Part shown: piece after piece, positions 1 to 39,300 of the stretch
How positions within the stretch are numbered: the first letter of the stretch is position 1
Layout of the letters: each line of letters begins with the position of its first letter
From: a virus
Direction: 5' to 3' (one strand)
DNA length: 39,300 nucleotides
UHGV virus genome: UHGV-0123126
Notes under the pieces: generated by a model
What the model was told of the DNA's origin: nothing
Database searches by the model: none
What the model saw: the letters and a program-made list of their open reading frames with translations, nothing else
Translations under genes and position numbers: made by a program

Positions 1-491
1 CGCCACCCCACGATGTATCCGGCAAACACATCAATGATGAACGCCACATAGACGAAGCCCCGCCATGTGCTGACGTAAGTAAAATCAGCCACCCACAGCT
101 GGTCAGGTCGTTCTGCCACGAACTGACGGTTTACGCGGTCGCCTGCGGCAACGGCTTTCCGGCTGATGGTCGTACGGACCTTTTTACCCCGGAGAACACC
201 GGCAAGTCCCATAACCGCCATGAGACGTGCCACAGTGCATCTGGCCACTCTGATACCTTCCCGTAACAACTGACGCCAGACTTTACGCACACCGTATACC
301 TTGTGATTTTCATCGTATACGCGCTGTATCTCTTTCTTCAGCCAGTCATCGCGCTGCGCACGGGCACTGCGTTTATCCGGATGATGTCGCTGTTGCTGAC
401 AGTGGTAATACGTTGACGGGGCAATATGCAGTTCGCTGCATAGCGGTCCGACCCCGTACTGCTCACGCAGCTTATCCAGCAGTGGCATCAT
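1..491 (-). CDS. IS3-family transposase OrfB (DDE catalytic domain), 3' end beyond window start
   Basis: Own translation of minus strand: [22 protein letters not shown]...[36 protein letters not shown], open to position 1. The track ORF 131..313 is in a different, spurious frame. Confidence 0.85.
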
Positions 492-814
492 TTTTTCCAG
501 AGGCGGTCGAACTCCGCCTTCGCAAAATAAGCGGAAGCCTGGCGAAGGATATCGTTACTGCGGCGCAGTTCACGATTTTCACGTTCCAGCTCTTTCAGAC
601 GCTGACGTTCAGCGGTGGTGAGCCCTCCATCACCGCCCCCGGTATCCCGCTCATGCTGGCGAACCCAGACACGCAGAGTCTCCGGCGTACAGCCAATCTT
701 TGGAGCAATGGAACAAATTGTCGCCCATTGTGAGTCATATTCGCTCTGACTTTCCAGAACCATACGGACTGCCCGTTGACGGACTTCGGGGGAAAAACGA
801 GTATTTTTAGTCAT
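488..814 (-). CDS. IS3-family transposase OrfA (HTH DNA-binding, leucine-zipper-like C-terminus)
   Basis: 108-aa [26 protein letters not shown]...; 3' end overlaps OrfB at the frameshift window. Confidence 0.85.
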
Positions 815-868
815 CCTGTTTACCTCTTTCTCAGGAAGTTTAGTCTCCAGGATTCCCGGGGCGGTTCA

Positions 869-1080
869 TAGTGTATTTTCTTCAACAGACCCCAAAGTGT
901 TCCGGCTTTTGTAGTCAGTTTTCCTGTTTCTGGATCGTACATACGCCATTCACGCCGCTGGTGGACGATATACCCATCTTCACGTTCCAGACGCTCAAGA
1001 ATGCCAGGCTGCTTGAAACCCTTAGCACGCCAGTATCCGCTTGTTTTCTCGATTTCCAGACCTGCCAGTGTTAATGCCAT
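869..1080 (-). pseudogene. Small phage ORF interrupted by the IS insertion (about 70 native codons; track ORF 820..1080 ends inside IS sequence)
   Basis: ORF starts at 1080 and crosses the IS terminus at 868/869, so its last ~15 codons are IS-encoded. Confidence 0.5.
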
Positions 1081-1415
1081 TATCCAACCTCCTTGCAGTC
1101 ATCGAAAAGGTAGCTTTGCTGAGAAGCGTGAACGCCATAGAAGCCCTTGTATTTGTTGTATACGAAGTGGTCTTCTCCGACGCCGGTTAATTTGCCATTA
1201 CGATTTGTGAGATATGGGGATGACAACACTCGATCGTCACGCACAACATAGAACTGGTCGCCGCTGTCTACGACCATCGCTCCATATGGTGCTTTTATGA
1301 CGTCGGTAAGAGCGCCATTCTTAACGTCGGCTACAGACATTTCACACTGATAAACAGTGGTGTCGGCCACAACGATCGAAGAAAGGAACAACAGCGCGAA
1401 TGGGATGGCCTTCAT
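1080..1415 (-). CDS. Hypothetical secreted protein (N-terminal signal peptide)
   Basis: 111 aa; hydrophobic N-terminus MKAIPFALLFLSSIVVA; start overlaps the stop of the upstream small ORF. Confidence 0.5.
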   Translation of the reverse strand: MKAIPFALLFLSSIVVADTTVYQCEMSVADVKNGALTDVIKAPYGAMVVDSGDQFYVVRDDRVLSSPYLTNRNGKLTGVGEDHFVYNKYKGFYGVHASQQSYLFDDCKEVG

Positions 1416-1591
1416 GCTGCCACCTCTTTGATTACATCAAATGCTGAATTAAATACGAGCACGATAGCCAAAGCGTTTATGACTACGTCGTGCACCGGGG
1501 AAAAGACTTTACGAATGACACCAGTGAAAATGCAGTCGATGACAAAAGCTATTGAAACGATGAGTAACAAGTATTCAATAAAAATCTTCAT
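1412..1591 (-). CDS. Small membrane protein (59 aa), not in ORF track
   Basis: Own translation MKIFIEYLLLIVSIAFVIDCIFTGVIRKVFSPVHDVVINALAIVLVFNSAFDVIKEVAA; stop overlaps next start. Confidence 0.4.
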   Translation of the reverse strand: MKIFIEYLLLIVSIAFVIDCIFTGVIRKVFSPVHDVVINALAIVLVFNSAFDVIKEVAA

Positions 1592-1630
1592 GATAGGTAG
1601 ATACTAACTTATATAAATTTTACTGTAAAC

Positions 1631-1906
1631 TCACTCAAAAGTGCTGATGCTTAAAATACGCTCAAGATGTTCGGCATCTTCATCACTGATTTGTTGAGTC
1701 TCTTCTACGTACCAACAGTTGCCGTTATGCCAACAAACACCATCATCATCAACCATCACTGAATCAGCGTCATGACCTGTATATTCAACGAGAATACGCT
1801 GGATCAGCGCGTCAGTTTCTTCGTCGTTAAGGCCATCGGCTTTGACCATAAAAAGCGGAAACACGTCATAGACAGTGCTGGTAACGATTCGAACTAAAAC
1901 TCTCAT
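1631..1906 (-). CDS. Hypothetical acidic protein
   Basis: 91-aa ORF, co-directional with neighbours, A/T-rich motif upstream of start. Confidence 0.5.
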   Translation of the reverse strand: MRVLVRIVTSTVYDVFPLFMVKADGLNDEETDALIQRILVEYTGHDADSVMVDDDGVCWHNGNCWYVEETQQISDEDAEHLERILSISTFE

Positions 1907-1961
1907 GTGTTTTTCCTTTTGTGGTTAGTGTTTACTTATTTTGTTAGTTATGAATAGGCGA

Positions 1962-2387
1962 TCAATCTTCTTGTTTAGGGAAAAACTGTTCAATAACTCT
2001 GTCAACGGCTGTGTCTATATGGAGTAGATGCCACACAACCATATCTTTGCTTCCCATGCCTTGTGTGAATATCACGTCATACTTACGCCATGCGCAGTGG
2101 AACCAATATGCTGAGTCATCAATTGGTAAATCCTCTCCCGCCTCTTTGAAGTATTTCAGCAGCATTGCCTGCTCTGCCGTTGGCGTTGGACCTATTTCCT
2201 GAGCGTACATACGGATGAATCGCTGCCAGTCTGTCTCGTCGGGGGTTGGATCTGGTGGGGTCATTTCTGCGATAGCGTTTCGTAGCTGATGCGCCCAATC
2301 AGGTTCAGGAAAGCCTTTTGCTACTTCATCATCAATAACATCCAGAGCCACGTTTGCGGCATCGTAGAGTTTCTTAATAGCTGCCAT
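1962..2387 (-). CDS. Hypothetical protein
   Basis: 141-aa ORF; SD-like AAGGATAAG upstream; preceded by conserved 20-mer TTTTAAACAAATTGTTTTCT (plus-strand spelling). Confidence 0.55.
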   Translation of the reverse strand: MAAIKKLYDAANVALDVIDDEVAKGFPEPDWAHQLRNAIAEMTPPDPTPDETDWQRFIRMYAQEIGPTPTAEQAMLLKYFKEAGEDLPIDDSAYWFHCAWRKYDVIFTQGMGSKDMVVWHLLHIDTAVDRVIEQFFPKQED

Positions 2388-2399
2388 GTTTTCTTATCC

Positions 2400-2419
2400 T
2401 TTTAAACAAATTGTTTTCT
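2400..2419. promoter_or_regulatory. Conserved 20-mer TTTTAAACAAATTGTTTTCT with palindromic core AAACAA-A-TTGTTT
   Basis: Identical 20-mer recurs at 30628..30647; variant AAACAA-C-TTGTTTTCTTA at 33560..33578. All lie just 5' of minus-strand gene starts. Confidence 0.45.
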
Positions 2420-2434
2420 TAATAAGATAATTGC

Positions 2435-2462
2435 GATAAAAAAGGCGTCCAACTGGACGCCT
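2435..2462 (-). terminator. Rho-independent terminator (stem AGGCGTCC/GGACGCCT, loop AACT, T-run on minus strand)
   Basis: Hairpin 2443..2462 followed on the minus strand by TTTTTTAT; sits just after the SPFH gene stop. Confidence 0.55.
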
Positions 2463-2478
2463 GAACTTTTTAGGGGAG

Positions 2479-3309
2479 TTATTTCACTGTAATGAAAGGA
2501 GTGTTAGCCCCTTGAGTCATGTACTGCGGTAACTGGCCATTCCATTTATTGATGGCTTCCAGTTCCATAACGTTCGGGTTTTGACGCAGAGCTTCACCGC
2601 GCAGACGAATGGCGTCTGCTTCTGCTTGCGCACGAGCACGGATAGCATCAGCTTCACCATTAGCCTGTTCACGTAGCATATTCGCCTCAGCTTTACGTTG
2701 TTCAACTTCCTGCTGACGTTGCAGAGTACGCTGGTTAGCCGTTACTTTGGCGTTAATAGATTCAATGACAGTTTTTGGGTAATCAGGCTTTCCAACCCAT
2801 GACAGGCTCAGTACCTCAATACCAACCGGAGACATCTCTTTCTGAATATCTTTCAGTGCGTTGTCCAGCAATTGTGCCTTACCACCGTCGATAAATGAGT
2901 CAGTGGTCATACGGCTGGCCAAACGGTTTAGAGAGTCGGCAATTTTCTGACGCAGATCTGATTCGGTGATATCGTCTACGCCTTTGCGATAGGTCTGGAA
3001 CACCGTCGTTACCTTGTCACGATTAACCAGATACGCAACGCCAATTTTGTGACCAATAGCAGTACCGTCACTCATCTGGAATGTGAACGGCTCGTCGTAG
3101 GTCTTCATTTGTTTGAAGGTCGGGAATACGTAAAGTTCGGTGTTAAGACCTGTCCATTGGCGACCAACGCCAACCACTTCACCAATCCCTTTGTCTTCAC
3201 CTAATTTGTTTACTTTGATGCCAACGTATCCAGGCTCCACGCGATCACAGCCAGTAAGACCCATTGTGCAAATAGCCGCCAGAGCAACTGCAAGTAAACC
3301 TTTCTTCAT
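2479..3309 (-). CDS. SPFH/band-7 (HflC/HflK-like) domain lipoprotein
   Basis: 276 aa; signal peptide with lipobox LTGC; C-terminal Ala/Glu/Arg-rich coiled-coil typical of SPFH proteins (recognised by eye). Confidence 0.7.
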   Translation of the reverse strand: MKKGLLAVALAAICTMGLTGCDRVEPGYVGIKVNKLGEDKGIGEVVGVGRQWTGLNTELYVFPTFKQMKTYDEPFTFQMSDGTAIGHKIGVAYLVNRDKVTTVFQTYRKGVDDITESDLRQKIADSLNRLASRMTTDSFIDGGKAQLLDNALKDIQKEMSPVGIEVLSLSWVGKPDYPKTVIESINAKVTANQRTLQRQQEVEQRKAEANMLREQANGEADAIRARAQAEADAIRLRGEALRQNPNVMELEAINKWNGQLPQYMTQGANTPFITVK

Positions 3310-3312
3310 TAC

Positions 3313-3513
3313 TTATTTCCCCTTTGCTTTGATTAATGAGTTGATAAACTTACGACCAGCAATAAGACCGATTACAGGAGCACCAAAACCAACGACAACT
3401 CCAAACATGACGGCTAAATCACTCTTGGTAGAAATCAGCGACGGAACCAGTAAACCGTAGATGAGAGCCACTGAAAGGCCTGTGGCTACTGCCAATAGAT
3501 AGATTTTGATCAT
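3313..3513 (-). CDS. Small two-helix membrane protein, co-operonic with the SPFH lipoprotein (possible NfeD-like partner)
   Basis: 66 aa, two hydrophobic segments; stop 4 nt upstream of the SPFH start. Confidence 0.5.
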   Translation of the reverse strand: MIKIYLLAVATGLSVALIYGLLVPSLISTKSDLAVMFGVVVGFGAPVIGLIAGRKFINSLIKAKGK

Positions 3514-3545
3514 GTGTTTTCCTATGTGGTTGTTATGTGAAAATA

Positions 3546-3561
3546 ATAAGTAAGTACTTAT
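3546..3561. promoter_or_regulatory. Palindrome ATAAGTA-AG-TACTTAT upstream of the SPFH operon
   Basis: Member of a recurring ATAAGTA..TACTTAT palindrome family (also 15746..15759, 23317..23338, 26840..26859). Confidence 0.4.
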
Positions 3562-3572
3562 ATATTTTCAAG

Positions 3573-3600
3573 AGATAAAAAGGCGTCCTGTGGACGCCTT
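3573..3600 (-). terminator. Rho-independent terminator (AAGGCGTCC-TGT-GGACGCCTT)
   Basis: Perfect 9-bp stem immediately 3' of the recombinase stop, followed by a T-run on the minus strand. Confidence 0.6.
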
Positions 3601-3604
3601 GTGT

Positions 3605-5944
3605 TTACTCTTCTACTGACTCGGTGGGGTTGTCTTTTGCTCTTCGGTCGTCGATTGCCTGCAAAGCCGCAATGATTTCAGCCAGTGGCTTCTCCCGATA
3701 CATCTCGACGATCTGCGATTTGGTGTATTTCTTGTCACCAATTTCAACTCGCCCGCTGGCGTTCTTTGGCAGGTATCCTTCTTCCAGCATGTACTCGACG
3801 AGCGATTCGATAACGTCGAGGCCACGAGTAGGATCGAAGTAGAATTTCCAGGTGCATTTGCCATACGGTGGTGCAACTTTGTTTTTGATGCATTCTGCGC
3901 CTACGTCCTGGCCGATCTTCTCTTTACCATCCTTCATCACCGATGCACCAAGACGGATACGTACAGAAGCGTAGAACTTCGGTGAATCTCCACCTGGCGA
4001 CGTAGTAGGGTCGCCAAACATTACACCGATTTTTGTGCGAACCTGATTCAAGAAGATGATGCAGGCGTTGTATTTGCGTGCCCACAAAGCCAGAGTAGGG
4101 AAGTTCGCACTCGTCGCACGAGCCAGTGCCGTATTGTCGTTCATGTTTAGCTGATCTTTGTCTTTGGCTGTGCCTTCAGCCATCTTTTCGAACTTCTCGG
4201 CTTTGGAGTTCGGAACCATAGACGCAAGAGAGTCAGCCACGATACAGATAGGTGCTGATTCGGGGATAAGCTCTTCATCACGAACCAATTTAAGTATTGT
4301 GCCGATCAACTCTACAGAGTCTTCGAAGGTATCTGGCTGCTTGTATACCCACTGACCGTCATCCTCATCTGCGTTCAGGCCATTGGCTACAGCCAGGCCA
4401 ACGTCAAAACTGTTTTCATGATCGAGGAATACCGCCAGACCATCTTGTTTTTGAGCGGAGATCATCGCTGCTGTTGCAAGGAATGTGTTGTGGCTGATAA
4501 TCCCGTTAGACCAGAAAGAGTGTGTTTCCGGCATCGCTACGTCGAACGTTGGTGCTTCACCTTCCTCAATAGCCACGACTTCGTCGTAGAACAAGTTAGA
4601 GCCAATTACCGCTGCCAGTTGTGCAAACAGATGCTCGTTAAAACGATTCTTTCTGCCAATGAAGGAGACATAGATTTCTCGCAGTTTGTCTATTCCGACA
4701 CGATCGCCGCGGCCAATAACGTGGTCTACCAGAGCGTAGTCTTCACGGGTGGTCTTGGTGAGCGACTCGTAGAGTGATTTCACTAAGCCGCTGATGTGCG
4801 GAACATAGCCTGAGTAAGTGCGGTCAAAACCAATGTCCCGTTTGGTTGCCACTGATAAACGTGCCGGAGATTCGAAACCAATCGTTGACAGAAAAAGGTC
4901 GTAATTAGAGCCACTGAATGACAGCCGGTAATATGTATTTTCATAACCCGCGACGTGTTTTTCAGAGATAGTTGACGTAATCCCCAGATTCAGGAGCATG
5001 AGGCGAATTTGCTGTAGCAGCAGCCCACTCGCGCTCACAACCTCAATGCAGCGACCATCATTGACGTGGCATTCCAGCTCAAAGTAGCCGCGAAGGAATG
5101 CAATTTGAGCCTCGCTATTGGCGCGACGCACACTCAACGGAACCTGCTTGCCAGCAGCTTTCTCATACTCCAGACCATATTCTTTAAAAAGCAGCGAACG
5201 CACCTCTTTGCTAAACAGCACATGGTCTTCCGAGCCGTTATGTTTTCTCGTAACTGGCATCTTGTCTGATACCAGCGAAATGAGGCGGTAGTACTCATCC
5301 TTGATGAAAGGATCTGTGTTAGAAAAATTCACTGAATTTTCAGAGGCCACGTATCCGTCAGCAATTAAATAGCCCATCAGTTTTGCGATATTGGCATCCA
5401 GGTGCTGATCGCCGAATTGATGTGTGCCAACCATTGAAGGAATCGTGTCGCCTACACTGATTTTTTCAGCATGTCGCCAGACGACATTACCTAAGTCGTC
5501 AACCACACGGATTGGGTGACGGAACGTAGCCTCGATATAACCGCCTGATGCCAGCTTAATACGCTTGAATTTGCGACGGTTGTTCCATGTCAGGTGTGAG
5601 GTCTTCTCTATCACGCCATTTTCATTGATGAGTCCAACGTTATGCTCTACATCGCGAGTAGTGCATGTCGCTTTGTACCCTTCAATCTCAAACAACTCTT
5701 TCACTGTTACCATTCCACGCTCCGTCAGCAGCATGGTGTCTGCGGTAACACATTTCCCCGCGCTTGGTGGCCCGAATACTTCTACGATACGACCACATGG
5801 GAAACCGCCATCGTAACGACCGGAAATAGCTTTGTTTAACGGAGGAAAGCCTGTGTCAATCCAATGAGTTACTTTCTGAATTTCGTCGTTGCTACCGATT
5901 TTCTTTTTCAGAGCAAGTGCCAGTGCGGATTTTCCTTTTGCCAT
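3605..5944 (-). CDS. recA: RecA-family recombinase (RecA/UvsX-like) interrupted by an intein; 779-aa precursor, about 357-aa mature protein
   Basis: N-extein ends GRIVEVFGPPSAGK (Walker A); C-extein resumes TFLATAAM... and contains NQVRTKIGVMFGDPTTSPGGDSPKFYASVRIRLG, closely matching the E. coli RecA core recalled from memory. Confidence 0.9.
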   Translation of the reverse strand: MAKGKSALALALKKKIGSNDEIQKVTHWIDTGFPPLNKAISGRYDGGFPCGRIVEVFGPPSAGKCVTADTMLLTERGMVTVKELFEIEGYKATCTTRDVEHNVGLINENGVIEKTSHLTWNNRRKFKRIKLASGGYIEATFRHPIRVVDDLGNVVWRHAEKISVGDTIPSMVGTHQFGDQHLDANIAKLMGYLIADGYVASENSVNFSNTDPFIKDEYYRLISLVSDKMPVTRKHNGSEDHVLFSKEVRSLLFKEYGLEYEKAAGKQVPLSVRRANSEAQIAFLRGYFELECHVNDGRCIEVVSASGLLLQQIRLMLLNLGITSTISEKHVAGYENTYYRLSFSGSNYDLFLSTIGFESPARLSVATKRDIGFDRTYSGYVPHISGLVKSLYESLTKTTREDYALVDHVIGRGDRVGIDKLREIYVSFIGRKNRFNEHLFAQLAAVIGSNLFYDEVVAIEEGEAPTFDVAMPETHSFWSNGIISHNTFLATAAMISAQKQDGLAVFLDHENSFDVGLAVANGLNADEDDGQWVYKQPDTFEDSVELIGTILKLVRDEELIPESAPICIVADSLASMVPNSKAEKFEKMAEGTAKDKDQLNMNDNTALARATSANFPTLALWARKYNACIIFLNQVRTKIGVMFGDPTTSPGGDSPKFYASVRIRLGASVMKDGKEKIGQDVGAECIKNKVAPPYGKCTWKFYFDPTRGLDVIESLVEYMLEEGYLPKNASGRVEIGDKKYTKSQIVEMYREKPLAEIIAALQAIDDRRAKDNPTESVEE
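4487..5752 (-). other. Intein (422 aa) with LAGLIDADG homing-endonuclease domain, inserted in the RecA P-loop
   Basis: Begins with Cys right after GPPSAGK, ends ...SHN followed by Thr; internal LMGYLIADGYV motif. Confidence 0.85.
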
Positions 5945-5946
5945 GA

Positions 5947-6213
5947 TCAGGCTCCTTTTGTTTCGTTGATTCGTTTTAAAGCGGCGGATTCGTCTAATAC
6001 AATCGCATCGTGATTAAGGAGTCTGGATACACGAGCGAGGATTTTTACGACCTGCTCGCTGACTAATCCAAACTCGCGATCTGTCGCTTTCATTCCGGCA
6101 GCGCCTAGAATTGACGGCAGTGCGATGACAGCGTACTCACCGTGATAAAAGACAATCTCTTTTGCCAGTTGGGTGGGGGTGGTTGTAGCGCCATTAATAA
6201 TCGATTTAAGCAT
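5947..6213 (-). CDS. Hypothetical protein (about 88 aa), translationally coupled to the recombinase
   Basis: ORF between flap endonuclease and recombinase; ATG at 6211..6213 overlaps the endonuclease stop (TAATG). Confidence 0.45.
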   Translation of the reverse strand: MLKSIINGATTTPTQLAKEIVFYHGEYAVIALPSILGAAGMKATDREFGLVSEQVVKILARVSRLLNHDAIVLDESAALKRINETKGA

Positions 6214-7208
6214 TAGCAATACCTTTCGAATGGAAGAACAAACACTTCAAGGTCTTCAAGGAACGAACGGAAATTCAGCTCGTAGCACAGTTGCTCGAAT
6301 GCTTTCACGTCACGATTGCCTTTGATTGTTTCGATTTCGGTAGGCGGAAACTTCGTCTCAATCAGGTTCATTAGCGTGATGTTTCTCTTGAACGCTTCGA
6401 GCATTCGACAGCCTGTTTTCTCGTTGAAGGCATTCTTCGCTAGTTTGTTGAAGGCGGTCTTATGACGCCCTTTATTAACCACGATTGAGCCGTCGTTGAT
6501 GCCGCGTACCATCGTTGCGACACTTCCCCATTCATGCAGCAGCTCTTTCGCACCGCCAGCACCAATGCCTCCAACACCGCTAATGTTGTCCGAGTTATCG
6601 CCTTGTAATGCTTTTGCTTCCAAAAATGCGCGAGGCGTGGCGAATCCTGTCAGCTCCGCAAATTGCTCAAAATTAACCTGCTTGTTTTTGGCGTCTTCAC
6701 GCAGGCTTACCCAGCTTACGTTTTCACGAACTAACTGAAGCCAGTCGCTATCGCCTGTTAACAGATAGATGTGTTCAACGGTTGGCTGCGGTGCCATGCG
6801 GGATACCAGCAGCCCGGCCAGATCATCCGCTTCTGCATCTTTTGCAATGAGTTGGGTAACTCCAAGCGCGGTCATCATTTTGAGGATGTATGGCTTCTGG
6901 ATAGCAAAGCCTTCCTTCATCTTTTTCATATCAGGATCGTCGTCGCGATTTGCTTTGTAGTCCGGGTAAAAGTCGCGACGCTTGTCACTAAATCCATCCC
7001 AAAGAATCATAGGTCGGGCATGGAGGATGGAGGCATAACGACGGACGTTCTTAACAAAGCCGAAAGCAGCCTGTACTTCCATTTCGCCGTTGTGCAATTT
7101 GTCAGATTGTTGGTGGTAATAACCCAGGCTATTGCCATCTACGAAGAGATAATTCACCGGTACATTCCTTCCAAAAAGTAAGGCGTCCGTAGACGCCTTA
7201 CTGGTCAC
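6213..7208 (-). CDS. 5'-3' exonuclease / flap endonuclease (FEN family); true start may be the GTG at 7155..7157
   Basis: LFVDGNSL near the N-terminus and GDNSDNISGVGGIG H3TH motif. A terminator-like hairpin at 7171..7200 lies inside the track ORF's first codons. Confidence 0.8.
   Translation of the reverse strand: MTSKASTDALLFGRNVPVNYLFVDGNSLGYYHQQSDKLHNGEMEVQAAFGFVKNVRRYASILHARPMILWDGFSDKRRDFYPDYKANRDDDPDMKKMKEGFAIQKPYILKMMTALGVTQLIAKDAEADDLAGLLVSRMAPQPTVEHIYLLTGDSDWLQLVRENVSWVSLREDAKNKQVNFEQFAELTGFATPRAFLEAKALQGDNSDNISGVGGIGAGGAKELLHEWGSVATMVRGINDGSIVVNKGRHKTAFNKLAKNAFNEKTGCRMLEAFKRNITLMNLIETKFPPTEIETIKGNRDVKAFEQLCYELNFRSFLEDLEVFVLPFERYC
7171..7200 (-). terminator. Terminator-like hairpin (TAAGGCGTC-CGTA-GACGCCTTA) after the SSB-like gene
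   Basis: Same stem sequence family as the hairpins at 2443 and 3580; followed on the minus strand by CTTTTTGG. Confidence 0.45.
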
Positions 7209-7217
7209 GTAATGGGA

Positions 7218-8246
7218 TTACAGAGAGTCCAGCTCTCTCAGTAGGTCATCCAGACCTTCATCTTCCGTCGCAGATGCGGCTGCTACAGATGTCGCTGCGA
7301 CTGCTTCAGACTCTTTGACTGATACTGCAACGGCAGCGGAACTTGCTTCTGGTTTAAATTCAGTTTCAACGGCACGGAGGATTTCTTCATCAACCAGACT
7401 GGTTGGTTCAGAAGCCGGTGTGTGCGCGGTTGCTACAGCCGTCGCTCCTTCTGTATGACCAGTGACAGAGCCAAATCCAGGTAGTGCCGCAGCCGATGTT
7501 TTCGCGGTTGAGGAAATTGCTGGTGCAGATGCTGCGGCAGTTGGTGCAGCGATGCCAATCAGACGACCCATAGTGCGAACTGTCGACAGAAGACGAGTTT
7601 CATCAGCCTGATTTGCGTATGCGATCAGATCATGCTGGGTGTTCCAGAATTTATCTTCGATATCGCCTTTGTAGACTTTACGCTTAGGCGAGACGTCATA
7701 TTTGGTATCGCGACCAGAGCCAGTACGTTTAATCAGGAATGCGTAGCCTTCCTCTTTGCTCAGTGGATTGCCGATATCATCAGCGATGTCTTCGGTGATT
7801 GCTTTGCAGATATCATCGAATACAGTAGACGGCAGCTCGATTAACTGGCATTTCTCAGCATCTGCGAAATCCTCACGAGCAGAAAGAATGCCGTTGACCA
7901 GGTAGCGAGGAGTGGCACGCATTTGACCGATGCGTTCTTCCATTGCTTTGTTACCCTTGTGACGAGCGCGACCTTCCATAACCATTTCGCATAGCTGACA
8001 AGCGCGACCGTGAGTATGTTGCTCACAAATATAAGCGTTGGTTGCTTCTTTACCTTCCTCGTTCTGATACTTAACGTAGTGCATACCGAAAGTCTGGAAG
8101 AACTTACCGTTTGGGTCGTCTTTATTCGGGAAGATGCGGATATAGTTGACGCCGTCTTTTAAGCGAGTCAGATCAACGTTGTTGCCACGTTTGGCGGCAA
8201 TGTCTTCACGAGTTTTGTTAAGCAAATCAAGTAATGTCTTAGACAT
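7218..8246 (-). CDS. Putative ssDNA-binding protein (gp32-like: Cys/His zinc site, Ala/Ser/Thr-rich linker, acidic C-terminal tail)
   Basis: CEQHTHGRACQLCE cluster, low-complexity linker, C-terminal DEGLDDLLRELDSL; sits between replication and recombination genes. Confidence 0.5.
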   Translation of the reverse strand: MSKTLLDLLNKTREDIAAKRGNNVDLTRLKDGVNYIRIFPNKDDPNGKFFQTFGMHYVKYQNEEGKEATNAYICEQHTHGRACQLCEMVMEGRARHKGNKAMEERIGQMRATPRYLVNGILSAREDFADAEKCQLIELPSTVFDDICKAITEDIADDIGNPLSKEEGYAFLIKRTGSGRDTKYDVSPKRKVYKGDIEDKFWNTQHDLIAYANQADETRLLSTVRTMGRLIGIAAPTAAASAPAISSTAKTSAAALPGFGSVTGHTEGATAVATAHTPASEPTSLVDEEILRAVETEFKPEASSAAVAVSVKESEAVAATSVAAASATEDEGLDDLLRELDSL

Positions 8247-8363
8247 GTGTTTCTCCTTGTTGTGATTTGGCCGATGGCGCTATGCGCGTTGGGCTTTCGT
8301 TCATTCGTGGCTCTTTCGAGCTGTTAAATGATAGATCAGTACTTACTTATTATCTATCAAAAA

Positions 8364-8795
8364 TCAACGGGGAGTAATAAAGCGTTCAGAGCCTAATCGC
8401 TCTAATTCAACGATGGCCATCTTTGACGCCTGAACGATCATGTCTCGGCGATGCGAAAAGGCGGCGACAGCATGTTTGTATATGTCTGCGATGTGCCGTG
8501 CTTCATCCAACTTCTGCCGTTTAGACAGATACTGTGGGTTTGTTTTAACCTTAGCGTCCAGTACAGACTCGTTGAACTTAATGCCGTTCATACTCAAGTT
8601 CTTACGCTCTGTGTCGTATAGCTTTGCTTCAACAGCTTCAAGGTTAAGTTTTGCCTCTGCGACATCTCGATCTGCCTGCGCTAGTTTTGACCCATACTCC
8701 ATTAAAAGCCGTGGCTGTTTACGCCATACTTCCTCAAGGTTGTCGCGGTCGAACTCCAGATCGGCCATGATTTTAGAAAAAATATCAGTGTTCAC
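8364..8795 (-). CDS. Hypothetical protein; weak resemblance to UvsY-type recombination mediators; GTG start
   Basis: 143-aa ORF with GTG start and AGGAA SD; resemblance judged by eye only. Confidence 0.5.
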   Translation of the reverse strand: MNTDIFSKIMADLEFDRDNLEEVWRKQPRLLMEYGSKLAQADRDVAEAKLNLEAVEAKLYDTERKNLSMNGIKFNESVLDAKVKTNPQYLSKRQKLDEARHIADIYKHAVAAFSHRRDMIVQASKMAIVELERLGSERFITPR

Positions 8796-9003
8796 TCTAA
8801 TAGGTTCCTACTTATAAAATCTGTATCAATTATATCAAACAGAGAACGGGTTTATGGCGTCATGTCAACTTTGTTCAGGGGAAAAATATTGAGATCACCG
8901 AAGATAATTAGTTGTCTTATTTTGGTAAGCTGTGCTGACCATCTTTAGGTCACATACATGAGATGGATGGGGGTGTGGCATGAACGGATGAAATTCAGTC
9001 GCC

Positions 9004-9034
9004 GTTGACAGATGTCAACACTGTGAATAGAATA
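9004..9034 (+). promoter_or_regulatory. Sigma70-type promoter (TTGACA, 17-bp spacer, TAGAAT) with a 16-bp palindrome GTTGACAGATGTCAAC over the -35
   Basis: TTGACA at 9005..9010, TAGAAT at 9028..9033; GGAGG SD and ATG at 9051 follow. Confidence 0.5.
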
Positions 9035-9050
9035 CTATTATCGGAGGCGA

Positions 9051-9275
9051 ATGAAGCAACATCCGAATAAGCATATTCAAGCAGCCATTGACTATGCATT
9101 AAGTAAAGGCTGGATCTGGGTAGCAGCTGGTGGTGCTGCACATTGTTTTTGCAGACTGCGATGCGGTAATCCAGAAGGTGAACACAAAACTCACCAAATG
9201 AGCGTATGGTCGACTCCGGGTAATCCCGAAAACCATGCCAAACAGATCAAACGAATGGTTGATCGTTGTAAATGA
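9051..9275 (+). CDS. Hypothetical Cys/His-rich small protein (74 aa)
   Basis: Strong SD (GGAGG) and promoter upstream; C..C..C and several His residues. Confidence 0.55.
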   Translation: MKQHPNKHIQAAIDYALSKGWIWVAAGGAAHCFCRLRCGNPEGEHKTHQMSVWSTPGNPENHAKQIKRMVDRCK

Positions 9276-9279
9276 TTTC

Positions 9280-9299
9280 AAGGCGGCATTAGCCGCCTT
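9280..9299 (+). terminator. Intercistronic hairpin (AAGGCGGC-ATTA-GCCGCCTT), possible attenuator
   Basis: Perfect 8-bp stem with a short T-run, between the two plus-strand genes. Confidence 0.3.
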
Positions 9300-9335
9300 T
9301 TGCAGAAACTGTCCAACTATCTTCAAAGGAAAACT

Positions 9336-9899
9336 ATGGCGCTTTATAACTTCACTCTGACGCTCTCAGGCGTATCGTATGAGACGGAAGGACTGGAAGA
9401 CGCGCTGTACCAAAACGGCTGTGACGATGCGCTAATTTGCGCATATGGAAACTCCGTCTATGTAGAATTTGACCGCGAAGCACAATCACTTGATGCAGCT
9501 ATCGCATCTGCGGTCGACAATATTGAATCAGCCGGTATCGGTGCAATTGTTGAATCCGTCGACTCGGCTCTTGTGGGCTTAAGCGATATCGCGGAACTGA
9601 CAGACCTGTCTCGCCAGGCAGTGGCGTTGCTCAAAGACGGTAAGCGCGGAAGCGGCGACTTCCCTTGCCCTGTACAACGCATAAAAGGCCAGTCTCCTCT
9701 CTGGGATTGGGCTGATGTGGCTGAATGGCTCATGAATAACGGACGACTTAAAGAGGGCGATCAAATTGTCCAAAATGCCCGAACTTTGAGTAAATGGAAT
9801 CTGGCGCTTCGAAACAGCGTCTCGAAAGATTTCAACGAAATAGAGCAAATTGCGGAGAAACTGATTAAACGCCGCAAAGATATTGCGAAATGCGCATAA
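9336..9899 (+). CDS. Hypothetical protein with a possible C-terminal helix-turn-helix (track ORF begins at an upstream TTG, 9300)
   Basis: ATG at 9336 preceded by AAGGA; HTH-like segment LSDIAELTDLSRQAVALL; followed by hairpin GCCCGCC-AATT-GGCGGGC at 9903..9922. Confidence 0.55.
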   Translation: MALYNFTLTLSGVSYETEGLEDALYQNGCDDALICAYGNSVYVEFDREAQSLDAAIASAVDNIESAGIGAIVESVDSALVGLSDIAELTDLSRQAVALLKDGKRGSGDFPCPVQRIKGQSPLWDWADVAEWLMNNGRLKEGDQIVQNARTLSKWNLALRNSVSKDFNEIEQIAEKLIKRRKDIAKCA

Positions 9900-10015
9900 T
9901 GATGCCCGCCAATTGGCGGGCATCTGTTCTCTGTAAAGGTGTCTGGCATCGTCTGGTTCGTTAACGTTTACTAAACCAATGGTGACAAAAATTAGTTATC
10001 TTTGAAAAATAAAGG

Positions 10016-10044
10016 TTGCATGAAAAGAAGGGGTATGCGTTAAT
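10016..10044 (+). promoter_or_regulatory. cspA-like promoter (TTGCAT, 17-bp spacer, GTTAAT) with about 180-nt 5' UTR
   Basis: Hexamers at 10016..10021 and 10039..10044; long leader before the csp start mirrors the E. coli cspA arrangement (from memory). Confidence 0.4.
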
Positions 10045-10228
10045 AGCATCGTTGGTTTGCAAGACAGACCTTATGTAAGCAGTTTTAGTAAAGCAGTCTC
10101 AGTTCAGTGTTATCTTCTGATTTCCCTTCTTCGTGAGTCTCCTCCTTAAGTGCCTAAGTAAGTCCCAATCTATACAGATCAAATTCTCGCCGCACTATGT
10201 GGCTCACAAAATTAAGAAGGTAATATCT

Positions 10229-10444
10229 ATGTCTAATAAAATGACTGGTTTAGTAAAATGGTTTAACTCTGATAAAGGCTTTGGCTTTATTTCTCCTGCT
10301 GATGGCAGTAAAGATGTTTTTGTACATTTTTCGGCAATTCAGAGTAATAATTTCCGCACTTTGGAAGAAGGCCAGCAGGTCGAATTCTCTATCGAGAATG
10401 GGGCTAAAGGCCCAGCAGCAGCAAATGTCGTTGCTCTAAGCTGA
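10229..10444 (+). CDS. Cold-shock protein, CspA family (CspB/G/I-like), 71 aa
   Basis: [38 protein letters not shown]... carries the RNP1/RNP2 motifs of CspA-family proteins; the track ORF is extended upstream. Confidence 0.9.
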
Positions 10445-10720
10445 TTCAACGCTGATGATCCTCATTTCTACAATAACGAAGACGGTGTAAGCCTGAGTGG
10501 ATAGATTTGTAGGATTGTACAAGTTGAATAAATTAGCATGGTAAGGCCATGCTAATTAAATCGACACAACGGCCAGTTTATTCCATAAAAGTGAATTGCC
10601 CATTGTGGCGAAATGCGGGGTTGCCGCATGAATAGTCAAAGGCAGAAGCTAACTGCCGGCATGGCAAAACAAAGTGCGTAAGAGGAGTGACTTCCTCAAC
10701 AAGCGCCATAATTCTTTATA

Positions 10721-10749
10721 AACCCGCCAACAGGCGGGTTTTCTTTATT
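10721..10749. terminator. Hairpin AACCCGCC-AACA-GGCGGGTT plus T-rich tail, between csp and the polymerase 3' end
   Basis: Perfect 8-bp stem followed on plus by TTCTTTATT; directly abuts the polymerase stop. Confidence 0.45.
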
Positions 10750-13700
10750 ACTTATTTATTGTCTCCGCGATATCAGCCAGAATGGCCTCCAGTCGCTCTC
10801 CTTCTTCCGGTCGGAAGTACAGGATATTCGGGTTAAATCCGTAGAAGACGGTTGCATCAAGCTCTGGGAAGTACTCCTTACGACCAATCAGATCTGATGG
10901 TTTACTCTTATTGTTAAATAGTGCGGTTGAACGACTACCACACGTCAAAATGTAGGTTGGTCGTACAAGATTAATTTCTTCCCGCATAAAGTCTGTGAAC
11001 TGGCCTATCTCGTCTTTGGTATAGTCTTTCTCTTTGTCCTTAACCTTCTTACAAACACCCGTGACATAAAGATCGCCCATGCGCAGATCTCCAACTGTCA
11101 GTAGTTTTGCCTTAAAGTCGTCGTATCCGTTCTCCATGAAGTAGCCGGTACGAGCGTCATTGCCGTTCGCATTGTCCAGAATGATCATGATTTTGGGTTT
11201 AATACCAATAGTCGGGCGTATCAACTCCTCACCCAAGCCCATTTCAGCCGCCATACGTGTCATGAGTACGTTGATTTCGGCAGAACGCTTAGGATTCATT
11301 TCGAACGGACGTGATGCTTTAACAGCGTCAATGATGAGATTGCCCATCAGCTCAGCCTGGTCGCGCAGTCGTTCAGGATCAGTTGCTGGCAGACTGCCTG
11401 GCTCAATTGACGCAAAAGCCCCTACTTTATGAAGCGACTCGCGTACACGACTGTTACATGCACGCTTCTCGACCGCTTCATCGAATTGTGCCACTGACTC
11501 GAATTTGCCACCAACTTTCTCACGCGCACGCATAATTGCCTGACAACCATTTTCAGAACAGCCTTTCACAGCAGAGAATGGCGCATACAGTGCCTGACTG
11601 CCGTCTTCGAGTGTGCGGATCTCAATTCGGTTAGATGACACATTAACGTCTGGTGGCAATACGCGAATGCCATAGGTCAGCGCATCCTTCACCAGCCCCT
11701 GATGCTTATCCTCGCCCAGAATGGTGAGCGCAGCTGCGAAGAACTCAGCAGGGTAGTGCGTCTTTAGCCACATAGACTGATAACTGATTAAAGAATAAGA
11801 AACGGAGTGTGATTTATTGAACTGATAGGCTCCGTTTTTCTCAAATGCGGTCCAGATCTCCTTCGCTTTCATCTCTGATAGCCCTGGATGTGACGCTGTA
11901 ACGCGTACTGCGTTTATAGGTAGTTTTGCGCCGTGCTCAAGTGCCTCTTCGACAGTTTTCAGAGTTCCGTCTTCGCATTTAAAATGTTCCGCACGGTGAA
12001 TGCGCTGTGTAGTGCCATCTTCCAGCTCAACGTCTATCCAGCCAGCTTGAGCCTGAACGATGAACTTCTCGCCCATGCTCTTCATTTTTTCCATGTTCTT
12101 CTTACCGATTGCGGAACGCACAGCGTCAGCTTCAGCCATTGTGAAGCCGGCAAGCAATCGAGTCGCGTTCATCGTCTGTTCCTGATAGAGAATCACGCCA
12201 TTTGTTTCCGCGGTAAGTTCATCAAGAACGGGGTGTAATGATTCCGGCGTCATAAAGCCTTTGGCGACAGAAACATAGTCATCCAACATGCCTGATTGAA
12301 TTGGCCCCGGCCGGAAGAGCGCAGTTGTAGCGACGACCGTTTTAAAGCTCATTGGCTCAATTCCACCACCTAAATCTTTAAGCAGCTTGCGCATTGGGCC
12401 TGATTCAAGCTGGAAAACACCTTGAGTGTACCCAGCAGCAAAACCATCCAGCACCTTGCGATCTTCAAGAGAAATGGCATCAAGATTGATATCTTCACCT
12501 GTGTTCTCTTTTATGTAGCGTTTTGCACTATCGAGCAAATCGAGAGTTGCCAGGCCAAGCACGTCCAGCTTAATTAGGCCCATAGCCTCGCAGTAACGCT
12601 TGTCAAATGCGATACAACGCGCGTCACCACGGCGCTCAACCGGTGTACGTTCTGTCAGAGGAACACCTGCTACGATCATCCCTGCCGCATGTCTACCAAA
12701 GCCACGCATAAGGCTTTGTAACTTGCAGGCTGCATTGAATGCATCAGGATATTTTGTTGCGTATTTGTCGAGACTTGCCAGTTGTTCGCGCAGTTCTTCC
12801 AATGGAAGGCTATCATCCTCAGCGTTCTTCAGTTCTTTTGATACCGCCATATCTGCGGACTCCACACCATAAATACGAGCGGTGTCACGTAGTGCAGAGG
12901 CTGCGCCCAGGTAGGTGAAGTTCGGAATGCCTGCAACGTAATCTTCGCCGTAGCGTTCATTCAGATACTCGATCACCTCATGGCGACGTGCCTGGCTGAA
13001 GTCCAAATCCGCATCTGGCAAGTCGAGACGCTCAGGGTTGATGAAACGTTCAAACAGAAGACCGTGACGGATAGGGTCGACGTTGGTTATGCCTATGCAC
13101 CATGCCACCAAAGAGCCAGCGGAGGAACCACGACCAGGCCCGACAGGAATGCCAGTTTCACGGCTGTGATTCATCAGATCGCGTACCATCAGGAAGTAAC
13201 CACAAAATCCCAGGCGAGTAAGCGTGTCCATTTCGTACTTAAGTCGCTCAACATAAACCCTGTTCTCAGAAGCCGGTGGTGTGTATCCAAACTCTTTTGT
13301 GGTAAGACGTTTACGCAGCCCTGCAACAGCCAGTTTCATCAGCGTTGCAGGTTCGTCGTCTGCCATCTTGGGCAGTGCTGGTGGCAATTCATGCCAGCGC
13401 CATGTACAGGCTTCGATAATGGAGTCCTGCGTTGTTGAGGCCATTGCAGCTGTTACCGGCACATCCATGCGAACGGAGAAGGCTTTAAGCGCCTCAAGGA
13501 GATGGCGGCGACCATTGACGGCGTTATCTCGCTGGTGGGGTATACGCAGACGATGCGGCTGGTCGATTTTTATGTTGTTCGTAACCATGTGCGCAATGTC
13601 TTTAATGTCTGCATCGTCGATCGATTCGTAATAAGCGGGATAGAACGCTACTGGCTCTATTTTCAGTGCGCTGGCTACTTTCATCGCTCGGACGTTAATC

Positions 13701-14266
13701 TGGTCGTAGAATGGGGTAGGGTGCGGATAAACCACGCTATAGAAGTTGTCTTTCCCGCCCGCTGTAATCAGTGAGCTTATGATTTTTGCAAAATCGTTGC
13801 GTTGGAACACGCTACCGATGTCGGAAGTGAGCAGGATGATGTTGCCTTTGGCATATGTAGAAACCAACTGTTCGAGCGAGAGACGCGGTACAAAGTAGAA
13901 CTGTTCTCGTGTGTTGGCCACCGTCATTAGTTCGCAGATGTCGCGATATCCTTGCTCATTTTTAATTAGAGCGGTAAACGAGTAGTTACGTCCCCGCTCT
14001 AATGATTCCATACATCTCATAGATTCTTTAGCAAGTTTAGCCCGGTGCTCGTATGTGGGATCATCAACGATATTTAGTTTCACACCACAAATAACCGCCA
14101 TGTCGTCACCAGCGGCACGTTGTAGTGGAATAACACTCGCAATATTCATGCTATCTGCTGAAATTACAGCGGTGTAGCCAGCTTCTCTGGCAATCTTCAC
14201 CGCGTTTTCTGCTTTTAGAGCCGACTCCCCAAGTGAGAAGTCAGTTCGAACCATCAGTGCTTTCAT
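10748..14266 (-). CDS. dnaE: DNA polymerase III alpha-subunit-like replicative polymerase (DnaE family, N-terminal PHP domain)
   Basis: 1172-aa ORF with PHP-like N-terminus and overall DnaE-like length and architecture. Confidence 0.9.
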   Translation of the reverse strand: MKALMVRTDFSLGESALKAENAVKIAREAGYTAVISADSMNIASVIPLQRAAGDDMAVICGVKLNIVDDPTYEHRAKLAKESMRCMESLERGRNYSFTALIKNEQGYRDICELMTVANTREQFYFVPRLSLEQLVSTYAKGNIILLTSDIGSVFQRNDFAKIISSLITAGGKDNFYSVVYPHPTPFYDQINVRAMKVASALKIEPVAFYPAYYESIDDADIKDIAHMVTNNIKIDQPHRLRIPHQRDNAVNGRRHLLEALKAFSVRMDVPVTAAMASTTQDSIIEACTWRWHELPPALPKMADDEPATLMKLAVAGLRKRLTTKEFGYTPPASENRVYVERLKYEMDTLTRLGFCGYFLMVRDLMNHSRETGIPVGPGRGSSAGSLVAWCIGITNVDPIRHGLLFERFINPERLDLPDADLDFSQARRHEVIEYLNERYGEDYVAGIPNFTYLGAASALRDTARIYGVESADMAVSKELKNAEDDSLPLEELREQLASLDKYATKYPDAFNAACKLQSLMRGFGRHAAGMIVAGVPLTERTPVERRGDARCIAFDKRYCEAMGLIKLDVLGLATLDLLDSAKRYIKENTGEDINLDAISLEDRKVLDGFAAGYTQGVFQLESGPMRKLLKDLGGGIEPMSFKTVVATTALFRPGPIQSGMLDDYVSVAKGFMTPESLHPVLDELTAETNGVILYQEQTMNATRLLAGFTMAEADAVRSAIGKKNMEKMKSMGEKFIVQAQAGWIDVELEDGTTQRIHRAEHFKCEDGTLKTVEEALEHGAKLPINAVRVTASHPGLSEMKAKEIWTAFEKNGAYQFNKSHSVSYSLISYQSMWLKTHYPAEFFAAALTILGEDKHQGLVKDALTYGIRVLPPDVNVSSNRIEIRTLEDGSQALYAPFSAVKGCSENGCQAIMRAREKVGGKFESVAQFDEAVEKRACNSRVRESLHKVGAFASIEPGSLPATDPERLRDQAELMGNLIIDAVKASRPFEMNPKRSAEINVLMTRMAAEMGLGEELIRPTIGIKPKIMIILDNANGNDARTGYFMENGYDDFKAKLLTVGDLRMGDLYVTGVCKKVKDKEKDYTKDEIGQFTDFMREEINLVRPTYILTCGSRSTALFNNKSKPSDLIGRKEYFPELDATVFYGFNPNILYFRPEEGERLEAILADIAETINK

Positions 14267-14450
14267 GTGTTTTTACCTTTATGGTTTTTTTGATTTTGTC
14301 ATTGGGGAAGCCTACGAACTTCCCATACATCGAAATCGCAACTTCTTTTGCTGATTGGTGACAATCGGGCTTGTCTGGACATACCAGACAAGCCTTACCA
14401 GTTTCAGAAGCAGCGATAAGAGAGCCGAAACATCCTTTACGCACGATCAA
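14241..14450 (-). CDS. Small hypothetical protein (69 aa) coupled between the CobS-like and polymerase genes
   Basis: Start overlaps CobS-like stop, stop overlaps polymerase start; several Cys residues. Confidence 0.35.
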   Translation of the reverse strand: MIVRKGCFGSLIAASETGKACLVCPDKPDCHQSAKEVAISMYGKFVGFPNDKIKKTIKVKTHESTDGSN

Positions 14451-15682
14451 CCAAATATTTTTTGAACAACTTCACGAGCCGCTTGTGCAGAAGCTGAAGG
14501 GAGTTTGTTAATGAAAGAACGCTCAATACCTGTCACAAAGTCGCCTCGCATCATTCCAATCTTGGCCGACAACAAAAGTTCACGAGGGCCAATTGGCTGA
14601 CTGATAAGGTGTTCTTCGTATCCATCGCGAACGATACCGGCAAACTTAACCATCTTTTCTGCGTATTCATCCACGATACCGGCATTTATCAACATGTTGA
14701 TCTCTGCCTCTTTGCTCATGTATTTCACATTCGAAACGATGCCAAAACGCGAAAAGTTCGCGGCGTTCTGGATGTTTGTACCCTGGTACAAGCCGGTTTC
14801 ATCACCAGATCCGTTCGTGTTGCCAGTGCCAATGAAAGCAAACCGTTCATGCGGAGTAATGCGACGCCATTCTGGAGTCGCCTCTTTGATGACCAACGCT
14901 TCACCTTCCAGCACTGGCTGATACACGCCAAGAATCTGTGGAAACGCAAAGTCGTATTCATCCGCGAGGTAAACCCAGCCATGCTTCATTGCGAGCGCAA
15001 GCAAGCCAGGCTCGAAATACGTAGAGCCATCACGCGCCAGAATTTGCCCCGTAACATGTGCCTCTTCCATTGATGCTGTATGTTGGGCACGGATCAACGG
15101 ACGATTGAGCAAAGCACATAGTTGTGTAGGCAATGACGATTTGCCTGTTCCTGCATGACCCCACAAATAGCCAGGTATGCCAAGTTCAAGCATCATGAAA
15201 ATGTCTTTGATCAGTTCGAAGTCGCCATATACGTAGCCCTTCTTCACTTCTGGAACGAACTCTGGAAACGGCGTATTGACGTTGACGCTAACCATGAGCG
15301 GCGTCCCACGTTTTGTTCCGAGTTCTTTCACCGTTACATTTAGCAGTTCGTGAGCTGCGACCAGATCTGTCTTGTACTCAACTGTGCCTGTGTAGCCTGG
15401 GCTACTGGTCACGCCAGATGATTTGGCCATTTCGCTTTTTTGCTCGGCACGTTTAGCTTGAATTGCATCAAGTGCCTTTTTCGATAGCGTTGGTTCATCT
15501 GGAAACTGCGTTGTGTACATTTTCAGTACGGTGTCAGGATCGGCATCTTTTACTGACTCAGGAATGCCCTCGCAATTACCATTGGCTACATGGGACTTAA
15601 AATAGTGAAATGATTTGCCGCACCACTTGCAAACAAGGTAATCAGAAGGATTTTTATCATTTTGCAGTGCAGTAGTAGTCAT
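14447..15682 (-). CDS. cobS: CobS-like / MoxR-family AAA+ ATPase
   Basis: Walker A GHAGTGKSS, Walker B-like VYLADEYD; 411 aa; paired with a downstream vWA protein. Confidence 0.85.
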   Translation of the reverse strand: MTTTALQNDKNPSDYLVCKWCGKSFHYFKSHVANGNCEGIPESVKDADPDTVLKMYTTQFPDEPTLSKKALDAIQAKRAEQKSEMAKSSGVTSSPGYTGTVEYKTDLVAAHELLNVTVKELGTKRGTPLMVSVNVNTPFPEFVPEVKKGYVYGDFELIKDIFMMLELGIPGYLWGHAGTGKSSLPTQLCALLNRPLIRAQHTASMEEAHVTGQILARDGSTYFEPGLLALAMKHGWVYLADEYDFAFPQILGVYQPVLEGEALVIKEATPEWRRITPHERFAFIGTGNTNGSGDETGLYQGTNIQNAANFSRFGIVSNVKYMSKEAEINMLINAGIVDEYAEKMVKFAGIVRDGYEEHLISQPIGPRELLLSAKIGMMRGDFVTGIERSFINKLPSASAQAAREVVQKIFG

Positions 15683-15745
15683 GCGCTTTTCCTTTGTTCT
15701 CTAATGAGCGTTCAAGTTCTTATATAAATATACCATTAACTATGG

Positions 15746-15759
15746 TAAGTAGTTACTTA
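15746..15759. promoter_or_regulatory. Palindrome TAAGTA-GT-TACTTA within conserved GGTAAGTAGTTACTTATC, between the CobT-like and CobS-like genes
   Basis: Near-identical GGTAGGTAGTTACTTACTTATC occurs at 31411..31430 upstream of another minus-strand gene. Confidence 0.4.
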
Positions 15760-15777
15760 TCATTAAGGCTGTTTTAA

Positions 15778-17886
15778 TTACTTCAAAATGATACGAGATA
15801 GTTCAGTAACTACAGATGAACCAAGACTATCAACACTAGTTACCAGGGCATGATTTGCGTAAAATCTCTCCGGTGCATCAGTCATGATGCCAATTGCCAT
15901 CAAATCAATGTCAGTCTGCGTTTCAATTTGCTTCGTAACCGAACGCAAATGGGCGTCAAAACCTCTCCCAACAGCCCACGGCGCGCCATCACTCAGAACA
16001 AGCATGATCTTCCTGTCCTCCAAGCGACCGGAAAATAACGATGCAAGGCTGGCTATGCTTTCACCATCCACGTTATTAAGAAGTGGGAATGTGTAGCCTA
16101 CGCACCCCATACGTGAGCGAACTTCGCGAGAATTTGCTTTTTCATTCCAATTTTTGATGATAGGTAGCATTAAAGATTCAAAGCGAGAGAACTCATATTT
16201 GATAGCCTTAAGTTCTCCTGCTGCCATATGACTGCCAAATGTAGTGAAGCCGGTGATAATGTTGGGAACATTTATTCGATCAAGTGCATCGGCGATGGTA
16301 TATGCACTTGCAAGAGCTAGTTTTATCGTTTCGCCACTCATTGAACCCGATAAATCAATCACTTGTTGAACACAGGCGTTAACGGCTTTAGATTCTTCTT
16401 TTTTACGAAACACGCGATCATCATTCATTGTTAATCTGTAGATACTTGAACCATGAATGCGCCCCCGACGCTGGCCAGGTATAAACTGAACTCTGTTTCT
16501 GCTTGCTATTGCACGTTCCAGGTCTTTTGCCAGCGTCGACGAAACACCTGACGAAAGGTGCTTTTCAATATATTTGTCGAAGAGCTGGTTGCCTTCAGGA
16601 ACGATGCGATAACGGCTGATTGGATATCCACCTAAATCAATATCGGAGAATGTTTTAATAAGCCGTTTGATATGGGCTTCTGCCTGATCAATCGAGCCGA
16701 TGAAGTCGTATGAGCGATTGTATGGCCTGTATTCGCTTTTCGAGCTTTCTGTTAACTCGCTTTTAATCGTTTCGGATAGCGCATCTTCTGTCATGCCTCC
16801 GACTTCATCTTCCATGCTATCCAACTCCTCTAAAGCCTCTTCCAGACTCATTTTTGACGGAGTTGGAATGTCTGAAGAGCCGTCTTCTGTCGATTTTCTT
16901 TTTTCGTGGTCAGTGGTAAATGATTCTGACGCCGCGTTATCAGAAGCACCAGAATCTGATACCTCTTTATCATTTTCTGTATCATCGAATATTGTTTCTG
17001 ATGATTCAGAATTATCTGAATCATCACTGTCGTTATTATCATGTTTGTACTTACTGTGTGATTCTGATTTGATAGATTTGTGATTATCTAACGCTGAGGG
17101 TGTCTCATGATCTTCGTTGTCTTCATTGTTTTCTCCAGAGGCATCCGTCTGGTCAGCGTCTGAAGGATCGGAAGTTTTTCCCGGAGCTGACTCCTTACCT
17201 TTGCTTTCACTTTCAGTGTCTTTGAGGATCTTAGCTATGGTCGCAGCCACCTTTACACAATCCTCGGTGCAAGACATGTTACGCACGGCCACATCGATAC
17301 CATGTTCTTTTAATAATGAAATTGGTTTCTCAATGACAGGCCAATATTCATCCATGAAATCTACGAACGGTGCTTGGCCATCCCAGGCTCTTACAACCGG
17401 ACAGAGAAAGAAGTTTAGAAAAAGCGCGCGCTGATCTTTGCCACAATAAGCAATAGCCTCTGAAGCCTTTGTTTTAAAGACTTTTTCGATTATAAGGCGC
17501 TGAGTTGCCATCAGATTACGTCTTGTTCCGTTAAAGACCTGACCCATTTTTCGCTCGATGAACACGTCTTCTAAGGCATTCCATAGCGACCAGGAAGGAA
17601 CGCGTCCTTTTTCTCTCATTTTGTTGGACACACGAATATCGGTAAACAAAATGTGAGCAACCTCATGATCGAGAAATCCGCGCACAGCATTCATCAATGC
17701 CGGTGTTGCGTTATCCGGGATTGATGGGATGTTTACGAGAATTGGCTCTCCATCATCGTTATAGCGTACATAAGCGTCGTCCCCTCGTTCTGCAACAGGG
17801 ATGTTTTTACCTGAAAGGAGAGCGACTACTCGTTTTACACTGTCACGGAAGTCCTGAACCTCTTTGATGGAACGTTTTTTAGACAT
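15778..17886 (-). CDS. cobT: CobT-like von Willebrand factor A (vWA) domain protein with long acidic low-complexity linker
   Basis: 702 aa; MIDAS-like DLSGSMSGE; Ser/Asp/Glu-rich segment around residues 220-370; directly upstream of the AAA+ partner. Confidence 0.8.
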   Translation of the reverse strand: MSKKRSIKEVQDFRDSVKRVVALLSGKNIPVAERGDDAYVRYNDDGEPILVNIPSIPDNATPALMNAVRGFLDHEVAHILFTDIRVSNKMREKGRVPSWSLWNALEDVFIERKMGQVFNGTRRNLMATQRLIIEKVFKTKASEAIAYCGKDQRALFLNFFLCPVVRAWDGQAPFVDFMDEYWPVIEKPISLLKEHGIDVAVRNMSCTEDCVKVAATIAKILKDTESESKGKESAPGKTSDPSDADQTDASGENNEDNEDHETPSALDNHKSIKSESHSKYKHDNNDSDDSDNSESSETIFDDTENDKEVSDSGASDNAASESFTTDHEKRKSTEDGSSDIPTPSKMSLEEALEELDSMEDEVGGMTEDALSETIKSELTESSKSEYRPYNRSYDFIGSIDQAEAHIKRLIKTFSDIDLGGYPISRYRIVPEGNQLFDKYIEKHLSSGVSSTLAKDLERAIASRNRVQFIPGQRRGRIHGSSIYRLTMNDDRVFRKKEESKAVNACVQQVIDLSGSMSGETIKLALASAYTIADALDRINVPNIITGFTTFGSHMAAGELKAIKYEFSRFESLMLPIIKNWNEKANSREVRSRMGCVGYTFPLLNNVDGESIASLASLFSGRLEDRKIMLVLSDGAPWAVGRGFDAHLRSVTKQIETQTDIDLMAIGIMTDAPERFYANHALVTSVDSLGSSVVTELSRIILK

Positions 17887-17984
17887 GGCTAATCCTTTGT
17901 TATGAAAACAAATTATTTACTAGTGTGTTTAATGTAGCACTGCGCGAACAGGGAACTAAGCCATTCGCGCAGGGAGAAGAGGGG

Positions 17985-18197
17985 TTAACAGATTCTGACG
18001 GCTAAAGACCCGGAGCCGGTATTGAGAAGCGTGAAGCGTTTGTTGTTAAGTTCGAATATAAAGCCAGTTGTGTCATTCACACCAACCTGAATCTGCTCAT
18101 TCGGTAGATCGGTGAGGATGTCAGCTACACACTCATCAGCTAATTTCTGTACGTGTCCGATCTCAAGAGCGATTAGGCTGGAAATAGTGGTGTTCAT
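17985..18197 (-). CDS. Hypothetical small protein, first gene of the cobT-cobS-dnaE operon
   Basis: 70-aa ORF preceded by TATAAGT-type A/T-rich motif. Confidence 0.45.
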   Translation of the reverse strand: MNTTISSLIALEIGHVQKLADECVADILTDLPNEQIQVGVNDTTGFIFELNNKRFTLLNTGSGSLAVRIC

Positions 18198-18374
18198 TCA
18201 ATCAATCCATTCTAACTTATACTATGGTAAGGAATACTACTAAAATCTATATCAATACTGAATACATTCATATCATATGCAAGTTGATTTTCTTACCTGT
18301 TTTGGGCTAATTTTTCTCCGTGCAATGGCCTTTAACCGGTCTTTTAAGTGCCTATCGAAAAAAATGATAATAGC

Positions 18375-18417
18375 TTTACAACCCTAACCTTTGATGTAAT
18401 ATCGGTAAGCACTTACC
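18375..18417 (+). promoter_or_regulatory. Sigma70-type promoter (TTTACA, 16-bp spacer, TAATAT) followed by palindrome GGTAAGCACTTACC
   Basis: Hexamers at 18375..18380 and 18397..18402; 14-bp palindrome at 18404..18417; divergent intergenic region. Confidence 0.45.
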
Positions 18418-18448
18418 AGAGAGAATTGAACGCGCAAAGGTTGTAACC

Positions 18449-18835
18449 ATGTCTGATAACAAGATTGAATTTATAGAAAGTCGCTACGCTGCTTTTATCG
18501 CAGGGTTGATTGAATCCTCACCTATGAGCCAGGCCCAGATAGCCAAAACAATTGGGTATAAAAACGCCAACAACCTTTCTTTAATTAAAAGCGGCAAAAT
18601 TCCTTTGCCTATCGATAAGGTTCGTCCGCTGGCGCTGGCACTGGGCATTGAGCCAAGTCGTCTTATGATGATGGTGCTGGAAGAACGCCAACCCGAACTC
18701 GCAGCATTTTTATACAAAGAAGGCACTGCTCCTCTTAACGAGGACGAAAAACAGGTTCTTGCTGCATATAACGAGCGATTCGGTAAAGAGAAAGGCGCAT
18801 CACAAAAGGTTGTTGAGGCCATAAAGTCTCTATGA
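18449..18835 (+). CDS. Helix-turn-helix (XRE-like) transcriptional regulator
   Basis: 128 aa; HTH segment SQAQIAKTIGYKNANNLSLIKSGK; divergent from the replication operon, convergent with the recombinase. Confidence 0.7.
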   Translation: MSDNKIEFIESRYAAFIAGLIESSPMSQAQIAKTIGYKNANNLSLIKSGKIPLPIDKVRPLALALGIEPSRLMMMVLEERQPELAAFLYKEGTAPLNEDEKQVLAAYNERFGKEKGASQKVVEAIKSL

Positions 18836-19933
18836 AAAATTTACACGAATAAGCTCTGTTGATAGACGATCTCCCTTAAATTTGTGGTCAATTTCGTCTA
18901 AATCCGGTTGCTCTACGATTGATGCGATGTACGTCGAGAAACTTTCTAAGGCGTCTCGCATCTCGTCCATATAATCGTGCCGGTCGTAGACCCGATCTAT
19001 CCCCTCAAGACTGTGGTTCATGATTTTACGTGATACCTCCTGGCTTATGCCTAATGCTGGGAAGTAACTACGCGCAGTACGGCGCAAATCTCGGGGTGTA
19101 AATGGCTCAAGCTCCATCAGTTCTGGTCGTTCCAGAATACGACGTAATGCCTGGGCTATTGCCACTTTAGACATAGGAAGGTCTTTCCCGATTTTTTTAT
19201 TCGAAGGCACGAGCCACTGGCTGTCTTTACCATATTCGAACAACTCTTCAATACAAGTGCGCATTAATGAGCTTAAAGGCAGAGAATGCTCACGGGCAGA
19301 TTTGTTCCTCTTGCCTTGATTCCAAACCCCACGCTTAAGATTGAACTCACTTTTTTTAGCCCGCAGTACTTCGTCAGGTCGTCTTGCGGATACAAGACAT
19401 AGCCTGGCCGCCCATTTTGTACCAGCGCACACATTGAAGTAGTCCCATATATTCCAGAACACCCATACCTCTGCGTCGGTCAGCTTCCGCTCGCGAGGTG
19501 TGGGCTTTGCGCCACCGGCAACTTTGTTAAGTGACATATCGTTTAACGGTGACACGTCTATCATCCCCTGGAAGGCGCACCAGCTAAGGAACTGCTTCAT
19601 CAGAGAGAAAACGCGGCGGCCCATAACAATTTTGCCATCCAGTATTAGTGGGTTGACCAGTTGGTTCACCATGAACCTATTAATGTCACTTACTTTTACA
19701 TCGGCAATGTGCGGCAAAACATGTATCAAAATACAATGAACAGCGATCTCTGGCCGACGTCTGGTTATCAGCAGAGATAAGCGAGTGAATAACATGAATG
19801 CGTCCGAGAATCTCATGTCATTGCTGACCTGGGAGATCATAACGGCCTGCATTTGAGATGCTCTTTCGAGATACTCTATCGCCTCTTTTGAGGTGTTCTC
19901 CGCAGCGCGTGCTCTGTCAAAGCTATTTTTCAT
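18830..19933 (-). CDS. Tyrosine recombinase / integrase family protein
   Basis: C-terminal catalytic region RDLRRTARSYF ... MNHSLEGIDRVYDRHDY (R..H..Y pattern); 367 aa. Confidence 0.8.
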   Translation of the reverse strand: MKNSFDRARAAENTSKEAIEYLERASQMQAVMISQVSNDMRFSDAFMLFTRLSLLITRRRPEIAVHCILIHVLPHIADVKVSDINRFMVNQLVNPLILDGKIVMGRRVFSLMKQFLSWCAFQGMIDVSPLNDMSLNKVAGGAKPTPRERKLTDAEVWVFWNIWDYFNVCAGTKWAARLCLVSARRPDEVLRAKKSEFNLKRGVWNQGKRNKSAREHSLPLSSLMRTCIEELFEYGKDSQWLVPSNKKIGKDLPMSKVAIAQALRRILERPELMELEPFTPRDLRRTARSYFPALGISQEVSRKIMNHSLEGIDRVYDRHDYMDEMRDALESFSTYIASIVEQPDLDEIDHKFKGDRLSTELIRVNFS

Positions 19934-19959
19934 ATGACAATCACCGAGTTACGCCGATG

Positions 19960-19979
19960 CACTGTATAAGTAAACAGTA
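19960..19979. promoter_or_regulatory. LexA-box-like site CACTGTATAAGTAAACAGTA (CTGT-N8-ACAG)
   Basis: Fits CTGT-N8-ACAG with A/T-rich spacer; about 30 bp upstream of the recombinase start. Confidence 0.4.
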
Positions 19980-20031
19980 TATTAGGCATAGATTCTTATA
20001 GGATCAAGAGTAAAAGTAACTCATTTTCAGC

Positions 20032-20064
20032 AATGATTCCATACATAGTAGGTATGGAATCATT
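20032..20064. repeat. Perfect 13-bp inverted repeat AATGATTCCATAC-(7 bp)-GTATGGAATCATT; lox/dif-like candidate core site
   Basis: 13-bp arms with 7-bp spacer, about 100 bp upstream of the tyrosine recombinase gene. Confidence 0.45.
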
Positions 20065-20143
20065 TTGACGTTGTTTTTTGAATTTTAAGGGAAACGGGAG
20101 TGAGTTTGGTGGGAATAAAAACGGCTCCTGTGAGCCGTTAAAA

Positions 20144-20389
20144 TCAGAGGGTGCTGACGTATGCAGCCAGTTCTGTGTATCCGCCAATCGGTTGGCCATC
20201 GATCAGCACTTGGGGGATAGTCTCTACCGGTTTACCAACAATTTCACTTAGTTTTTCCTTGTCGATACCGGCAGTGGTGATGTCGATGTACTCATAATCA
20301 CCGTAGCCATGTCCCTTTAGTTGCTTCGCCAGCTCGACCGCACGTTTGCAGTATGAGCAGTTATCTCGTCCGTAGATAGTGATCGTCAT
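20144..20389 (-). CDS. Glutaredoxin-like protein (CxxC thioredoxin fold)
   Basis: MTITIYGRDNCSYCKRAVELAK...; GAGG SD before the internal ATG; track ORF extended upstream. Confidence 0.75.
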   Translation of the reverse strand: MTITIYGRDNCSYCKRAVELAKQLKGHGYGDYEYIDITTAGIDKEKLSEIVGKPVETIPQVLIDGQPIGGYTELAAYVSTL

Positions 20390-20563
20390 TGTTACCTCAT
20401 AGAATTGATATGCAACTTTACTTACAAAGAAGATAGGTGTGTGCATACTTATCTTTACAGTCTGCATTATAAAGCTATTAAAGCCTCGATCAATCTATTA
20501 ATTAAGGCATTGTTTGGTTAACATTAGCCTAATATTTTATAGTTAGTAGAGTGAAATACATAC

Positions 20564-21826
20564 ATGCCTTTTTTAATTTTCATTATTATACTACTGCTCA
20601 CCGTCATTTTTTGGGATTGGGTTGTTTTAAATGGTCAAACTGTTGGAACATTGGCTACAGCATTTGCTTTTATAGCAACAGCATGGAATGCCTACGAAGC
20701 GAGAAAAAGTGCAAAAGCAGCTTTTTCAGCCCTTCAATTAACAACTGAATCATTGTTCGAAATGCGAAAGAGTGCATTTAAACAATGGTTTGATTCCTTA
20801 TTAAATCAACATGATGAGTTATGTCTTCTTGCAAAACAAATTATCGATAAACACAAAATTAATTTAAACAGCGATGAGTTACATAGACTATATTATCCAT
20901 TGGTAAGACAGCATGAGGTAATACAGTATGTGAAGCATATTATTAATATATTTGAGTATGTGGATGGTTCATTTTATATTGATGGGGAATGTCTCAAGGA
21001 AAAAAGAGCGTATGTGTCACAATTAATTTTTAAAATCCCACCTCAGATGAAGTTGATCATTGCTATCTTTGGATTAAAAATCGATTATTGTGAACATATT
21101 AATTCGGAAAAACTGTGTTGTTTATTGAATAAATATGATTTTTTCAATGATGAAATATTTTTTGATGATGCTTATTCAAATATGCCTTATCTGGATACAT
21201 TCATAAACCTTAGATTCAACAAAATATTCAAATCTCGAATGATAAATTATTTTGATAATATCATTAAAAGTTATTATGTTCCATCGGACGTTAAAAGGGA
21301 CTGGATGTTTCGACACCCAAAGCTCGTACCGTCGGTTCTTATGAATTATAAAACTCCTTGTTCTCCTATAATTAATGATTACTTTGAGAAGTTGCCTTTA
21401 CATGTAAGAAACTACTTTGAGGAACTACTTAAAACCGCGAATGATAGAGTTACTCATTTTGACGTTTACATCCCACGCCTTATTGGTTGTTCAATCGTGC
21501 AACATTACGAAGATGTGCCTTCCGAAAAAAACAGGTTAAATGACAGGAATGATGTAATAGCTATGGCTGAAGATTACATCGAGAAAAGAAAATCTAATCA
21601 ACTAGATTACATACTTGAAGATATATACTTTAAGAGTGACGAAGATATAATCCCAGGCCACCATTTAATTGTGGCATTTGATGACTATGAATATAAATTA
21701 GCACTAATTAAGATAAATGAAAATAAAGATAACGATAATCTTTTAAATCGAATTTATACTGAATCCAGTAGCATGGTTAATGAATATAAGCGCGAAATAT
21801 TAAAATTGGGCGACTATGCAAAGTAA
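20564..21826 (+). CDS. AT-rich membrane-anchored protein of unknown function (two N-terminal TM helices, about 370-aa cytoplasmic domain); candidate abortive-infection/defence protein
   Basis: 420-aa ORF with GC content clearly lower than flanking DNA; only long plus-strand gene here; own terminator. Confidence 0.65.
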   Translation: MPFLIFIIILLLTVIFWDWVVLNGQTVGTLATAFAFIATAWNAYEARKSAKAAFSALQLTTESLFEMRKSAFKQWFDSLLNQHDELCLLAKQIIDKHKINLNSDELHRLYYPLVRQHEVIQYVKHIINIFEYVDGSFYIDGECLKEKRAYVSQLIFKIPPQMKLIIAIFGLKIDYCEHINSEKLCCLLNKYDFFNDEIFFDDAYSNMPYLDTFINLRFNKIFKSRMINYFDNIIKSYYVPSDVKRDWMFRHPKLVPSVLMNYKTPCSPIINDYFEKLPLHVRNYFEELLKTANDRVTHFDVYIPRLIGCSIVQHYEDVPSEKNRLNDRNDVIAMAEDYIEKRKSNQLDYILEDIYFKSDEDIIPGHHLIVAFDDYEYKLALIKINENKDNDNLLNRIYTESSSMVNEYKREILKLGDYAK

Positions 21827-21844
21827 ATTGCACTGTTCAACAAA

Positions 21845-21871
21845 AAAGGGGCCGAAGCCCCTTTGAATTTT
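21845..21871 (+). terminator. Rho-independent terminator (AAAGGGGC-CGAA-GCCCCTTT)
   Basis: GC-rich hairpin then TTTGAATTTT, 20 nt after the AT-rich gene stop. Confidence 0.55.
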
Positions 21872-21938
21872 GCGCTGAAAAAAGTGTTGCTAGGATGTTA
21901 GCAAGCTATGGTTAAGAACGTCTGCCGTAATTATCTAT

Positions 21939-22016
21939 CACAGCGTTGAGCGGTCTGGTTTATGTTAGCGGAGTCTTAATCGAGTTGATTAAAAGGCCAA
22001 ACCGCTCAACGCTGTG
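21939..22016. repeat. 16-bp perfect inverted repeat CACAGCGTTGAGCGGT / ACCGCTCAACGCTGTG, 46-bp spacer with nested palindrome
   Basis: Arms at 21939..21954 and 22001..22016; directly abuts the 3' end of tRNA-Ser. Confidence 0.6.
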
Positions 22017-22018
22017 TC

Positions 22019-22105
22019 TGGCGGAGAGTAATGGAATCGAACCATCATCGTTTGCACAATGGGACGGTTTTCAAGACCGCTTGAGCACCATGCTCCCTAC
22101 TCTCC
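22019..22105 (-). tRNA. tRNA-Ser (anticodon UGA), class II with long variable arm, CCA encoded
   Basis: Hand-folded: acceptor GGAGAGT/ACTCTCC, anticodon loop CTTGAAA, T-loop TTCGATT, discriminator G + CCA. Confidence 0.6.
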
Positions 22106-22322
22106 AATTGTTGTGGTTACCGGTACTGATCTCCGGCTTAGCGACCCCGGCTACTGACTGCATTGCAGTGTGTGAACTCGCCTCGTGTGTCGCTGGGGCA
22201 TTTCTTTCCGCGCATCAGTCTGCGCATCAACCACAACGAAAAGAGCACTGTATGACGTTTGCACGGACTTACGCTTAAAACAGGGCAGTCTCGGCGGTTT
22301 TCAATGCTCTTTCCTGTTGTGT

Positions 22323-22398
22323 TGGTGCCGGTTAACGGACTCGAACCGCTGACATCCTGCTTACAAGGCAGGCGCTCTACCAACTGAGCTAAACCGGC
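22323..22398 (-). tRNA. tRNA-Thr (anticodon UGU), CCA encoded
   Basis: Hand-folded: acceptor GCCGGTT/AACCGGC, D-arm GCTC..GAGC, anticodon stem CCTGC/GCAGG with loop CTTGTAA, T-loop TTCGAGT. Confidence 0.8.
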
Positions 22399-22402
22399 AA
22401 TT

Positions 22403-22489
22403 TGGTGGGGAGTGATGGAGTCGAACCACCCGAGTCGCCATGACAGTAGATTTACAGTCTACACCGCTACCTCTACGGACTAACTCCCC
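22403..22489 (-). tRNA. tRNA-Tyr (anticodon GUA), long variable arm, CCA encoded
   Basis: Hand-folded: acceptor GGGGAGT/ACTCCCC, anticodon stem GTAGA/TCTAC with loop CTGTAAA, T-loop TTCGACT. Confidence 0.8.
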
Positions 22490-22494
22490 TAAAT

Positions 22495-22569
22495 TGGCGA
22501 TGGTGGGTGGATTCGAACCACCGACCAGTTGGTTAACAGCCAACTGCTCTACCGCTGAGCTACACCATC
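22495..22569 (-). tRNA. tRNA-Asn (anticodon GUU), CCA encoded
   Basis: Hand-folded: acceptor GATGGTG/CACCATC, anticodon stem GTTGG/CCAAC with loop CTGTTAA, T-arm GGTGG-TTCGAAT-CCACC. Confidence 0.8.
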
Positions 22570-22835
22570 AATTCAGCACTGCCAGTATTTATTACTCAAC
22601 AGTGCCAATCGCGACGGTTTAGTTTCTGCCAGGAAACGCACCGCTACTTGCACTTTTCGTTAGTGCCAGACGCTTTCGACTTCGCTCAATAGTAGAAGGC
22701 AAAATCTTTAAATAGATGATGTTTCTGAGGACAGCACCTACTTTGTAATTTATACAATGTGATGTATGGAATAATTTGTTGTGAAAACAGGCACCAATGG
22801 CAACAGTGGTTAAACCTACACAACAATCCCGTCTT

Positions 22836-22957
22836 CACAACGTTGAGGCCACTACTCCGATTGAATGTTTGCCCAACATGTTACATATCAACGCTCGCCG
22901 GTATCTCTGTGAATAGAACCTTAGAATTGATAAAAATGTAATGGCCTCAACGTTGTG
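22836..22957. repeat. 16-bp perfect inverted repeat CACAACGTTGAGGCCA / TGGCCTCAACGTTGTG, about 90-bp spacer
   Basis: Arms at 22836..22851 and 22942..22957; shares core CACA-CGTTGAG with the repeat at 21939. Confidence 0.6.
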
Positions 22958-23033
22958 TGCTGGCTAACCATACCAGCCGGGCTACGTCGCCGCTTTTTAA
23001 CCCAGTATAAACGACATAATTGAACAAAATGAC

Positions 23034-23112
23034 GTAACAGAATGGGCGGTCAGTGGCTAAGAATCCGGGAGTCATATGGAGTTGAAAATATACCAACCGC
23101 CCATTCTGTTAC
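23034..23112. repeat. 16-bp perfect inverted repeat GTAACAGAATGGGCGG / CCGCCCATTCTGTTAC, 47-bp spacer
   Basis: Arms at 23034..23049 and 23097..23112 in a non-coding region. Confidence 0.6.
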
Positions 23113-23118
23113 TTCATC

Positions 23119-23142
23119 GGAGGGAACATGAATGTTCCCTCC
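23119..23142. repeat. 24-bp palindrome GGAGGGAACAT-GA-ATGTTCCCTCC
   Basis: Perfect 11-bp arms; no T-run on either side, so protein-binding site or RNA hairpin rather than a terminator. Confidence 0.55.
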
Positions 23143-23316
23143 TGCGTTCTGCAATCACACTCGCTCAGTGTGTCCCATTTCGGTAACGAGGCTGGAAACT
23201 GACCTCGCTGGTGTTTGGCTTATTAGGCTACTGCCAGATAGACTTCTTCGTTTGCACTTGTATTTAAGTTCAAACAGTCGCGTCTCAACGAAAACAAAGT
23301 CATCTTATACACAAAA

Positions 23317-23338
23317 GATAAGTAAGTAAATACTTATC
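23317..23338. promoter_or_regulatory. Palindrome GATAAGTA-AGTAAA-TACTTATC, 3' of the small-gene operon
   Basis: Perfect 8-bp arms; same ATAAGTA/TACTTAT family as 3546, 15746, 26840. Confidence 0.45.
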
Positions 23339-23347
23339 AATATGTTT

Positions 23348-23638
23348 TTATTCGGTTGTGACTTTTTTGATCAAGGCCACTCTACGACTAGGTGTTCTTG
23401 TAATGGTGGCAGTGAATCGTTTCGCTTGGATAGTAATGGTTTCGTTCTCCTTAAGTTGCCCGTAGCGAGTTTCCACCAGGGTGCCAAGACGCCACAGACC
23501 ATCATCGATACGTTTATGACTAGCAAATTTAATCAGCAACAGTTTTACGACTAACTGACCTACGTAAAAGGCGAATGCGACTCCGGCCGCTAAGAAATAG
23601 GTGGCCAACCACCATTCCCAAGAAGTTAAATTGCTCAT
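23348..23638 (-). CDS. Hypothetical membrane protein (96 aa, N-terminal TM helix)
   Basis: Start overlaps upstream stop (ATGA); preferred over antisense ORF 23342..23554. Confidence 0.5.
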   Translation of the reverse strand: MSNLTSWEWWLATYFLAAGVAFAFYVGQLVVKLLLIKFASHKRIDDGLWRLGTLVETRYGQLKENETITIQAKRFTATITRTPSRRVALIKKVTTE

Positions 23639-23787
23639 TTTTTCACCTTTGTTTCATGAACTACCCGATACACACGCTTTCCGATGCACAGTGTTTTGGT
23701 TTTAAGTTCCTGCTTAATTAAATCACGACAGATGCCGAAGCCGATAAGGAAGCCACCCATAAAAGCTAATGAGATGTATGGAATCAT
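23635..23787 (-). CDS. Small membrane protein (50 aa), not in ORF track
   Basis: Own translation MIPYISLAFMGGFLIGFGICRDLIKQELKTKTLCIGKRVYRVVHETKVKK; ATGA overlaps at both ends. Confidence 0.4.
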   Translation of the reverse strand: MIPYISLAFMGGFLIGFGICRDLIKQELKTKTLCIGKRVYRVVHETKVKK

Positions 23788-23999
23788 TTTAACACTCCTG
23801 ATTCTACTAATTGCTGTAGCAATACTTTCCCTTTATCAGTTAACTGGTAGTTGGCCGAACACCACGTTTCAGAAACGTTTGCAACCAACCCTAAACGCTC
23901 TAACTTAGCTCGCGTTTTAGGCTTCCAGTACTCAGGGAACTCCGGCCACTTACTGATTTCATGAAGCGTTTCCTTCTCCCGTTTACTTAATACGATCAT
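23784..23999 (-). CDS. Hypothetical small protein (71 aa)
   Basis: Coupled ORF in the post-ligase operon. Confidence 0.5.
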   Translation of the reverse strand: MIVLSKREKETLHEISKWPEFPEYWKPKTRAKLERLGLVANVSETWCSANYQLTDKGKVLLQQLVESGVLK

Positions 24000-24162
24000 C
24001 CTTAATCTCCTTCAGGGTGTTGGTTATTTCTACAATGCGATAAATACGACCGCGTCTTTCTATAACACCGCTTTTAATGTAGTCATTGATGCAACTGGAC
24101 ATCACCACAATACCTATGAAAAACCCAACTGCTAAAAATGCAATCATCCAGCCGAGCATCAT
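23983..24162 (-). CDS. Small membrane protein (59 aa), not in ORF track
   Basis: Own translation MMLGWMIAFLAVGFFIGIVVMSSCINDYIKSGVIERRGRIYRIVEITNTLKEIKDDRIK; start overlaps ligase stop (ATGA). Confidence 0.4.
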   Translation of the reverse strand: MMLGWMIAFLAVGFFIGIVVMSSCINDYIKSGVIERRGRIYRIVEITNTLKEIKDDRIK

Positions 24163-25481
24163 TCTTTATCTCCGATTCGATCTTCTGTATCGCGTAAGCA
24201 ACGCGGCCATTTCAGTCGGGGGTGGCGTAAGCTGCCATCCGGTGTTTTCTCGTGACAATGAACCTCAACAATACGACCACGGTACTTCTCTTTGTTGTTC
24301 CAGATCTCGTCCAGATATTTATGCTTAATACCGCTCGCACGAACGATGACGCCGTTTTCAAGACGAATAACAATTTTTCCAAGTGTGTTGGCAAAACCAG
24401 AGTCCGGGTCGCCCGGCTCAAAGTCGATAATTTCACCATCTTCTGAATCTTCGTCTTTTAACTTCCACCAGCTGCGGGTACGTTTAAACTCGTAAACAGA
24501 GTTCGGATCTTTGCCCATCTCCCCTTCTTCGTTATCGTCCAGGCGTTTCATGAAGCGTTCGATGAAGTCTTCGTGGCTATGGATGATATAGAACGGATGC
24601 AGGTGAATGTCTTGTGTGTAGCCTTCACTGCGATCGTTTTTGAACAACGCCACCAGCATAGCCAGGCGCTCTTTCAGCTTCATACCTGTCTTTGCATACT
24701 CTTTGGATTTAGCCTGTGCTCGCCATTCCGGTAGGAAGAAGTCGAAAACATGATAAATAGCGCCAATTGCCTGCACGTTCTTTTTGCGCAATGCAGATAC
24801 GGACTGGTTAAATGAACCGGCAGTTCCTTCACCATCGAAGAAGATGTGTTTGTGGCCTGAAAGTTTGCCTAATTCGAGCATGGCTGGCTTTAGGTGATCG
24901 AGAGACGTGATTGGATTACCAGTACGAGAAAGGAAGTTAACCTCTTCCTCGTCAACAATAACCTCGCAAATTACTCGCAAACCATCGAGCTTAAGACTGC
25001 CAATCATCGGCCATTTGGCTTTAGGATTTGGCTTGAAGGGGTATTTGTCGCCTTTTTCTTTATACGGTGACGCCAGCTGCACCTCGAATTTCGGAATGGG
25101 ATTTTCAAAAACCTTGTTACATAGGCTAATCCCAACGCCAGCTTTCGGATCTTTTAAGAGGAAACGACGGAACACGTCCTGCCCATCGGCGCACATTGAC
25201 GCCACGATAGACTCAACAGCAGCTATTGCTGCGTTCCCCGTCAGCTCGCGAGAGGCCAGCTTATTCAGTATATCAATGGCTTTTTCGTCACTTGGGACGG
25301 ACTCACTAAGCGGCTCTGCCACTTTGTATTTCTTTACCCCAAAACGGATGAAAGGGTTGAGCATCAATGAAACCATGCTTTGCTCGAAGTCATCCATGTT
25401 GGCCAATGCCTCTTTTTTTGCATTGGTTCCCATAGCTTTCATTTCGTCCAGCTTATGCTTAAGTGCGATCAACTTTTTCAT
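24159..25481 (-). CDS. ATP-dependent DNA ligase
   Basis: Adenylation motif SLKLDGLRV (KxDG); EGEMGK and WWKLK regions resemble ligase motifs; 440 aa. Confidence 0.85.
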   Translation of the reverse strand: MKKLIALKHKLDEMKAMGTNAKKEALANMDDFEQSMVSLMLNPFIRFGVKKYKVAEPLSESVPSDEKAIDILNKLASRELTGNAAIAAVESIVASMCADGQDVFRRFLLKDPKAGVGISLCNKVFENPIPKFEVQLASPYKEKGDKYPFKPNPKAKWPMIGSLKLDGLRVICEVIVDEEEVNFLSRTGNPITSLDHLKPAMLELGKLSGHKHIFFDGEGTAGSFNQSVSALRKKNVQAIGAIYHVFDFFLPEWRAQAKSKEYAKTGMKLKERLAMLVALFKNDRSEGYTQDIHLHPFYIIHSHEDFIERFMKRLDDNEEGEMGKDPNSVYEFKRTRSWWKLKDEDSEDGEIIDFEPGDPDSGFANTLGKIVIRLENGVIVRASGIKHKYLDEIWNNKEKYRGRIVEVHCHEKTPDGSLRHPRLKWPRCLRDTEDRIGDKE

Positions 25482-25948
25482 TGTTGTTTTGCCTCCATAT
25501 GTTGATCGATTTGCTCATGTGTTTCTTTTGTTGTTTCTTCAAGCAACGCCGCATACACGTCAGTGATCGCTGTTTGTGATGTGGTGCTCTTCTTAACCAT
25601 GCTATTAATCGTTACACTGTCACGTTTTCGTTTTATAGTTCTGGCTTGTTTATTCCGTTCTTCAACCTCCTTAATGAGCGCGGTCATATCTTCGAAATAC
25701 AGAGATTCTCCTTTACGAATCTCTTCAACCATCATTTTTAACGCCTTGCATTTGCCTGCTTTGATAGCGGTTGCGCACGACTGGAAAGAAGTTCGAGGAA
25801 GACGGTTTTCTTTGAAGGCAAGAATGGTGTGCTGGCAAACGGAATAGCTGCAATATGCCGACTCACCGTTTATCTTTACTTCCTCACAACGAAGTGAATA
25901 ACCGTTATTTCCTGAAATAGAAGGGATTTTTGACAAATCAGCTTTCAC
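25478..25948 (-). CDS. Hypothetical Cys-containing protein upstream of the ligase (start uncertain)
   Basis: 156-aa track ORF, stop overlaps ligase start; no motif recognised. Confidence 0.4.
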   Translation of the reverse strand: MKADLSKIPSISGNNGYSLRCEEVKINGESAYCSYSVCQHTILAFKENRLPRTSFQSCATAIKAGKCKALKMMVEEIRKGESLYFEDMTALIKEVEERNKQARTIKRKRDSVTINSMVKKSTTSQTAITDVYAALLEETTKETHEQIDQHMEAKQQ

Positions 25949-26015
25949 AATTACCGCCAGAAATAATCCTGTGCTTACCTATCATTATTTGCGTAAAAAA
26001 CGACACACAGAGAGC

Positions 26016-26798
26016 TTACCAACTTCCCCAGCTAATCATCTTGCGCTGATCGCTTTCTAAGCGATAGGGGGCAAGAAGCTCTGTGACATGATTGGTGGCG
26101 TATGATTTGGCCTCTTGCTCTATCATCGGTAATTCGTTAGCAATCCTGACCATCTTCCCAGCAAATTCCGCCATTACGCCATCACATGCCTTCCCAGCAT
26201 CAATAACGATATGCACCAGATCCAACTGGCTTTTGCACATGTCGCAAAGAGTCGAATATTCGCTTTCCCTGATTAGGTTTACAGCATCATTAGCCCCTTT
26301 ATTAATCAAAACCTCCAACAGATTTGTCGGGGTGACGAAATCGGCTTTCAGAGACAATGTTGGTTCAGCTTTTACCGACAGCAAGTAATCTTCAAAGTTT
26401 TGCTTGTCTTCCAGCAAAGCTAAACTGCGCATAGCTCGAATTGATTCTCGAATGACGGCTTCAATATGTTCGTCACCTGGAGGACAGATAATGGTATCTG
26501 TATAGATGACTCTGCCATCAAACCACGCCCCAACCTGCACTTTTAGAGTTCGTAAGTTTTCTTTGCGTACAAAAACAACTAATGCAGAACGTCGTGCATG
26601 TGCAGGTTCGCCCCATACGCGCAACTTAACCTTCAGATAAGGTAGCCCCGGTAGCGGGATCTCGACCAAACGAGTGGCGATATGATCCATTGCCGTATTG
26701 ACGGCTTTTTCAATGATGTCTAGCCGATTGCTCTCGCTGATTTCTAAACCAGTTTTATCAATGATGTTGCAGGCTAATCTCTTAATTTCTTCTTTCAT
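26016..26798 (-). CDS. Hypothetical protein (260 aa)
   Basis: Long ORF, co-directional with the replication genes; no motif recognised. Confidence 0.5.
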   Translation of the reverse strand: MKEEIKRLACNIIDKTGLEISESNRLDIIEKAVNTAMDHIATRLVEIPLPGLPYLKVKLRVWGEPAHARRSALVVFVRKENLRTLKVQVGAWFDGRVIYTDTIICPPGDEHIEAVIRESIRAMRSLALLEDKQNFEDYLLSVKAEPTLSLKADFVTPTNLLEVLINKGANDAVNLIRESEYSTLCDMCKSQLDLVHIVIDAGKACDGVMAEFAGKMVRIANELPMIEQEAKSYATNHVTELLAPYRLESDQRKMISWGSW

Positions 26799-26839
26799 AC
26801 CAACTCCTAGCTAACAGATGGCAGTATTCTTACACACTA

Positions 26840-26859
26840 ATAAGTAATCATCTACTTAT
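26840..26859. promoter_or_regulatory. Palindrome ATAAGTA-ATCATC-TACTTAT in the divergent region between the 260-aa ORF and the Sel1 gene
   Basis: Perfect 7-bp arms; motif family member. Confidence 0.4.
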
Positions 26860-26979
26860 CTTTTCGGCGATTGGGTATGCTGACAGTTAAGCTAAATTGA
26901 AGTAATCTTACCAATCGGTGATTACAAAGCCTTACACCGAGTAGCCACAACCACCTAACCATCTTGTGAAAATCCAAAA

Positions 26980-28017
26980 ATGAAACATTTCAAACCAATA
27001 TCTTTCTTTATGTTGTCGCTATTACTTGTTTCGGGGAGTGCACATGCCTATGAAATACAAAAGCTGATCGATGCGGCAAAAGCAGGCGACGTTGAGTCAC
27101 AGAGTGCTTTAGGTATCGACTATATGAAAGGTATTCATGGTGTCGAAAAAAACTACGATGAAGCCAGAAAATGGCTTGAACTGGCGACTTCTAAGGGGAA
27201 CAAAGAAGCGTTTAATGCTCTAGGTATAATGTATGCCCTTGGGTATGGGGTTGATAAAAATTTCAAAAAGGCTGAGGAACTCTTTAAGAAAGCTGGTGAT
27301 GCAGCTGGAGGCAACTCTTATCACAATCTGGGTGTTATTTATCATAAAGGACTTGCGGGTAAGAAAGACCAAAAACTTTCCCTGAAATATCACAAACTTG
27401 CAGTAGAGGCTGGCGACCCTGAATCTGCGTCATATCTAGGACAGTTATATTATGTTGGCGCAGGCGTGCCAAAAAGCTACAAAAAGGCAATAGAGTATTA
27501 TAAAAAAGGAATCGAACTAGGCAGTGCATCTGCATTGGCGAATCTTGGCATTATGTATGAGTATGGTGAAGGGGTTAAAAAAGATTATAAAAAAGCAGCT
27601 GAGCTTTATCAGGCAGCTTGCGATAAAGAAGATAAAAATGGCTGTGATTACATTGCAGAACTAAAAGAAAGCGGTAAATACCAACCATCAGCAGCAAGAT
27701 CTAAAGCAAAATCCTCCACTCAGCGACTTATTGCTAAATCCATTGATAAAGGCGTTAACGCAACATTTACCTGGCAGGGTGATGATGCCACCTTCACCGC
27801 TAATGATGGCAAAATTGACTGCACTTTCCTAAAGGATTTTTCAGAGAAAGGAGGCAATCTGGCTACCTCGTTTGTTTGCACCGATAACGTTCAAATCATC
27901 CTGAAGCAATTCAGAGATACCAAGAATGCCTACCTCGCGGTAATGACTGACAACTTCAACACAGAAGTTAAATCATTTTCGGTCAATGTTTACGTGACTA
28001 ATACTGGTTCAAACTAG
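26980..28017 (+). CDS. Secreted Sel1-like repeat (TPR-like) protein with N-terminal signal peptide
   Basis: Signal peptide ending SGSAHA; repeated about 36-aa units with A-x-x-G-[VI]-x-Y and K-A-x-E-[LW]-[YF]-K-K-A spacing. Confidence 0.8.
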   Translation: MKHFKPISFFMLSLLLVSGSAHAYEIQKLIDAAKAGDVESQSALGIDYMKGIHGVEKNYDEARKWLELATSKGNKEAFNALGIMYALGYGVDKNFKKAEELFKKAGDAAGGNSYHNLGVIYHKGLAGKKDQKLSLKYHKLAVEAGDPESASYLGQLYYVGAGVPKSYKKAIEYYKKGIELGSASALANLGIMYEYGEGVKKDYKKAAELYQAACDKEDKNGCDYIAELKESGKYQPSAARSKAKSSTQRLIAKSIDKGVNATFTWQGDDATFTANDGKIDCTFLKDFSEKGGNLATSFVCTDNVQIILKQFRDTKNAYLAVMTDNFNTEVKSFSVNVYVTNTGSN

Positions 28018-29190
28018 TGCTGCAATGCCTTTCACCTTGCTTAAGAGTTCAAGCTGTCGTGAATAAGGTTTTGCGCAATAGTAGGCTTTGATAATCTGCC
28101 CCGGTGTCGCATCGCCGGGGTCGAGTCCTTCCTCGCCCAAACACGCAACTTTGACATTAAGGCCAATACTTGTGAGTCGCCTAGCTGCGGCCATAGTGTT
28201 GCGTATAGCTTGCTTTTCACTATCCCACATCATGATCACATTACGTAATCCACGCGCCTTGAGCGTCAGGAACGCGCCCAGCTGATCTTCTGCATCCTGA
28301 GTGGTGTTGCCAGATAGATGCATCCCGAACGTTCCTATTGGTTCCACGTAATCACGTAATGTTTCTTCGTCAAAAATAGCTCGTTTGACCCCCATAACAT
28401 CGAACGCCCCCTCACAGACAACTACCGTCTGTTTGCCGACTGCATTATGGCCGTTGTAGAGAAACTTACCTGAAGCTGGAAGCTGCACAGGAAAGAGGTA
28501 GCGACGTTCTGCTGTACCGGTAATGTCTCGTCCCTGAAATGTCTTCATTACCCCATCCAGATCGTAAACCGGTATCAGTATTCGCATATCGAATATCTGT
28601 CCTTTAACCTGATCTGTATACGGATCTACATAGGCGTGCTTGCCTTCGACGCAGTATCGTAGGTCAAAATACTTTGCCATTTCAGGCGATATGTTTCGTT
28701 CAACCAGATAGTCTGGAAGACGACCATCTATAGGAAGCTCGTAATGACGAGGGAGTGCAACTGGCCCCTCTAACTCGACTGTGCTTGCAAGCACTAGCTC
28801 TTCTTTCTTTGGTGCCCACCCCTGGGAAAGAAGGGCGTTCTGCACATATTCCTCGAACTGTCGTCGTGATTTGCCGCTGTAGTGCTTGAGGAAGACCAGC
28901 TTATTGAACTGAATCTCTTCGGGATGATCACCAGCGAAGCATTTACCGACGCCACTGGTCAGATTGAAATATACCTTCCAGTTGGAGCTGCCACATACCG
29001 GACACTCCTTGATATTCACTTCACGACCGCGAGTACTCACGCCTCCACGTCGATAAACGATACCTTCAGTATCCAACCATTGTTCAAAATCTAATTCGGT
29101 AATTAGCTCTTTCAGCTCGCTCACGATAATTCCACTTTTAACAGGCAATATTGTGACCAACCTAAATGTTGATATAACATAAAGGCTCAT
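28009..29190 (-). CDS. DNA primase (zinc-finger plus TOPRIM); start uncertain (track ORF begins at GTG 29262)
   Basis: Zinc ribbon CPVCGSSNW...KCFAG; TOPRIM-like VVVCEGAFDVMGV; ATG at 29188..29190 avoids the hairpin at 29241..29258. Confidence 0.75.
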   Translation of the reverse strand: MSLYVISTFRLVTILPVKSGIIVSELKELITELDFEQWLDTEGIVYRRGGVSTRGREVNIKECPVCGSSNWKVYFNLTSGVGKCFAGDHPEEIQFNKLVFLKHYSGKSRRQFEEYVQNALLSQGWAPKKEELVLASTVELEGPVALPRHYELPIDGRLPDYLVERNISPEMAKYFDLRYCVEGKHAYVDPYTDQVKGQIFDMRILIPVYDLDGVMKTFQGRDITGTAERRYLFPVQLPASGKFLYNGHNAVGKQTVVVCEGAFDVMGVKRAIFDEETLRDYVEPIGTFGMHLSGNTTQDAEDQLGAFLTLKARGLRNVIMMWDSEKQAIRNTMAAARRLTSIGLNVKVACLGEEGLDPGDATPGQIIKAYYCAKPYSRQLELLSKVKGIAALV

Positions 29191-29271
29191 GTGTTTTTCT
29201 TTTGTGGTTTGGCAAAAGAAAAGTTGTTTCACCAATGAATCAAGCGTGGAGGTGTTCTCCACGCTTATTTT

Positions 29272-30612
29272 TTAGGTAACGTCTAAGATTCGCTCAATGA
29301 AGCGCATTTGTTCGAGGTTTTGTTTAACGCGAATGCTGATCCCTCCCTGCTGGTTACGTGAACCAGCAAAGTAGAGACGAGCCTCTCCTTTCGCTTCTTC
29401 TTCTTCGGTTTTGTTGATCGTTATTACCAGGTCAGCAATACGTACTTTTTCGATGTTGTCGGCAGCGTGCATCATTGTGGCAACTTCTGACGCGCCACCT
29501 TCACGGTTTGTCTGCGATGCCGTGATCCCAGCAACGTTATGCTTGTCATAAAGAGCACGTAAATCGGTGTAGATACTACGAATGTTGGCGCGATCATCTC
29601 GAAGGTCATAACTGGCACGCATCAAATCTGCGTAGTCGACAACAACCATGTCAGGCACCATGCCGTTGGCTTTCATGCTGTTAAGCATACGGTCCAGATC
29701 TGCCGGTGACATACTTCCTGACGGACGCTCAACAACCCACAAACTACCAATACCCTTCGTAGCTCCCAACTCTGCCAACTTGCGATGAACTTCATCGCGC
29801 CGTTCCACCAACTTGGACATTTCCGTCTCCGACAATCTTGCATCAAAACGGTCGGATAAAATGGTGGTGTGAACCTCCAGCGAGAGATACAGAACATTGT
29901 AGCCAGCAAGTGTTGCGTTTATGGAAAACTCACCCATTGCGGTCGATTTACCGGATTTAGCGAACCCCATGAAGAGCACCATTTCGCGCTTTGCCCAGCC
30001 TTTTTGGTACAGCAACCTATCGAGAAGAGGGAGTCCAGTTGTAATACTGTTTGGTACATACTCCTCTGAAGCCTCATATTCACGCGCTTTCAATCGCTCA
30101 CTTGCGGAGGTGTAGTAGTCATAGATTCCGGTCGCTTCGTTCGATCCAATCTGCTGAACCTTGGCCATGATTGCCATCGCCCCGTGAAAGTCGCCTTTCT
30201 CTTTCAGTTCAGCAGCCTTAATCAGAGCATCATCAAACGCTACACTTTTTGCGAAGGTTGATACCTGGTCAACCATGTACGAGGTATCGGACAATTTTTC
30301 TGCAAGAATGCGCTTAAACGCAGCAACAACATCGGCGAATAGTTCCTCACGGATAGTCTTATCGCGTTTCGCACGCTTAAGCATATCCAGAATTGCAGAT
30401 GAAGAGGGCGCGCTCTTGTACATACGGTAATAGCCCGAAACCATATTAACCAATATGGCATTGGCCGCATTGGCAAATTGGCTAGGTACAACCAGATCTC
30501 CAGCACGAGTAAGAAACTCGTGATCACGACAAAAATAGGCCGTCAATCTGTTCTGAAAATCTTCATCAAACTCTTCGGACAGCCCGCGTCCTGTATGGCA
30601 AAGTTCGGTCAT
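29272..30612 (-). CDS. dnaB: Replicative DNA helicase, DnaB-like
   Basis: Walker A GFAKSGKST, RecA-fold C-terminal domain, 446 aa; directly upstream of the primase. Confidence 0.85.
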   Translation of the reverse strand: MTELCHTGRGLSEEFDEDFQNRLTAYFCRDHEFLTRAGDLVVPSQFANAANAILVNMVSGYYRMYKSAPSSSAILDMLKRAKRDKTIREELFADVVAAFKRILAEKLSDTSYMVDQVSTFAKSVAFDDALIKAAELKEKGDFHGAMAIMAKVQQIGSNEATGIYDYYTSASERLKAREYEASEEYVPNSITTGLPLLDRLLYQKGWAKREMVLFMGFAKSGKSTAMGEFSINATLAGYNVLYLSLEVHTTILSDRFDARLSETEMSKLVERRDEVHRKLAELGATKGIGSLWVVERPSGSMSPADLDRMLNSMKANGMVPDMVVVDYADLMRASYDLRDDRANIRSIYTDLRALYDKHNVAGITASQTNREGGASEVATMMHAADNIEKVRIADLVITINKTEEEEAKGEARLYFAGSRNQQGGISIRVKQNLEQMRFIERILDVT

Positions 30613-30655
30613 GTGCTTTCCTTTGTTTTTTAAACAAATTGTTTTCTAGTATTAG

Positions 30656-31396
30656 TTAATTAGATAGGGGATCAATAAACCGCCGTGCTTCTTCCAGTTC
30701 TTCTGGAAAGTGGGCGGAAATAAGGCGCTCTGGAACGATTTCCATTAGCCAGATAGCGGAGAAAATTGCGCGTATGCGCTTGCTGCGGGGGATGGTGCGT
30801 AAACGCTCCAGAATCCACTCAAAATAGCTTTCCTGAATCGGGTTGAACTGCATGTCTCCCATATGCTTAAAGCTAACGAGAGAGTCATCCAGACGGGTTG
30901 TTGCGCGTCTGGCTAATTTCTCTTCGAATATCTCAATCAGCTCTGGCTGCCATAAATGCTGTGGGCGCGGCAGCTTGTCCCACAGCCGTCGTGCAGCTGC
31001 GGAAAGAACGGTGGAGATAAAGTAGTCGTATGAGCAGCAATAGCGGTCAGCATACTGGCGTGCTTTCCATAGCGACGTTTTATTGGCAGTCGACAACTCC
31101 TGATAAGGCAGGCGTTTTAACCCGGTGGTGAACGGAGCTGTTTCAAAGTGTTCGCGACCGTGCGTCAGCATGATATTTGAGTACTGACGTTTGTATGCCT
31201 CCGTAAAAAGACAGGTGGCCATGAGAGGATGCATGTCGCGGTAATCAAACCACTTCGTCTCGAAGAGTTCAGCCTCGTCTTTACAGCGCGACAAACCAAT
31301 GTTTTCAGCGACCCACTTGTCCATAACAGCGGTATTCCACTCTGTCATGAAGTCGTACTGGTCGTTGTCGATGGTATCGAAAAAGATTTGGCTCAT
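30656..31396 (-). CDS. Hypothetical protein (about 246 aa from ATG 31394..31396; track ORF starts at GTG 31405)
   Basis: AGGTGA SD 7 nt before the ATG; conserved GGTAGGTAGTTACTTACTTATC upstream. Confidence 0.5.
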   Translation of the reverse strand: MSQIFFDTIDNDQYDFMTEWNTAVMDKWVAENIGLSRCKDEAELFETKWFDYRDMHPLMATCLFTEAYKRQYSNIMLTHGREHFETAPFTTGLKRLPYQELSTANKTSLWKARQYADRYCCSYDYFISTVLSAAARRLWDKLPRPQHLWQPELIEIFEEKLARRATTRLDDSLVSFKHMGDMQFNPIQESYFEWILERLRTIPRSKRIRAIFSAIWLMEIVPERLISAHFPEELEEARRFIDPLSN

Positions 31397-31678
31397 GTGG
31401 CTCACCTGGTAGGTAGTTACTTACTTATCACAATGAACGGATGATAGCGACTGGTGGCAGTTTTTGGAAGTGGAAACGGAAGGGAGTTGTTCTGGTGGTG
31501 TCTTTTAAAAGACCTGCTTCCGTATATATTTAATAAGTTACTTATTATTTATATATACAGAAGCAGGCATAACTTGTCGTCTTAGACGCCCAGAAGCTCT
31601 ACACTTTGAGCCTGTTAAATTGATTAAAAACTTATGTGTAAAATAGAACGCATTAGTCAGTAGCTAAGAGATGCAATA

Positions 31679-32446
31679 ATGGACGATTTATCGGTATACG
31701 CGAGATCATTGGATAAGGCTAAATACTATGTTTACTGTCTCTATGATACAGAAGACAAGATGAAAAGACCGTTTTACATAGGAAAAGGCAAATCGACTCG
31801 TTGTCTCGATCACATCAAGTATCCCGATGACTCTCCCAAATCCATGCGGATCAAAGAACTTTTGGCTAATAAAAAATTAGGCATAGATATTCTTCGTCAT
31901 GGTATGGATGAAACCACAGCCAAACTTGTTGAGGCGACATGCATCGACCTTATGGGGGTCGGAGAGCTTACGAATAAGGTACGAGGAAGTGGTTCCATGA
32001 TGGGCAGAATATCACTGGACGCCTACCATCACTTAGTGCTGCAAGAGGAAACTGAAATTGCTCCTGAGCACGCCGGTCTTGCCTTCCTGCTAAACAGCAC
32101 CTACAAGTCAGGAATGTCCGCTCTGGCATTATATGAAGCTACGCGTGGCGTATGGGCAAAGGTTCCAAGAGACGAGAATCTCAAATATGCCTACGCTACA
32201 TATGGTGGGCTAATAATGGAAGTTTATCAGATTGAATGCTGGGTCAAAGCCGGTTCTCAGCAGTACTTTACAAGGGATATAGCTCTTGGCCCCGACACAA
32301 AACGTTATGAATTTGTTGGCAGAATAGCCGATGAGCATATTAGAAAACTGTATGTAGGCAAATTAATCAAGAAGCCACCAAGCTACGGTAGCCCTTTTGT
32401 GAAGGTTGGGGTGGTTAGGACTGAACATAGTGTTAGCGCGGCATAA
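31679..32446 (+). CDS. GIY-YIG nuclease-domain protein with uncharacterised C-terminal domain
   Basis: N-terminal YYVYCLYD...PFYIGKGKSTR fits GIY-YIG; isolated plus-strand gene with strong terminator. Confidence 0.7.
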   Translation: MDDLSVYARSLDKAKYYVYCLYDTEDKMKRPFYIGKGKSTRCLDHIKYPDDSPKSMRIKELLANKKLGIDILRHGMDETTAKLVEATCIDLMGVGELTNKVRGSGSMMGRISLDAYHHLVLQEETEIAPEHAGLAFLLNSTYKSGMSALALYEATRGVWAKVPRDENLKYAYATYGGLIMEVYQIECWVKAGSQQYFTRDIALGPDTKRYEFVGRIADEHIRKLYVGKLIKKPPSYGSPFVKVGVVRTEHSVSAA

Positions 32447-32460
32447 AGCTGACACTGTAG

Positions 32461-32500
32461 TCATGCATTGGCGCAATGTACGCGCCAATGCATGATTTTT
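32461..32500. terminator. Strong rho-independent terminator: 14-bp stem TCATGCATTGGCGC / GCGCCAATGCATGA, 7-nt loop, TTTTT
   Basis: Perfect stem, T-run on plus strand after the GIY-YIG gene; also abuts the parG-like 3' end. Confidence 0.7.
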
Positions 32501-32858
32501 AACCTTTCTTCATCAACTCTCGTTTGATTTCATCGGTACGCATCGTGACATCGGCAGCGGTGATCGCCTCATTCAATTTCACGATGTCCTCGATTTCCTG
32601 CGGTGACTTCTCTGCCAGATGGAAAATGGCTGCTCGAATCACGTCAGAACGAGTGAACTTCTCGAAGCGAGGGATGAACTTCATCATCTCCAGCAGTTCG
32701 AAGTATTCGTCCTCCAGTGACATTGTGCGGCTTTTAATTTTCTCTTTGCCACGAGTCGGGCGTCCCTGTGGTCTGACTGGTTGGCGCAAAGGAGTTGTGT
32801 TCTTAGCCGGTGCATCAGGCTCTTTGCGCTTTGCTAGGTCACCCATTTTCATGGACAT
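32499..32858 (-). CDS. Small ParG-like partition/centromere-binding protein (basic N-terminal tail, possible ribbon-helix-helix)
   Basis: 119 aa, Lys/Arg/Pro-rich N-terminus then structured C-terminus; start overlaps parA stop (TAATG). Confidence 0.55.
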   Translation of the reverse strand: MSMKMGDLAKRKEPDAPAKNTTPLRQPVRPQGRPTRGKEKIKSRTMSLEDEYFELLEMMKFIPRFEKFTRSDVIRAAIFHLAEKSPQEIEDIVKLNEAITAADVTMRTDEIKRELMKKG

Positions 32859-33526
32859 TATTCTTCTTCCTCCAGACTCAACAGATAATCTACAAATTCT
32901 TCAAACTCGGCTTCCGCCTTTTTGTCGCGCTCGCTACCGGTCATTTCAAAGATAGAACGACCAGACTCTTCCGCATCATCATAGACGTTGCGGTTATATA
33001 GATTGACTGGCGCAGACTCGATGCCGAACGTCTCGACAATCTCTTTAGCCGCCAGAATGCGAGACACTTGTGATGGCAAAGCCGGGCACTGGTTCATGAC
33101 CGCGCGGACCTTCACTTTATCGTTTACATTGCGAACATTGTCGATAATAGGATCGATGTCACGTAAAGATTTCAAATCACGACGCTTAGGACGCAGCGGG
33201 ATAATGATAACGTCAGCCATCAGCATCGCTTGTCGCTGAATTTCGGAGTCGAAGCCACCAGCATCTACCACTACAAACTCAGCTCTACCCTGAAGCGATT
33301 TTAGGTGCTTAATGATGTCATCCTGAACGTATGCAAAAGGAATCAGCTCAAGGTCTTCGTTCTGTCGACGGTCTTCACACCAGCTCGTTGTCGTGCGCTG
33401 AATATCTATATCGGTAATATAAACCTTCTTCTTCTTTTTGACTTTCAGGCAAACGGCAATTTGCTGGGCAACGGTGGATTTGCCAGGCCCGCCCTTTGTG
33501 CCGCCAACCACAAAGATCTTGGTCAT
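32858..33526 (-). CDS. parA: ParA/Soj-family partition ATPase (deviant Walker A)
   Basis: VVGGTKGGPGKST deviant Walker A near N-terminus; 222 aa; followed by small basic protein. Confidence 0.85.
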   Translation of the reverse strand: MTKIFVVGGTKGGPGKSTVAQQIAVCLKVKKKKKVYITDIDIQRTTTSWCEDRRQNEDLELIPFAYVQDDIIKHLKSLQGRAEFVVVDAGGFDSEIQRQAMLMADVIIIPLRPKRRDLKSLRDIDPIIDNVRNVNDKVKVRAVMNQCPALPSQVSRILAAKEIVETFGIESAPVNLYNRNVYDDAEESGRSIFEMTGSERDKKAEAEFEEFVDYLLSLEEEE

Positions 33527-33844
33527 TGGAGAGTTCCCTTTGCGTATATAATTATCGTCTGAAACAACTTGTTTTCTTATATGTGATATAGCCTAAATGC
33601 CTACGGCTGCGGTGTAAAGGTTAAATGGTAGGTTGTGATTAACAATTGGCAATCATAGCTTGTATTTGTCTGTTGAAAAAAGTAACAATGACCTCTATAT
33701 TACAAGTACGGTGATATGCCGTACACAATTTGATAATGCACACGTAATGGGCTATAGCCTTTTAAAGTAATTTTTGAGTCGAAAACTCAGTTTGAACAGA
33801 GGAGATTGATGGCCTTCCTACATCACGGCCATCAGGAGGAATAC

Positions 33845-34114
33845 ATGTCAGCACTAAAAAAGCAGCGCATCGATTTGAGATTAACCGATGACGATAAAAG
33901 CATCATCGAGGAAGCTGCCGCAATGTCTAACCAGAGCATTACTCAGTTTATGGTTAGCAGTGCATCTGAACGTGCCGTGAAAGTTATAGAGCAACACCGT
34001 AGACTAGTTCTGAATGAAGAATCCTGGAATCTGGTTATGGACGCTATAAGCAATCCTCCGGCACCGAACGACAAGCTGAAACGAGCTGCTGATCGTCTGA
34101 AAAGCATGGAGTAG
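33845..34114 (+). CDS. TacA-type (DUF1778-like) antitoxin of a GNAT toxin-antitoxin pair
   Basis: 89 aa from ATG 33845 with AGGAGGA SD; MSALKKQRIDLRLTDDDKSIIEEAA...; 7 nt before the GNAT toxin gene. Confidence 0.8.
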   Translation: MSALKKQRIDLRLTDDDKSIIEEAAAMSNQSITQFMVSSASERAVKVIEQHRRLVLNEESWNLVMDAISNPPAPNDKLKRAADRLKSME

Positions 34115-34121
34115 TTTACTC

Positions 34122-34643
34122 GTGAGCAATACAACGATAGAGATTTTCTCTGGAGAGAAAGATTATGATCTAAACGGTTTTGATTGCGGCGAAGAGTCAC
34201 TAAACGCCTTTTTAGCCAACCACTTAAAAAGGCAGCATGAGGGAAAAATTCTTCGTGCTTATGTGCTTTGCACTCAAGAAGAAAGGCCAAAAGTGTTAGG
34301 ATATTACACTTTGTCAGGTAGTTGTTTTGAAAAGGAGTCCTTACCTTCAAGAAGCAAACAAAAGAAGGTTCCTTATCGGAATGTTCCAAGTGTTACTTTG
34401 GGTAGGCTGGCTTTGGACAAGTCCCTTCAAGGTCAAGGATTTGGCTCAATGCTTGTAACACATGCAATGCGCGTTGTGTACAATGCATCTCTTGCTGTAG
34501 GCATTCATGGACTTTTCGTTGAGGCGTTAAATGACAAAGCCAAGGCGTTTTATAAAAGTTTAGGCTTTATCCAGCTGGTTGGTAACAACGAGCGTTCTTT
34601 GTTCTATCCTACAAAATCTATCGAAAAATTGTTCGAAGAATAA
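34122..34643 (+). CDS. GNAT-family acetyltransferase toxin (TacT/AtaT/KacT-like)
   Basis: 173 aa, GTG start; FDCGEESLNAFL, ILRAYVLC, YYTLSGSCF, QGQGFGSMLV match AtaT-type toxins as recalled from memory. Confidence 0.85.
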   Translation: MSNTTIEIFSGEKDYDLNGFDCGEESLNAFLANHLKRQHEGKILRAYVLCTQEERPKVLGYYTLSGSCFEKESLPSRSKQKKVPYRNVPSVTLGRLALDKSLQGQGFGSMLVTHAMRVVYNASLAVGIHGLFVEALNDKAKAFYKSLGFIQLVGNNERSLFYPTKSIEKLFEE

Positions 34644-34675
34644 TGTGTTCCCCTCATTTGAGGGGAACTTCGACA

Positions 34676-34891
34676 TCACCAACCACAAACCCTCTCTCCC
34701 ATCGTATTGTGAAAAAGGATTTGGCGTTCGGTTTCTTCAGTCATTACATCATTATTGCTGATATAGATAGGCTCAGCCCCATCGCAGAACAACACGCTGG
34801 CTGTTTGTGGTTTAATGACGCACCCACTTATCATACAACTCACGATGAACGGCAGAAGCATCTTTCTGACGTATTTTACTGCTCGTCTCAT
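34676..34891 (-). CDS. Putative o-spanin (outer-membrane lipoprotein, Rz1-like), overlapping the i-spanin
   Basis: Lipobox ISGC after hydrophobic segment; embedded in an alternate frame overlapping the 3' end of 34812..35063. Confidence 0.5.
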   Translation of the reverse strand: MRRAVKYVRKMLLPFIVSCMISGCVIKPQTASVLFCDGAEPIYISNNDVMTEETERQILFHNTMGERVCGW

Positions 34892-35063
34892 TCACCACTT
34901 TCACTGTGTTTTGAAGTCGTTTTCTGTCTTCCTGTTTTGCCTTCTCTTCCATTGCTCGTCGCGCCGCATTCCCGCCCATCGTGTAAGCGCCGACAAGAAC
35001 GAAAAGAACGGCAGCCAGCGTAATCAAAGCAACTTTTAGCTTTGTCATCAGGCTGCCTAGCAT
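34812..35063 (-). CDS. Putative i-spanin (Rz-like: N-terminal TM helix plus charged coiled-coil)
   Basis: 83 aa; TM segment VALITLAAVLFVLVGAY then Lys/Glu/Arg-rich region. Confidence 0.5.
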   Translation of the reverse strand: MLGSLMTKLKVALITLAAVLFVLVGAYTMGGNAARRAMEEKAKQEDRKRLQNTVKVVNETSSKIRQKDASAVHRELYDKWVRH

Positions 35064-35064
35064 A

Positions 35065-35757
35065 TTAGACCATCCCTTTCTGGTGTTTTCTTACCTGCGA
35101 CCAGGCAATGAATCCTGCCACAACAATAGTGGCAATACCGAAGATGATGCGTACTGTATCCCCGCTAGAGATATGACCTTGTGCTTTATCCATAGCAGCG
35201 GAAACCTGCGGCATAACATCGGCCAGCTGCGCCAGACCAATACCTGCTGTAACAGTTGCGCCTGCAGTTTCTTTAGTTACAGGAACAGCCTTCACGGTTT
35301 TCACCGGCTTAACAACGCCAGCTCGACGCAGACCTTCCTCAATAACTTCTGCCGCATACCAGGTGTTCAGCGTTTTTAGCGGGCCTCGGCCATTCTCGTG
35401 GCGAATGATTGCCTCAACCAAAGGTCGAAGGATGTCGTAATCATGCAGATCGATGATCATGTCTGCGGTTACACCAACGGCTTTAGACACCTCATTAATG
35501 TAGGCGTCAGTATTGTTTTCATTCGGCGGTGCCCAGCGTTCAATAACTTCACGAATGGTATCGATACTTGTGCCGTCTTTTGCGCGACGTTTATCGTGGT
35601 AGGTAATTAGAGTCACCGCCAGCGCACGAATCCCCCAAACAGGGTCTTTAAACGTGCAAAAGCGCGGTTCGTCTGGATTCGCAACCAGACCTTGCCACGG
35701 TGATCCTTTATCAAGATTACCGGGGTTATTATTACGAATGCCTCTCGGAGTCTTCAT
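35065..35757 (-). CDS. Putative endolysin-like protein with C-terminal TM anchor (catalytic class not recognised)
   Basis: Position between membrane protein and spanins; motif PRGIRNNNPGNL; ATG at 35755..35757 has AGGAG SD (track ORF extends to 35784). Confidence 0.4.
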   Translation of the reverse strand: MKTPRGIRNNNPGNLDKGSPWQGLVANPDEPRFCTFKDPVWGIRALAVTLITYHDKRRAKDGTSIDTIREVIERWAPPNENNTDAYINEVSKAVGVTADMIIDLHDYDILRPLVEAIIRHENGRGPLKTLNTWYAAEVIEEGLRRAGVVKPVKTVKAVPVTKETAGATVTAGIGLAQLADVMPQVSAAMDKAQGHISSGDTVRIIFGIATIVVAGFIAWSQVRKHQKGMV

Positions 35758-35770
35758 CCTTGATCTCCTG

Positions 35771-36094
35771 TTATTGCAGTCCACTTTTTACGCCATACGC
35801 GGCTAACCCCAAAAGCAGTGCGGTAATAATGAACGACGTTATTTTAGAAACAATGCCGCCAAAGAACCCACTTGAGATGGAATCTAACCGGTTAAGGAGT
35901 TTGTCCAGATTGGAGTGTTGAATACTATGTTGCGCCGGGGTCATATCACCAAAGTAGGTTTTCAGCTGATCATTGACCTCCTGGCCAATTTCTTCACGTA
36001 GCTCTTTACCTAATTTGCCAACAACCTCCCGAGCAACGATCGCGGCAATACGCTCAACTTGCTCTGTTGTAACGCCCGCCATCTCGTTCGACAT
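35771..36094 (-). CDS. C-terminally anchored membrane protein, possible holin-like lysis component
   Basis: Single TM helix near C-terminus; GGAGG SD before the internal ATG at 36092..36094 (track ORF starts at 36106). Confidence 0.35.
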   Translation of the reverse strand: MSNEMAGVTTEQVERIAAIVAREVVGKLGKELREEIGQEVNDQLKTYFGDMTPAQHSIQHSNLDKLLNRLDSISSGFFGGIVSKITSFIITALLLGLAAYGVKSGLQ

Positions 36095-36296
36095 GTTTTC
36101 CTCCATGAAAAGTCAAATCGGGATGGCGGATTTATATCACACTTCTCCTTTCAATTATAGGTATATACTTACCTATCTATGTATATACCGTTTAACGGCT
36201 GTTCAAATTCGTATCTAGTAACTCACTAATATATCCCTATGATTGCGGCTGTGAGATCGCATTTTAAACCTCACAGCCATATAAATAATGTCTAAA

Positions 36297-39200
36297 TCAG
36301 TTACTTGTTGCCCCAACAGTACCTGCAAATTTCAGCCATTGACCTGACGGACTTCTATTACTACGGTAGTGATAAACGAGGATTGCGTTTGTAACTCCAC
36401 CGTAGTCAGCTTTATGTGACGTTGTTAAACGAATTGTATAATCACCGTTAGGTAGATTAAAAACTTCGATTATAGATTCTGCTAATTCTACAGCACCAAA
36501 TCCCGTTATATTGTTGATACTGCCAGCATTGAATCCCATAGCATCGCCAAAGCCAATCCAATAACTTTTGCTAAACGCCCCATTTGATTTTAGGTGGCTA
36601 ATGAATGTGGACAAACTCATGCCCATATCCCCACCTGAAACAGAGGAAGTTCGCACAGTCATGCTTGGAAGAGCACTGCTCTTCACATAGGAACTTAGAA
36701 GGTTTGTTACCTCTGTTTTCGTATAGGCATTAAGGTTAGCCGCAGTCAAAGTAATATCGGCAGAGCCATCAAACGCCACACCAGCAATTTTCCTTGCTGT
36801 CTGCAATTTTGTGGCGGTTGCGGCATTACCAGTAGTGTTCTGGTTCCCATCTGCATTCACACCTGGGATGCTGTCTTTTTTAGTATATATCTGAGTCCAG
36901 TCCTCTTCGAACCCATAGCCATCACGTGATGAACGGTAATACAATCCACCATTTTTATAATGCGCTCGGATTTGGAGAGTCCGACAACTACCTACGCCTG
37001 TATAAAAATTTGCAACGATATAAGAATCCCCGGAGCGTGTAACATTATACGCACCTGATTCGGCATTCCACGGGACCGCACCACTAGCATCGGCATAAGT
37101 TCCAGTAGCGCGTCGAGCAAAAGCAGATACATTTGCAGCTGTTAGTGTTATATCAGCAGAACCATCAAAAGCCACGCCACTTATTTTTCTGGCAGTTTGT
37201 AACTTTGTAGCCGTAGATGCATTACCGTTCAAACTACCATTGATGCCGCCAGTAACATTGAGTCCATTACCAATGGACACAGCACCGCTGGTATTGTTAA
37301 TTGTAATCGGTCGCAAACCGTTCCATGAACCTAATGTGTCTCCTGATGCTGTTAGCATGAAATATGTGTTCGACCCATCATTACGGATAAAGAACCCAAA
37401 GCTACCGTAAGCAATGCGGAAACCATTTGCATATTTTGAAACGATCTCACCAGAAGACGTTAACCCTCCAGATAATGTGCCACCTGAAAGCGGTAATGCG
37501 CCGACATCCGTGGCGGTCGGTTTAATGTGCGAACTGTAAATGACATATACCGTTCCATCAGTAAGACCAGTTGGTTTATTCGCTGTATAAGTTGGTGATG
37601 TATGAATCGTTACGCTGGCGTTACTGGTATAATCCCACTGAATATTAACACCTGTGGCGTAATTACCTATTTCAACATAAACATCATAGGTATCACCGGA
37701 TGTATTCACCCATGCAAAATTAGTAAATCCAACCGATGTCCGTCGCCATAATGCACCAGTAATACCCTTTGGATTTCCATTTCCGGCACGCAGAACCAGC
37801 TCAGAGATGCCTGCTTGATGCGGGGAGCCAACGTTATACCCTGCACCACCAATCAGGCTTATGTAAACCACGGAACTGGCCTGTGGCATGGTTACAGTTG
37901 CCAGCTTGAACCATCCGGCACCACCAATAAAAGACATTGTTGCTGAGTTGATCGTGCCTATAGACCTTGGAGTTAGCTCAATGTTTTTAGAACCGTCAAA
38001 CGACACCCCATTAATAGTACGCGCAGTCTGCAACTTCGTAGCAGTAGCCGCATTACCTGTTGTATTCTGATTACCAGTCGTATTAACACCTGGCAAATTA
38101 ATATTTGCAGTACCATCAAAGCTCACGCCGCCGATAGTTCTTGCCGTCTGTAGTTTTGTAGCAGTTGCAGCATTACCAGTGGTGTTCTGATTACCCGTAG
38201 TGTTTACACCTGGAAGGTTAATATTTGCAGAACCGTCGAAAACAACTCCACCGATAGATCTTGCCGTCTGTAATTTCGTTGCTGTAGCAGCATTTCCTGA
38301 AAGACTTGAAATAAATGGATGTGAACAGTAATAACCTCGTCCATTTTTAAAGTCCAAAATTATCTGTGCATTCGTACTTTCTGATAAAGGATCAGTTGCC
38401 CCCCACTTATAAGTGGTTTGACCAACTGCATAATCAGCCGTTGGAACAATCACATTTAATCCTTCCTCAGCAAAAATCTGGATAGGGAATGCTCTTGTCT
38501 CAACGTAAAATACACTACACAAATCATCATCTTTCACGCTTGCGATAATCGAGTGTATAGATCGTTCAACGGTTGAATATATTGAGAAAAAACCAACAGC
38601 ATATGAACCGCGATCAGACCAACCGCCCGGCATAACAAAACCATTAAACTCACAATTATTCATAGCGTATCCGCCAGCTGAGGAATAAGTGGTGATAACC
38701 ACTCGTGAGGCTAATTCATCTGTGCCACCACCAGTTCGGCGAAAGACTACAGGATACCACTTACCGCTTACTGCATTTGCAGGAGCAGAGAAAGTGTATT
38801 TTCGCATCCCCTTTTTCTTATCCACTTCACCTTTGCTGTAAACATTAATGTTATTCAGGAAGCGGCCCTTGTCGGGGATATCAGCACCATTCTGATCCTT
38901 CTGTAGTCGTTTTTCAGCATTATCATATGCGGTCTTAACTGCTTTTGGTGTCGCGGCTAAAGATTCACTGGTGCTGTCGACAGCACTGCTAAGTTTCACA
39001 ACACCTTTGGTGGTAAGGCTTGCATCTTCCATCGCAACTGCACCGGCAATCTCTTCAGCACGATCAGCAGCAGCTTCCGCACGGGTCGCAGCGGATTCAG
39101 CAGCAGTTTTGCTCTGAGATGCTGCCGTCGCACTGCCTGCCGCCTCTGTTGCTTTCGTGGATGCTGTCGTGGCGCTGCCCTTCGCTGCGGACGCTTGTCT

Positions 39201-39300
39201 GGTCGCCTCATCTTTTGAAGCAGACGCCGATGATGCCGATGACGCCGCCGAACTGGCTGACGATGCGGCAGCCGTTTTTGAGGATTCTGCGCTGGTTTCC
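36297..39300 (-). CDS. Tail fibre protein (partial; N-terminus beyond window end) with tandem about 39-aa repeats
   Basis: Frame stays open from 39032 to 39300 through an Ala/Ser-rich region; repeats GNQNTTGNAATATKLQTAR.I.GV.FDGS.NI; ends 36297. Confidence 0.8.
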   Translation of the reverse strand, partial: ETSAESSKTAAASSASSAASSASSASASKDEATRQASAAKGSATTASTKATEAAGSATAASQSKTAAESAATRAEAAADRAEEIAGAVAMEDASLTTKGVVKLSSAVDSTSESLAATPKAVKTAYDNAEKRLQKDQNGADIPDKGRFLNNINVYSKGEVDKKKGMRKYTFSAPANAVSGKWYPVVFRRTGGGTDELASRVVITTYSSAGGYAMNNCEFNGFVMPGGWSDRGSYAVGFFSIYSTVERSIHSIIASVKDDDLCSVFYVETRAFPIQIFAEEGLNVIVPTADYAVGQTTYKWGATDPLSESTNAQIILDFKNGRGYYCSHPFISSLSGNAATATKLQTARSIGGVVFDGSANINLPGVNTTGNQNTTGNAATATKLQTARTIGGVSFDGTANINLPGVNTTGNQNTTGNAATATKLQTARTINGVSFDGSKNIELTPRSIGTINSATMSFIGGAGWFKLATVTMPQASSVVYISLIGGAGYNVGSPHQAGISELVLRAGNGNPKGITGALWRRTSVGFTNFAWVNTSGDTYDVYVEIGNYATGVNIQWDYTSNASVTIHTSPTYTANKPTGLTDGTVYVIYSSHIKPTATDVGALPLSGGTLSGGLTSSGEIVSKYANGFRIAYGSFGFFIRNDGSNTYFMLTASGDTLGSWNGLRPITINNTSGAVSIGNGLNVTGGINGSLNGNASTATKLQTARKISGVAFDGSADITLTAANVSAFARRATGTYADASGAVPWNAESGAYNVTRSGDSYIVANFYTGVGSCRTLQIRAHYKNGGLYYRSSRDGYGFEEDWTQIYTKKDSIPGVNADGNQNTTGNAATATKLQTARKIAGVAFDGSADITLTAANLNAYTKTEVTNLLSSYVKSSALPSMTVRTSSVSGGDMGMSLSTFISHLKSNGAFSKSYWIGFGDAMGFNAGSINNITGFGAVELAESIIEVFNLPNGDYTIRLTTSHKADYGGVTNAILVYHYRSNRSPSGQWLKFAGTVGATSN
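37983..38303 (-). repeat. Tandem about 117-120-nt coding repeats inside the tail fibre gene
   Basis: Near-identical units 38041..38160 and 38161..38280, partial third copy; further diverged copies near 36780..36900 and 37140..37260. Confidence 0.6.

What the first reader, a model, noticed from the sequence alone, without database searches (positions are those of the whole stretch)
26980..28017. Secreted Sel1-like repeat protein on a phage-like element
A signal peptide followed by several Sel1-type repeats is typical of periplasmic or secreted adaptor proteins. It is divergently transcribed from the replication genes with its own promoter region and could be a lysogenic-conversion or host-interaction factor.
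Basis: partly seen in the sequence, partly recalled or inferred. Interest (0 to 1): 0.45.

Follow-up and report, generated by a model that had tools for sequence, protein, structure and literature searches.

The report
Exported Sel1-repeat cargo gene on phage-plasmid
This is a real, optional cargo gene of an SSU5-like phage-plasmid of E. coli that encodes an exported protein made of five Sel1 repeats plus a small, previously undescribed beta-barrel domain; it is probably a protein-binding factor that helps the carrier cell, but its function is untested.

Summary
The ORF at 26980-28017 (+) is real. That domain is a predicted 8-stranded beta-barrel of about 100 aa (pLDDT 87). It has no Pfam or PDB sequence relative and only 8 representatives among 1.84 billion proteins.

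The window is the replication and maintenance region of an SSU5-like phage-plasmid. The gene sits in a fixed slot: divergent from the left operon, and convergent with the primase gene with a 9-nt overlap. The domain is found in 91 plasmids, against 395 that carry this primase, and in none of the six related phage records.

It has the marks of a moron. It has low GC. A promoter-like block (CTGACA-N17-TAAYCT) is conserved in six contexts. Solitary copies lie on chromosomes, one still attached to a primase remnant.

This allele is a mosaic. The Sel1 part is as diverged from the common E. coli allele as from other genera, with synonymous sites saturated. The barrel is 98% identical, with dN/dS about 0.06.

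Function is unknown. My best guess, at low confidence, is a periplasmic binder or neutraliser of an envelope-acting protein. This is an ordinary, moderately interesting accessory gene.

The parts
26864..28008 (+). Accessory cassette: the segment missing from related phages and plasmids whose slot is empty.
   Evidence: Homology to PhiR41_1 stops at 26863-26873 and resumes at 28063. The slot is 75 bp there and in CP090273. GC is 40.7% against 45-48% in the flanks.
26840..26859 (.). Perfect palindrome ATAAGTA-N6-TACTTAT. It is operator-like and belongs to the backbone and the left-hand operon, not to the cassette.
   Evidence: There are 9 matches in the window against 0.16 expected, and 8 of the 9 lie outside ORFs of at least 100 aa. 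It is retained in PhiR41_1, which lacks the gene.
26880..26908 (+). Conserved promoter-like block: -35 CTGACA (26880-26885), 17-nt spacer, -10 TAATCT (26903-26908).
   Evidence: Invariant columns in the alignment of four diverged upstream regions. It occurs once per locus, 88-100 nt upstream of the ATG, in window, L002, L004, L005/L017, L009/L010 and L013. Function as a promoter is inferred.
26980..28017 (+). Whole CDS, 345 aa plus stop.
   Evidence: RefSeq relatives are annotated 'tetratricopeptide repeat protein'. It matches phrog_8741, unknown function, E=1e-143.
26980..27048 (+). Signal peptide, aa 1-23, with predicted cleavage AHA|YE.
   Evidence: Sequence features. Residues 1-19 have pLDDT below 50. 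The -3/-1 small-residue rule is kept in all full-length homologues.
27097..27639 (+). Five Sel1-like repeats (aa 40-76, 77-112, 113-148, 149-184, 185-220). An N-cap helix (aa 24-39, nt 27049-27096) precedes them.
   Evidence: Pfam gives 5 stretches. The AF2 model has 12 helices with pLDDT above 90. Foldseek and phmmer match LpnE, the Oxalobacter Sel1 protein, EsiB/c5321 and HcpC. Repeat boundaries were read from the sequence.
26864..27486 (+). Deeply diverged (swapped) part of this allele: promoter region, signal peptide and the first ~3.5 repeats.
   Evidence: blastn homology to the pECOH89-type alleles starts only at 27487. For aa 24-187, identity is 52% and pS about 0.8, which is saturated. 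The breakpoint coincides with a 36-aa (one-repeat) indel.
27640..27717 (+). C-cap helix carrying C222 (partner of C214; C-x7-C) and a basic Ser/Ala/Lys linker.
   Evidence: C214 and C222 are invariant. The linker has low pLDDT and pI 10.5.
27718..28005 (+). C-terminal 8-stranded beta-barrel domain (aa 247-342) with an invariant Cys pair, C281/C300, on neighbouring strands 4 and 5.
28009..28017 (.). 9-nt convergent overlap of the Sel1 stop region with the primase stop region.
   Evidence: The same 9-nt overlap is seen in the E. coli, Citrobacter and Enterobacter elements.

Best explanation
The gene is an optional, self-promoted cargo gene (a moron) of an SSU5-like phage-plasmid. Its product is exported by the Sec pathway, and the 23-aa signal peptide is removed. 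The mature ~35-kDa protein sits in the periplasm and is probably stabilised by two disulfides (C214-C222 and C281-C300).

The protein has two modules. The first is a five-repeat Sel1 solenoid, a protein-binding surface that varies in repeat number (5, 6 or 7) and has been swapped by recombination between alleles. The second is a strongly conserved 8-stranded beta-barrel of an undescribed family.

My preferred mechanism is that the protein binds and neutralises an envelope-acting protein. Candidates are a peptidoglycan hydrolase, the tail lysin of an incoming phage, or a toxin delivered by a competitor. Cells carrying the element would thereby be protected.

Shown here: the anatomy, the export signals, accessory status, the fixed slot, the mosaic structure, purifying selection, and the conserved upstream block.

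Inferred: actual export and cleavage, promoter activity, periplasmic residence, and the whole 'binder/neutraliser' function. My confidence is about 0.9 for the anatomy, 0.8 for moron status and 0.3 for the neutraliser function. The figure below is for the statement as a whole.
For: Anatomy:
- ORF and Sel1 repeats.
- AF2 solenoid plus barrel.
- Exactly four cysteines, all invariant in 11 homologues.

Element identity:
- Flanks are 94-97% identical to Escherichia phages PhiR41_1 and Cyrano, and the primase is 80% identical to SSU5.
- PHROG hits to DNA polymerase, ligase, primase, DnaB-like helicase, ParA and tail fibre.

Accessory status:
- Absent from all 6 related phage records.
- The C-domain is found in 91 plasmids (Escherichia 60, Enterobacter 22, Citrobacter 8), against 395 plasmids with this primase.
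- It always abuts the primase.
- The slot is empty in PhiR41_1 and CP090273, and a 3' remnant survives in CP088502.
- GC3 is 36% against 45-51% in the flanking genes.

Autonomy:
- The conserved CTGACA-N17-TAAYCT block travels with the gene, including to chromosomal copies.
- The E. whittamii chromosome keeps the gene beside a decayed primase fragment (86% identity over 72 aa) and IS3-like ORFs (my reading).

Selection:
- Barrel dN/dS is 0.05-0.07. The Sel1 part is saturated at synonymous sites and only 52% identical to the common E. coli allele.

Precedents for a neutraliser role:
- The periplasmic Sel1 protein IltA inhibits the lytic transglycosylase MltF and is paired with a lipoprotein (PMC10746161).
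- The T6SS-locus proteins PA5086, PA5087 and PA5088 (PA5087 and PA5088 deposited as immunity proteins) appear among the fold matches.
- Small periplasmic 8-stranded barrels include the lysozyme and hydrolase inhibitors PliC, MliC, ACP and PhiA, and the T6SS immunity protein BtaiB (PMC5507604, PMC8334348).
- A BFVD match is annotated as a putative lysozyme inhibitor.
- The Pseudenterobacter copy lies in a decayed contact-dependent-inhibition toxin island.
Against: - There is no expression, localisation or phenotype data, and no paper mentions this protein.
- The MliC/PliC motifs and Pfam family are absent.
- No toxin or effector gene is next to the gene in the window or in most contexts.
- The Sel1 part is closer in sequence to EsiB, HcpC and the Oxalobacter proteins (E 1e-37 to 1e-51) than to the T6SS immunity proteins (E about 1e-6 to 1e-7).
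- The -10 element is weak (3 of 6), no Shine-Dalgarno sequence is visible, and no terminator follows the gene.
- PADLOC gave no meaningful hit.
Confidence: 0.4

Rival explanations
1. It modulates the host's own envelope machinery for the benefit of the element. It would bind a resident periplasmic enzyme or sensor, for example a lytic transglycosylase as IltA does, or a sensor kinase as ExoR does. The effect would be a change in cell-wall turnover or signalling rather than neutralisation of something incoming.
For: Characterised periplasmic Sel1 proteins do exactly this (IltA, PMC10746161). NCBIfam gives weak, sub-threshold similarity to ExoR, MotX, AlgK and MerG. The pECOH89-type cassette carries an adjacent lipoprotein gene, reminiscent of the IltA/LiiA pair. 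The barrel is extremely conserved, which would fit a conserved host partner.
Against: All NCBIfam scores are far below their cut-offs. The lipoprotein gene is absent from this window's cassette and from the Citrobacter and Enterobacter cassettes. The deep divergence and swapping of the Sel1 module fit a variable target better than a conserved housekeeping one.
Confidence: 0.2
2. It is a factor acting on a eukaryotic host, for example binding immunoglobulin or host receptors as EsiB/c5321, LpnE or the Helicobacter Hcp proteins do. It would be released from or exposed on the cell, making this classical lysogenic conversion towards virulence or colonisation.
For: The closest solved relatives by sequence and fold include EsiB/c5321 of uropathogenic E. 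coli (E=3e-46), HcpC, LpnE and LceB. Many carrier plasmids come from human and animal isolates.
Against: The similarity is confined to the generic repeat scaffold (aa 26-232) and none covers the barrel. Carriers also come from river water, soil and wastewater. Homologues also occur in Pantoea and Leclercia. There is no secretion-system signal or partner gene that would take the protein beyond the periplasm. Only the last repeat has the Hcp-type Cys pair.
Confidence: 0.15
3. It is a regulatory passenger whose main effect is in cis. Transcription from its promoter runs antisense into the primase-helicase operon, because there is no terminator and the overlap is 9 nt. This would damp replication-gene expression, with the protein itself secondary.
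For: No terminator-like site lies on the + strand between 28017 and 28674. The convergent 9-nt overlap is conserved across genera.
Against: Strong purifying selection on the protein (dN/dS 0.05-0.07), and retention of intact copies away from any primase gene (Pseudenterobacter and Pantoea), show that the protein itself is selected. About three quarters of related plasmids do without the gene.
Confidence: 0.07
4. It is a phage life-cycle gene (virion, lysis or replication component) rather than cargo.
For: It lies inside the replication module and belongs to a PHROG family.
Against: It is absent from the isolated phages PhiR41_1, Cyrano and SSU5 and from most related plasmids. It is in the opposite orientation to the surrounding operons. 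Solitary chromosomal copies exist.
Confidence: 0.03

Closest known systems
Bacterial exported Sel1-like repeat (SLR) proteins: EsiB/c5321 of E. coli CFT073 (PDB 4bwr), the Oxalobacter formigenes Sel1 proteins (6ok3), HcpC (1ouv), LpnE (6deh) and LceB (8sxq)
   Same: The repeat family and alpha/alpha solenoid fold are the same. Sequence E-values are 1e-30 to 1e-51 over aa 26-232, and Foldseek E is about 1e-12. Several of these also carry signal peptides (from my own knowledge).
   Different: None of them has the C-terminal beta-barrel, and all matches stop by aa 232. Only the last repeat here carries the Hcp-type C-x7-C pair. This gene sits on a phage-plasmid in a fixed slot next to the primase.
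[quoted passage not shown]
   Same: These are SLR proteins that act by binding and neutralising an enzyme or toxin (PMC10746161, PMC7108748). Like the protein here, IltA is predicted to be periplasmic; Sel1E's localisation predictions were inconclusive. The PA508x structures appear among the fold matches. Sel1E likewise has an uncharacterised C-terminal extension (PMC7108748).
   Different: Sequence similarity is weak (E about 1e-6 to 1e-7). No cognate effector or hydrolase gene is adjacent here. No functional test exists for this protein.
MliC/PliC, ACP and PhiA: small periplasmic 8-stranded beta-barrel inhibitors of lysozymes and peptidoglycan hydrolases. Also BtaiB, a T6SS immunity protein.
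   Different: There is no Pfam MliC match. The SxSGAxY and YxxxTKG motifs are absent. The disulfide would link strands 4 and 5, not 1 and 8 (against PMC5507604). Unrelated barrels score equally high. Here the barrel is fused to an SLR solenoid rather than free-standing.
Phage morons and superinfection-exclusion factors exported to the envelope, for example T4 Spackle, a periplasmic inhibitor of the incoming tail lysozyme gp5 (from my own knowledge)
   Same: A phage-borne, non-essential, exported protein. It has its own promoter-like block, atypical GC, and presence/absence among close relatives.
   Different: There is no sequence or fold relation to Spackle. No terminator follows the gene. Expression in the lysogen and any exclusion phenotype are untested.

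Membership tests
Sel1-like repeat (SLR) proteins, Pfam PF08238 | Repeats of 36-44 aa matching the Sel1 profile above the curated cut-off | tested here: met
   127.6 bits against a cut-off of 30.7, E=1e-37, 5 stretches.
Sel1-like repeat (SLR) proteins, Pfam PF08238 | Alpha/alpha solenoid fold | tested here: met
   The AF2 model has 12 helices at aa 17-230 with pLDDT above 90. Foldseek E is about 1e-12 to LpnE, HcpC, EsiB and LceB.
Sec / signal peptidase I exported proteins | Basic n-region, hydrophobic h-region, small residues at -3/-1 | tested here: met
   K2 and K5; hydrophobic core at aa 7-17 (mean hydropathy 2.56); A-H-A before Y24. The pattern is kept in diverged homologues. This is a heuristic only, because no SignalP run was possible.
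Sec / signal peptidase I exported proteins | Actual export and cleavage | not testable with these tools
   Needs a PhoA fusion, fractionation or N-terminal sequencing. Indirect support comes from four invariant Cys arranged as two plausible disulfide pairs.
Bacterial lipoproteins (signal peptidase II) | Lipobox ending in Cys at +1 | tested here: not met
   The first Cys is at residue 214.
Helicobacter cysteine-rich proteins (Hcp family) | A C-x7-C disulfide pair in every repeat (defining feature taken from my own knowledge of HcpB/HcpC) | tested here: not met
   Only one such pair is present (C214/C222, last repeat). The other repeats have no Cys.
MliC/PliC lysozyme inhibitors (Pfam PF09864) | Eight-stranded antiparallel beta-barrel | tested here: met
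MliC/PliC lysozyme inhibitors (Pfam PF09864) | Profile match and the conserved motifs SxSGAxY and YxxxTKG (PMC5507604) | tested here: not met
   No Pfam family at E<=10 for the C-domain. Neither motif is in the protein.
MliC/PliC lysozyme inhibitors (Pfam PF09864) | Disulfide between strands 1 and 8 | tested here: not met
   The two Cys lie on strands 4 and 5 of the model.
T6SS/CDI immunity proteins | Gene directly adjacent to its cognate toxin or effector gene | tested here: not met
   The neighbours here are a phrog_4248 gene and the primase. The same holds in Citrobacter and Enterobacter. Only the Pseudenterobacter copy lies within a decayed CDI island, and it is not directly behind a toxin domain. 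An orphan immunity gene would not need adjacency, so this does not exclude the mode of action.
Phage morons | Non-essential; present or absent among close relatives; inserted between phage operons | tested here: met
Phage morons | Own promoter | tested here: inconclusive
   A conserved CTGACA-N17-TAAYCT block lies 88-100 nt upstream in six contexts. The -10 matches only 3 of 6, and no transcript data exist.
Phage morons | Own terminator | tested here: not met
   No terminator-like site lies downstream on the + strand before 28674. The gene overlaps the primase stop.
Phage morons | Base composition different from the surrounding genome | tested here: met
   GC is 40.7% and GC3 36%, against 45-48% and 45-51% in the flanks.
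Phage morons | Expressed from the resident (lysogenic) element | not testable with these tools
   Needs RNA-seq or a reporter fusion in a strain carrying the phage-plasmid.
Known anti-phage defence systems (PADLOC) | Match to a defence-system protein model | tested here: not met
   The only hit is spurious: 16 bits to PtuA with no domain stretch.

The most novel reading that the evidence does not exclude
The protein is a phage-plasmid-borne, two-module periplasmic shield. The invariant beta-barrel would be a new family of inhibitor or anchor domain. The exchangeable Sel1 solenoid would set specificity. Together they would protect carrier cells against an incoming envelope-degrading weapon, such as a T6SS or CDI effector, host lysozyme, or the tail lysin of superinfecting phages. 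That would make it a mobile 'orphan immunity' gene whose specificity module is shuffled between SSU5-like elements of Escherichia, Enterobacter and Citrobacter.
Probability: 0.2. Interest if true: 0.6.

Novelty: new variant of a known kind. Interest (0 to 1): 0.3.

Why it matters
SSU5-like phage-plasmids are common in clinical and animal Enterobacteriaceae and are mostly treated as cryptic. About a quarter of them carry this exported protein in one fixed slot. The gene has also been kept on chromosomes after the rest of the element decayed, which argues that it pays its way for the cell.

If it protects against lysozyme, competitor toxins or other phages, it would be a fitness determinant that spreads by infection. 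It would also define a new small periplasmic domain family.

If it has no such phenotype, it remains one more Sel1-repeat protein of unknown function. The repeated operator-like palindrome found nearby may be of more use for understanding how the early operons of these elements are controlled.

Tried and rejected
- A strict sigma-70 and terminator consensus scan found no promoter in the 181-bp upstream region and no terminator after the gene. The promoter candidate came only from conservation. My first regular expression for it had the wrong spacing and found nothing.
- Rfam found nothing in 26500-28500 at E<=1.
- PADLOC gave no real hit. NCBIfam gave only far-sub-threshold SLR families: MerG, AlgK, MotX and ExoR.
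- For the C-domain, Pfam gave nothing at E<=10. A PDB profile search gave only a chance hit at E=0.86.
- An exhaustive phmmer search found 8 representatives, one of which (P0125, an S-layer Ig-like repeat protein) is a chance motif match. A profile search of the 5.8-billion-protein set added only fragments.
- The AlphaFold-database fold library was not available.
- I considered positive selection on the Sel1 part. It cannot be shown, because synonymous sites are saturated, so the pattern is better read as recombination with an old allele.
- I considered recent insertion of the cassette. The same slot and the same 9-nt overlap across three genera, plus a 3' remnant in CP088502, favour an old resident gene with repeated loss.
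- I considered beta-lactamase activity, as some records annotate 'HcpC precursor'. No catalytic motif is known for that claim, so I did not pursue it.
- A look-up of P0012 context failed. Searches for the protein accessions in the literature found no paper. The phage-plasmid survey preprint does not mention the gene.
Full report

Yes. An ATG-initiated ORF runs from 26980 to 28017 on the + strand and encodes 345 aa. No competing ORF on either strand of that interval exceeds 66 aa.

Pfam Sel1 (PF08238) scores 127.6 bits against a curated cut-off of 30.7, E=1e-37, in five stretches. Read from the sequence, the repeats are aa 40-76, 77-112, 113-148, 149-184 and 185-220.

The N-terminus MKHFKPISFFMLSLLLVSGSAHA|YE has the features of a signal peptide. 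There are two lysines, an 11-residue hydrophobic core (best 10-mer hydropathy 2.56), and A-H-A at -3 to -1. There is no cysteine before residue 214, so the protein is not a lipoprotein.

The signal region is only 43-52% identical among homologues. All of them nevertheless keep the same layout and a small residue at -3 and -1: VNA, AVA, ARA, SYA, VHA. I could not run a trained signal-peptide predictor, so export and the cleavage site are inferred.

**2.

AlphaFold2 on an 11-sequence alignment gives a confident solenoid of 12 helices (aa 17-230, pLDDT above 90) followed by eight strands. Modelled alone with nine diverse sequences, the last 107 aa give pLDDT 87 and pTM 0.76, as an eight-stranded antiparallel all-beta domain.

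This domain has no known sequence relatives:
- No Pfam family at E<=10.
- No sequence relative in the PDB (every PDB match to the full protein ends by aa 232).
- Only eight representatives at E<=0.001 in an exhaustive scan of 1.84 billion cluster representatives, one of them a chance motif match.

The most distant true relative, P0124 (38% identity), again has signal peptide, Sel1-like repeats and then this domain. The architecture is therefore conserved.

The fold class is clear, but homology to any of these is not shown.

The protein has exactly four cysteines, all invariant in 11 homologues. C214-x7-C222 bridges the two helices of the last repeat; I recall this as the Hcp-type pattern. C281 and C300 lie on neighbouring strands 4 and 5 of the barrel model, roughly in register. 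Two conserved Cys pairs fit an oxidising compartment.

**3. What the surroundings are.**

The flanks are 94-97% identical to Escherichia phages PhiR41_1, Cyrano and CMS-2020a, and the primase is 80% identical to Salmonella phage SSU5. The same region occurs only on plasmids of about 105-120 kb among complete E. coli genomes, with 0 chromosomal places.

PHROG scans of the window's genes give DNA polymerase, ligase, primase, DnaB-like helicase, ParA-like protein, an integrase-family protein and a tail fibre. The window is thus the replication and maintenance part of an SSU5-like phage-plasmid.

The Sel1 gene is the only + strand gene between two minus-strand operons. It is divergent from the 260-aa phrog_4248 gene (26016-26798). 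It is convergent with the primase, whose stop region it overlaps by 9 nt. 'Divergently transcribed from the replication genes' is therefore only half right.

**4. It is optional cargo in a fixed slot.**

In PhiR41_1, Cyrano, CMS-2020a and plasmid CP090273 the two neighbours are 75 bp apart and the gene is missing. Homology to PhiR41_1 ends at 26863-26873 and resumes at 28063. No record in the phage collection has the C-domain.

In PLSDB, tblastn with the C-domain finds 91 plasmids: Escherichia 60, Enterobacter 22, Citrobacter 8, and one from an uncultured bacterium. Eighty-eight of them are nearly full length, and in the rows listed the gene abuts a primase-region gene. The primase itself is found in 395 plasmids: Escherichia 221, Enterobacter 86, Salmonella 47, Citrobacter 23, Klebsiella 8, Shigella 7 and three others. 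Roughly a quarter of these elements therefore carry the gene, and none of those from Salmonella, Klebsiella or Shigella do.

In Citrobacter and Enterobacter the gene (417 aa, seven repeats) occupies the same slot with the same 9-nt overlap. Plasmid CP088502 keeps only the last ~47 codons. The simplest history is an old resident gene that has been lost repeatedly, not a recent insertion.

The gene's GC is 40.7% (GC3 36%), against 45-48% (GC3 45-51%) for the neighbours.

**5. It carries its own upstream signal.**

A strict consensus scan finds no sigma-70 promoter upstream. However, aligning the otherwise diverged upstream regions of four alleles reveals one invariant block. It is CTGACA, then 17 nt, then TAAYCT or TACCCT. 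In the window this is 26880-26885 and 26903-26908.

A pattern search finds this block once per locus, always 88-100 nt upstream of the start codon and on the same strand. It is present in both E. coli allele types, in Citrobacter and Enterobacter, and in the chromosomal copies of Pseudenterobacter timonensis and Escherichia whittamii.

This is a good -35, a correct spacer, and a weak -10 that keeps T1, A2 and T6. Promoter function is inferred.

There is no visible Shine-Dalgarno sequence; the leader is A-rich. There is no terminator after the gene, so transcripts would run antisense into the primase gene.

**6. Copies outside phage-plasmids.**

- Escherichia whittamii has an intact copy between genes I read as yciB and yciA. 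It is flanked by IS3-like ORFs (my reading) and a primase remnant that is 86% identical over 72 aa to the window's primase, E=3e-43. This is a captured fragment of such an element in which only this gene stayed whole.
- Pseudenterobacter timonensis has an intact copy inside an island of decayed contact-dependent-inhibition toxin fragments and an IS element.
- Pantoea cypripedii has a solitary copy among metabolic genes.
- In Leclercia adecarboxylata the copy is broken into three ORFs, next to ORFs that I read as prophage tail-fibre-like genes.

The gene thus moves and survives on its own, which argues that the cell benefits from it.

**7. This allele is a mosaic.**

Only three complete records carry this exact 345-aa allele: CP050499, CP195946 and CP014490, at 99.6%. 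About 58 others carry a 381-aa allele, preceded in the pECOH89-type records I examined (L002, L003) by an extra 137-aa lipoprotein gene. Nucleotide homology between the two allele types starts only at 27487, which is codon 170, exactly where a 36-aa one-repeat gap lies.

Nei-Gojobori estimates against pECOH89 are shown below.

| Region | aa identity | Synonymous divergence | dN | dN/dS |
|---|---|---|---|---|
| aa 24-187 (Sel1 part) | 52% | pS 0.80 (saturated) | 0.36 | not estimable |
| aa 246-345 (barrel) | 98% | dS 0.13-0.17 | 0.009 | 0.05-0.07 |

The 52% identity of the Sel1 part is the same as against Citrobacter or Pseudenterobacter.

The N-terminal two thirds, together with the promoter region, therefore came from a deeply diverged allele by recombination within the repeats. 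Positive selection cannot be demonstrated. The barrel is under strong purifying selection. Repeat number is 5 here, 6 in the common E. coli allele, and 7 in the other genera.

**8. How it most likely works.**

The shown facts describe an exported, disulfide-bonded, two-module protein made from a self-contained cassette. One module is an exchangeable protein-binding solenoid and the other is a conserved barrel.

Precedents for periplasmic Sel1 proteins include direct inhibition of a lytic transglycosylase, where IltA works with a lipoprotein partner (PMC10746161), and immunity to a T6SS effector, where Sel1E protects against VgrG4 (PMC7108748). The PA5086-5088 proteins of P. aeruginosa also appear among the fold matches. 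Precedents for small periplasmic 8-stranded barrels include the lysozyme and hydrolase inhibitors MliC/PliC, ACP and PhiA (PMC5507604, PMC8334348).

I therefore commit to a binder or neutraliser of an envelope-acting protein that protects the carrier cell, at about 0.3 for that function.

This is an analogy, not membership. The MliC Pfam family and both MliC motifs are absent. The Cys pair is on different strands than in MliC/PliC. No effector gene is adjacent. The Sel1 part is closer to EsiB, HcpC and the Oxalobacter proteins than to the immunity proteins.

The rivals, in order:
- A modulator of a resident envelope enzyme or sensor (0.2).
- A eukaryote-directed factor like EsiB or LpnE (0.15). 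This is weakened by carriers from water, soil and wastewater, by homologues in other genera such as Pantoea and Leclercia, and by the lack of any route beyond the periplasm.
- A mainly cis-acting antisense role (0.07).
- A life-cycle gene (0.03).

**9. Novelty and verdict.**

The gene is already annotated in RefSeq as 'tetratricopeptide repeat protein' and sits in PHROG 8741 (unknown function). No paper mentions it.

New here are the recognition of the C-terminal barrel as a separate, very narrowly distributed domain; the fixed-slot accessory status; the conserved promoter-like block; the mosaic allele; and the captured chromosomal copies.

It is a new variant of a known kind: an exported Sel1-repeat protein. 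It is of modest interest until a phenotype is found.

Noticed in passing
window 1593, 3546, 20433, 23318, 26840, 31409, 31526/31533, 36157 (20-nt sites): The palindrome ATAAGTA-N6-TACTTAT occurs 9 times with up to 2 mismatches, against 0.16 expected by chance. It is perfect at 23318 and 26840. Eight of the nine sites lie outside ORFs of at least 100 aa, mostly upstream of the minus-strand early, replication and partition operons or in divergent regions. It looks like the operator set of one regulator of the element. The copy at 26840-26859 lies 21 nt left of the Sel1 -35 and is kept in PhiR41_1, which lacks the gene.
   Followed up: partly
L002 1686-2099 (pECOH89), minus strand: The commoner E. 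coli version of the cassette carries an extra 137-aa gene with a lipoprotein signal (LVGC lipobox; phrog_2320, unknown function). It lies between the backbone and the Sel1 promoter block. It is absent from this window and from the Citrobacter and Enterobacter cassettes. It is a possible partner protein.
   Followed up: partly
L013 5554-8942 (Escherichia whittamii chromosome): An intact copy of the gene, with the promoter block, lies between genes I read as yciB and yciA. It is flanked by IS3-like ORFs (my reading) and a 72-aa remnant of the phage-plasmid primase (86% identity). This is a captured fragment of an SSU5-like element in which only this gene stayed intact.
   Followed up: yes
L005 7768-15894 (Pseudenterobacter timonensis chromosome): The chromosomal homologue lies inside an island of decayed contact-dependent-inhibition toxin fragments (Fil_haemagg_2, PT-VENN and DUF6862 with a downstream small ORF), a NERD-domain gene and an IS3-type transposase.
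   Followed up: partly
L015 7000-8291 (Leclercia adecarboxylata chromosome): The homologue is split into three ORFs, so it is a pseudogene. It sits just downstream of ORFs that I read as prophage tail-fibre-like genes, a classical moron position in an integrated prophage.
   Followed up: no
window 28009-28062 (primase 3' end): The last ~18 codons of the primase differ between elements with the Sel1 gene (...LELLSKVKGIAALV) and those without it (...LELQSKVLGIKALS). The local divergence tract extends beyond the cassette into the primase tail, which overlaps the Sel1 stop.
   Followed up: partly
window 14447-17886, minus strand: An adjacent gene pair matches PHROGs annotated as 'porphyrin biosynthesis'/ATPase and CobT-like cobaltochelatase subunit (a CobS/CobT-like pair). 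It lies next to the DNA polymerase gene in the replication region, and its role there is unexplained.
   Followed up: no
window 3605-5944, minus strand: A 779-aa protein (phrog_9666) has three stretches matching a UvsX/RecA-like recombinase profile, which is unusually long for a recombinase.
   Followed up: no

Follow-up and report, generated by a model that had tools for sequence, protein, structure and literature searches.

The virus genome UHGV-0123126, of which a stretch of 39,300 nucleotides was analysed (hereafter, the window), carries at positions 31679..32446 of the plus strand a gene whose 255-amino acid product is well supported, by both sequence and fold, as a member of the PD-T4-3/CMoRE family; the protein is probably a modification-dependent defence nuclease of the CMoRE type. 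The gene is a fairly ordinary defence gene, which travels as swappable cargo of an Escherichia coli phage-plasmid. The presence of PD-T4-3 on SSU5-type phage-plasmids is already known, as are the mechanism and the structure of the family: indeed, in a preprint based on DefenseFinder, SSU5-group phage-plasmids of E. coli and Shigella already appear as carriers of PD-T4-3 (10.1101/2025.09.12.675607). What is new is one more member, which is uncharacterised and divergent.

PD-T4-3 was discovered by Vassallo et al. (2022), and a native E. coli copy is active. Under the name of CMoRE, this system, known from E. coli O157:H7, APEC O1 and ECOR68, was described by Liu et al. (Nat Commun 2026, January; PMC12923530), with the structures 9U75, 9U7U, 9U7Z and 9U8D. 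CMoRE is a restriction endonuclease of type IV that works as a single component: the C-terminal domain binds DNA containing 5hmC or glucosyl-5hmC (ghmC) and the N-terminal GIY-YIG domain degrades it; the enzyme is a tetramer, cuts at CN11/N9G leaving 2-nt 3′ overhangs, displays a “GIYxY-YIG” motif in which a third tyrosine is present, and degrades 5hmC/ghmC DNA only, C and 5mC DNA being left uncut (PMC12923530). The protection conferred on E. coli against T2, T4 and T6 is about 10^5-fold, direct and non-abortive (PMC12923530). A Capnocytophaga protein of the same family as the window protein, PD-T4-3Capno (48% identical to PD-T4-3), is also a modification-dependent nuclease that defends E. coli, and it cuts, besides T4 DNA, the DNA of Mu, which contains carbamoylmethyl-adenine (Rodriguez-Rodriguez et al. 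Cell Host Microbe 2025; PMC12366544).

The assignment to this family is based on matches that extend over most of the protein. The PADLOC model for PD-T4-3 (PDLC04031) aligned residues 11-231 with profile positions 11-238 of 256 (E = 1.3e-23, 81.9 bits), and the same model matched all 50 of the aligned clade relatives, the best with an E-value of 1.2e-30. A sequence search of the PDB retrieved 9U7U/9U7Z and 9U75/9U8D, aligned over residues 12-230 with an E-value of 2e-15. Thus, the profile and structure searches proposed in the first-pass annotation, which had been made from the DNA letters without databases, led to a full-length match with the PD-T4-3 profile and to the CMoRE structures 9U7U/9U75. 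Identity to the CMoRE crystal sequences is 32% by BLASTP, and the highest identity to any characterised member of the family is only about 32%. For residue comparisons, 120 relatives were collected, 117 of which were aligned with the window protein and two CMoRE sequences; a separate alignment of 50 sequences was built for modelling. As to the general databases, RefSeq labels the protein as “LEM-3-like GIY-YIG domain-containing protein”, PHROGs returned phrog_5356, a family of unknown function, and nothing else, and NCBIfam gave no match. In Pfam, LEM-3_GIY-YIG (PF22945) was matched at residues 32-104, with an E-value of 5.5e-7 and a score of 30.1 bits, the cut-off being 27.

The GIY-YIG nuclease domain spans residues 16-105 (31724..31993, plus strand) and includes the motifs YYVYCLYD ... 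PFYIGKGKSTR, that is, Y17-V-Y19 ... Y33-I-G, together with R41, H45, E85 and N99. Residues Y17, Y19, Y33, R41, H45, E85 and N99 correspond to CMoRE Y17, Y19, Y31, R39, H43, E93 and N105, respectively, and are invariant in the aligned clade; judging from the sequence, the active site is intact. The N-terminus had been recognised as GIY-YIG already in the first-pass annotation, and the Pfam match and the presence of all the catalytic residues agree with it. The α2-α3 loop (residues 46-57, IKYPDDSPKSMR; 31814..31849, plus strand) is a shortened counterpart of the acidic autoinhibitory loop of CMoRE: in 9U75/9U7U the latter contains DDDD/DDDE (AADDDDLLS), whereas the loop of the window protein has five residues fewer and only D50-D51 (PDDSPKS). 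The short length is common to 114 of the 117 clade members, in which one to five acidic residues are scattered along the loop. In the O157:H7 enzyme, mutation of the four loop acids (CMoRE 4A) produces a toxic protein that cuts unmodified DNA; according to the same authors, the acidic loop is found in “most” family members (PMC12923530), so that it does not strictly define membership. Other differences from CMoRE are a deletion of four amino acids before the RHG motif and, at the interface, the replacement of the dimer-interface residue L96 by C88, while V92 is kept as V84.

The C-terminal domain (residues 110-245; 32006..32413, plus strand) is homologous to the modification-sensing domain of CMoRE. 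This domain had been described as matching nothing recognisable and as roughly 160 amino acids long; both statements have to be revised, as it is the CMoRE/PD-T4-3 sensor domain and it measures about 135-145 amino acids. About a dozen positions are common with CMoRE: H131, N139, K143, R156, W159, W188, R209, F212, G214, Y225, G227 and K228. Unlike CMoRE, the clade carries a conserved SGMS insertion at residues 144-147 and a conserved extra C-terminal tail (SYGSPFVKVG); moreover, six amino acids are deleted near residue 204 of the window protein. The sole contact with 5hmC described in the CMoRE crystal is made by the main-chain O of Y127 (PMC12923530). The matching segment of the window protein was aligned differently in the two alignments and is variable within the clade. 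A Pfam search with the isolated residues 111-255 gave no match, even at E-values up to 10. As a separate observation, the sensor domain shows a PUA-like resemblance; a nuclease and a PUA-like reader are combined also in other type IV enzymes, as in VcaM4I, with an HNH and a PUA-superfamily domain, in the N-terminal YTH-like domains of McrB and in the EVE/ASCH/YTH fusions.

The open reading frame starts with ATG and is flanked on both sides by genes of the minus strand, in agreement with the earlier description of an isolated plus-strand gene placed between replication and partition modules, with its neighbours in the opposite orientation. To the left are a conserved gene with no assigned function (phrog_2500; 30656-31405), a DnaB-like helicase (29272-30612) and a primase (28009-29262), all on the minus strand. 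To the right, also on the minus strand, a 119-amino acid open reading frame (32499-32858) is translationally coupled, on its upstream side, to a ParA ATPase (32858-33526). The 119-amino acid frame belongs to phrog_5111, of unknown function, and has no Pfam match, and the name “parG” is due to its position only; it is conserved beside ParA in every relative examined, and it represents a backbone gene and the right border of the slot in which the nuclease gene resides.

This slot became evident from comparisons with related elements. The window is 99.4-99.9% identical to SSU5-like phage-plasmids of E. coli, including phage CMS-2020a, PhiR41_1 and many plasmids of about 110 kb, and alignment with phage Cyrano placed the borders of the cassette at about 31568 and 32498. 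The left border is formed by a 55-nucleotide backbone palindrome (31513..31567, minus strand), with arms of 17 nucleotides that are 94% complementary and an inner palindrome inside; the minus-strand RNA has a folding energy of -30.2 kcal/mol (z = -7.6) and continues with UCUUUU, and this element probably serves the par operon, on the minus strand, as its Rho-independent terminator. Its arms are kept in Cyrano, SSU5 and CMS-2020a SCU-175, and divergence starts directly to the right of them. The slot is bounded by the par stop codon, which is that of the parG-like frame, and by the par terminator, and it thus falls within the terminal part of the par transcription unit; in the window it is filled by an inverted and self-contained cassette, consisting of its own 5′ region, the coding sequence and a terminator. 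The cassette (31568-32500) holds one gene, thus having a single-component organisation, and no DNA methyltransferase is adjacent to it, unlike in type II GIY-YIG restriction-modification systems of the Eco29kI and Hpy188I type.

In other backbones, the same place is occupied by different genes. Cyrano contains a DUF2971 protein (PADLOC candidate PDC-S31), SSU5 and Klebsiella pJN2-26 contain DUF2971/PDC-S31 plus two further genes, and CMS-2020a SCU-175 contains a 567-amino acid KAP-family P-loop NTPase (candidate PDC-S49). Three further cassettes, coding a 352-amino acid protein, a 225-amino acid protein and a pair of 140 and 250 amino acids, have no recognisable family; their proteins are WP_001404393.1, WP_072652150.1 and the pair WP_021520119.1 plus WP_319382121.1. 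PADLOC, Pfam and PDB sequence searches of these cassettes gave two matches only, both uninformative: the 352-amino acid protein weakly matched a beta-trefoil lectin of artificial design (E = 2e-4), and PDC-M02B was hit marginally (E = 0.004). When only the flanks were used as query, 264 of the 5426 complete E. coli genomes were found to contain the backbone, exclusively on plasmids. A 60-record spread of these 264 genomes included no empty slot; the two-piece matches to both flanks gave slot sizes from about 820 to 2030 bp, and every slot that was inspected or annotated contained a cassette. The synteny comparison suggested earlier for presence or absence of the gene showed other cassettes in its place and no empty site among the sampled relatives. 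In pToe3-1 the cassette is 98-99% identical to that of the window, while identity is 80-84% for the helicase, phrog_2500 and parA genes and 91% for the parG-like frame; since the cassette is far closer than its flanks, it must have moved recently between diverged backbones. No description of a par-adjacent slot in SSU5-like elements was found in a literature search, which was not exhaustive.

At the 3′-end of the cassette, a hairpin resembling an intrinsic terminator (32461..32500, plus strand) has a perfect 14-bp stem, a 7-nucleotide loop and five T: the left arm (32461-32474, TCATGCATTGGCGC) pairs perfectly with the right arm at 32482-32495, followed by TTTTT at 32496-32500, a run that shares nucleotides with the stop codon of the parG-like frame, which is convergent. 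The perfect-stem terminator reported by the first-pass annotation was thus found both by reading stem, loop and T run from the sequence and by folding, which gave -27.3 kcal/mol (z = -5.7), a value equalled by none of 200 shuffles. A simple terminator scan of 31300-32700 did not flag this hairpin, likely because the T run takes part in the fold with two additional pairs. The cassette has a second allele, present in pToe3-1 and pYUXYEH3934-1, in which the stem contains a compensatory change from C-G to T-A and the loop is an exact inversion (AATGTAC vs GTACATT); the intermediate step of the stem change, a G-U pair, is seen in PhiR41_1; the preservation of pairing through a compensatory change indicates that the hairpin is a selected structure. 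The hairpin is part of the cassette, since homology with Cyrano restarts only at about 32497-32500. At the 5′-end, an untranslated segment with a putative promoter region (31568..31678, plus strand) travels with the gene, and it is 98.2% identical in pToe3-1, where the flanking backbone genes are only 80-84% identical. A sigma-70 scan of 31300-32700 detected no consensus promoter; by eye, a weak promoter candidate can be proposed, formed by TTAAAT (31615-31620) and TAAAAT (31639-31644) with an 18-nucleotide spacer, as well as a possible Shine-Dalgarno-like AAGAGA at 31666-31671.

Of the 5426 complete E. coli genomes, 107 (about 2%) carry the GIY-YIG cassette, corresponding to about 41% of the slot-bearing backbones; none of the 111 places at which it occurs in E. 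coli is chromosomal, all of them being on plasmids. It was found in 136 plasmids of PLSDB, and backbone remnants in which the gene is embedded between IS elements occur in IncF conjugative plasmids. A fragment 100% identical to the window protein derives from Shigella sonnei. Outside E. coli, chromosomal homologues have 73-75% identity in Salmonella and Providencia and 55% in Shewanella, and they are solitary among housekeeping genes, beside guaA in Salmonella, near mutS in Providencia and beside metH in Shewanella; no conserved partner gene was found around them in the three genera, and their solitary occurrence fits a one-gene system. Full-length homologues are encoded also by virulent jumbo phages of Serratia, Pectobacterium and Klebsiella, which presumably use them against competitors with modified DNA. 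Comparison of the coding sequence with the Salmonella, Providencia and Shewanella chromosomal homologues gave pN values of 0.15-0.30 against pS values of 0.79-0.87, the latter being saturated, and the plasmid alleles differ by 3-5 synonymous changes and one non-synonymous change: the nuclease gene is under purifying selection.

The defence reading is founded on homology, over the full length, with a family whose role in defence has been validated by experiment, and on the cargo-slot context; from the characterised family we infer the nuclease activity, the modification recognised, the expression and the protection. According to this model, the protein would be produced in cells harbouring the phage-plasmid, where its C-terminal domain would bind hypermodified bases in the DNA of an infecting phage, the likeliest being the 5hmC or ghmC of T-even phages, and the GIY-YIG domain would cut both strands at a fixed distance. 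The genome of a T-even-type phage would be destroyed early in infection and the cell would survive, while the DNA of the host and of the phage-plasmid, containing only C, 5mC and 6mA, would remain unbound and be spared; the advantage for the phage-plasmid would consist in the survival of its host to the attack by lytic phages. A substrate restricted to 5hmC/ghmC is somewhat favoured. Substrate range is predicted, due to the shorter acidic loop without the run of four acids and to the clade-specific indels, and it may be broader, PD-T4-3Capno cutting Mu DNA as well. Besides the loop and this wider range, the points that weigh against the model are the low identity to characterised members (about 32%), the variable and poorly aligned segment at the 5hmC contact and the negative scan for a consensus promoter.

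These same features could indicate that the protein belongs to the same family, but that the short-loop clade reads another or a broader set of modifications, such as arabinosyl-hmC, a modified adenine of the Mu type or some further hypermodified base, or that it is regulated differently, without the four-acid catch. We regard this as possible but rather unlikely. The loop with D50-D51 only, the SGMS insertion, the six-residue deletion and the conserved tail are consistent with it, as are the variability of the segment at the 5hmC contact, the use of Mu DNA by PD-T4-3Capno and the statement of the CMoRE authors that the acidic loop is found in most members only. However, many residues of the C-terminal domain are common with CMoRE, and all the family members tested so far restrict T-even phages, which are the obvious threat for E. 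coli.

The remaining explanations depart from the defence function. The first-pass annotation had left the choice between a homing endonuclease and a defence or anti-defence effector; of these, defence is sustained by family homology and by the cargo slot, while neither homing nor anti-defence found support. An anti-defence or inter-element competition nuclease, acting in the lytic cycle of the phage-plasmid, for example by degrading host or competitor DNA, is very unlikely: although the gene is virus-borne and its homologues occur in virulent jumbo phages, where protection of the host is less obvious, no known anti-defence family was matched, the cassette is retained on chromosomes as well as in IncF plasmid remnants that are not phages, and its neighbours form a plasmid-maintenance rather than a lytic module; besides, competition against phages with modified DNA is mechanistically equal to the defence activity. 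It is highly improbable that the protein is a free-standing GIY-YIG homing endonuclease of the Seg/I-TevI type, spreading by cleavage of cassette-free relatives and recombinational repair. Searches of Pfam with the whole protein and with residues 111-255 detected no NUMOD, zinc-finger or helix-turn-helix module, the C-terminal domain being instead the CMoRE sensor; moreover, the near homologues are solitary among chromosomal housekeeping genes in several genera, and the characterised relatives are dependent on modification and not on a specific sequence. A homing enzyme comparable to T4 SegA-G or I-TevI was thus rejected, in view of the missing DNA-binding module, of the lack of an empty target site in the spread of 60 records taken from the 264 E. 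coli genomes and of the use of the same place by unrelated cassettes. Finally, the RefSeq name would point to a DNA-repair or structure-specific nuclease, similar to UvrC, SLX1 or LEM-3/ANKLE1, and indeed the Pfam LEM-3_GIY-YIG score is above its cut-off and the GIY-YIG domain of UvrC is the nearest fold outside CMoRE. This explanation is extremely improbable and was rejected, as the match is confined to the catalytic core (residues 32-104), the full-length architecture is that of CMoRE, and none of the accessory domains, i.e., ankyrin/LEM, the C-terminal half of UvrC and the SLX1 RING, was detected.

Identification as a probable CMoRE-type defence nuclease replaces the label of hypothetical or LEM-3-like GIY-YIG protein with a concrete and testable function, the restriction of phages with hypermodified DNA. 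This may be relevant for phage therapy, for which T4-like phages are common candidates, as a widespread phage-plasmid could confer resistance on the host. Two by-products of the analysis are more interesting: the cargo slot, together with the cassettes in it that match no known family, and the resemblance of the sensor domain to PUA-like domains. The slot beside the par operon, at which diverged SSU5-like backbones exchange cassettes with known or candidate defence genes, is a practical hunting ground for new defence genes, and the shortened loop of the clade represents a natural experiment on how CMoRE-type enzymes spare the host DNA. A bolder proposal, which we put forward as tentative, is that the short-loop clade may have another or broader specificity for modified bases, or another way of avoiding self-cleavage, and that the par-adjacent slot may be an undescribed exchange point of defence cassettes, in which the three unrecognised ones are perhaps new defence genes.

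Among known systems, CMoRE/PD-T4-3 has the same two-domain layout and length as the window protein (255 amino acids here, 256 positions in the PADLOC profile and 262 residues in the crystallised chains), and its third-tyrosine GIYxY-YIG motif, the catalytic R/H/E/N residues, the homologous sensor domain and the single-gene organisation are all found here; however, the copy in the window rides on a phage-plasmid and its activity is predicted. As to the genomic context, the hotspots of P2/P4 and the accessory loci of the P1 phage-plasmid are likewise fixed sites of a backbone at which unrelated cassettes of one or a few genes are exchanged, some of them with known or candidate defence functions; the slot described here differs from them in its site, being located between the par stop codon and the par terminator of an SSU5-like phage-plasmid.

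In SSU5-like phage-plasmids, the interval between the palindrome of the putative par-operon terminator and the stop codon of the parG-like gene (window 31513-32500) is a cargo-exchange slot, for which comparison of the window with related loci revealed at least seven alternative fillings. In the window, the slot is occupied by the PD-T4-3-like gene; in phage Cyrano it contains DUF2971/PDC-S31, a PADLOC candidate defence model, by itself (L001 2470-3294), in SSU5 DUF2971/PDC-S31 together with two further genes (L003 3085-4997), and in CMS-2020a SCU-175 a KAP NTPase/PDC-S49 (L013 1178-2881). Three other cassettes, coding for a 352-aa protein (L015 2387-3445), a 225-aa protein (L016 2472-3149) and a pair of 140 and 250 aa (L017 2278-3445), belong to no recognised family and gave no informative Pfam, PADLOC or PDB match; judged by their location, they are candidate new defence genes. 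No empty slot was seen in a 60-record spread out of 264 E. coli genomes.

One border of the slot is a nested 55-nt palindrome (window 31513-31567), formed by 17-nt outer arms around an AT-rich inner palindrome, which is kept in SSU5, Cyrano and CMS-2020a with conserved arms and a variable centre. On the minus strand it folds with -30.2 kcal/mol (z -7.6) and is followed by UCUUUU; read in this orientation, it has the appearance of a terminator for the parA/parG operon, and it could have a second role as recombination boundary of the cargo slot. At the other border, the 119-aa ORF coupled to ParA (window 32499-32858, minus strand; L001 3291-3650) lies in the place expected for a ParG-type centromere-binding protein and has no Pfam match; its annotation in Cyrano as a "RelE/ParE putative toxin" is probably wrong.

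The terminator of the PD-T4-3-like cassette exists in two alleles, one in the window (32461-32495) and the other in two plasmid loci (L018 3133-3225; L005 6863-6955); between them the 7-nt loop is exactly inverted (AATGTAC / GTACATT), with a compensatory change in the stem. The tip of the hairpin is thus flipped, the outcome that intrastrand template switching would produce at a palindromic sequence.

Another variable slot separates parA from the lysis cassette (window 33527-35064). In the window and in Cyrano it is filled by a TacA/TacT-type toxin-antitoxin pair (DUF1778 and GNAT), with the TacA-like gene at 33806-34114 and the GNAT toxin at 34122-34643 of the window, while PhiR41_1 (L002 4594-5769), SSU5 (L003 6178-7334) and pJN2-26 (L014 6346-6903) carry unrelated genes of unknown function, those of PhiR41_1 and SSU5 having no match in Pfam or PADLOC.

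Pieces of phage-plasmid backbone with both the parG-like gene and the GIY-YIG cassette (L004, NZ_CP062831.1 13508-26440; L006, CP057440.1) are hosted by a 141-kb conjugative IncF plasmid, with flanking IS3, IS2 and IS30, and by a 52-kb IncFIB plasmid without most phage genes; therefore, the defence gene outlasts the phage and can be spread by conjugation.

More distant homologues, with about 25-30% identity over both domains and 85-88% of the protein, occur in virulent Serratia and Pectobacterium jumbo phages, including Moabite, 2050HW, BUCT660 and vB_ParM-25 (for example NC_048792.1 6439-7125, NC_048668.1 214767-215453 and ON287375.1 62771-63388); the match in Klebsiella N1M2 is confined to aa 10-191. 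Existing labels of the jumbo-phage proteins vary between "homing nuclease" and hypothetical; rather than homing enzymes, they may be weapons resembling the type IV restriction nuclease CMoRE, directed against competing phages with modified DNA.

Follow-up and report, generated by a model that had tools for sequence, protein, structure and literature searches.

Does the DNA around the ParA-like gene of virus genome UHGV-0123126 encode a plasmid-type partition system, and if so, which protein accompanies the ATPase and on which site do the two act? The original prediction, made from the 39,300-nucleotide stretch analysed here (the window), read two adjacent genes as a type Ib pair, a ParA followed by a small ParG-like partner, and proposed that the element is maintained as an extrachromosomal prophage. 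We consider it probable that the region is a real and ordinary type Ib-like partition cassette of an SSU5/pHCM2-like phage-plasmid, with an adaptor of the ribbon-helix-helix (RHH) type. The evidence for this reading, and the alternatives to it, are set out below.

Identity and distribution of the element

The window is 98–100% identical to SSU5-like phage-plasmids, including hundreds of plasmids of ~110 kb. The region itself shares 99.7% identity with Escherichia phage CMS-2020a and 98% with the phage-plasmid Cyrano; in Salmonella phage SSU5 the ATPase gene (parA), the partner gene and ~107 bp of upstream DNA are found at 87% nucleotide identity. In PLSDB, 737–774 plasmids match, mostly of ~110 kb, and ~95% of them (740/774) are non-mobilizable. 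A survey of 5,426 complete E. coli genomes gave 265 occurrences of the cassette, spread over 264 genomes (~5%); all 265 occurrences are plasmid-borne and none is chromosomal. SSU5 and its relatives are well established as a group of phage-plasmids (PMC7969092), and for Cyrano a plasmid state with 5.5 copies and the production of virions have been reported (PMC9928086). By near-identity, synteny and extrachromosomal location, the element is thus an SSU5/pHCM2-like phage-plasmid, and the proposed extrachromosomal lifestyle is borne out.

A divergent toxin-antitoxin pair, which the original prediction had also listed, is present at 33806..34643 and is of the tacA/tacT type (DUF1778 and GNAT). The ORF at 26980..28017, considered as a possible IS, encodes a Sel1-repeat protein. 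SSU5/pHCM2-like phage-plasmids are common in clinical Enterobacteriaceae and can bear resistance genes, and the cassette described here presumably underlies their stable inheritance. In the literature searched, we found no partition experiment on any member of the cassette family, and neither a partition or operator study of SSU5 or pHCM2 nor the sequence of the palindromic motif described below.

A small ParF-like ATPase

The parA gene (32858..33526, minus strand) encodes a protein of 222 residues with the predicted deviant Walker A motif, GGTKGGPGKST, at residues 8–18 (K11-GGPG-K16-ST, with the signature lysine). In profile searches the protein matches the Pfam families MipZ, AAA_31, CbiA and ParA, as well as PHROG 164 ("ParA-like partition protein") at 4e-51. 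By far its top NCBIfam match is NF041546 (ParA_partition; 1.9e-33), with 115.7 bits against an equivalog cutoff of 180; judged by its sequence, the protein is a relative of this equivalog and not a member. Residues 9–199 align with residues 8–189 of ParF of TP228 (4dzz), that is, near end to end, and the matches to ParF and to TP228 ParA (5u1g) over these residues have an E-value of 1.2e-10. The Walker A, A′ and B motifs are in register, ITDIDIQ pairing with VVDTDPQ and VVVDAGG with AIVDGAG. Pfam detects no additional domain and the ParF alignment begins at residue 9, so that the protein fits the length and layout of the small plasmid ParAs (~200–230 residues, without an N-terminal HTH or regulatory domain). 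It is a small, type Ib-like deviant-Walker-A ATPase that lacks an N-terminal DNA-binding domain.

It is very unlikely that this ATPase is a MipZ-like or other positioning enzyme with no role in prophage segregation. MipZ is its top Pfam match (7e-14), and in some RefSeq records PGAP calls it "division plane positioning ATPase MipZ". The MipZ match is, however, restricted to residues 4–132, whereas the full-length alignment goes to ParF and TP228 ParA and ParA_partition comes first in NCBIfam. Moreover, the ATPase occurs only on phages and low-copy plasmids, and the element encodes its Mrp/NUBPL-type ATPase (CYRAN_99) as a separate protein. CYRAN_99, annotated as "MinD", was considered as a second ParA and rejected, as it is an Fe-S carrier ATPase of the Mrp/NUBPL type (PF10609, 2e-102).

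Pairing of parA with the partner gene

The second gene (32499..32858, minus strand) encodes the 119-residue basic protein, with a pI of 9.56, that had been predicted to follow the ATPase. The two genes meet in a TAATG stop/start overlap (32856..32860, minus strand), in which one base belongs both to the parA stop codon and to the partner ATG, an arrangement that suggests translational coupling. The same overlap is found in SSU5; in the diverged cassette L086 the partner starts two bases past the parA stop, and in other lineages the annotated genes lie 5 bp apart. All inspected homologues of the 119-residue protein are encoded directly downstream of a ParA of the same type. This pairing holds down to 31–41% partner identity and 52–53% ParA identity, and the position of the paired genes, after tail-fibre and lysis genes, is constant. 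The locus thus has the small protein gene directly downstream of parA in one operon that is expected of the type Ib class.

An alternative is that the ATPase works with distally encoded ParB_N proteins and their centromere, the 119-residue protein being only a transcriptional autoregulator. SSU5-like genomes do contain a tandem pair of ParB_N-domain genes (CYRAN_119 and CYRAN_120; Pfam ParB_N at 3e-13 and 1e-8), located outside the window and ~30 kb away on the circular map, and "parB" serves as an SSU5 marker in surveillance papers. Their products, however, have 222–226 residues with ParB_N as the sole domain detected, and the genes are unlinked to parA, whereas parA and the 119-residue gene overlap and recombine as a single module. 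Small ParF-like ParAs classically pair with a small protein encoded directly downstream, as in type Ib loci. The 119-residue family also has a conserved N-terminal G-x-L-x-K peptide, which we take to resemble ParA-activating N-termini and regard as a lead only. On these grounds a distal partner appears improbable, and we consider the product of the adjacent gene as the adaptor.

The partner is a predicted RHH-type protein with a basic tail

Residues ~1–47 of the partner (pI 11.4 for residues 1–47) are predicted to be disordered and carry the invariant N-terminal MGDLAK(R/K) and RPQGRPTRGK; within this basic N-terminus, the G-x-L-x-K motif is invariant throughout the family. Residues ~41–84 bear an RHH signature (IKSRTMSLEDE ... 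FTRSDVIRAAI), followed by two further C-terminal helices, and the motif ...SRTxS(L/M)E(D/E)E...(T/S)RSD(V/I)xRAA... is a conserved feature of the family. An AF2 model of the protein (pLDDT 72.8) has helices at residues 48–59, 70–82, 86–97 and 101–117 and leaves residues 1–47 unstructured.

Profile searches with the conserved core gave a match to Pfam RHH_1 for the homologue P0027 (2.8e-4, 21.1 bits, cutoff 20.5) and a weak one for P0035 (3.9e-3); five other family cores, that of the window partner included, did not match RHH_1. The window partner matched the aCcr1 RHH family at 2.3e-4, far under that family's cutoff. With the window partner and 11 homologues, no match to ParG (Pfam PF09274) was obtained at E ≤10, nor did the partner match omega or any other centromere-binding Pfam family. 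A Pfam search with full-length partner proteins assigned no family, and a PDB sequence search gave no match. Among 1.8 billion cluster representatives, just 18 belong to the family. At the level of sequence, the partner therefore belongs to a tiny orphan family and not to the ParG family. It probably adopts an RHH fold, and the earlier description as ParG-like is apt for its architecture and fold class while failing for its sequence family.

In public records the partner appears as "hypothetical", in truncated form or, wrongly, as a toxin; the SSU5 record shortens it to 96 residues, although the 119-residue ORF is intact there. Were the protein a RelE/ParE-type toxin, as the name "RelE/ParE putative toxin" given to CYRAN_29 in the Cyrano record and in PMC9928086 has it, the ParA would be left without an adjacent adaptor. 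We hold this to be extremely unlikely, given that none of 12 family members matches ParE/RelE or any other toxin family in Pfam at E ≤10, that there is no cognate antitoxin gene, the upstream gene being the coupled parA, and that the protein combines an RHH-like signature with a disordered basic tail and is constantly paired with ParA. In lysogens, transcription of CYRAN_29 is 9-fold over the local background (PMC9928086).

The cassette is a sharply bounded module

Partner, parA and 107 bp of upstream DNA form a discrete module of 1,135 bp (32499..33633), which is inherited and recombined as one unit with sharp edges. Of 88 loci, 50 lose homology upstream at 33632/33633, as do the listed plasmid lineages with differing flanks; downstream, homology among lineages ends at ~32499–32505, at the partner stop codon. 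The upstream control region (33527..33633, minus strand) has a pairwise identity of 0.82–1.0, compared with 0.40 for the adjoining flank. Within it, the 40 nt at 33564..33603, which are ~98–100% conserved, stand out: among 72 distinct cassettes their pairwise identity is 0.95–1.0 (0.98 for a 30-nt window), the corresponding values for codon positions being 0.73–0.77 at the third and 0.98 at the second position.

The flank on the partner side, outside the conserved module, contains an inverted repeat (32461..32495) with perfect 14-bp arms, a 7-nt loop and a T-run. It lies between the partner gene and a convergent GIY-YIG ORF (31679..32446, plus strand) and is likely to be a bidirectional terminator.

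No iterated centromere adjoins the operon

The original prediction pointed to weak GATATAGCC-like repeats in 33580..33770 as a possible centromere. Only two such units are present, at 33581–33594 and 33747–33760 (12/14 identical), and 29 of 300 dinucleotide-shuffled versions of 33527..33805 contain a 14-mer pair as good or better. The unit at 33747–33760 falls outside the module edge at 33633, in DNA that travels with tacAT and is missing from most relatives. As a chance-level pair with one copy outside the module, these repeats were discarded as a centromere.

The computational search for iterated repeats that had been recommended for 33527..33800 revealed no array; the conserved 107 bp hold a two-copy TAGGC repeat and one palindrome. 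Tandem Repeats Finder returned nothing over 32000..34500, and a search of the whole window for iterated repeats yielded nothing relevant. Two other locations were rejected: the coding regions, in which sliding third-codon-position conservation peaks at 0.89–0.90, well under the ~1.0 reached upstream, and the DNA downstream of the partner, where lineage homology has already ended. In the rest of the Cyrano genome, AAACA words form no dense array; they peak at 5 per 150 bp, at the end of the genome and in two early regions. Obvious iterated palindromes do lie upstream of parA in a distantly related Acinetobacter element; the partner protein of an Acinetobacter phage-plasmid was rejected as a homologue of the 119-residue family (hhalign probability 0.05). 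Of the predicted type Ib arrangement, the small ParA with its downstream small basic partner stands, whereas a centromere of iterated short repeats adjoining the operon was not found.

Candidate promoter, direct repeat and palindrome in the control region

A candidate sigma-70 promoter of parA occupies 33590..33618 on the minus strand, with TTTACA (33618..33613) and TAGGCT (33595..33590) separated by a 17-nt spacer. A consensus promoter scan overlooked it because this -10 element matches at only 3/6 positions. The layout is nevertheless kept in diverged cassettes (TTGTCA-17-TAGGCT in L086, TTGACC-17-TAACAT in L087 and TTTACA-17-TAGGCT in L093), and we infer that parA is transcribed from here. 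A direct repeat, TAGGC-ATT-TAGGC (33591..33603, minus strand; 8-bp period, identity 0.95–1.0), overlaps the spacer and the -10 element and occurs once in the window. L086 and L093 have a single TAGGC, that of the -10 element (TAGGCT), and L087 has none. The repeat is a candidate autoregulatory operator or a candidate pair of centromere sub-sites.

Located ~+14 to +31 nt downstream of the -10 element is the palindromic 18-mer AGAAAACAAGTTGTTTCA (33560..33577, minus strand), which has the core AAACAA-G-TTGTTT, is ~100% conserved and represents a candidate protein-binding site. The diverged L086 and L087 cassettes carry the palindrome as GAAAACATCTTGTTTTC, and a comparison across lineages found no word other than AAACA/TGTTT to be enriched in the DNA preceding parA. 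In L093, a distant cassette that keeps the promoter, this DNA has no such palindrome. In phage Cyrano the 18-mer is found in 14 copies at ≤3 mismatches, where 0.2 are expected; nearly all are in gene sense and 10–40 nt upstream of start codons. The genes that follow are parA, a helicase gene, a cobT-like gene, nrdB and others, at least 13 besides parA; in the coordinates of the window, the 18-mer in front of the helicase gene is at 30630..30647. With at least 14 sites genome-wide, the palindrome is not specific to par and may be owned by another regulator.

This distribution raises the possibility, which we regard as rather doubtful, that the 119-residue adaptor is also a global regulator of the KorB/omega kind, for which the dispersed AAACAA-N-TTGTTT sites, situated a short way downstream of at least 14 early promoters, would act both as operators and as a distributed centromere. 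Such a centromere would account for the missing local repeat array. Upstream of parA, nothing but the palindrome is common to the window type and to L086/L087; the L086/L087 partners, although only 48–52% identical overall, have an invariant predicted beta-strand and helix 2. Furthermore, the promoter of the HTH repressor has a palindrome of its own, GGTAAG-NN-CTTACC, which is also dispersed, so that the master repressor is probably not the protein that binds AAACAA-N-TTGTTT. On the other hand, the basis of this proposal is correlative: any conserved phage regulator, of which several others are annotated, would give equal conservation, and with protein and motif both invariant there is no covariation between them. 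The parA promoter of L093 does without the palindrome. In addition, the motif mostly precedes replication or early genes, for which no expression in lysogens is reported, whereas the par operon is expressed there (PMC9928086). If the proposal were true, the partner would found a new family of centromere-binding proteins, segregation would be tied to the control of replication and early genes, and a tailed phage would follow omega/KorB-like logic.

Proposed mechanism and implications

For the ordinary type Ib-like cassette that we favour, the two-gene operon would be transcribed from the promoter at ~33590–33618. If it behaves like ParF and other ParA proteins, the ParF-like ATPase would bind the nucleoid as an ATP-bound dimer. 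The second gene, apparently translationally coupled to the first, would provide a dimeric RHH-type adaptor whose core binds specific sites on the prophage DNA and whose flexible basic N-terminal tail, with its G-x-L-x-K motif, may contact ParA and stimulate its ATPase activity. Replicated copies of the ~110-kb low-copy plasmid would in this way be moved apart ahead of cell division. The most likely cis-acting site is 33564..33603, which comprises the TAGGC repeat over the -10 element and the AAACAA-G-TTGTTT palindrome. Binding of the adaptor there may also serve autoregulation of the operon, a feature of other type Ib systems.

The analysis makes the cassette testable, as a predicted RHH-type adaptor with a tail like those that activate ParA, a module of 1,135 bp and an invariant block of 40 nt. 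The module and its control block are targets for incompatibility typing or plasmid curing. The biology is what would be expected of a type Ib-like system, and it is of modest interest unless the adaptor proves to be a global regulator.

Comparison with known partition systems

Like P1 with its parABS locus, the element is a low-copy plasmid prophage relying on a Walker-type ParA system. P1 is of type Ia, with a large ParA that has an N-terminal DNA-binding domain, an HTH ParB and parS located downstream; here, the ParA is small, the adaptor is RHH-like and conserved downstream DNA is absent. The recurrence of a par-promoter site at many promoters of the same replicon is shared with delta/omega of pSM19035 and IncC/KorB of RK2, whose adaptors are global regulators with dispersed sites, the omega heptads and the OB operators. 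In contrast to these systems, in which KorB is an HTH ParB and IncC a type Ia ParA, the partner has no sequence similarity to omega or KorB, and the palindrome is only a candidate for its binding site.

With parFGH of TP228, which consists of the ParF ATPase, the RHH adaptor ParG and the centromere parH, the cassette has several features in common: its small ParA aligns over almost its whole length with ParF and conserves Walker A, A′ and B, the gene downstream specifies a small protein whose N-terminal tail is basic and flexible and whose core is predicted to be of the RHH type, and the presumed control region precedes the ATPase gene. The two systems differ in that ParA and ParF are only remotely similar (E 1e-10), in that no array of short iterated boxes lies upstream of the operon, and in the partner, which with 119 residues is longer than ParG (~76 residues), has two extra C-terminal helices and shows no detectable sequence similarity to the ParG family. 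The same cassette is found in SSU5/pHCM2-type elements, as SSU5_033 (annotated as ParA) and SSU5_034, with conserved synteny between lysis and replication genes; unlike in SSU5, it is flanked in the window by tacAT and the GIY-YIG ORF.

Components of the partition cassette

The module is the partition system of a known SSU5-like phage-plasmid, and its original interpretation as a plasmid-type cassette of ParA and a small partner proved essentially right. The 222-residue ParA is encoded at 32858..33526 (−), exactly as predicted, and its N-terminus, MTKIFVVGGTKGGPGKST, carries a deviant Walker A motif with the signature lysine. The protein matches the Pfam families MipZ, AAA_31, CbiA and ParA as well as PHROG 164 'ParA-like partition protein' (4e-51); its best NCBIfam match is ParA_partition (1.9e-33; 115.7 bits, under the 180-bit equivalog cutoff). 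The nearest solved structures are TP228 plasmid ParF and ParA (E 1.2e-10), the alignment spanning residues 9 to 199 with Walker A, A' and B in register. Together with the profile matches, this alignment identifies the ATPase as a small, ParF-like (type Ib-style) ParA that lacks an N-terminal DNA-binding domain. The designation 'division plane positioning ATPase MipZ' in some RefSeq records reflects no more than a partial N-terminal match. CYRAN_99 of the related phage Cyrano, annotated as 'MinD' and located outside the window, was discarded as a ParA; it is an Mrp/NUBPL Fe-S carrier ATPase.

The 119-residue basic partner (pI 9.56) is also encoded precisely where it had been placed, at 32499..32858 (−). 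Its ATG and the parA stop codon overlap by one base (TAATG), which suggests that the two genes are translationally coupled. Residues 1-47 have a pI of 11.4; residues 48-119 are acidic. No Pfam family was found for the partner, nor any PDB relative by sequence or profile search, and it falls in PHROG 5111 'unknown function'. The family is tiny, with 25 clusters among 5.8 billion proteins and 18 representatives among 1.8 billion. Every homologue whose context was inspected lies directly after this type of ParA, between lysis and replication genes; the pairing holds even for homologues with 31-41% identity, next to ParAs that share 52-53% identity with that of the window.

Alignments of the partner family reveal a near-invariant N-terminal peptide, M-G-D-L-A-K-(R/K) or more generally G-x-L-x-K, followed by a variable Pro/Ala/Glu-rich linker, a basic stretch (RPQGRPTRGK) and the core I-K-S-R-T-M-S-L-E-D-E-Y...F-T-R-S-D-V-I-R-A-A-I. 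The ribbon-helix-helix (RHH) signature of CopG, Arc and MetJ consists of a β-strand, helix A and a helix B of the (S/T)RSE type, and we take the core of the partner to be such a signature. Computed support for this fold is weak but real: the core segment of the homologue P0027 matches Pfam RHH_1 (21.1 bits, cutoff 20.5; E 2.8e-4) and that of P0035 does so at E 3.9e-3, while five other cores tested, that of the window among them, gave no RHH_1 match; the archaeal RHH regulator family aCcr1 matches residues 54-79 of the window partner at 2.3e-4. An AF2 model (17-sequence alignment, pLDDT 72.8) leaves residues 1-47 unstructured and places helices at 48-59, 70-82, 86-97 and 101-117. The partner is thus ParG-like in architecture, as had been proposed, with a flexible basic tail, a predicted RHH-type core and two additional C-terminal helices; it is not a member of the ParG family itself.

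In public records the partner is mis-annotated, and inconsistently so. The label 'RelE/ParE putative toxin' in Cyrano (CYRAN_29, OV696614 29975-30334) is unsupported; SSU5_034 (NC_018843 31231-31521) is annotated as 96 residues although an intact 119-residue ORF is present, and WP_224293579.1 (pKqq_SB1124_3, NZ_CP084809.1) as 72 residues in place of an intact 121-residue ORF. In all three genomes the intact ORF (119-121 residues) starts at the parA stop codon or no more than a few bases from it.

Boundaries and flanks of the module

Comparison of 88 fetched loci and 774 plasmids revealed that, between lineages with different flanks, homology ends abruptly, upstream at 33632/33633 and downstream at the stop codon of the partner gene, which defines a unit of 1,135 bp (32499..33633). 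No conserved DNA downstream of the partner emerged from this comparison. Between the operon and a convergent 255-residue GIY-YIG-like ORF (31679-32446, +; LEM-3-like GIY-YIG nuclease domain, 5.5e-7; PHROG 5356, unknown function) lies a perfect 14-bp hairpin with a T-run (32461-32495). SSU5 and Klebsiella relatives lack the ORF at this position and carry DUF2971 or other genes there.

On the other side, the anticipated toxin-antitoxin pair is present as a divergent tacA/tacT-type module (DUF1778 and GNAT, 33806-34643). With its 170-bp leader (33634-33805) it abuts the cassette boundary at 33633 as an insertion-like accessory module, and many E. coli elements that are 98-99% identical elsewhere carry different DNA there. 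Small palindromes in the leader, GTACGG-N7-CCGTAC (33707-33725) and GGCTATAGCC (33750-33759), may be TacA operators.

Elsewhere, a 345-residue Sel1-repeat protein (Pfam Sel1, 1e-37) is encoded at 26980-28017 (+), opposite in strand to the primase and the CYRAN_34 homologue that flank it. The ORF was rejected as an insertion sequence; Cyrano lacks it at that position, and it is therefore probably a moron-type insertion.

The upstream region

The GATATAGCC-like repeats originally offered as a hint of a centromere amount to two 14-mers (33581-33594 and 33747-33760; identity 12/14), attributable to chance: 29 of 300 dinucleotide shuffles yield a pair at least as good, and the second copy lies outside the cassette DNA. 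TRF found no tandem repeats around the cassette. A classical iterated centromere, the defining feature of type Ib systems, is therefore absent.

The 107 bp upstream of parA are under very strong constraint. In a set of 72 distinct cassettes, mean pairwise identity across 33564..33603 is 0.95-1.0 (0.98 in a 30-nt window), equal to second codon positions (0.98) and far above third positions (0.73-0.77, with a peak of only 0.89-0.90 within the two genes) and the adjacent flank (0.40). The region contains a promoter-like TTTACA-17-TAGGCT (33618-33613 and 33595-33590, −), an architecture kept in diverged cassettes as TTGTCA-17-TAGGCT, TTGACC-17-TAACAT and TTTACA-17-TAGGCT; a TAGGC-ATT-TAGGC direct repeat (33603-33591, −) that overlaps both spacer and −10; and a palindromic 18-nt element, AGAAAACAAGTTGTTTCA (33577-33560, −). 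Compared across lineages, the DNA upstream of parA is enriched in one word alone, AAACA/TGTTT, with 2, 2, 3 and 6 copies in the four compared. The promoter block, the TAGGC repeat and the palindrome with its AAACA words offer the best candidate sites for binding by the adaptor.

The palindrome AAACAA-N-TTGTTT is not par-specific. The exact 18-mer, AGAAAACAATTTGTTTAA, precedes the DnaB-like helicase (30630-30647) and a DUF7238 ORF (2402-2419), and a weaker copy precedes the cobT-like gene. With the parA copy included, these make three matches at ≤3 mismatches (0.10 expected), and AGAAAACAAnTTGTTTAA elements occupy 2402-2419, 17904-17921, 30630-30647 and 33560-33577, all on the minus strand. The complete Cyrano genome (OV696614) contains 14 copies at ≤3 mismatches, as opposed to 0.2 in shuffles (54, 79, 29256, 32077, 58592, 70323, 81275, 93162, 95798, 96283, 97937, 98422 and others). 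Almost all are intergenic, in gene sense and 10-40 nt ahead of start codons, often ∼11 nt past a GATAAT-like −10, a distance that would place them at roughly +5 to +22 of early promoters. They precede numerous early genes and replication genes of the SSU5-like genome, and the helicase copy is kept in SSU5 and diverged Klebsiella lineages. AGAAAACAAnTTGTTTAA, which was not found in the searched literature, looks like the operator of a global regulator; its binder may be another regulator of the phage or the RHH-type adaptor itself.

A different palindrome, GGTAAGCACTTACC (18406-18419), is found in the promoter of the HTH repressor gene (18449..18835), whose product is termed the master repressor in PMC9928086, and is itself dispersed at about seven intergenic sites; AAACAA-N-TTGTTT is therefore probably not the operator of this repressor. 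A perfect copy of this second class, ATAGGTAAGnnCTTACCTAT, separates a TTTACA-17-TAATAT promoter-like site from the repressor gene (18406-18419), with Cyrano copies at 22451, 26660, 42606, 67886, 77439, 79654 and 84623; further copies precede holin, nrdA and dam genes. This class is probably the operator set of the master repressor and resembles the dispersed C1 operators of P1.

Were the adaptor itself to bind AAACAA-N-TTGTTT, it would act as a global regulator of the omega/KorB kind, and the centromere would be a distributed one. The palindrome is indeed the sole element upstream of parA common to lineages with ∼50% identical partners, which keep an invariant predicted DNA-reading strand, but a distant cassette (L093) keeps the promoter and lacks the palindrome, and no covariation between partner and palindrome is available; we regard this reading as rather unlikely.

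Lifestyle of the element

Over the 3.4 kb surrounding the cassette, identity is 99.7% with Escherichia phage CMS-2020a and 98% with Cyrano; over the parA-partner part it is 87% with Salmonella phage SSU5 and ∼80% with several Klebsiella phages. Matching PLSDB plasmids number 737-774 and come from Klebsiella, Escherichia, Enterobacter, Salmonella, Citrobacter and Cronobacter; those listed are almost all of ∼105-125 kb, and 740 of 774 are typed as non-mobilizable. Of 5,426 complete E. coli genomes, 264 carry the cassette, at 265 places, all 265 on plasmids and none chromosomal. SSU5 relatives form an established phage-plasmid group (PMC7969092), so that this lifestyle is already known for the family; Cyrano is reported to have a plasmid copy number of 5.5, to produce virions, to be induced by genotoxic stress and to transcribe CYRAN_29, the 119-residue gene, 9-fold over local background in lysogens (PMC9928086). 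The exclusive plasmid location and the Cyrano data thus bear out the predicted maintenance as an extrachromosomal prophage.

In L093, a distant SSU5-like element (7001-7060; Logan SRR5997683 contig), the distant parA cassette and a Peptidase_S24 repressor-like gene diverge from a region that contains a near-consensus LexA box, TACTGTAATTATATACAGTA, suggesting direct SOS control there.

Probable mode of action and comparison with known systems

A role of the cassette in partition is, in our assessment, quite probable; the exact adaptor binding site within the promoter block is put forward with less confidence. CYRAN_119 and CYRAN_120 (∼225 residues, outside the window) carry a ParB_N domain as the sole one detected and are unlinked to parA; they are unlikely partners of ParA. 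By analogy, the cassette most likely works like ParF/ParG: the small ParA would bind the nucleoid, and a dimeric adaptor of RHH type would drive it, activating the ATPase through its basic N-terminal tail and binding within the invariant block at the operon promoter.

A distant Acinetobacter phage-plasmid, A. baumannii pRBH2-4, differs from the window cassette in carrying clear iterated palindromes, TCTATATAGATT, in two copies upstream of parA (L094 11700-11760). It encodes a ParA and a 142-residue partner that is not homologous to the window partner yet starts with the peptide G-G-L-S-L-G-K, which suggests that N-terminal G-x-L-x-K tails are common to unrelated adaptors.

Follow-up and report, generated by a model that had tools for sequence, protein, structure and literature searches.

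The two genes at positions 33845-34643 of the window (the whole 39,300-nt stretch of viral DNA analysed here) almost certainly form an intact type II toxin-antitoxin operon of the GNAT/DUF1778 kind, which on sequence comparison falls into the AtaRT/KacAT branch. The DNA of the window is that of an E. coli phage-plasmid of the SSU5 group. We lean towards stabilisation of the plasmid prophage as the probable biological role of the module, and our confidence in the explanation as a whole (identity of the module, its working and its stabilising role) is high. The module has already been annotated and published, and only its promoter-operator map is new. Together with that map, the additions of the present analysis are evidence for purifying selection and for intramodule recombination, the cassette boundaries and the distribution figures. 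The finding has little weight as a discovery because the family is well understood both mechanistically and structurally.

Gene layout and membership of the AtaRT/KacAT branch

Two same-strand open reading frames fill 33845-34643, the antitoxin first and the toxin second. The antitoxin gene (33845-34114, + strand; ATG at 33845, TAG at 34112-34114) encodes an 89-aa DUF1778 protein of the AtaR/KacA type. An AGGAGG sequence at 33834-33839 precedes its start codon with a spacer of 5 nt. The toxin gene (34122-34643, + strand; GTG at 34122, stop at 34641-34643) encodes a 173-aa GNAT protein, a predicted aminoacyl-tRNA N-acetyltransferase. The gap between the genes is 7 nt long (34115-34121). Both starts are placed as here by the NCBI PGAP annotation of near-identical plasmids (91.7-96.9% nucleotide identity over the module). 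A longer antitoxin, beginning either at ATG 33809 (36 nt earlier, the start given in the record of phage Cyrano) or at TTG 33806, was considered and rejected. No homologue supports it, the solved and annotated homologues all begin with MSA(L/V)KKQ, the equivalent of the PGAP start is 33845, where there is a strong Shine-Dalgarno sequence, and the codon at 33809 lies inside a hairpin arm.

The antitoxin matches the Pfam family PF08681 (TacA1, formerly DUF1778) with E=5.7e-26 over 79 of the 80 profile positions. Its closest solved relative is KacA (E=6.6e-42, 80% identical); the match to AtaR has E=1.3e-40 and 76% identity, and both alignments are gapless. By comparison with these relatives, the protein would bind DNA through an N-terminal ribbon-helix-helix part and the toxin through a C-terminal one. 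In KacA, residues R8, D10 and R12 read the DNA, and M65, I68, Q70 and R77 take part in the neutralisation of KacT (PMC6698736). The three DNA-reading residues are retained in the window antitoxin. M65 and I68 are also identical to those of KacA, and positions 70 and 77 carry N and K, the residues that AtaR, the neutraliser of AtaT, has there.

The toxin exceeds the gathering scores of four GNAT families of Pfam. In a search against PDB chains it matched AtaT with E=1.4e-79 (269 bits) and KacT with E=3.9e-75 (255 bits), whereas all the remaining solved GNAT toxins scored 81 bits or less. In particular, 5FVJ, which we take to be Salmonella TacT, scored 47.7 bits. The identity is 70% to AtaT (120/172, residues 1-172) and 67% to KacT (114/169, KacT residues 4-172), again in gapless alignments. 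AtaT and KacT are themselves mutually 67% identical (PMC6698736). This value is similar to those of the window toxin, so the module appears to be a third lineage of that branch. By bit scores and identity we assign it to the AtaRT/KacAT branch, which is clade A of Bikmetov et al. (2022, PMC9177977), and not to the TacT branch.

The clade A toxins AtaT, KacT and AcaT acetylate glycyl-tRNA and hydrophobic aminoacyl-tRNAs in vivo, and the TacT group is clade D, specific for Gly-tRNA (PMC9177977). From the membership in clade A, a broad range of targets (Gly and hydrophobic aminoacyl-tRNAs) is thus predicted instead of Gly-tRNA alone. In other words, labelling the toxin AtaT/KacT-like instead of TacT-like changes its predicted targets.

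The residues required for activity are largely in place. The acetyl-CoA motif Q103-G-Q-G106-F-G108 (family pattern Q/R-x-x-G-x-G/A) is present, and G108 (acetyl-CoA) and Y144 (catalysis) align gaplessly to G108 and Y144 of AtaT, the latter being Y145 in KacT. According to Yashiro et al. (PMC7595197), the change G108D in AtaT abolishes acetyl-CoA binding and Y144F removes the catalytic residue; mutating either position inactivates the toxin (PMC7595197). The same work found that F30, H34, R37, R40, R71, S76-K82, Y85 and R95 of AtaT are required for toxicity via tRNA binding and that its amino-acid pocket is lined by A26, L27 and L136 (PMC7595197). At 16 of the 21 AtaT positions singled out in that study, the window toxin has the identical residue; these include G108, Y144, Y85, R95 and L27. 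The changes R71K and K77R are conservative. The toxin also differs from AtaT by A26S in the amino-acid pocket and by R40E and N41G in the tRNA-binding helix, and its target range may for this reason be shifted.

The original prediction, made from the letters of the DNA, described a DUF1778 antitoxin followed after 7 nt by a GNAT toxin with conserved motifs. Its gene order and spacing proved right, with exact coordinates, starts and stops. Both protein families were recovered through Pfam matches and through the solved homologues AtaT/KacT and KacA/AtaR, and G108, Y144 and the pattern Q103-x-x-G106-x-G108 are retained. The alignment check that it proposed for the acetyl-CoA-binding residues, made here with AtaT and KacT, finds G108 and also the catalytic Y144 present. 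Its assignment to the TacA/TacT type holds for the superfamily (DUF1778 and GNAT) but not for the branch, which is AtaRT/KacAT (269 bits to AtaT against 47.7 bits to 5FVJ).

Predicted promoter and operator, leader and probable terminator

A consensus scan predicts a sigma-70-like promoter at 33673-33701 on the + strand: TTGAAA and TATATT separated by 17 nt, with 10 of 12 consensus matches. It is followed by a predicted operator, the palindrome GTACGG-TGATATG-CCGTAC at 33706-33724, whose first base is 4 nt past the -10 hexamer and which resembles the KacAT operator. The 27-bp KacAT operator crystallised in 5ZGN is AAATGTACGGTTATTAACCGTACATGA (PMC6698736). The arms of the window palindrome and their spacing equal those of the crystal oligonucleotide. 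The KacAT operator spans the transcription start (PMC6698736), which agrees with the position of the window palindrome 4 nt past the promoter-like site. We predict that this palindrome is the operator read by R8, D10 and R12 of the antitoxin.

The pattern GTACGG-N7-CCGTAC occurs once in the 39.3 kb of the window, where 0.02 occurrences would be expected by chance. It is common to four modules with otherwise little similarity upstream, namely those of the window, of chromosomal ataRT, of an E. coli plasmid and of an Enterobacter SSU5-like plasmid. When nine modules were aligned, including chromosomal ataRT of O157:H7, the arms were invariant and the spacer was variable. An alignment of 11 modules on the operator, from at least four genomic contexts, has a TTGA/TTGT -35 element and a TAnnnT-type -10 element at constant distances; in it, too, the arms are unchanged and the 7-nt spacer differs. 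One IMG/VR copy carries a single G-to-A change in one operator arm. With the promoter and the operator placed to the base, reporter and stability work becomes straightforward.

The leader is about 137 nt long and exceeds that of chromosomal ataRT. It contains a perfect 8-bp inverted repeat, TGATGGCC-N12-GGCCATCA, found by a repeat search at 33807-33834 (+ strand). The repeat ends at the Shine-Dalgarno sequence, and its 5' arm covers the ATG at 33809. A search for structured RNA in the leader was negative, the fold of 33708-33860 being no better than that of shuffled sequences (z=-0.4), and a scan of the leader gave no convincing small open reading frame and no tandem repeats. At the other end of the module, a terminator scan found a perfect 9-bp GC-rich hairpin, GTTCCCCTC-ATTT-GAGGGGAAC, at 34647-34668, between the convergent toxin and Rz1 genes. 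The scan called it on the - strand; the + strand is without a T run. The hairpin is likely a terminator.

Host element, variable slot and distribution of the cassette

The original prediction placed the module on a phage-like replicon beside partition genes, and this agrees with the comparison of genomes. The window and Cyrano, an SSU5-like phage-plasmid, are collinear in blocks that are 96.6-98.7% identical, and ParA lies 318 bp upstream of the module in the divergent orientation. Cyrano is an Escherichia phage (OV696614) and is the same element as plasmid pLF82 of adherent-invasive E. coli LF82. Segment 33600-34900 of the window is 100% identical to it. We considered whether the window is Cyrano itself and rejected this. 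The two form a mosaic in which several replaced segments lie between the similar blocks, and the HicA coordinates of Cyrano, when mapped onto the window, run into stop codons. Since the window is a mosaic relative of Cyrano, the data on Cyrano apply to the identical cassette and not to the whole element. In PLSDB, no plasmid covers more than 90% of 14301-39300 and none is identical to the window.

Misson et al. (2023, PMC9928086) reported that in the Cyrano lysogen the toxin is transcribed 35-fold and the antitoxin 60-fold above the local prophage background. Cyrano makes virions and is present at about 5.5 copies per cell (PMC9928086). Its record labels the two genes “putative antitoxin” and “KacT Acetyltransferase-type toxin”. 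The RefSeq labels are “type II toxin-antitoxin system TacA family antitoxin” or “DUF1778 domain-containing protein” for the first gene and “GNAT family N-acetyltransferase” for the second. Pfeifer et al. mention toxin-antitoxin systems among the genes that vary within the SSU5 group (PMC7969092). A 2024 review that used TADB 3.0 described pLF82 as being without toxin-antitoxin systems (PMC11205521). We reject this statement as wrong: the identical cassette is an intact system of the AtaRT/KacAT type, as judged by its sequence.

On one side of the module, the divergent partition operon (32499-33526, - strand) comprises ParA (32858-33526) and a downstream gene of 119 aa (32499-32858). ParA matches the NCBIfam model ParA_partition with E=1.9e-33 and 115.7 bits, which is under the curated cut-off of 180 for this model; the Pfam matches to MipZ, AAA_31, CbiA and ParA all exceed their gathering scores. 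On the other side is the convergent lysis cassette of Rz1, Rz, endolysin and holin (34676-36106, - strand), identified from the annotation of the Cyrano record. The partition block is 87% conserved with SSU5 and the lysis block 82%. In a blastn comparison of the window with the SSU5 locus, homology covers 32501-33633 and 34684-36144 and is interrupted between them. The interrupting segment, 33634-34683 (+ strand), is the whole cassette: 1050 bp with the promoter, the operator, the leader, both genes and the terminator hairpin. In SSU5 the slot is 1426 bp long and holds two unrelated genes on the other strand, SSU5_031 and SSU5_032. These have no Pfam or PADLOC match and belong only to PHROG families of unknown function.

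A query with the two flanks matches 737 PLSDB plasmids of Klebsiella, Escherichia, Enterobacter, Salmonella, Citrobacter and Cronobacter. Among these flank-sharing plasmids the slot is occupied by the GNAT cassette (span of about 3250 bp), by the SSU5-type pair (about 3634 bp) or by a shorter insert (about 3054 bp). Relatives from Enterobacter and Citrobacter also have a GNAT/DUF1778 pair in this slot, but one of more divergent sequence; the E. hormaechei pair shares 63% (toxin) and 87% (antitoxin) identity with that of the window.

At a threshold of at least 90% nucleotide identity, the cassette was found in 145 PLSDB plasmids, 140 of which are from Escherichia and 131 are predicted to be non-mobilizable. 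With the same threshold it is present in 152 of 5,426 complete E. coli genomes (about 2.8%), always on a plasmid and with no chromosomal copies, and in 28 IMG/VR contigs, in all 28 of which it lies between parA and the lysis genes. The E. coli carriers come from many animal and environmental sources. A module with 70% identity was found on an unrelated 90-kb viral contig, between ParA/ParG and ParM/StbB partition genes. Chromosomal ataRT, with about 66% nucleotide identity to the module, occurs on 1,626 chromosomes of E. coli, a share of about 30%. By a count of records among the 5,426 complete genomes, at least 71 strains, of which E. coli 4/0 is an example, have both the cassette and chromosomal ataRT. 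The LF82 chromosome has no ataRT at the usual livJ-panM site.

The module is well conserved. In four allelic variants on other E. coli plasmids (three from the module search, with 91.7-96.9% nucleotide identity, and a fourth found through the flanks), neither frame is broken, and the 7-nt gap and the GTG start are kept. The frames are likewise unbroken in three modules at a greater distance, from Enterobacter, Citrobacter and an E. coli plasmid. [quoted passage not shown] In addition, the toxin gene appears to have been reshuffled by recombination that begins exactly at its first codons.

Proposed working, biological role and nearest known systems

By homology, the toxin would acetylate charged tRNAs and thereby stop translation. 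The C-terminal half of the antitoxin is expected to wrap the toxin, blocking both acetyl-CoA binding and toxin dimerisation. In a complex that would be a hexamer of two toxins and four antitoxins, N-terminal ribbon-helix-helix dimers of the antitoxin would occupy GTACGG-N7-CCGTAC. This palindrome overlaps the predicted transcription start, and the operon should therefore repress itself. An excess of toxin would de-repress the operon, as in KacAT (PMC6698736). We picture the cassette as a swappable 1-kb unit placed by the partition operon of a phage-plasmid that is kept at few copies per cell. If the plasmid prophage is lost, a presumably unstable antitoxin would lead to post-segregational killing or growth arrest.

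Of the two roles named in the original prediction, addiction module and defence system, the first suits the context. Three observations favour stabilisation of the plasmid prophage, which we consider on balance the probable role. The module is exclusively plasmid-borne in the complete E. coli genomes, partition genes are adjacent to it on two unrelated backbones, and LF82 is without ataRT at livJ-panM, a potential source of rescuing antitoxin. The element has its own partition system and several copies per cell, which counts against this role. As SSU5 and many of its relatives are without the cassette, it is not essential for maintenance.

Other roles have been weighed against the same evidence. 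The toxin could act stochastically or under stress and give rise to non-growing cells that tolerate antibiotics and macrophages, to the benefit of a pathogenic host such as LF82. A passage of PMC11205521 describes TacT as promoting non-growing Salmonella in macrophages, a passage of PMC6698736 links KacAT to drug tolerance, and the identical cassette is expressed on pLF82/Cyrano of a macrophage-surviving strain. We nevertheless regard this role as unlikely: four other adherent-invasive strains are without a Cyrano-like plasmid (PMC12931692), and the carriers come from a variety of animal and environmental sources. Such a role is compatible with stabilisation of the prophage. Anti-phage abortive infection is the less probable of these two alternatives and in our opinion quite unlikely. 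Here an invading phage would use up or dislodge the antitoxin; the toxin set free in this way would halt translation before the invader has finished its cycle and protect the lysogens and the phage-plasmid. Several type II toxin-antitoxin systems that hit tRNA or translation do act against phages, phage-plasmids do carry defence systems (bioRxiv 10.1101/2025.09.12.675607), the cassette is transcribed in the lysogen, and a variable slot with alternative two-gene occupants is a pattern known from defence hotspots. Nevertheless, neither protein matches PADLOC-DB v2 at E<=0.01, full-text literature searches found no GNAT/DUF1778 pair described as active against phages, and a DefenseFinder survey of 1,227 SSU5-group contigs names other systems but not this one (bioRxiv 10.1101/2025.09.12.675607). 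The recurrent adjacency to partition genes also suits maintenance better than defence.

The occupancy of the slot between parA and the lysis genes suggests a further idea, to which we give little credence: the slot might be an “exclusion/competition” locus, whose exchangeable cassettes, the GNAT pair or the two SSU5 genes, would do more than prevent loss and settle which related phage-plasmids or incoming phages share a cell. The antitoxin and the operator are almost invariant and are common to chromosomal ataRT, and on this reading cross-repression or cross-neutralisation between the chromosomal and phage copies could occur. A further part of the idea concerns the tRNA-Tyr encoded by the element, in whose acceptor stem the G4G5G6 run required by AtaT is interrupted; this tRNA could be a partial shield of phage translation against AtaT-type toxins. 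The least probable alternative is a decayed, non-toxic remnant, i.e., an ordinary acetyltransferase or an inactive toxin that hitch-hikes on the element. Nothing in particular speaks for it, except that the TADB 3.0-based review gives pLF82 no toxin-antitoxin systems (PMC11205521). However, the frames are intact in all variants examined, the catalytic and acetyl-CoA residues are retained, dN/dS is 0.04-0.13, and the operator arms stay invariant while the spacer drifts.

The cassette and chromosomal ataRT have the operator and the residues that read it in common, and the strains that carry both are therefore natural material for work on toxin-antitoxin cross-talk.

Among known systems, phd-doc of the phage-plasmid P1 offers an analogy of role. 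As the module would be, it is a type II pair of a plasmid prophage that is directed at translation and keeps the prophage stable. Doc is a kinase of the Fic fold whose substrate is EF-Tu, and the proteins and the chemistry of phd-doc are unrelated to those of the module. Conditional cooperativity has been described for phd-doc (PMC6698736, PMC7969092). The TacA-TacT, TacAT2 and TacAT3 systems of Salmonella Typhimurium belong to the same superfamily as the module and share its architecture, in which the gene of a DUF1778/RHH antitoxin precedes that of a GNAT toxin acetylating aminoacyl-tRNA, but they are distant from it (47.7-81 bits, compared to 269 bits for AtaT). KacA-KacT of Klebsiella pneumoniae HS11286 (5ZGN with operator DNA, 5XUN) is much closer. 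It has the operator arms and spacing found here, and by homology its complex of two toxins and four antitoxins and its conditional cooperativity are expected for the module too. It differs in species and replicon, in the sequence of the operator spacer and at antitoxin positions 70 and 77, which are Q and R in KacA and N and K here. AtaR-AtaT of E. coli O157:H7 (6GTS, 6AJM, 6AJN, 7CHD), encoded on the chromosome between livJ and panM, has the same gene order, a gap of 6 nt versus 7 nt here, and the same operator arms GTACGG/CCGTAC with a 7-nt spacer just past the -10 hexamer. In contrast to this chromosomal system, to which it has about 66% nucleotide identity, the module is carried by a phage-plasmid, its operator is placed 139 nt ahead of the start codon (45 nt in ataRT), and its toxin gene starts with GTG.

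Recombination and related modules on other replicons

The cassette is internally mosaic by recombination, as is seen when window 34100-34950 is compared with two E. coli plasmids (L008 and L009) and with the IMG/VR loci L027-L040. Near-identity of both plasmids to the window spans the region from parA up to and including the antitoxin gene and is lost where the toxin coding sequence begins, within its first codons; in L009 the divergence of the toxin region is patchy. The dS relative to the window is 0 for the antitoxin and 0.16-0.5 for the toxin. Among the IMG/VR loci, identity of the flanks is uncoupled from identity of the cassette.

A GNAT/DUF1778 module that is 70% identical to that of the window, with the same operator, was found at positions 2728-3522 of a 90-kb viral contig unrelated to the window (L042, IMG/VR UViG_3300025735_000294; compare locus L041). 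Its neighbours encode a fused Dam/Dcm-type methyltransferase, ParA with ParG, and ParM with a StbB-like protein. This is a second instance of a GNAT/DUF1778 module adjoining partition genes.

In an SSU5-like plasmid of E. hormaechei (L006, approximately 1400-1530), the leader that separates the operator from the start codon of the antitoxin gene contains tandem repeats, AAAACTGAAAATCG about four times and then CTGAAAA about five times, whereas the leader of the E. coli cassette has no tandem repeats of this type. They may represent iterons or a site used in partition. In a C. freundii plasmid (L010) the distance from the operator to the start is longer (241 nt), which may point to a similar leader.

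Gene labels and divergence from Cyrano

A 119-aa gene (window 32499-32858, minus strand) lies directly downstream of parA and overlaps it by ATGA. Its homologue in the related phage-plasmid Cyrano is labelled "RelE/ParE putative toxin" and was tallied as a toxin by Misson et al. in 2023 (PMC9928086). Searches of the 119-aa protein against Pfam, NCBIfam, PADLOC and PDB gave no hit to RelE/ParE, and its sole match is PHROG 5111, a family with no assigned function. The position of the gene right after parA makes it more probable that the product binds the centromere as the partner of ParA than that it is a RelE/ParE toxin.

Two other Cyrano labels concern toxin-antitoxin and lysis genes. The pair annotated there as HicA toxin and HicB antitoxin corresponds to window 9051-9275 and 9336-9899 (plus strand); we regard this label as only putative, since neither window protein matches Pfam at E ≤ 0.01. 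The product of the gene called endolysin in Cyrano (window 35065-35784, minus strand) likewise gave zero matches in a Pfam search. It has a C-terminal hydrophobic stretch (…IIFGIATIVVAGFIAWSQV…), and its homologues are named "membrane protein" in RefSeq.

Window segments 11821-12071, 20082-22493, 26868-28050, 31577-32501 and 37508-38935 are replaced or strongly diverged, because megablast gave no match of at least 300 bp to the corresponding Cyrano stretch. They take in part of the tail-fibre gene, which is an ORF of 911 aa in the window (36297-39032) and a CDS of 4026 nt in Cyrano.

Comparison with AtaT and chromosomal ataRT

The window carries four genes for tRNAs (Ser-UGA, Thr-UGU, Tyr-GUA and Asn-GUU; 22019-22569, minus strand), whereas the Cyrano record has only Asn, Thr and Ser. 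The acceptor stem of the additional tRNA-Tyr (22403-22489, minus strand) is GGGGAGU/ACUCCCC. Efficient acetylation by AtaT requires a G4G5G6:C67C68C69 run in the tRNA (PMC7595197). Since Tyr-tRNA is among the AtaT targets and A5-U68 breaks this run, toxins of the AtaT type might acetylate the phage-plasmid tRNA-Tyr less well.

Matches to clade-A modules (the AtaRT/KacAT branch) in complete E. coli genomes comprise 1,925 records from 1,854 genomes. Therefore at least 71 of these genomes have two such modules, for example the phage-plasmid cassette and chromosomal ataRT; strain 4/0 has one on plasmid NZ_CP023851.1 and one on chromosome NZ_CP023849.1. Transcriptional cross-talk between the cassette and chromosomal ataRT is plausible, because their operator arms and the DNA-reading residues of their antitoxins are identical.

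Follow-up and report, generated by a model that had tools for sequence, protein, structure and literature searches.

A lysis cassette with a C-terminally anchored endolysin of the Enc34/M4Lys type and a tail-anchored phrog_5093 protein on an SSU5-like phage-plasmid

The window analyzed here, a stretch of 39,300 nucleotides of viral DNA (UHGV-0123126), covers part of a phage-plasmid of Enterobacteriaceae that is SSU5-like, and carries a known, already annotated lysis module built around an endolysin type that has been crystallized. Four open reading frames on the minus strand (Table 1) very probably constitute the late lysis cassette of this element, transcribed after the tail-fiber gene and bringing about host lysis in three steps. 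All four were recovered from the open reading frame list, and the order proposed for them in the initial annotation (membrane protein, endolysin, i-spanin and o-spanin) is borne out both by matches to PHROG profiles (phrog_5093 for the 107-aa membrane protein, E 1.9e-68; phrog_873 "endolysin" for the 230-aa protein, E 6.5e-89; phrog_1026 "Rz-like spanin" for the i-spanin, E 7e-25; phrog_1275 "Rz-like spanin" for the o-spanin, E 1.3e-24) and by the records of Escherichia phage Cyrano and Salmonella phage SSU5, in which the four orthologues are labeled holin ("putative holin" in SSU5), endolysin, Rz and Rz1. Across the 1.8-kb cassette region, nucleotide identity is 99.2% to Cyrano and 82% to SSU5. 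The four-gene order is kept in relatives down to 63 to 68% identity, and the cassette is carried by 403 PLSDB plasmids and by 250 of the 5426 complete E. coli genomes, in every case on plasmids of ca. 108 to 114 kb. Given the strong PHROG E-values, the conserved gene order and the wide occurrence on plasmids, this is not a chance arrangement.

Table 1. Features of the lysis cassette and its surroundings in the 39,300-nucleotide window
Feature	Coordinates	Strand	Remarks
911-aa tail-fiber gene	39032..36297	minus	upstream of the four-ORF cassette
107-aa tail-anchored membrane protein	36094..35771	minus	phrog_5093; putative holin or holin partner
230-aa endolysin	35757..35065	minus	Enc34/M4Lys type
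Catalytic domain of the endolysin, residues 1 to ~150	35308-35757	minus	N-terminal part
Codon of Glu121 (RHENG motif)	35395..35397	minus	equivalent of catalytic Glu131 of Enc34 ORF39
83-aa i-spanin (Rz-like)	35063..34812	minus
71-aa o-spanin precursor (Rz1-like)	34891..34676	minus	frame differs from that of the i-spanin
Terminator-like GC-rich hairpin	34668..34647	minus	9-bp stem, 4-nt loop; pattern match only

The genes flanking the cassette are plasmid-like and comprise ParA and a GNAT-toxin/antitoxin pair. The terminator-like hairpin lies directly 3' of the o-spanin stop codon and separates the cassette from the GNAT-toxin gene, which converges on it, in a region where the number of hairpins equals the shuffle expectation and is thus at chance level. 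Similarly, a promoter scan upstream of the 107-aa gene returned a single weak match at chance level. On plasmids, the cassette genes carry the RefSeq label "hypothetical protein". Scans of all four proteins against Pfam and NCBIfam yielded sub-threshold noise only, and the absence of a model for the catalytic domain from these libraries accounts for the "hypothetical" calls made by PGAP on hundreds of clinical Enterobacteriaceae plasmids. These labels, together with the prediction that the plasmids are non-mobilizable, could be taken to mean that the cassette is an inactive remnant that is passively plasmid-borne. We consider this scarcely credible, because the four open reading frames are intact and preceded by ribosome-binding sites, both the lipobox and the residues of the active site have been conserved, and near-identical cassettes are found in Cyrano and SSU5, which are phages that form plaques.

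The 230-aa protein (beginning MKTPRGIRNNNPGNL) is, as judged from its sequence, an endolysin of the Enc34/M4Lys type (PHA02564), with its activity predicted by homology. Its gene has an AGGAG Shine-Dalgarno sequence 7 nt upstream, while a GTG at 35784 comes without a ribosome-binding site. [quoted passage not shown] E121, W75 and Y86 align with Glu131, Trp79 and Tyr95 of the Enc34 enzyme and are invariant in 34 homologues. An AlphaFold model built on these 34 homologues reaches a pLDDT of ~90 in the catalytic domain and falls below 50 in residues 154-201. A phi6-P5-like catalytic domain, as suggested by a "protein P5" label in tblastn, was set aside once 7Q47 matched directly.

Downstream of the catalytic domain, a Lys-rich linker leads to two hydrophobic helices. 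Hydropathy analysis places a weaker, Ala/Gly/Thr-rich helix at residues ~164-182 (maximal KD 1.21, below a strict transmembrane threshold) and a strong transmembrane segment at ~201-221 (KD 2.19), which is followed by the basic tail RKHQKGMV. Eleven positions of this membrane domain (P159, T161, E163, A167, G174, Q177, P183, A188, S198, A218 and Q221) are invariant in the 34 homologues; since the domain is thus conserved in sequence and not merely hydrophobic, it fits a specific function. The earlier description of the first two cassette proteins as C-terminally anchored in a non-textbook manner agrees with hydropathy. That description had also set the endolysin apart from textbook topologies; this is correct, but anchoring at the C-terminus has already been published as the distinguishing trait of the Enc34/M4Lys type.

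By tblastn, the catalytic domain was detected in 793 phage records and the full-length protein in only 182 of them, with Chi-like phages of Salmonella, Providencia and Proteus as well as SSU5-like elements as examples among the matches listed. The other records contain only the first ~125 to 150 residues, inside virion, core or tape-measure proteins. Since the same catalytic domain is found in T7-like internal virion or core proteins, in tape-measure and head proteins and in Gp29 of the phage E1004 core (PDB 9VVP), the 230-aa protein might be regarded as a virion-associated peptidoglycan hydrolase used for entry and not as a release endolysin. This is very unlikely, because the protein is free-standing, carries a membrane domain and is encoded between a holin-like gene and spanins, because its full-length homologues in Chi-like phages belong to a lysis cassette and lyse cells from within, and because none of the virion-protein matches extends beyond the N-terminal part. 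More than 100 protein-database clusters of full-length relatives (56 to 100% identity) come from Cronobacter, Klebsiella, Xenorhabdus, Photorhabdus, Providencia, Pasteurella and Alcaligenaceae. The architecture of the Enc34 endolysin has been stated to be apparently limited to Chivirus and some related viruses (PMC8943055); as SSU5-like elements and many other lineages carry it, the C-terminally anchored endolysin is much more widespread than that.

A literature search turned up no work on the function of the holin or the endolysin of SSU5, and the evidence for activity comes from homologues that are 55 to 59% identical and not from SSU5-type proteins themselves. In turbidity assays, Enc34 ORF39, with catalytic Glu131 plus Trp79 and Tyr95, degraded the murein of Gram-negative bacteria (Cernooka et al. 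2022, PMC8943055); its derivative ORF39deltaC was muralytic, while toxicity was seen with the full-length protein only (PMC8943055). For M4Lys (BSPM4), N-acetylglucosaminidase products were detected (Bai et al. 2020, PMC7143992). M4Lys alone lyses E. coli, azide does not block this lysis, and deletion of the C-terminal transmembrane domain (TMD) abolishes it; the membrane domain is described as required for lysis and sufficient for holin- and Sec-independence (PMC7143992). Two C-terminal TMDs with an N-in/C-in topology were predicted for the Siskin endolysin (PMC6498227), though published topology predictions for this endolysin type disagree between N-out and N-in (PMC7143992, PMC6498227).

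The 107-aa protein encoded directly upstream is the only part of the cassette without an existing explanation. Its gene starts at an ATG at 36094 that is preceded by GGAGGA at a distance of 5 nt, and it ends 14 nt before the endolysin start; an alternative in-frame ATG at 36106 would yield 111 aa. A dual-start motif (M1/M5, MSNEM) was considered and rejected, as the second methionine is not conserved among homologues. Hydropathy reveals a single transmembrane segment at residues ~81-102 and only five residues beyond it (KSGLQ), so that it lacks the hydrophilic, strongly charged tail in which holins typically end. For this protein as for the endolysin, positive-inside charges favor an N-out/C-in topology, whereas the absence of a signal sequence favors N-in. 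In the basic sense of the term, the protein nevertheless resembles a holin, being small, having at least one TMD and being encoded next to the endolysin. Its sole PHROG match, phrog_5093, is annotated as "unknown function"; Pfam and NCBIfam gave no hit, and these searches linked it to no described holin family. A search of the PDB with the phrog_5093 profile returned no relative, a scan of viral contigs with profile P0036 found nothing, and the AlphaFold model, which shows only four helices at a pLDDT of 48, is of poor quality. Assignment to the Chi-type holins was rejected, as the corresponding protein of phage SPN19 (112 aa) has its transmembrane segment near the N-terminus and profile-profile comparison with hhalign gives a probability of 0.8%, i.e., no relation.

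The family is rare: when 1.84 billion representative proteins were searched exhaustively with a profile, 60 phrog_5093 relatives were recovered at E <= 1e-3, of which nearly all full-length ones measure ~94 to 143 aa, the remainder being short fragments and two long multi-match proteins. Alignment of 29 distant members defines the motif FGDMTxxQHxxQHxR..LL..LD..S.NFWG, in which G49, H56 and H60 are invariant. In each member, the only hydrophobic segment lies at the very C-terminus and is followed by a tail of 1 to 14 residues (median 9) that mostly has a charge of +1, and the net charge of the N-terminal domain ranges from 0 to -7. Among deposited phages, tblastn detected the protein in 12 records, all of them SSU5-like, even with distant members as queries; for this reason, genomic contexts beyond SSU5-like elements were drawn from metagenome contigs.

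In the eight informative places, the phrog_5093 gene comes after tail-fiber genes or heads a lysis cassette. At two SSU5-like loci (L004 and L007) it is followed by an Enc34-type endolysin, and at L015 by a 40%-identical endolysin copy that has kept the TMD and lost the catalytic signature. Elsewhere it lies upstream of Peptidase_M15_3 endolysins (L012-14 and L020) or of a GH108+PG_binding_3 endolysin (L019), or it precedes a holin of phrog_8226 with 3 to 4 transmembrane segments and a phrog_669 endolysin (L011) or a two-TM protein of 72 aa and a lipoprotein (L010). Because the family is placed with at least four unrelated endolysin types, a role in lysis, as a holin or as the partner of one, is strongly argued. 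From its position, the chances that the 107-aa protein is itself the holin appear about even; that it is a regulator or partner is a tentative second reading, and the rest of the probability falls to other roles.

The contexts also bear on how these two readings compare. On those contigs that are not cut short and encode a soluble or SAR-like endolysin (L010, L011, L012 and L019), another small transmembrane protein is located nearby, with those at L012 and L019 flanking the endolysin, so that phrog_5093 is never the sole possible hole-former in the contexts examined; because such a small transmembrane protein accompanies endolysins without a TMD of their own, the neighborhoods fit a holin as well as they fit an antiholin or regulator. 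It is possible, though we would not bet on it, that the phrog_5093 protein is an antiholin or regulator of lysis timing, that in SSU5-type cassettes the two-helix domain of the endolysin makes a holin-like membrane lesion, and that a separate multi-TM holin does so in other cassettes. Lysis by M4Lys alone is consistent with this, as are the bacteriostatic effect of its TMD alone and the slight delay of lysis upon co-expression of the upstream gene (PMC7143992). The separate phrog_8226 holin at L011, the 72-aa protein at L010 and the small transmembrane proteins beside the endolysins of L012 and L019 point the same way, and the invariant His56 and His60 suggest sensing or binding and not a generic pore helix. 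However, the upstream gene tested with M4Lys encodes the Chi-type protein, which is unrelated to phrog_5093, and, as the authors of the Enc34 study pointed out, the lysis that M4Lys causes without a holin may be an artefact of over-expression (PMC8943055). Furthermore, the phrog_5093 gene at L020 and at L012 either overlaps the gene of a soluble M15 endolysin or lies immediately next to it, where a holin gene is canonically found.

It is conceivable, though we propose it only tentatively, that phrog_5093 represents a new class of lysis proteins: tail-anchored, with a single transmembrane segment, an acidic N-terminal domain of ~75 to 110 aa and a juxtamembrane G-x6-H-x3-H motif. Such a protein could be a holin of undescribed topology, or it could be dedicated to triggering or regulating other holins and endolysins that are anchored in the membrane.

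The cassette ends with a two-component spanin pair, composed of an i-spanin with a TMD and a periplasmic domain and an o-spanin with a lipoprotein signal. By hydropathy, the i-spanin has an N-terminal transmembrane segment at residues ~8-28, followed by a charged periplasmic segment of ~55 aa without cysteines; it is 41% identical to its L004 orthologue. The o-spanin has a signal peptide with the lipobox ISG|C, in which the cysteine is Cys24 (codon at 34820-34822) and position +2 is Val and not Asp; this lipobox is shared by five relatives. It is homologous to the Chi/Enc34 o-spanin, and its core CVIKP..FCD..PIY..MTEETERQIL..C.W and three cysteines are kept in SSU5, L004, L007 and the Chi-like phage SPN19. 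While the initial annotation was right about an i-spanin and an o-spanin with lipobox, its view of them as an embedded Rz/Rz1 pair has to be revised: the two genes have only 80 nt in common, and the o-spanin gene extends 136 nt past the stop of the i-spanin, so that the architecture is overlapped (P2-like). The same arrangement is found in L004, L007 and SPN19, and the spanin genes of Enc34 overlap as well (PMC8943055). In the available part of the survey by Kongari et al. (2018), the SSU5 o-spanin belongs to the Chi family and the SSU5 i-spanin is a singleton, and SSU5 apparently stands among the overlapped systems, given that its table entry precedes the "Separated" heading. We note that the 39-aa Rz1 annotated in Cyrano begins beyond Rz, so far downstream that the lipobox region is left out.

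Taken together, lysis by this cassette would proceed as follows. The 107-aa phrog_5093 protein would first build up in the inner membrane and serve as the timing or hole-forming component, either as a holin or as a partner or regulator of the membrane domain of the endolysin. [quoted passage not shown] Its conserved C-terminal two-helix domain would keep the enzyme at the inner membrane until, upon triggering, it gains access to the murein. Finally, the overlapped spanin pair, related to that of Chi-like phages, would be expected from its family membership to disrupt the outer membrane.

As a discovery the cassette carries little weight, given that it has been annotated in SSU5 and Cyrano and that the endolysin type has been crystallized and assayed. 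What stands out is the phrog_5093 protein as a member of an unstudied family tied to lysis cassettes. The window adds one more case to the question of how endolysins with a C-terminal anchor get to the murein and does not answer it, but inducible SSU5-like phage-plasmids in E. coli K-12 would lend themselves to studying the way in which the inner membrane is crossed or breached by such enzymes. If phrog_5093 indeed forms a new class, its members together with the SSU5-type endolysin could show this route.

The closest known counterparts of the endolysin are Enc34 ORF39, M4Lys and the Siskin endolysin, with the same domain order and length and 55 to 59% identity over the whole length including the membrane domain. 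In Chi-like siphophages, Enc34-type endolysins occupy the same slot, with a small membrane protein encoded before them and the spanins after them; however, the element studied here is a phage-plasmid of ca. 108 kb and not a virulent siphophage, and its upstream membrane protein is from an unrelated family. Orthologous cassettes with identical gene order and annotated functions are those of SSU5 (SSU5_026-030) and Cyrano (CYRAN_22-25), though SSU5 has four extra genes (an adhesin, two membrane proteins and Cor) between tail fiber and holin. The SAR endolysins that work with pinholins, such as P1 Lyz and R21 of phage 21, are likewise tethered to the inner membrane via a weakly hydrophobic, Gly/Ala-rich helix, and there, as here, lysis is possible without a large-hole holin. 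Yet the SAR anchor is N-terminal and a Sec signal, whereas the anchor found here is C-terminal and two-helical and lysis by M4Lys is insensitive to azide. The spanins are overlapped like LysB/LysC of P2 and those of Enc34, in contrast to the embedded Rz/Rz1 of lambda, and differ from the P2 and lambda spanins in that the i-spanin is short (83 aa) and without cysteine while the o-spanin has two periplasmic cysteines. Lastly, T of phage T4 (class III) and the proposed "class IV" holin of Chi and Siskin resemble the phrog_5093 protein in having one TMD and one large soluble domain and in being encoded directly upstream of the endolysin, but the TMD of T4 T and of the Chi-type protein is near the N-terminus, whereas that of phrog_5093 is at the extreme C-terminus.

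Across 250 E. coli genomes, RefSeq/PGAP names the genes of the lysis cassette (window 34676-36106) "hypothetical protein", which we attribute to the lack of a Pfam or NCBIfam model for the Enc34-type endolysin domain despite its solved structure (7Q47). In Escherichia phage Cyrano, the Rz1 coding sequence is annotated with a start downstream of Rz and hence leaves the lipobox region outside.

Among metagenomic contigs with homologues of phrog_5093, a putative holin or holin-partner family, L015 encodes an endolysin homologue whose gene neighbours are a phrog_5093 member and one resembling i-spanins. This homologue retains the conserved C-terminal membrane domain and has lost the catalytic signature (VMYNG stands in place of RHENG, and ERWAPP is missing); it may be a catalytically dead "endolysin" reduced to its transmembrane domain. 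On L019, the gene directly upstream of the phrog_5093 homologue encodes a second, unrelated small tail-anchored protein, and the endolysin of this cassette is a GH108 enzyme.

Coordinates of features in and around the lysis cassettes
Feature	Location	Strand	Remarks
ParA partition gene	window 32858-33526	-	
Ribbon-helix-helix-like antitoxin and GNAT (KacT/TacT-like) acetyltransferase toxin pair	window 33806-34643	+	
GC-rich hairpin, 9-bp	window 34647-34668		exactly between o-spanin and GNAT-toxin stop codons (convergent genes)
Tail-fibre protein, 911 aa	window 36297-39032	-	
Cyrano Rz1 CDS, 39 aa	L001 4177-4296		
Endolysin homologue, 231 aa	L015:3368-4063		40% identity to the window's endolysin
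Tail-anchored protein, 71 aa	L019:2683-2898		acidic N-terminus, TM at residues 49-71

Plasmid-maintenance genes lie immediately beside the late phage genes, with the toxin-antitoxin pair convergent with the lysis cassette and the ParA gene adjoining the pair. The hairpin between the convergent genes could be a bidirectional terminator common to the o-spanin and GNAT-toxin genes. Elsewhere, two 1-kb windows form a low-GC island at window 20001-22000 (GC 0.37 and 0.33), the rest of the window lying at about 0.42-0.54.

Upstream of the cassette, a GNA(A/S)TATKLQTAR...GV.FDG motif occurs five times in the tail-fibre protein, which the Cyrano annotation describes as P1 S-like. In Salmonella phage SSU5, four additional genes (an adhesin, two membrane proteins and Cor) separate the fibre from the holin, whereas these are missing in the window.
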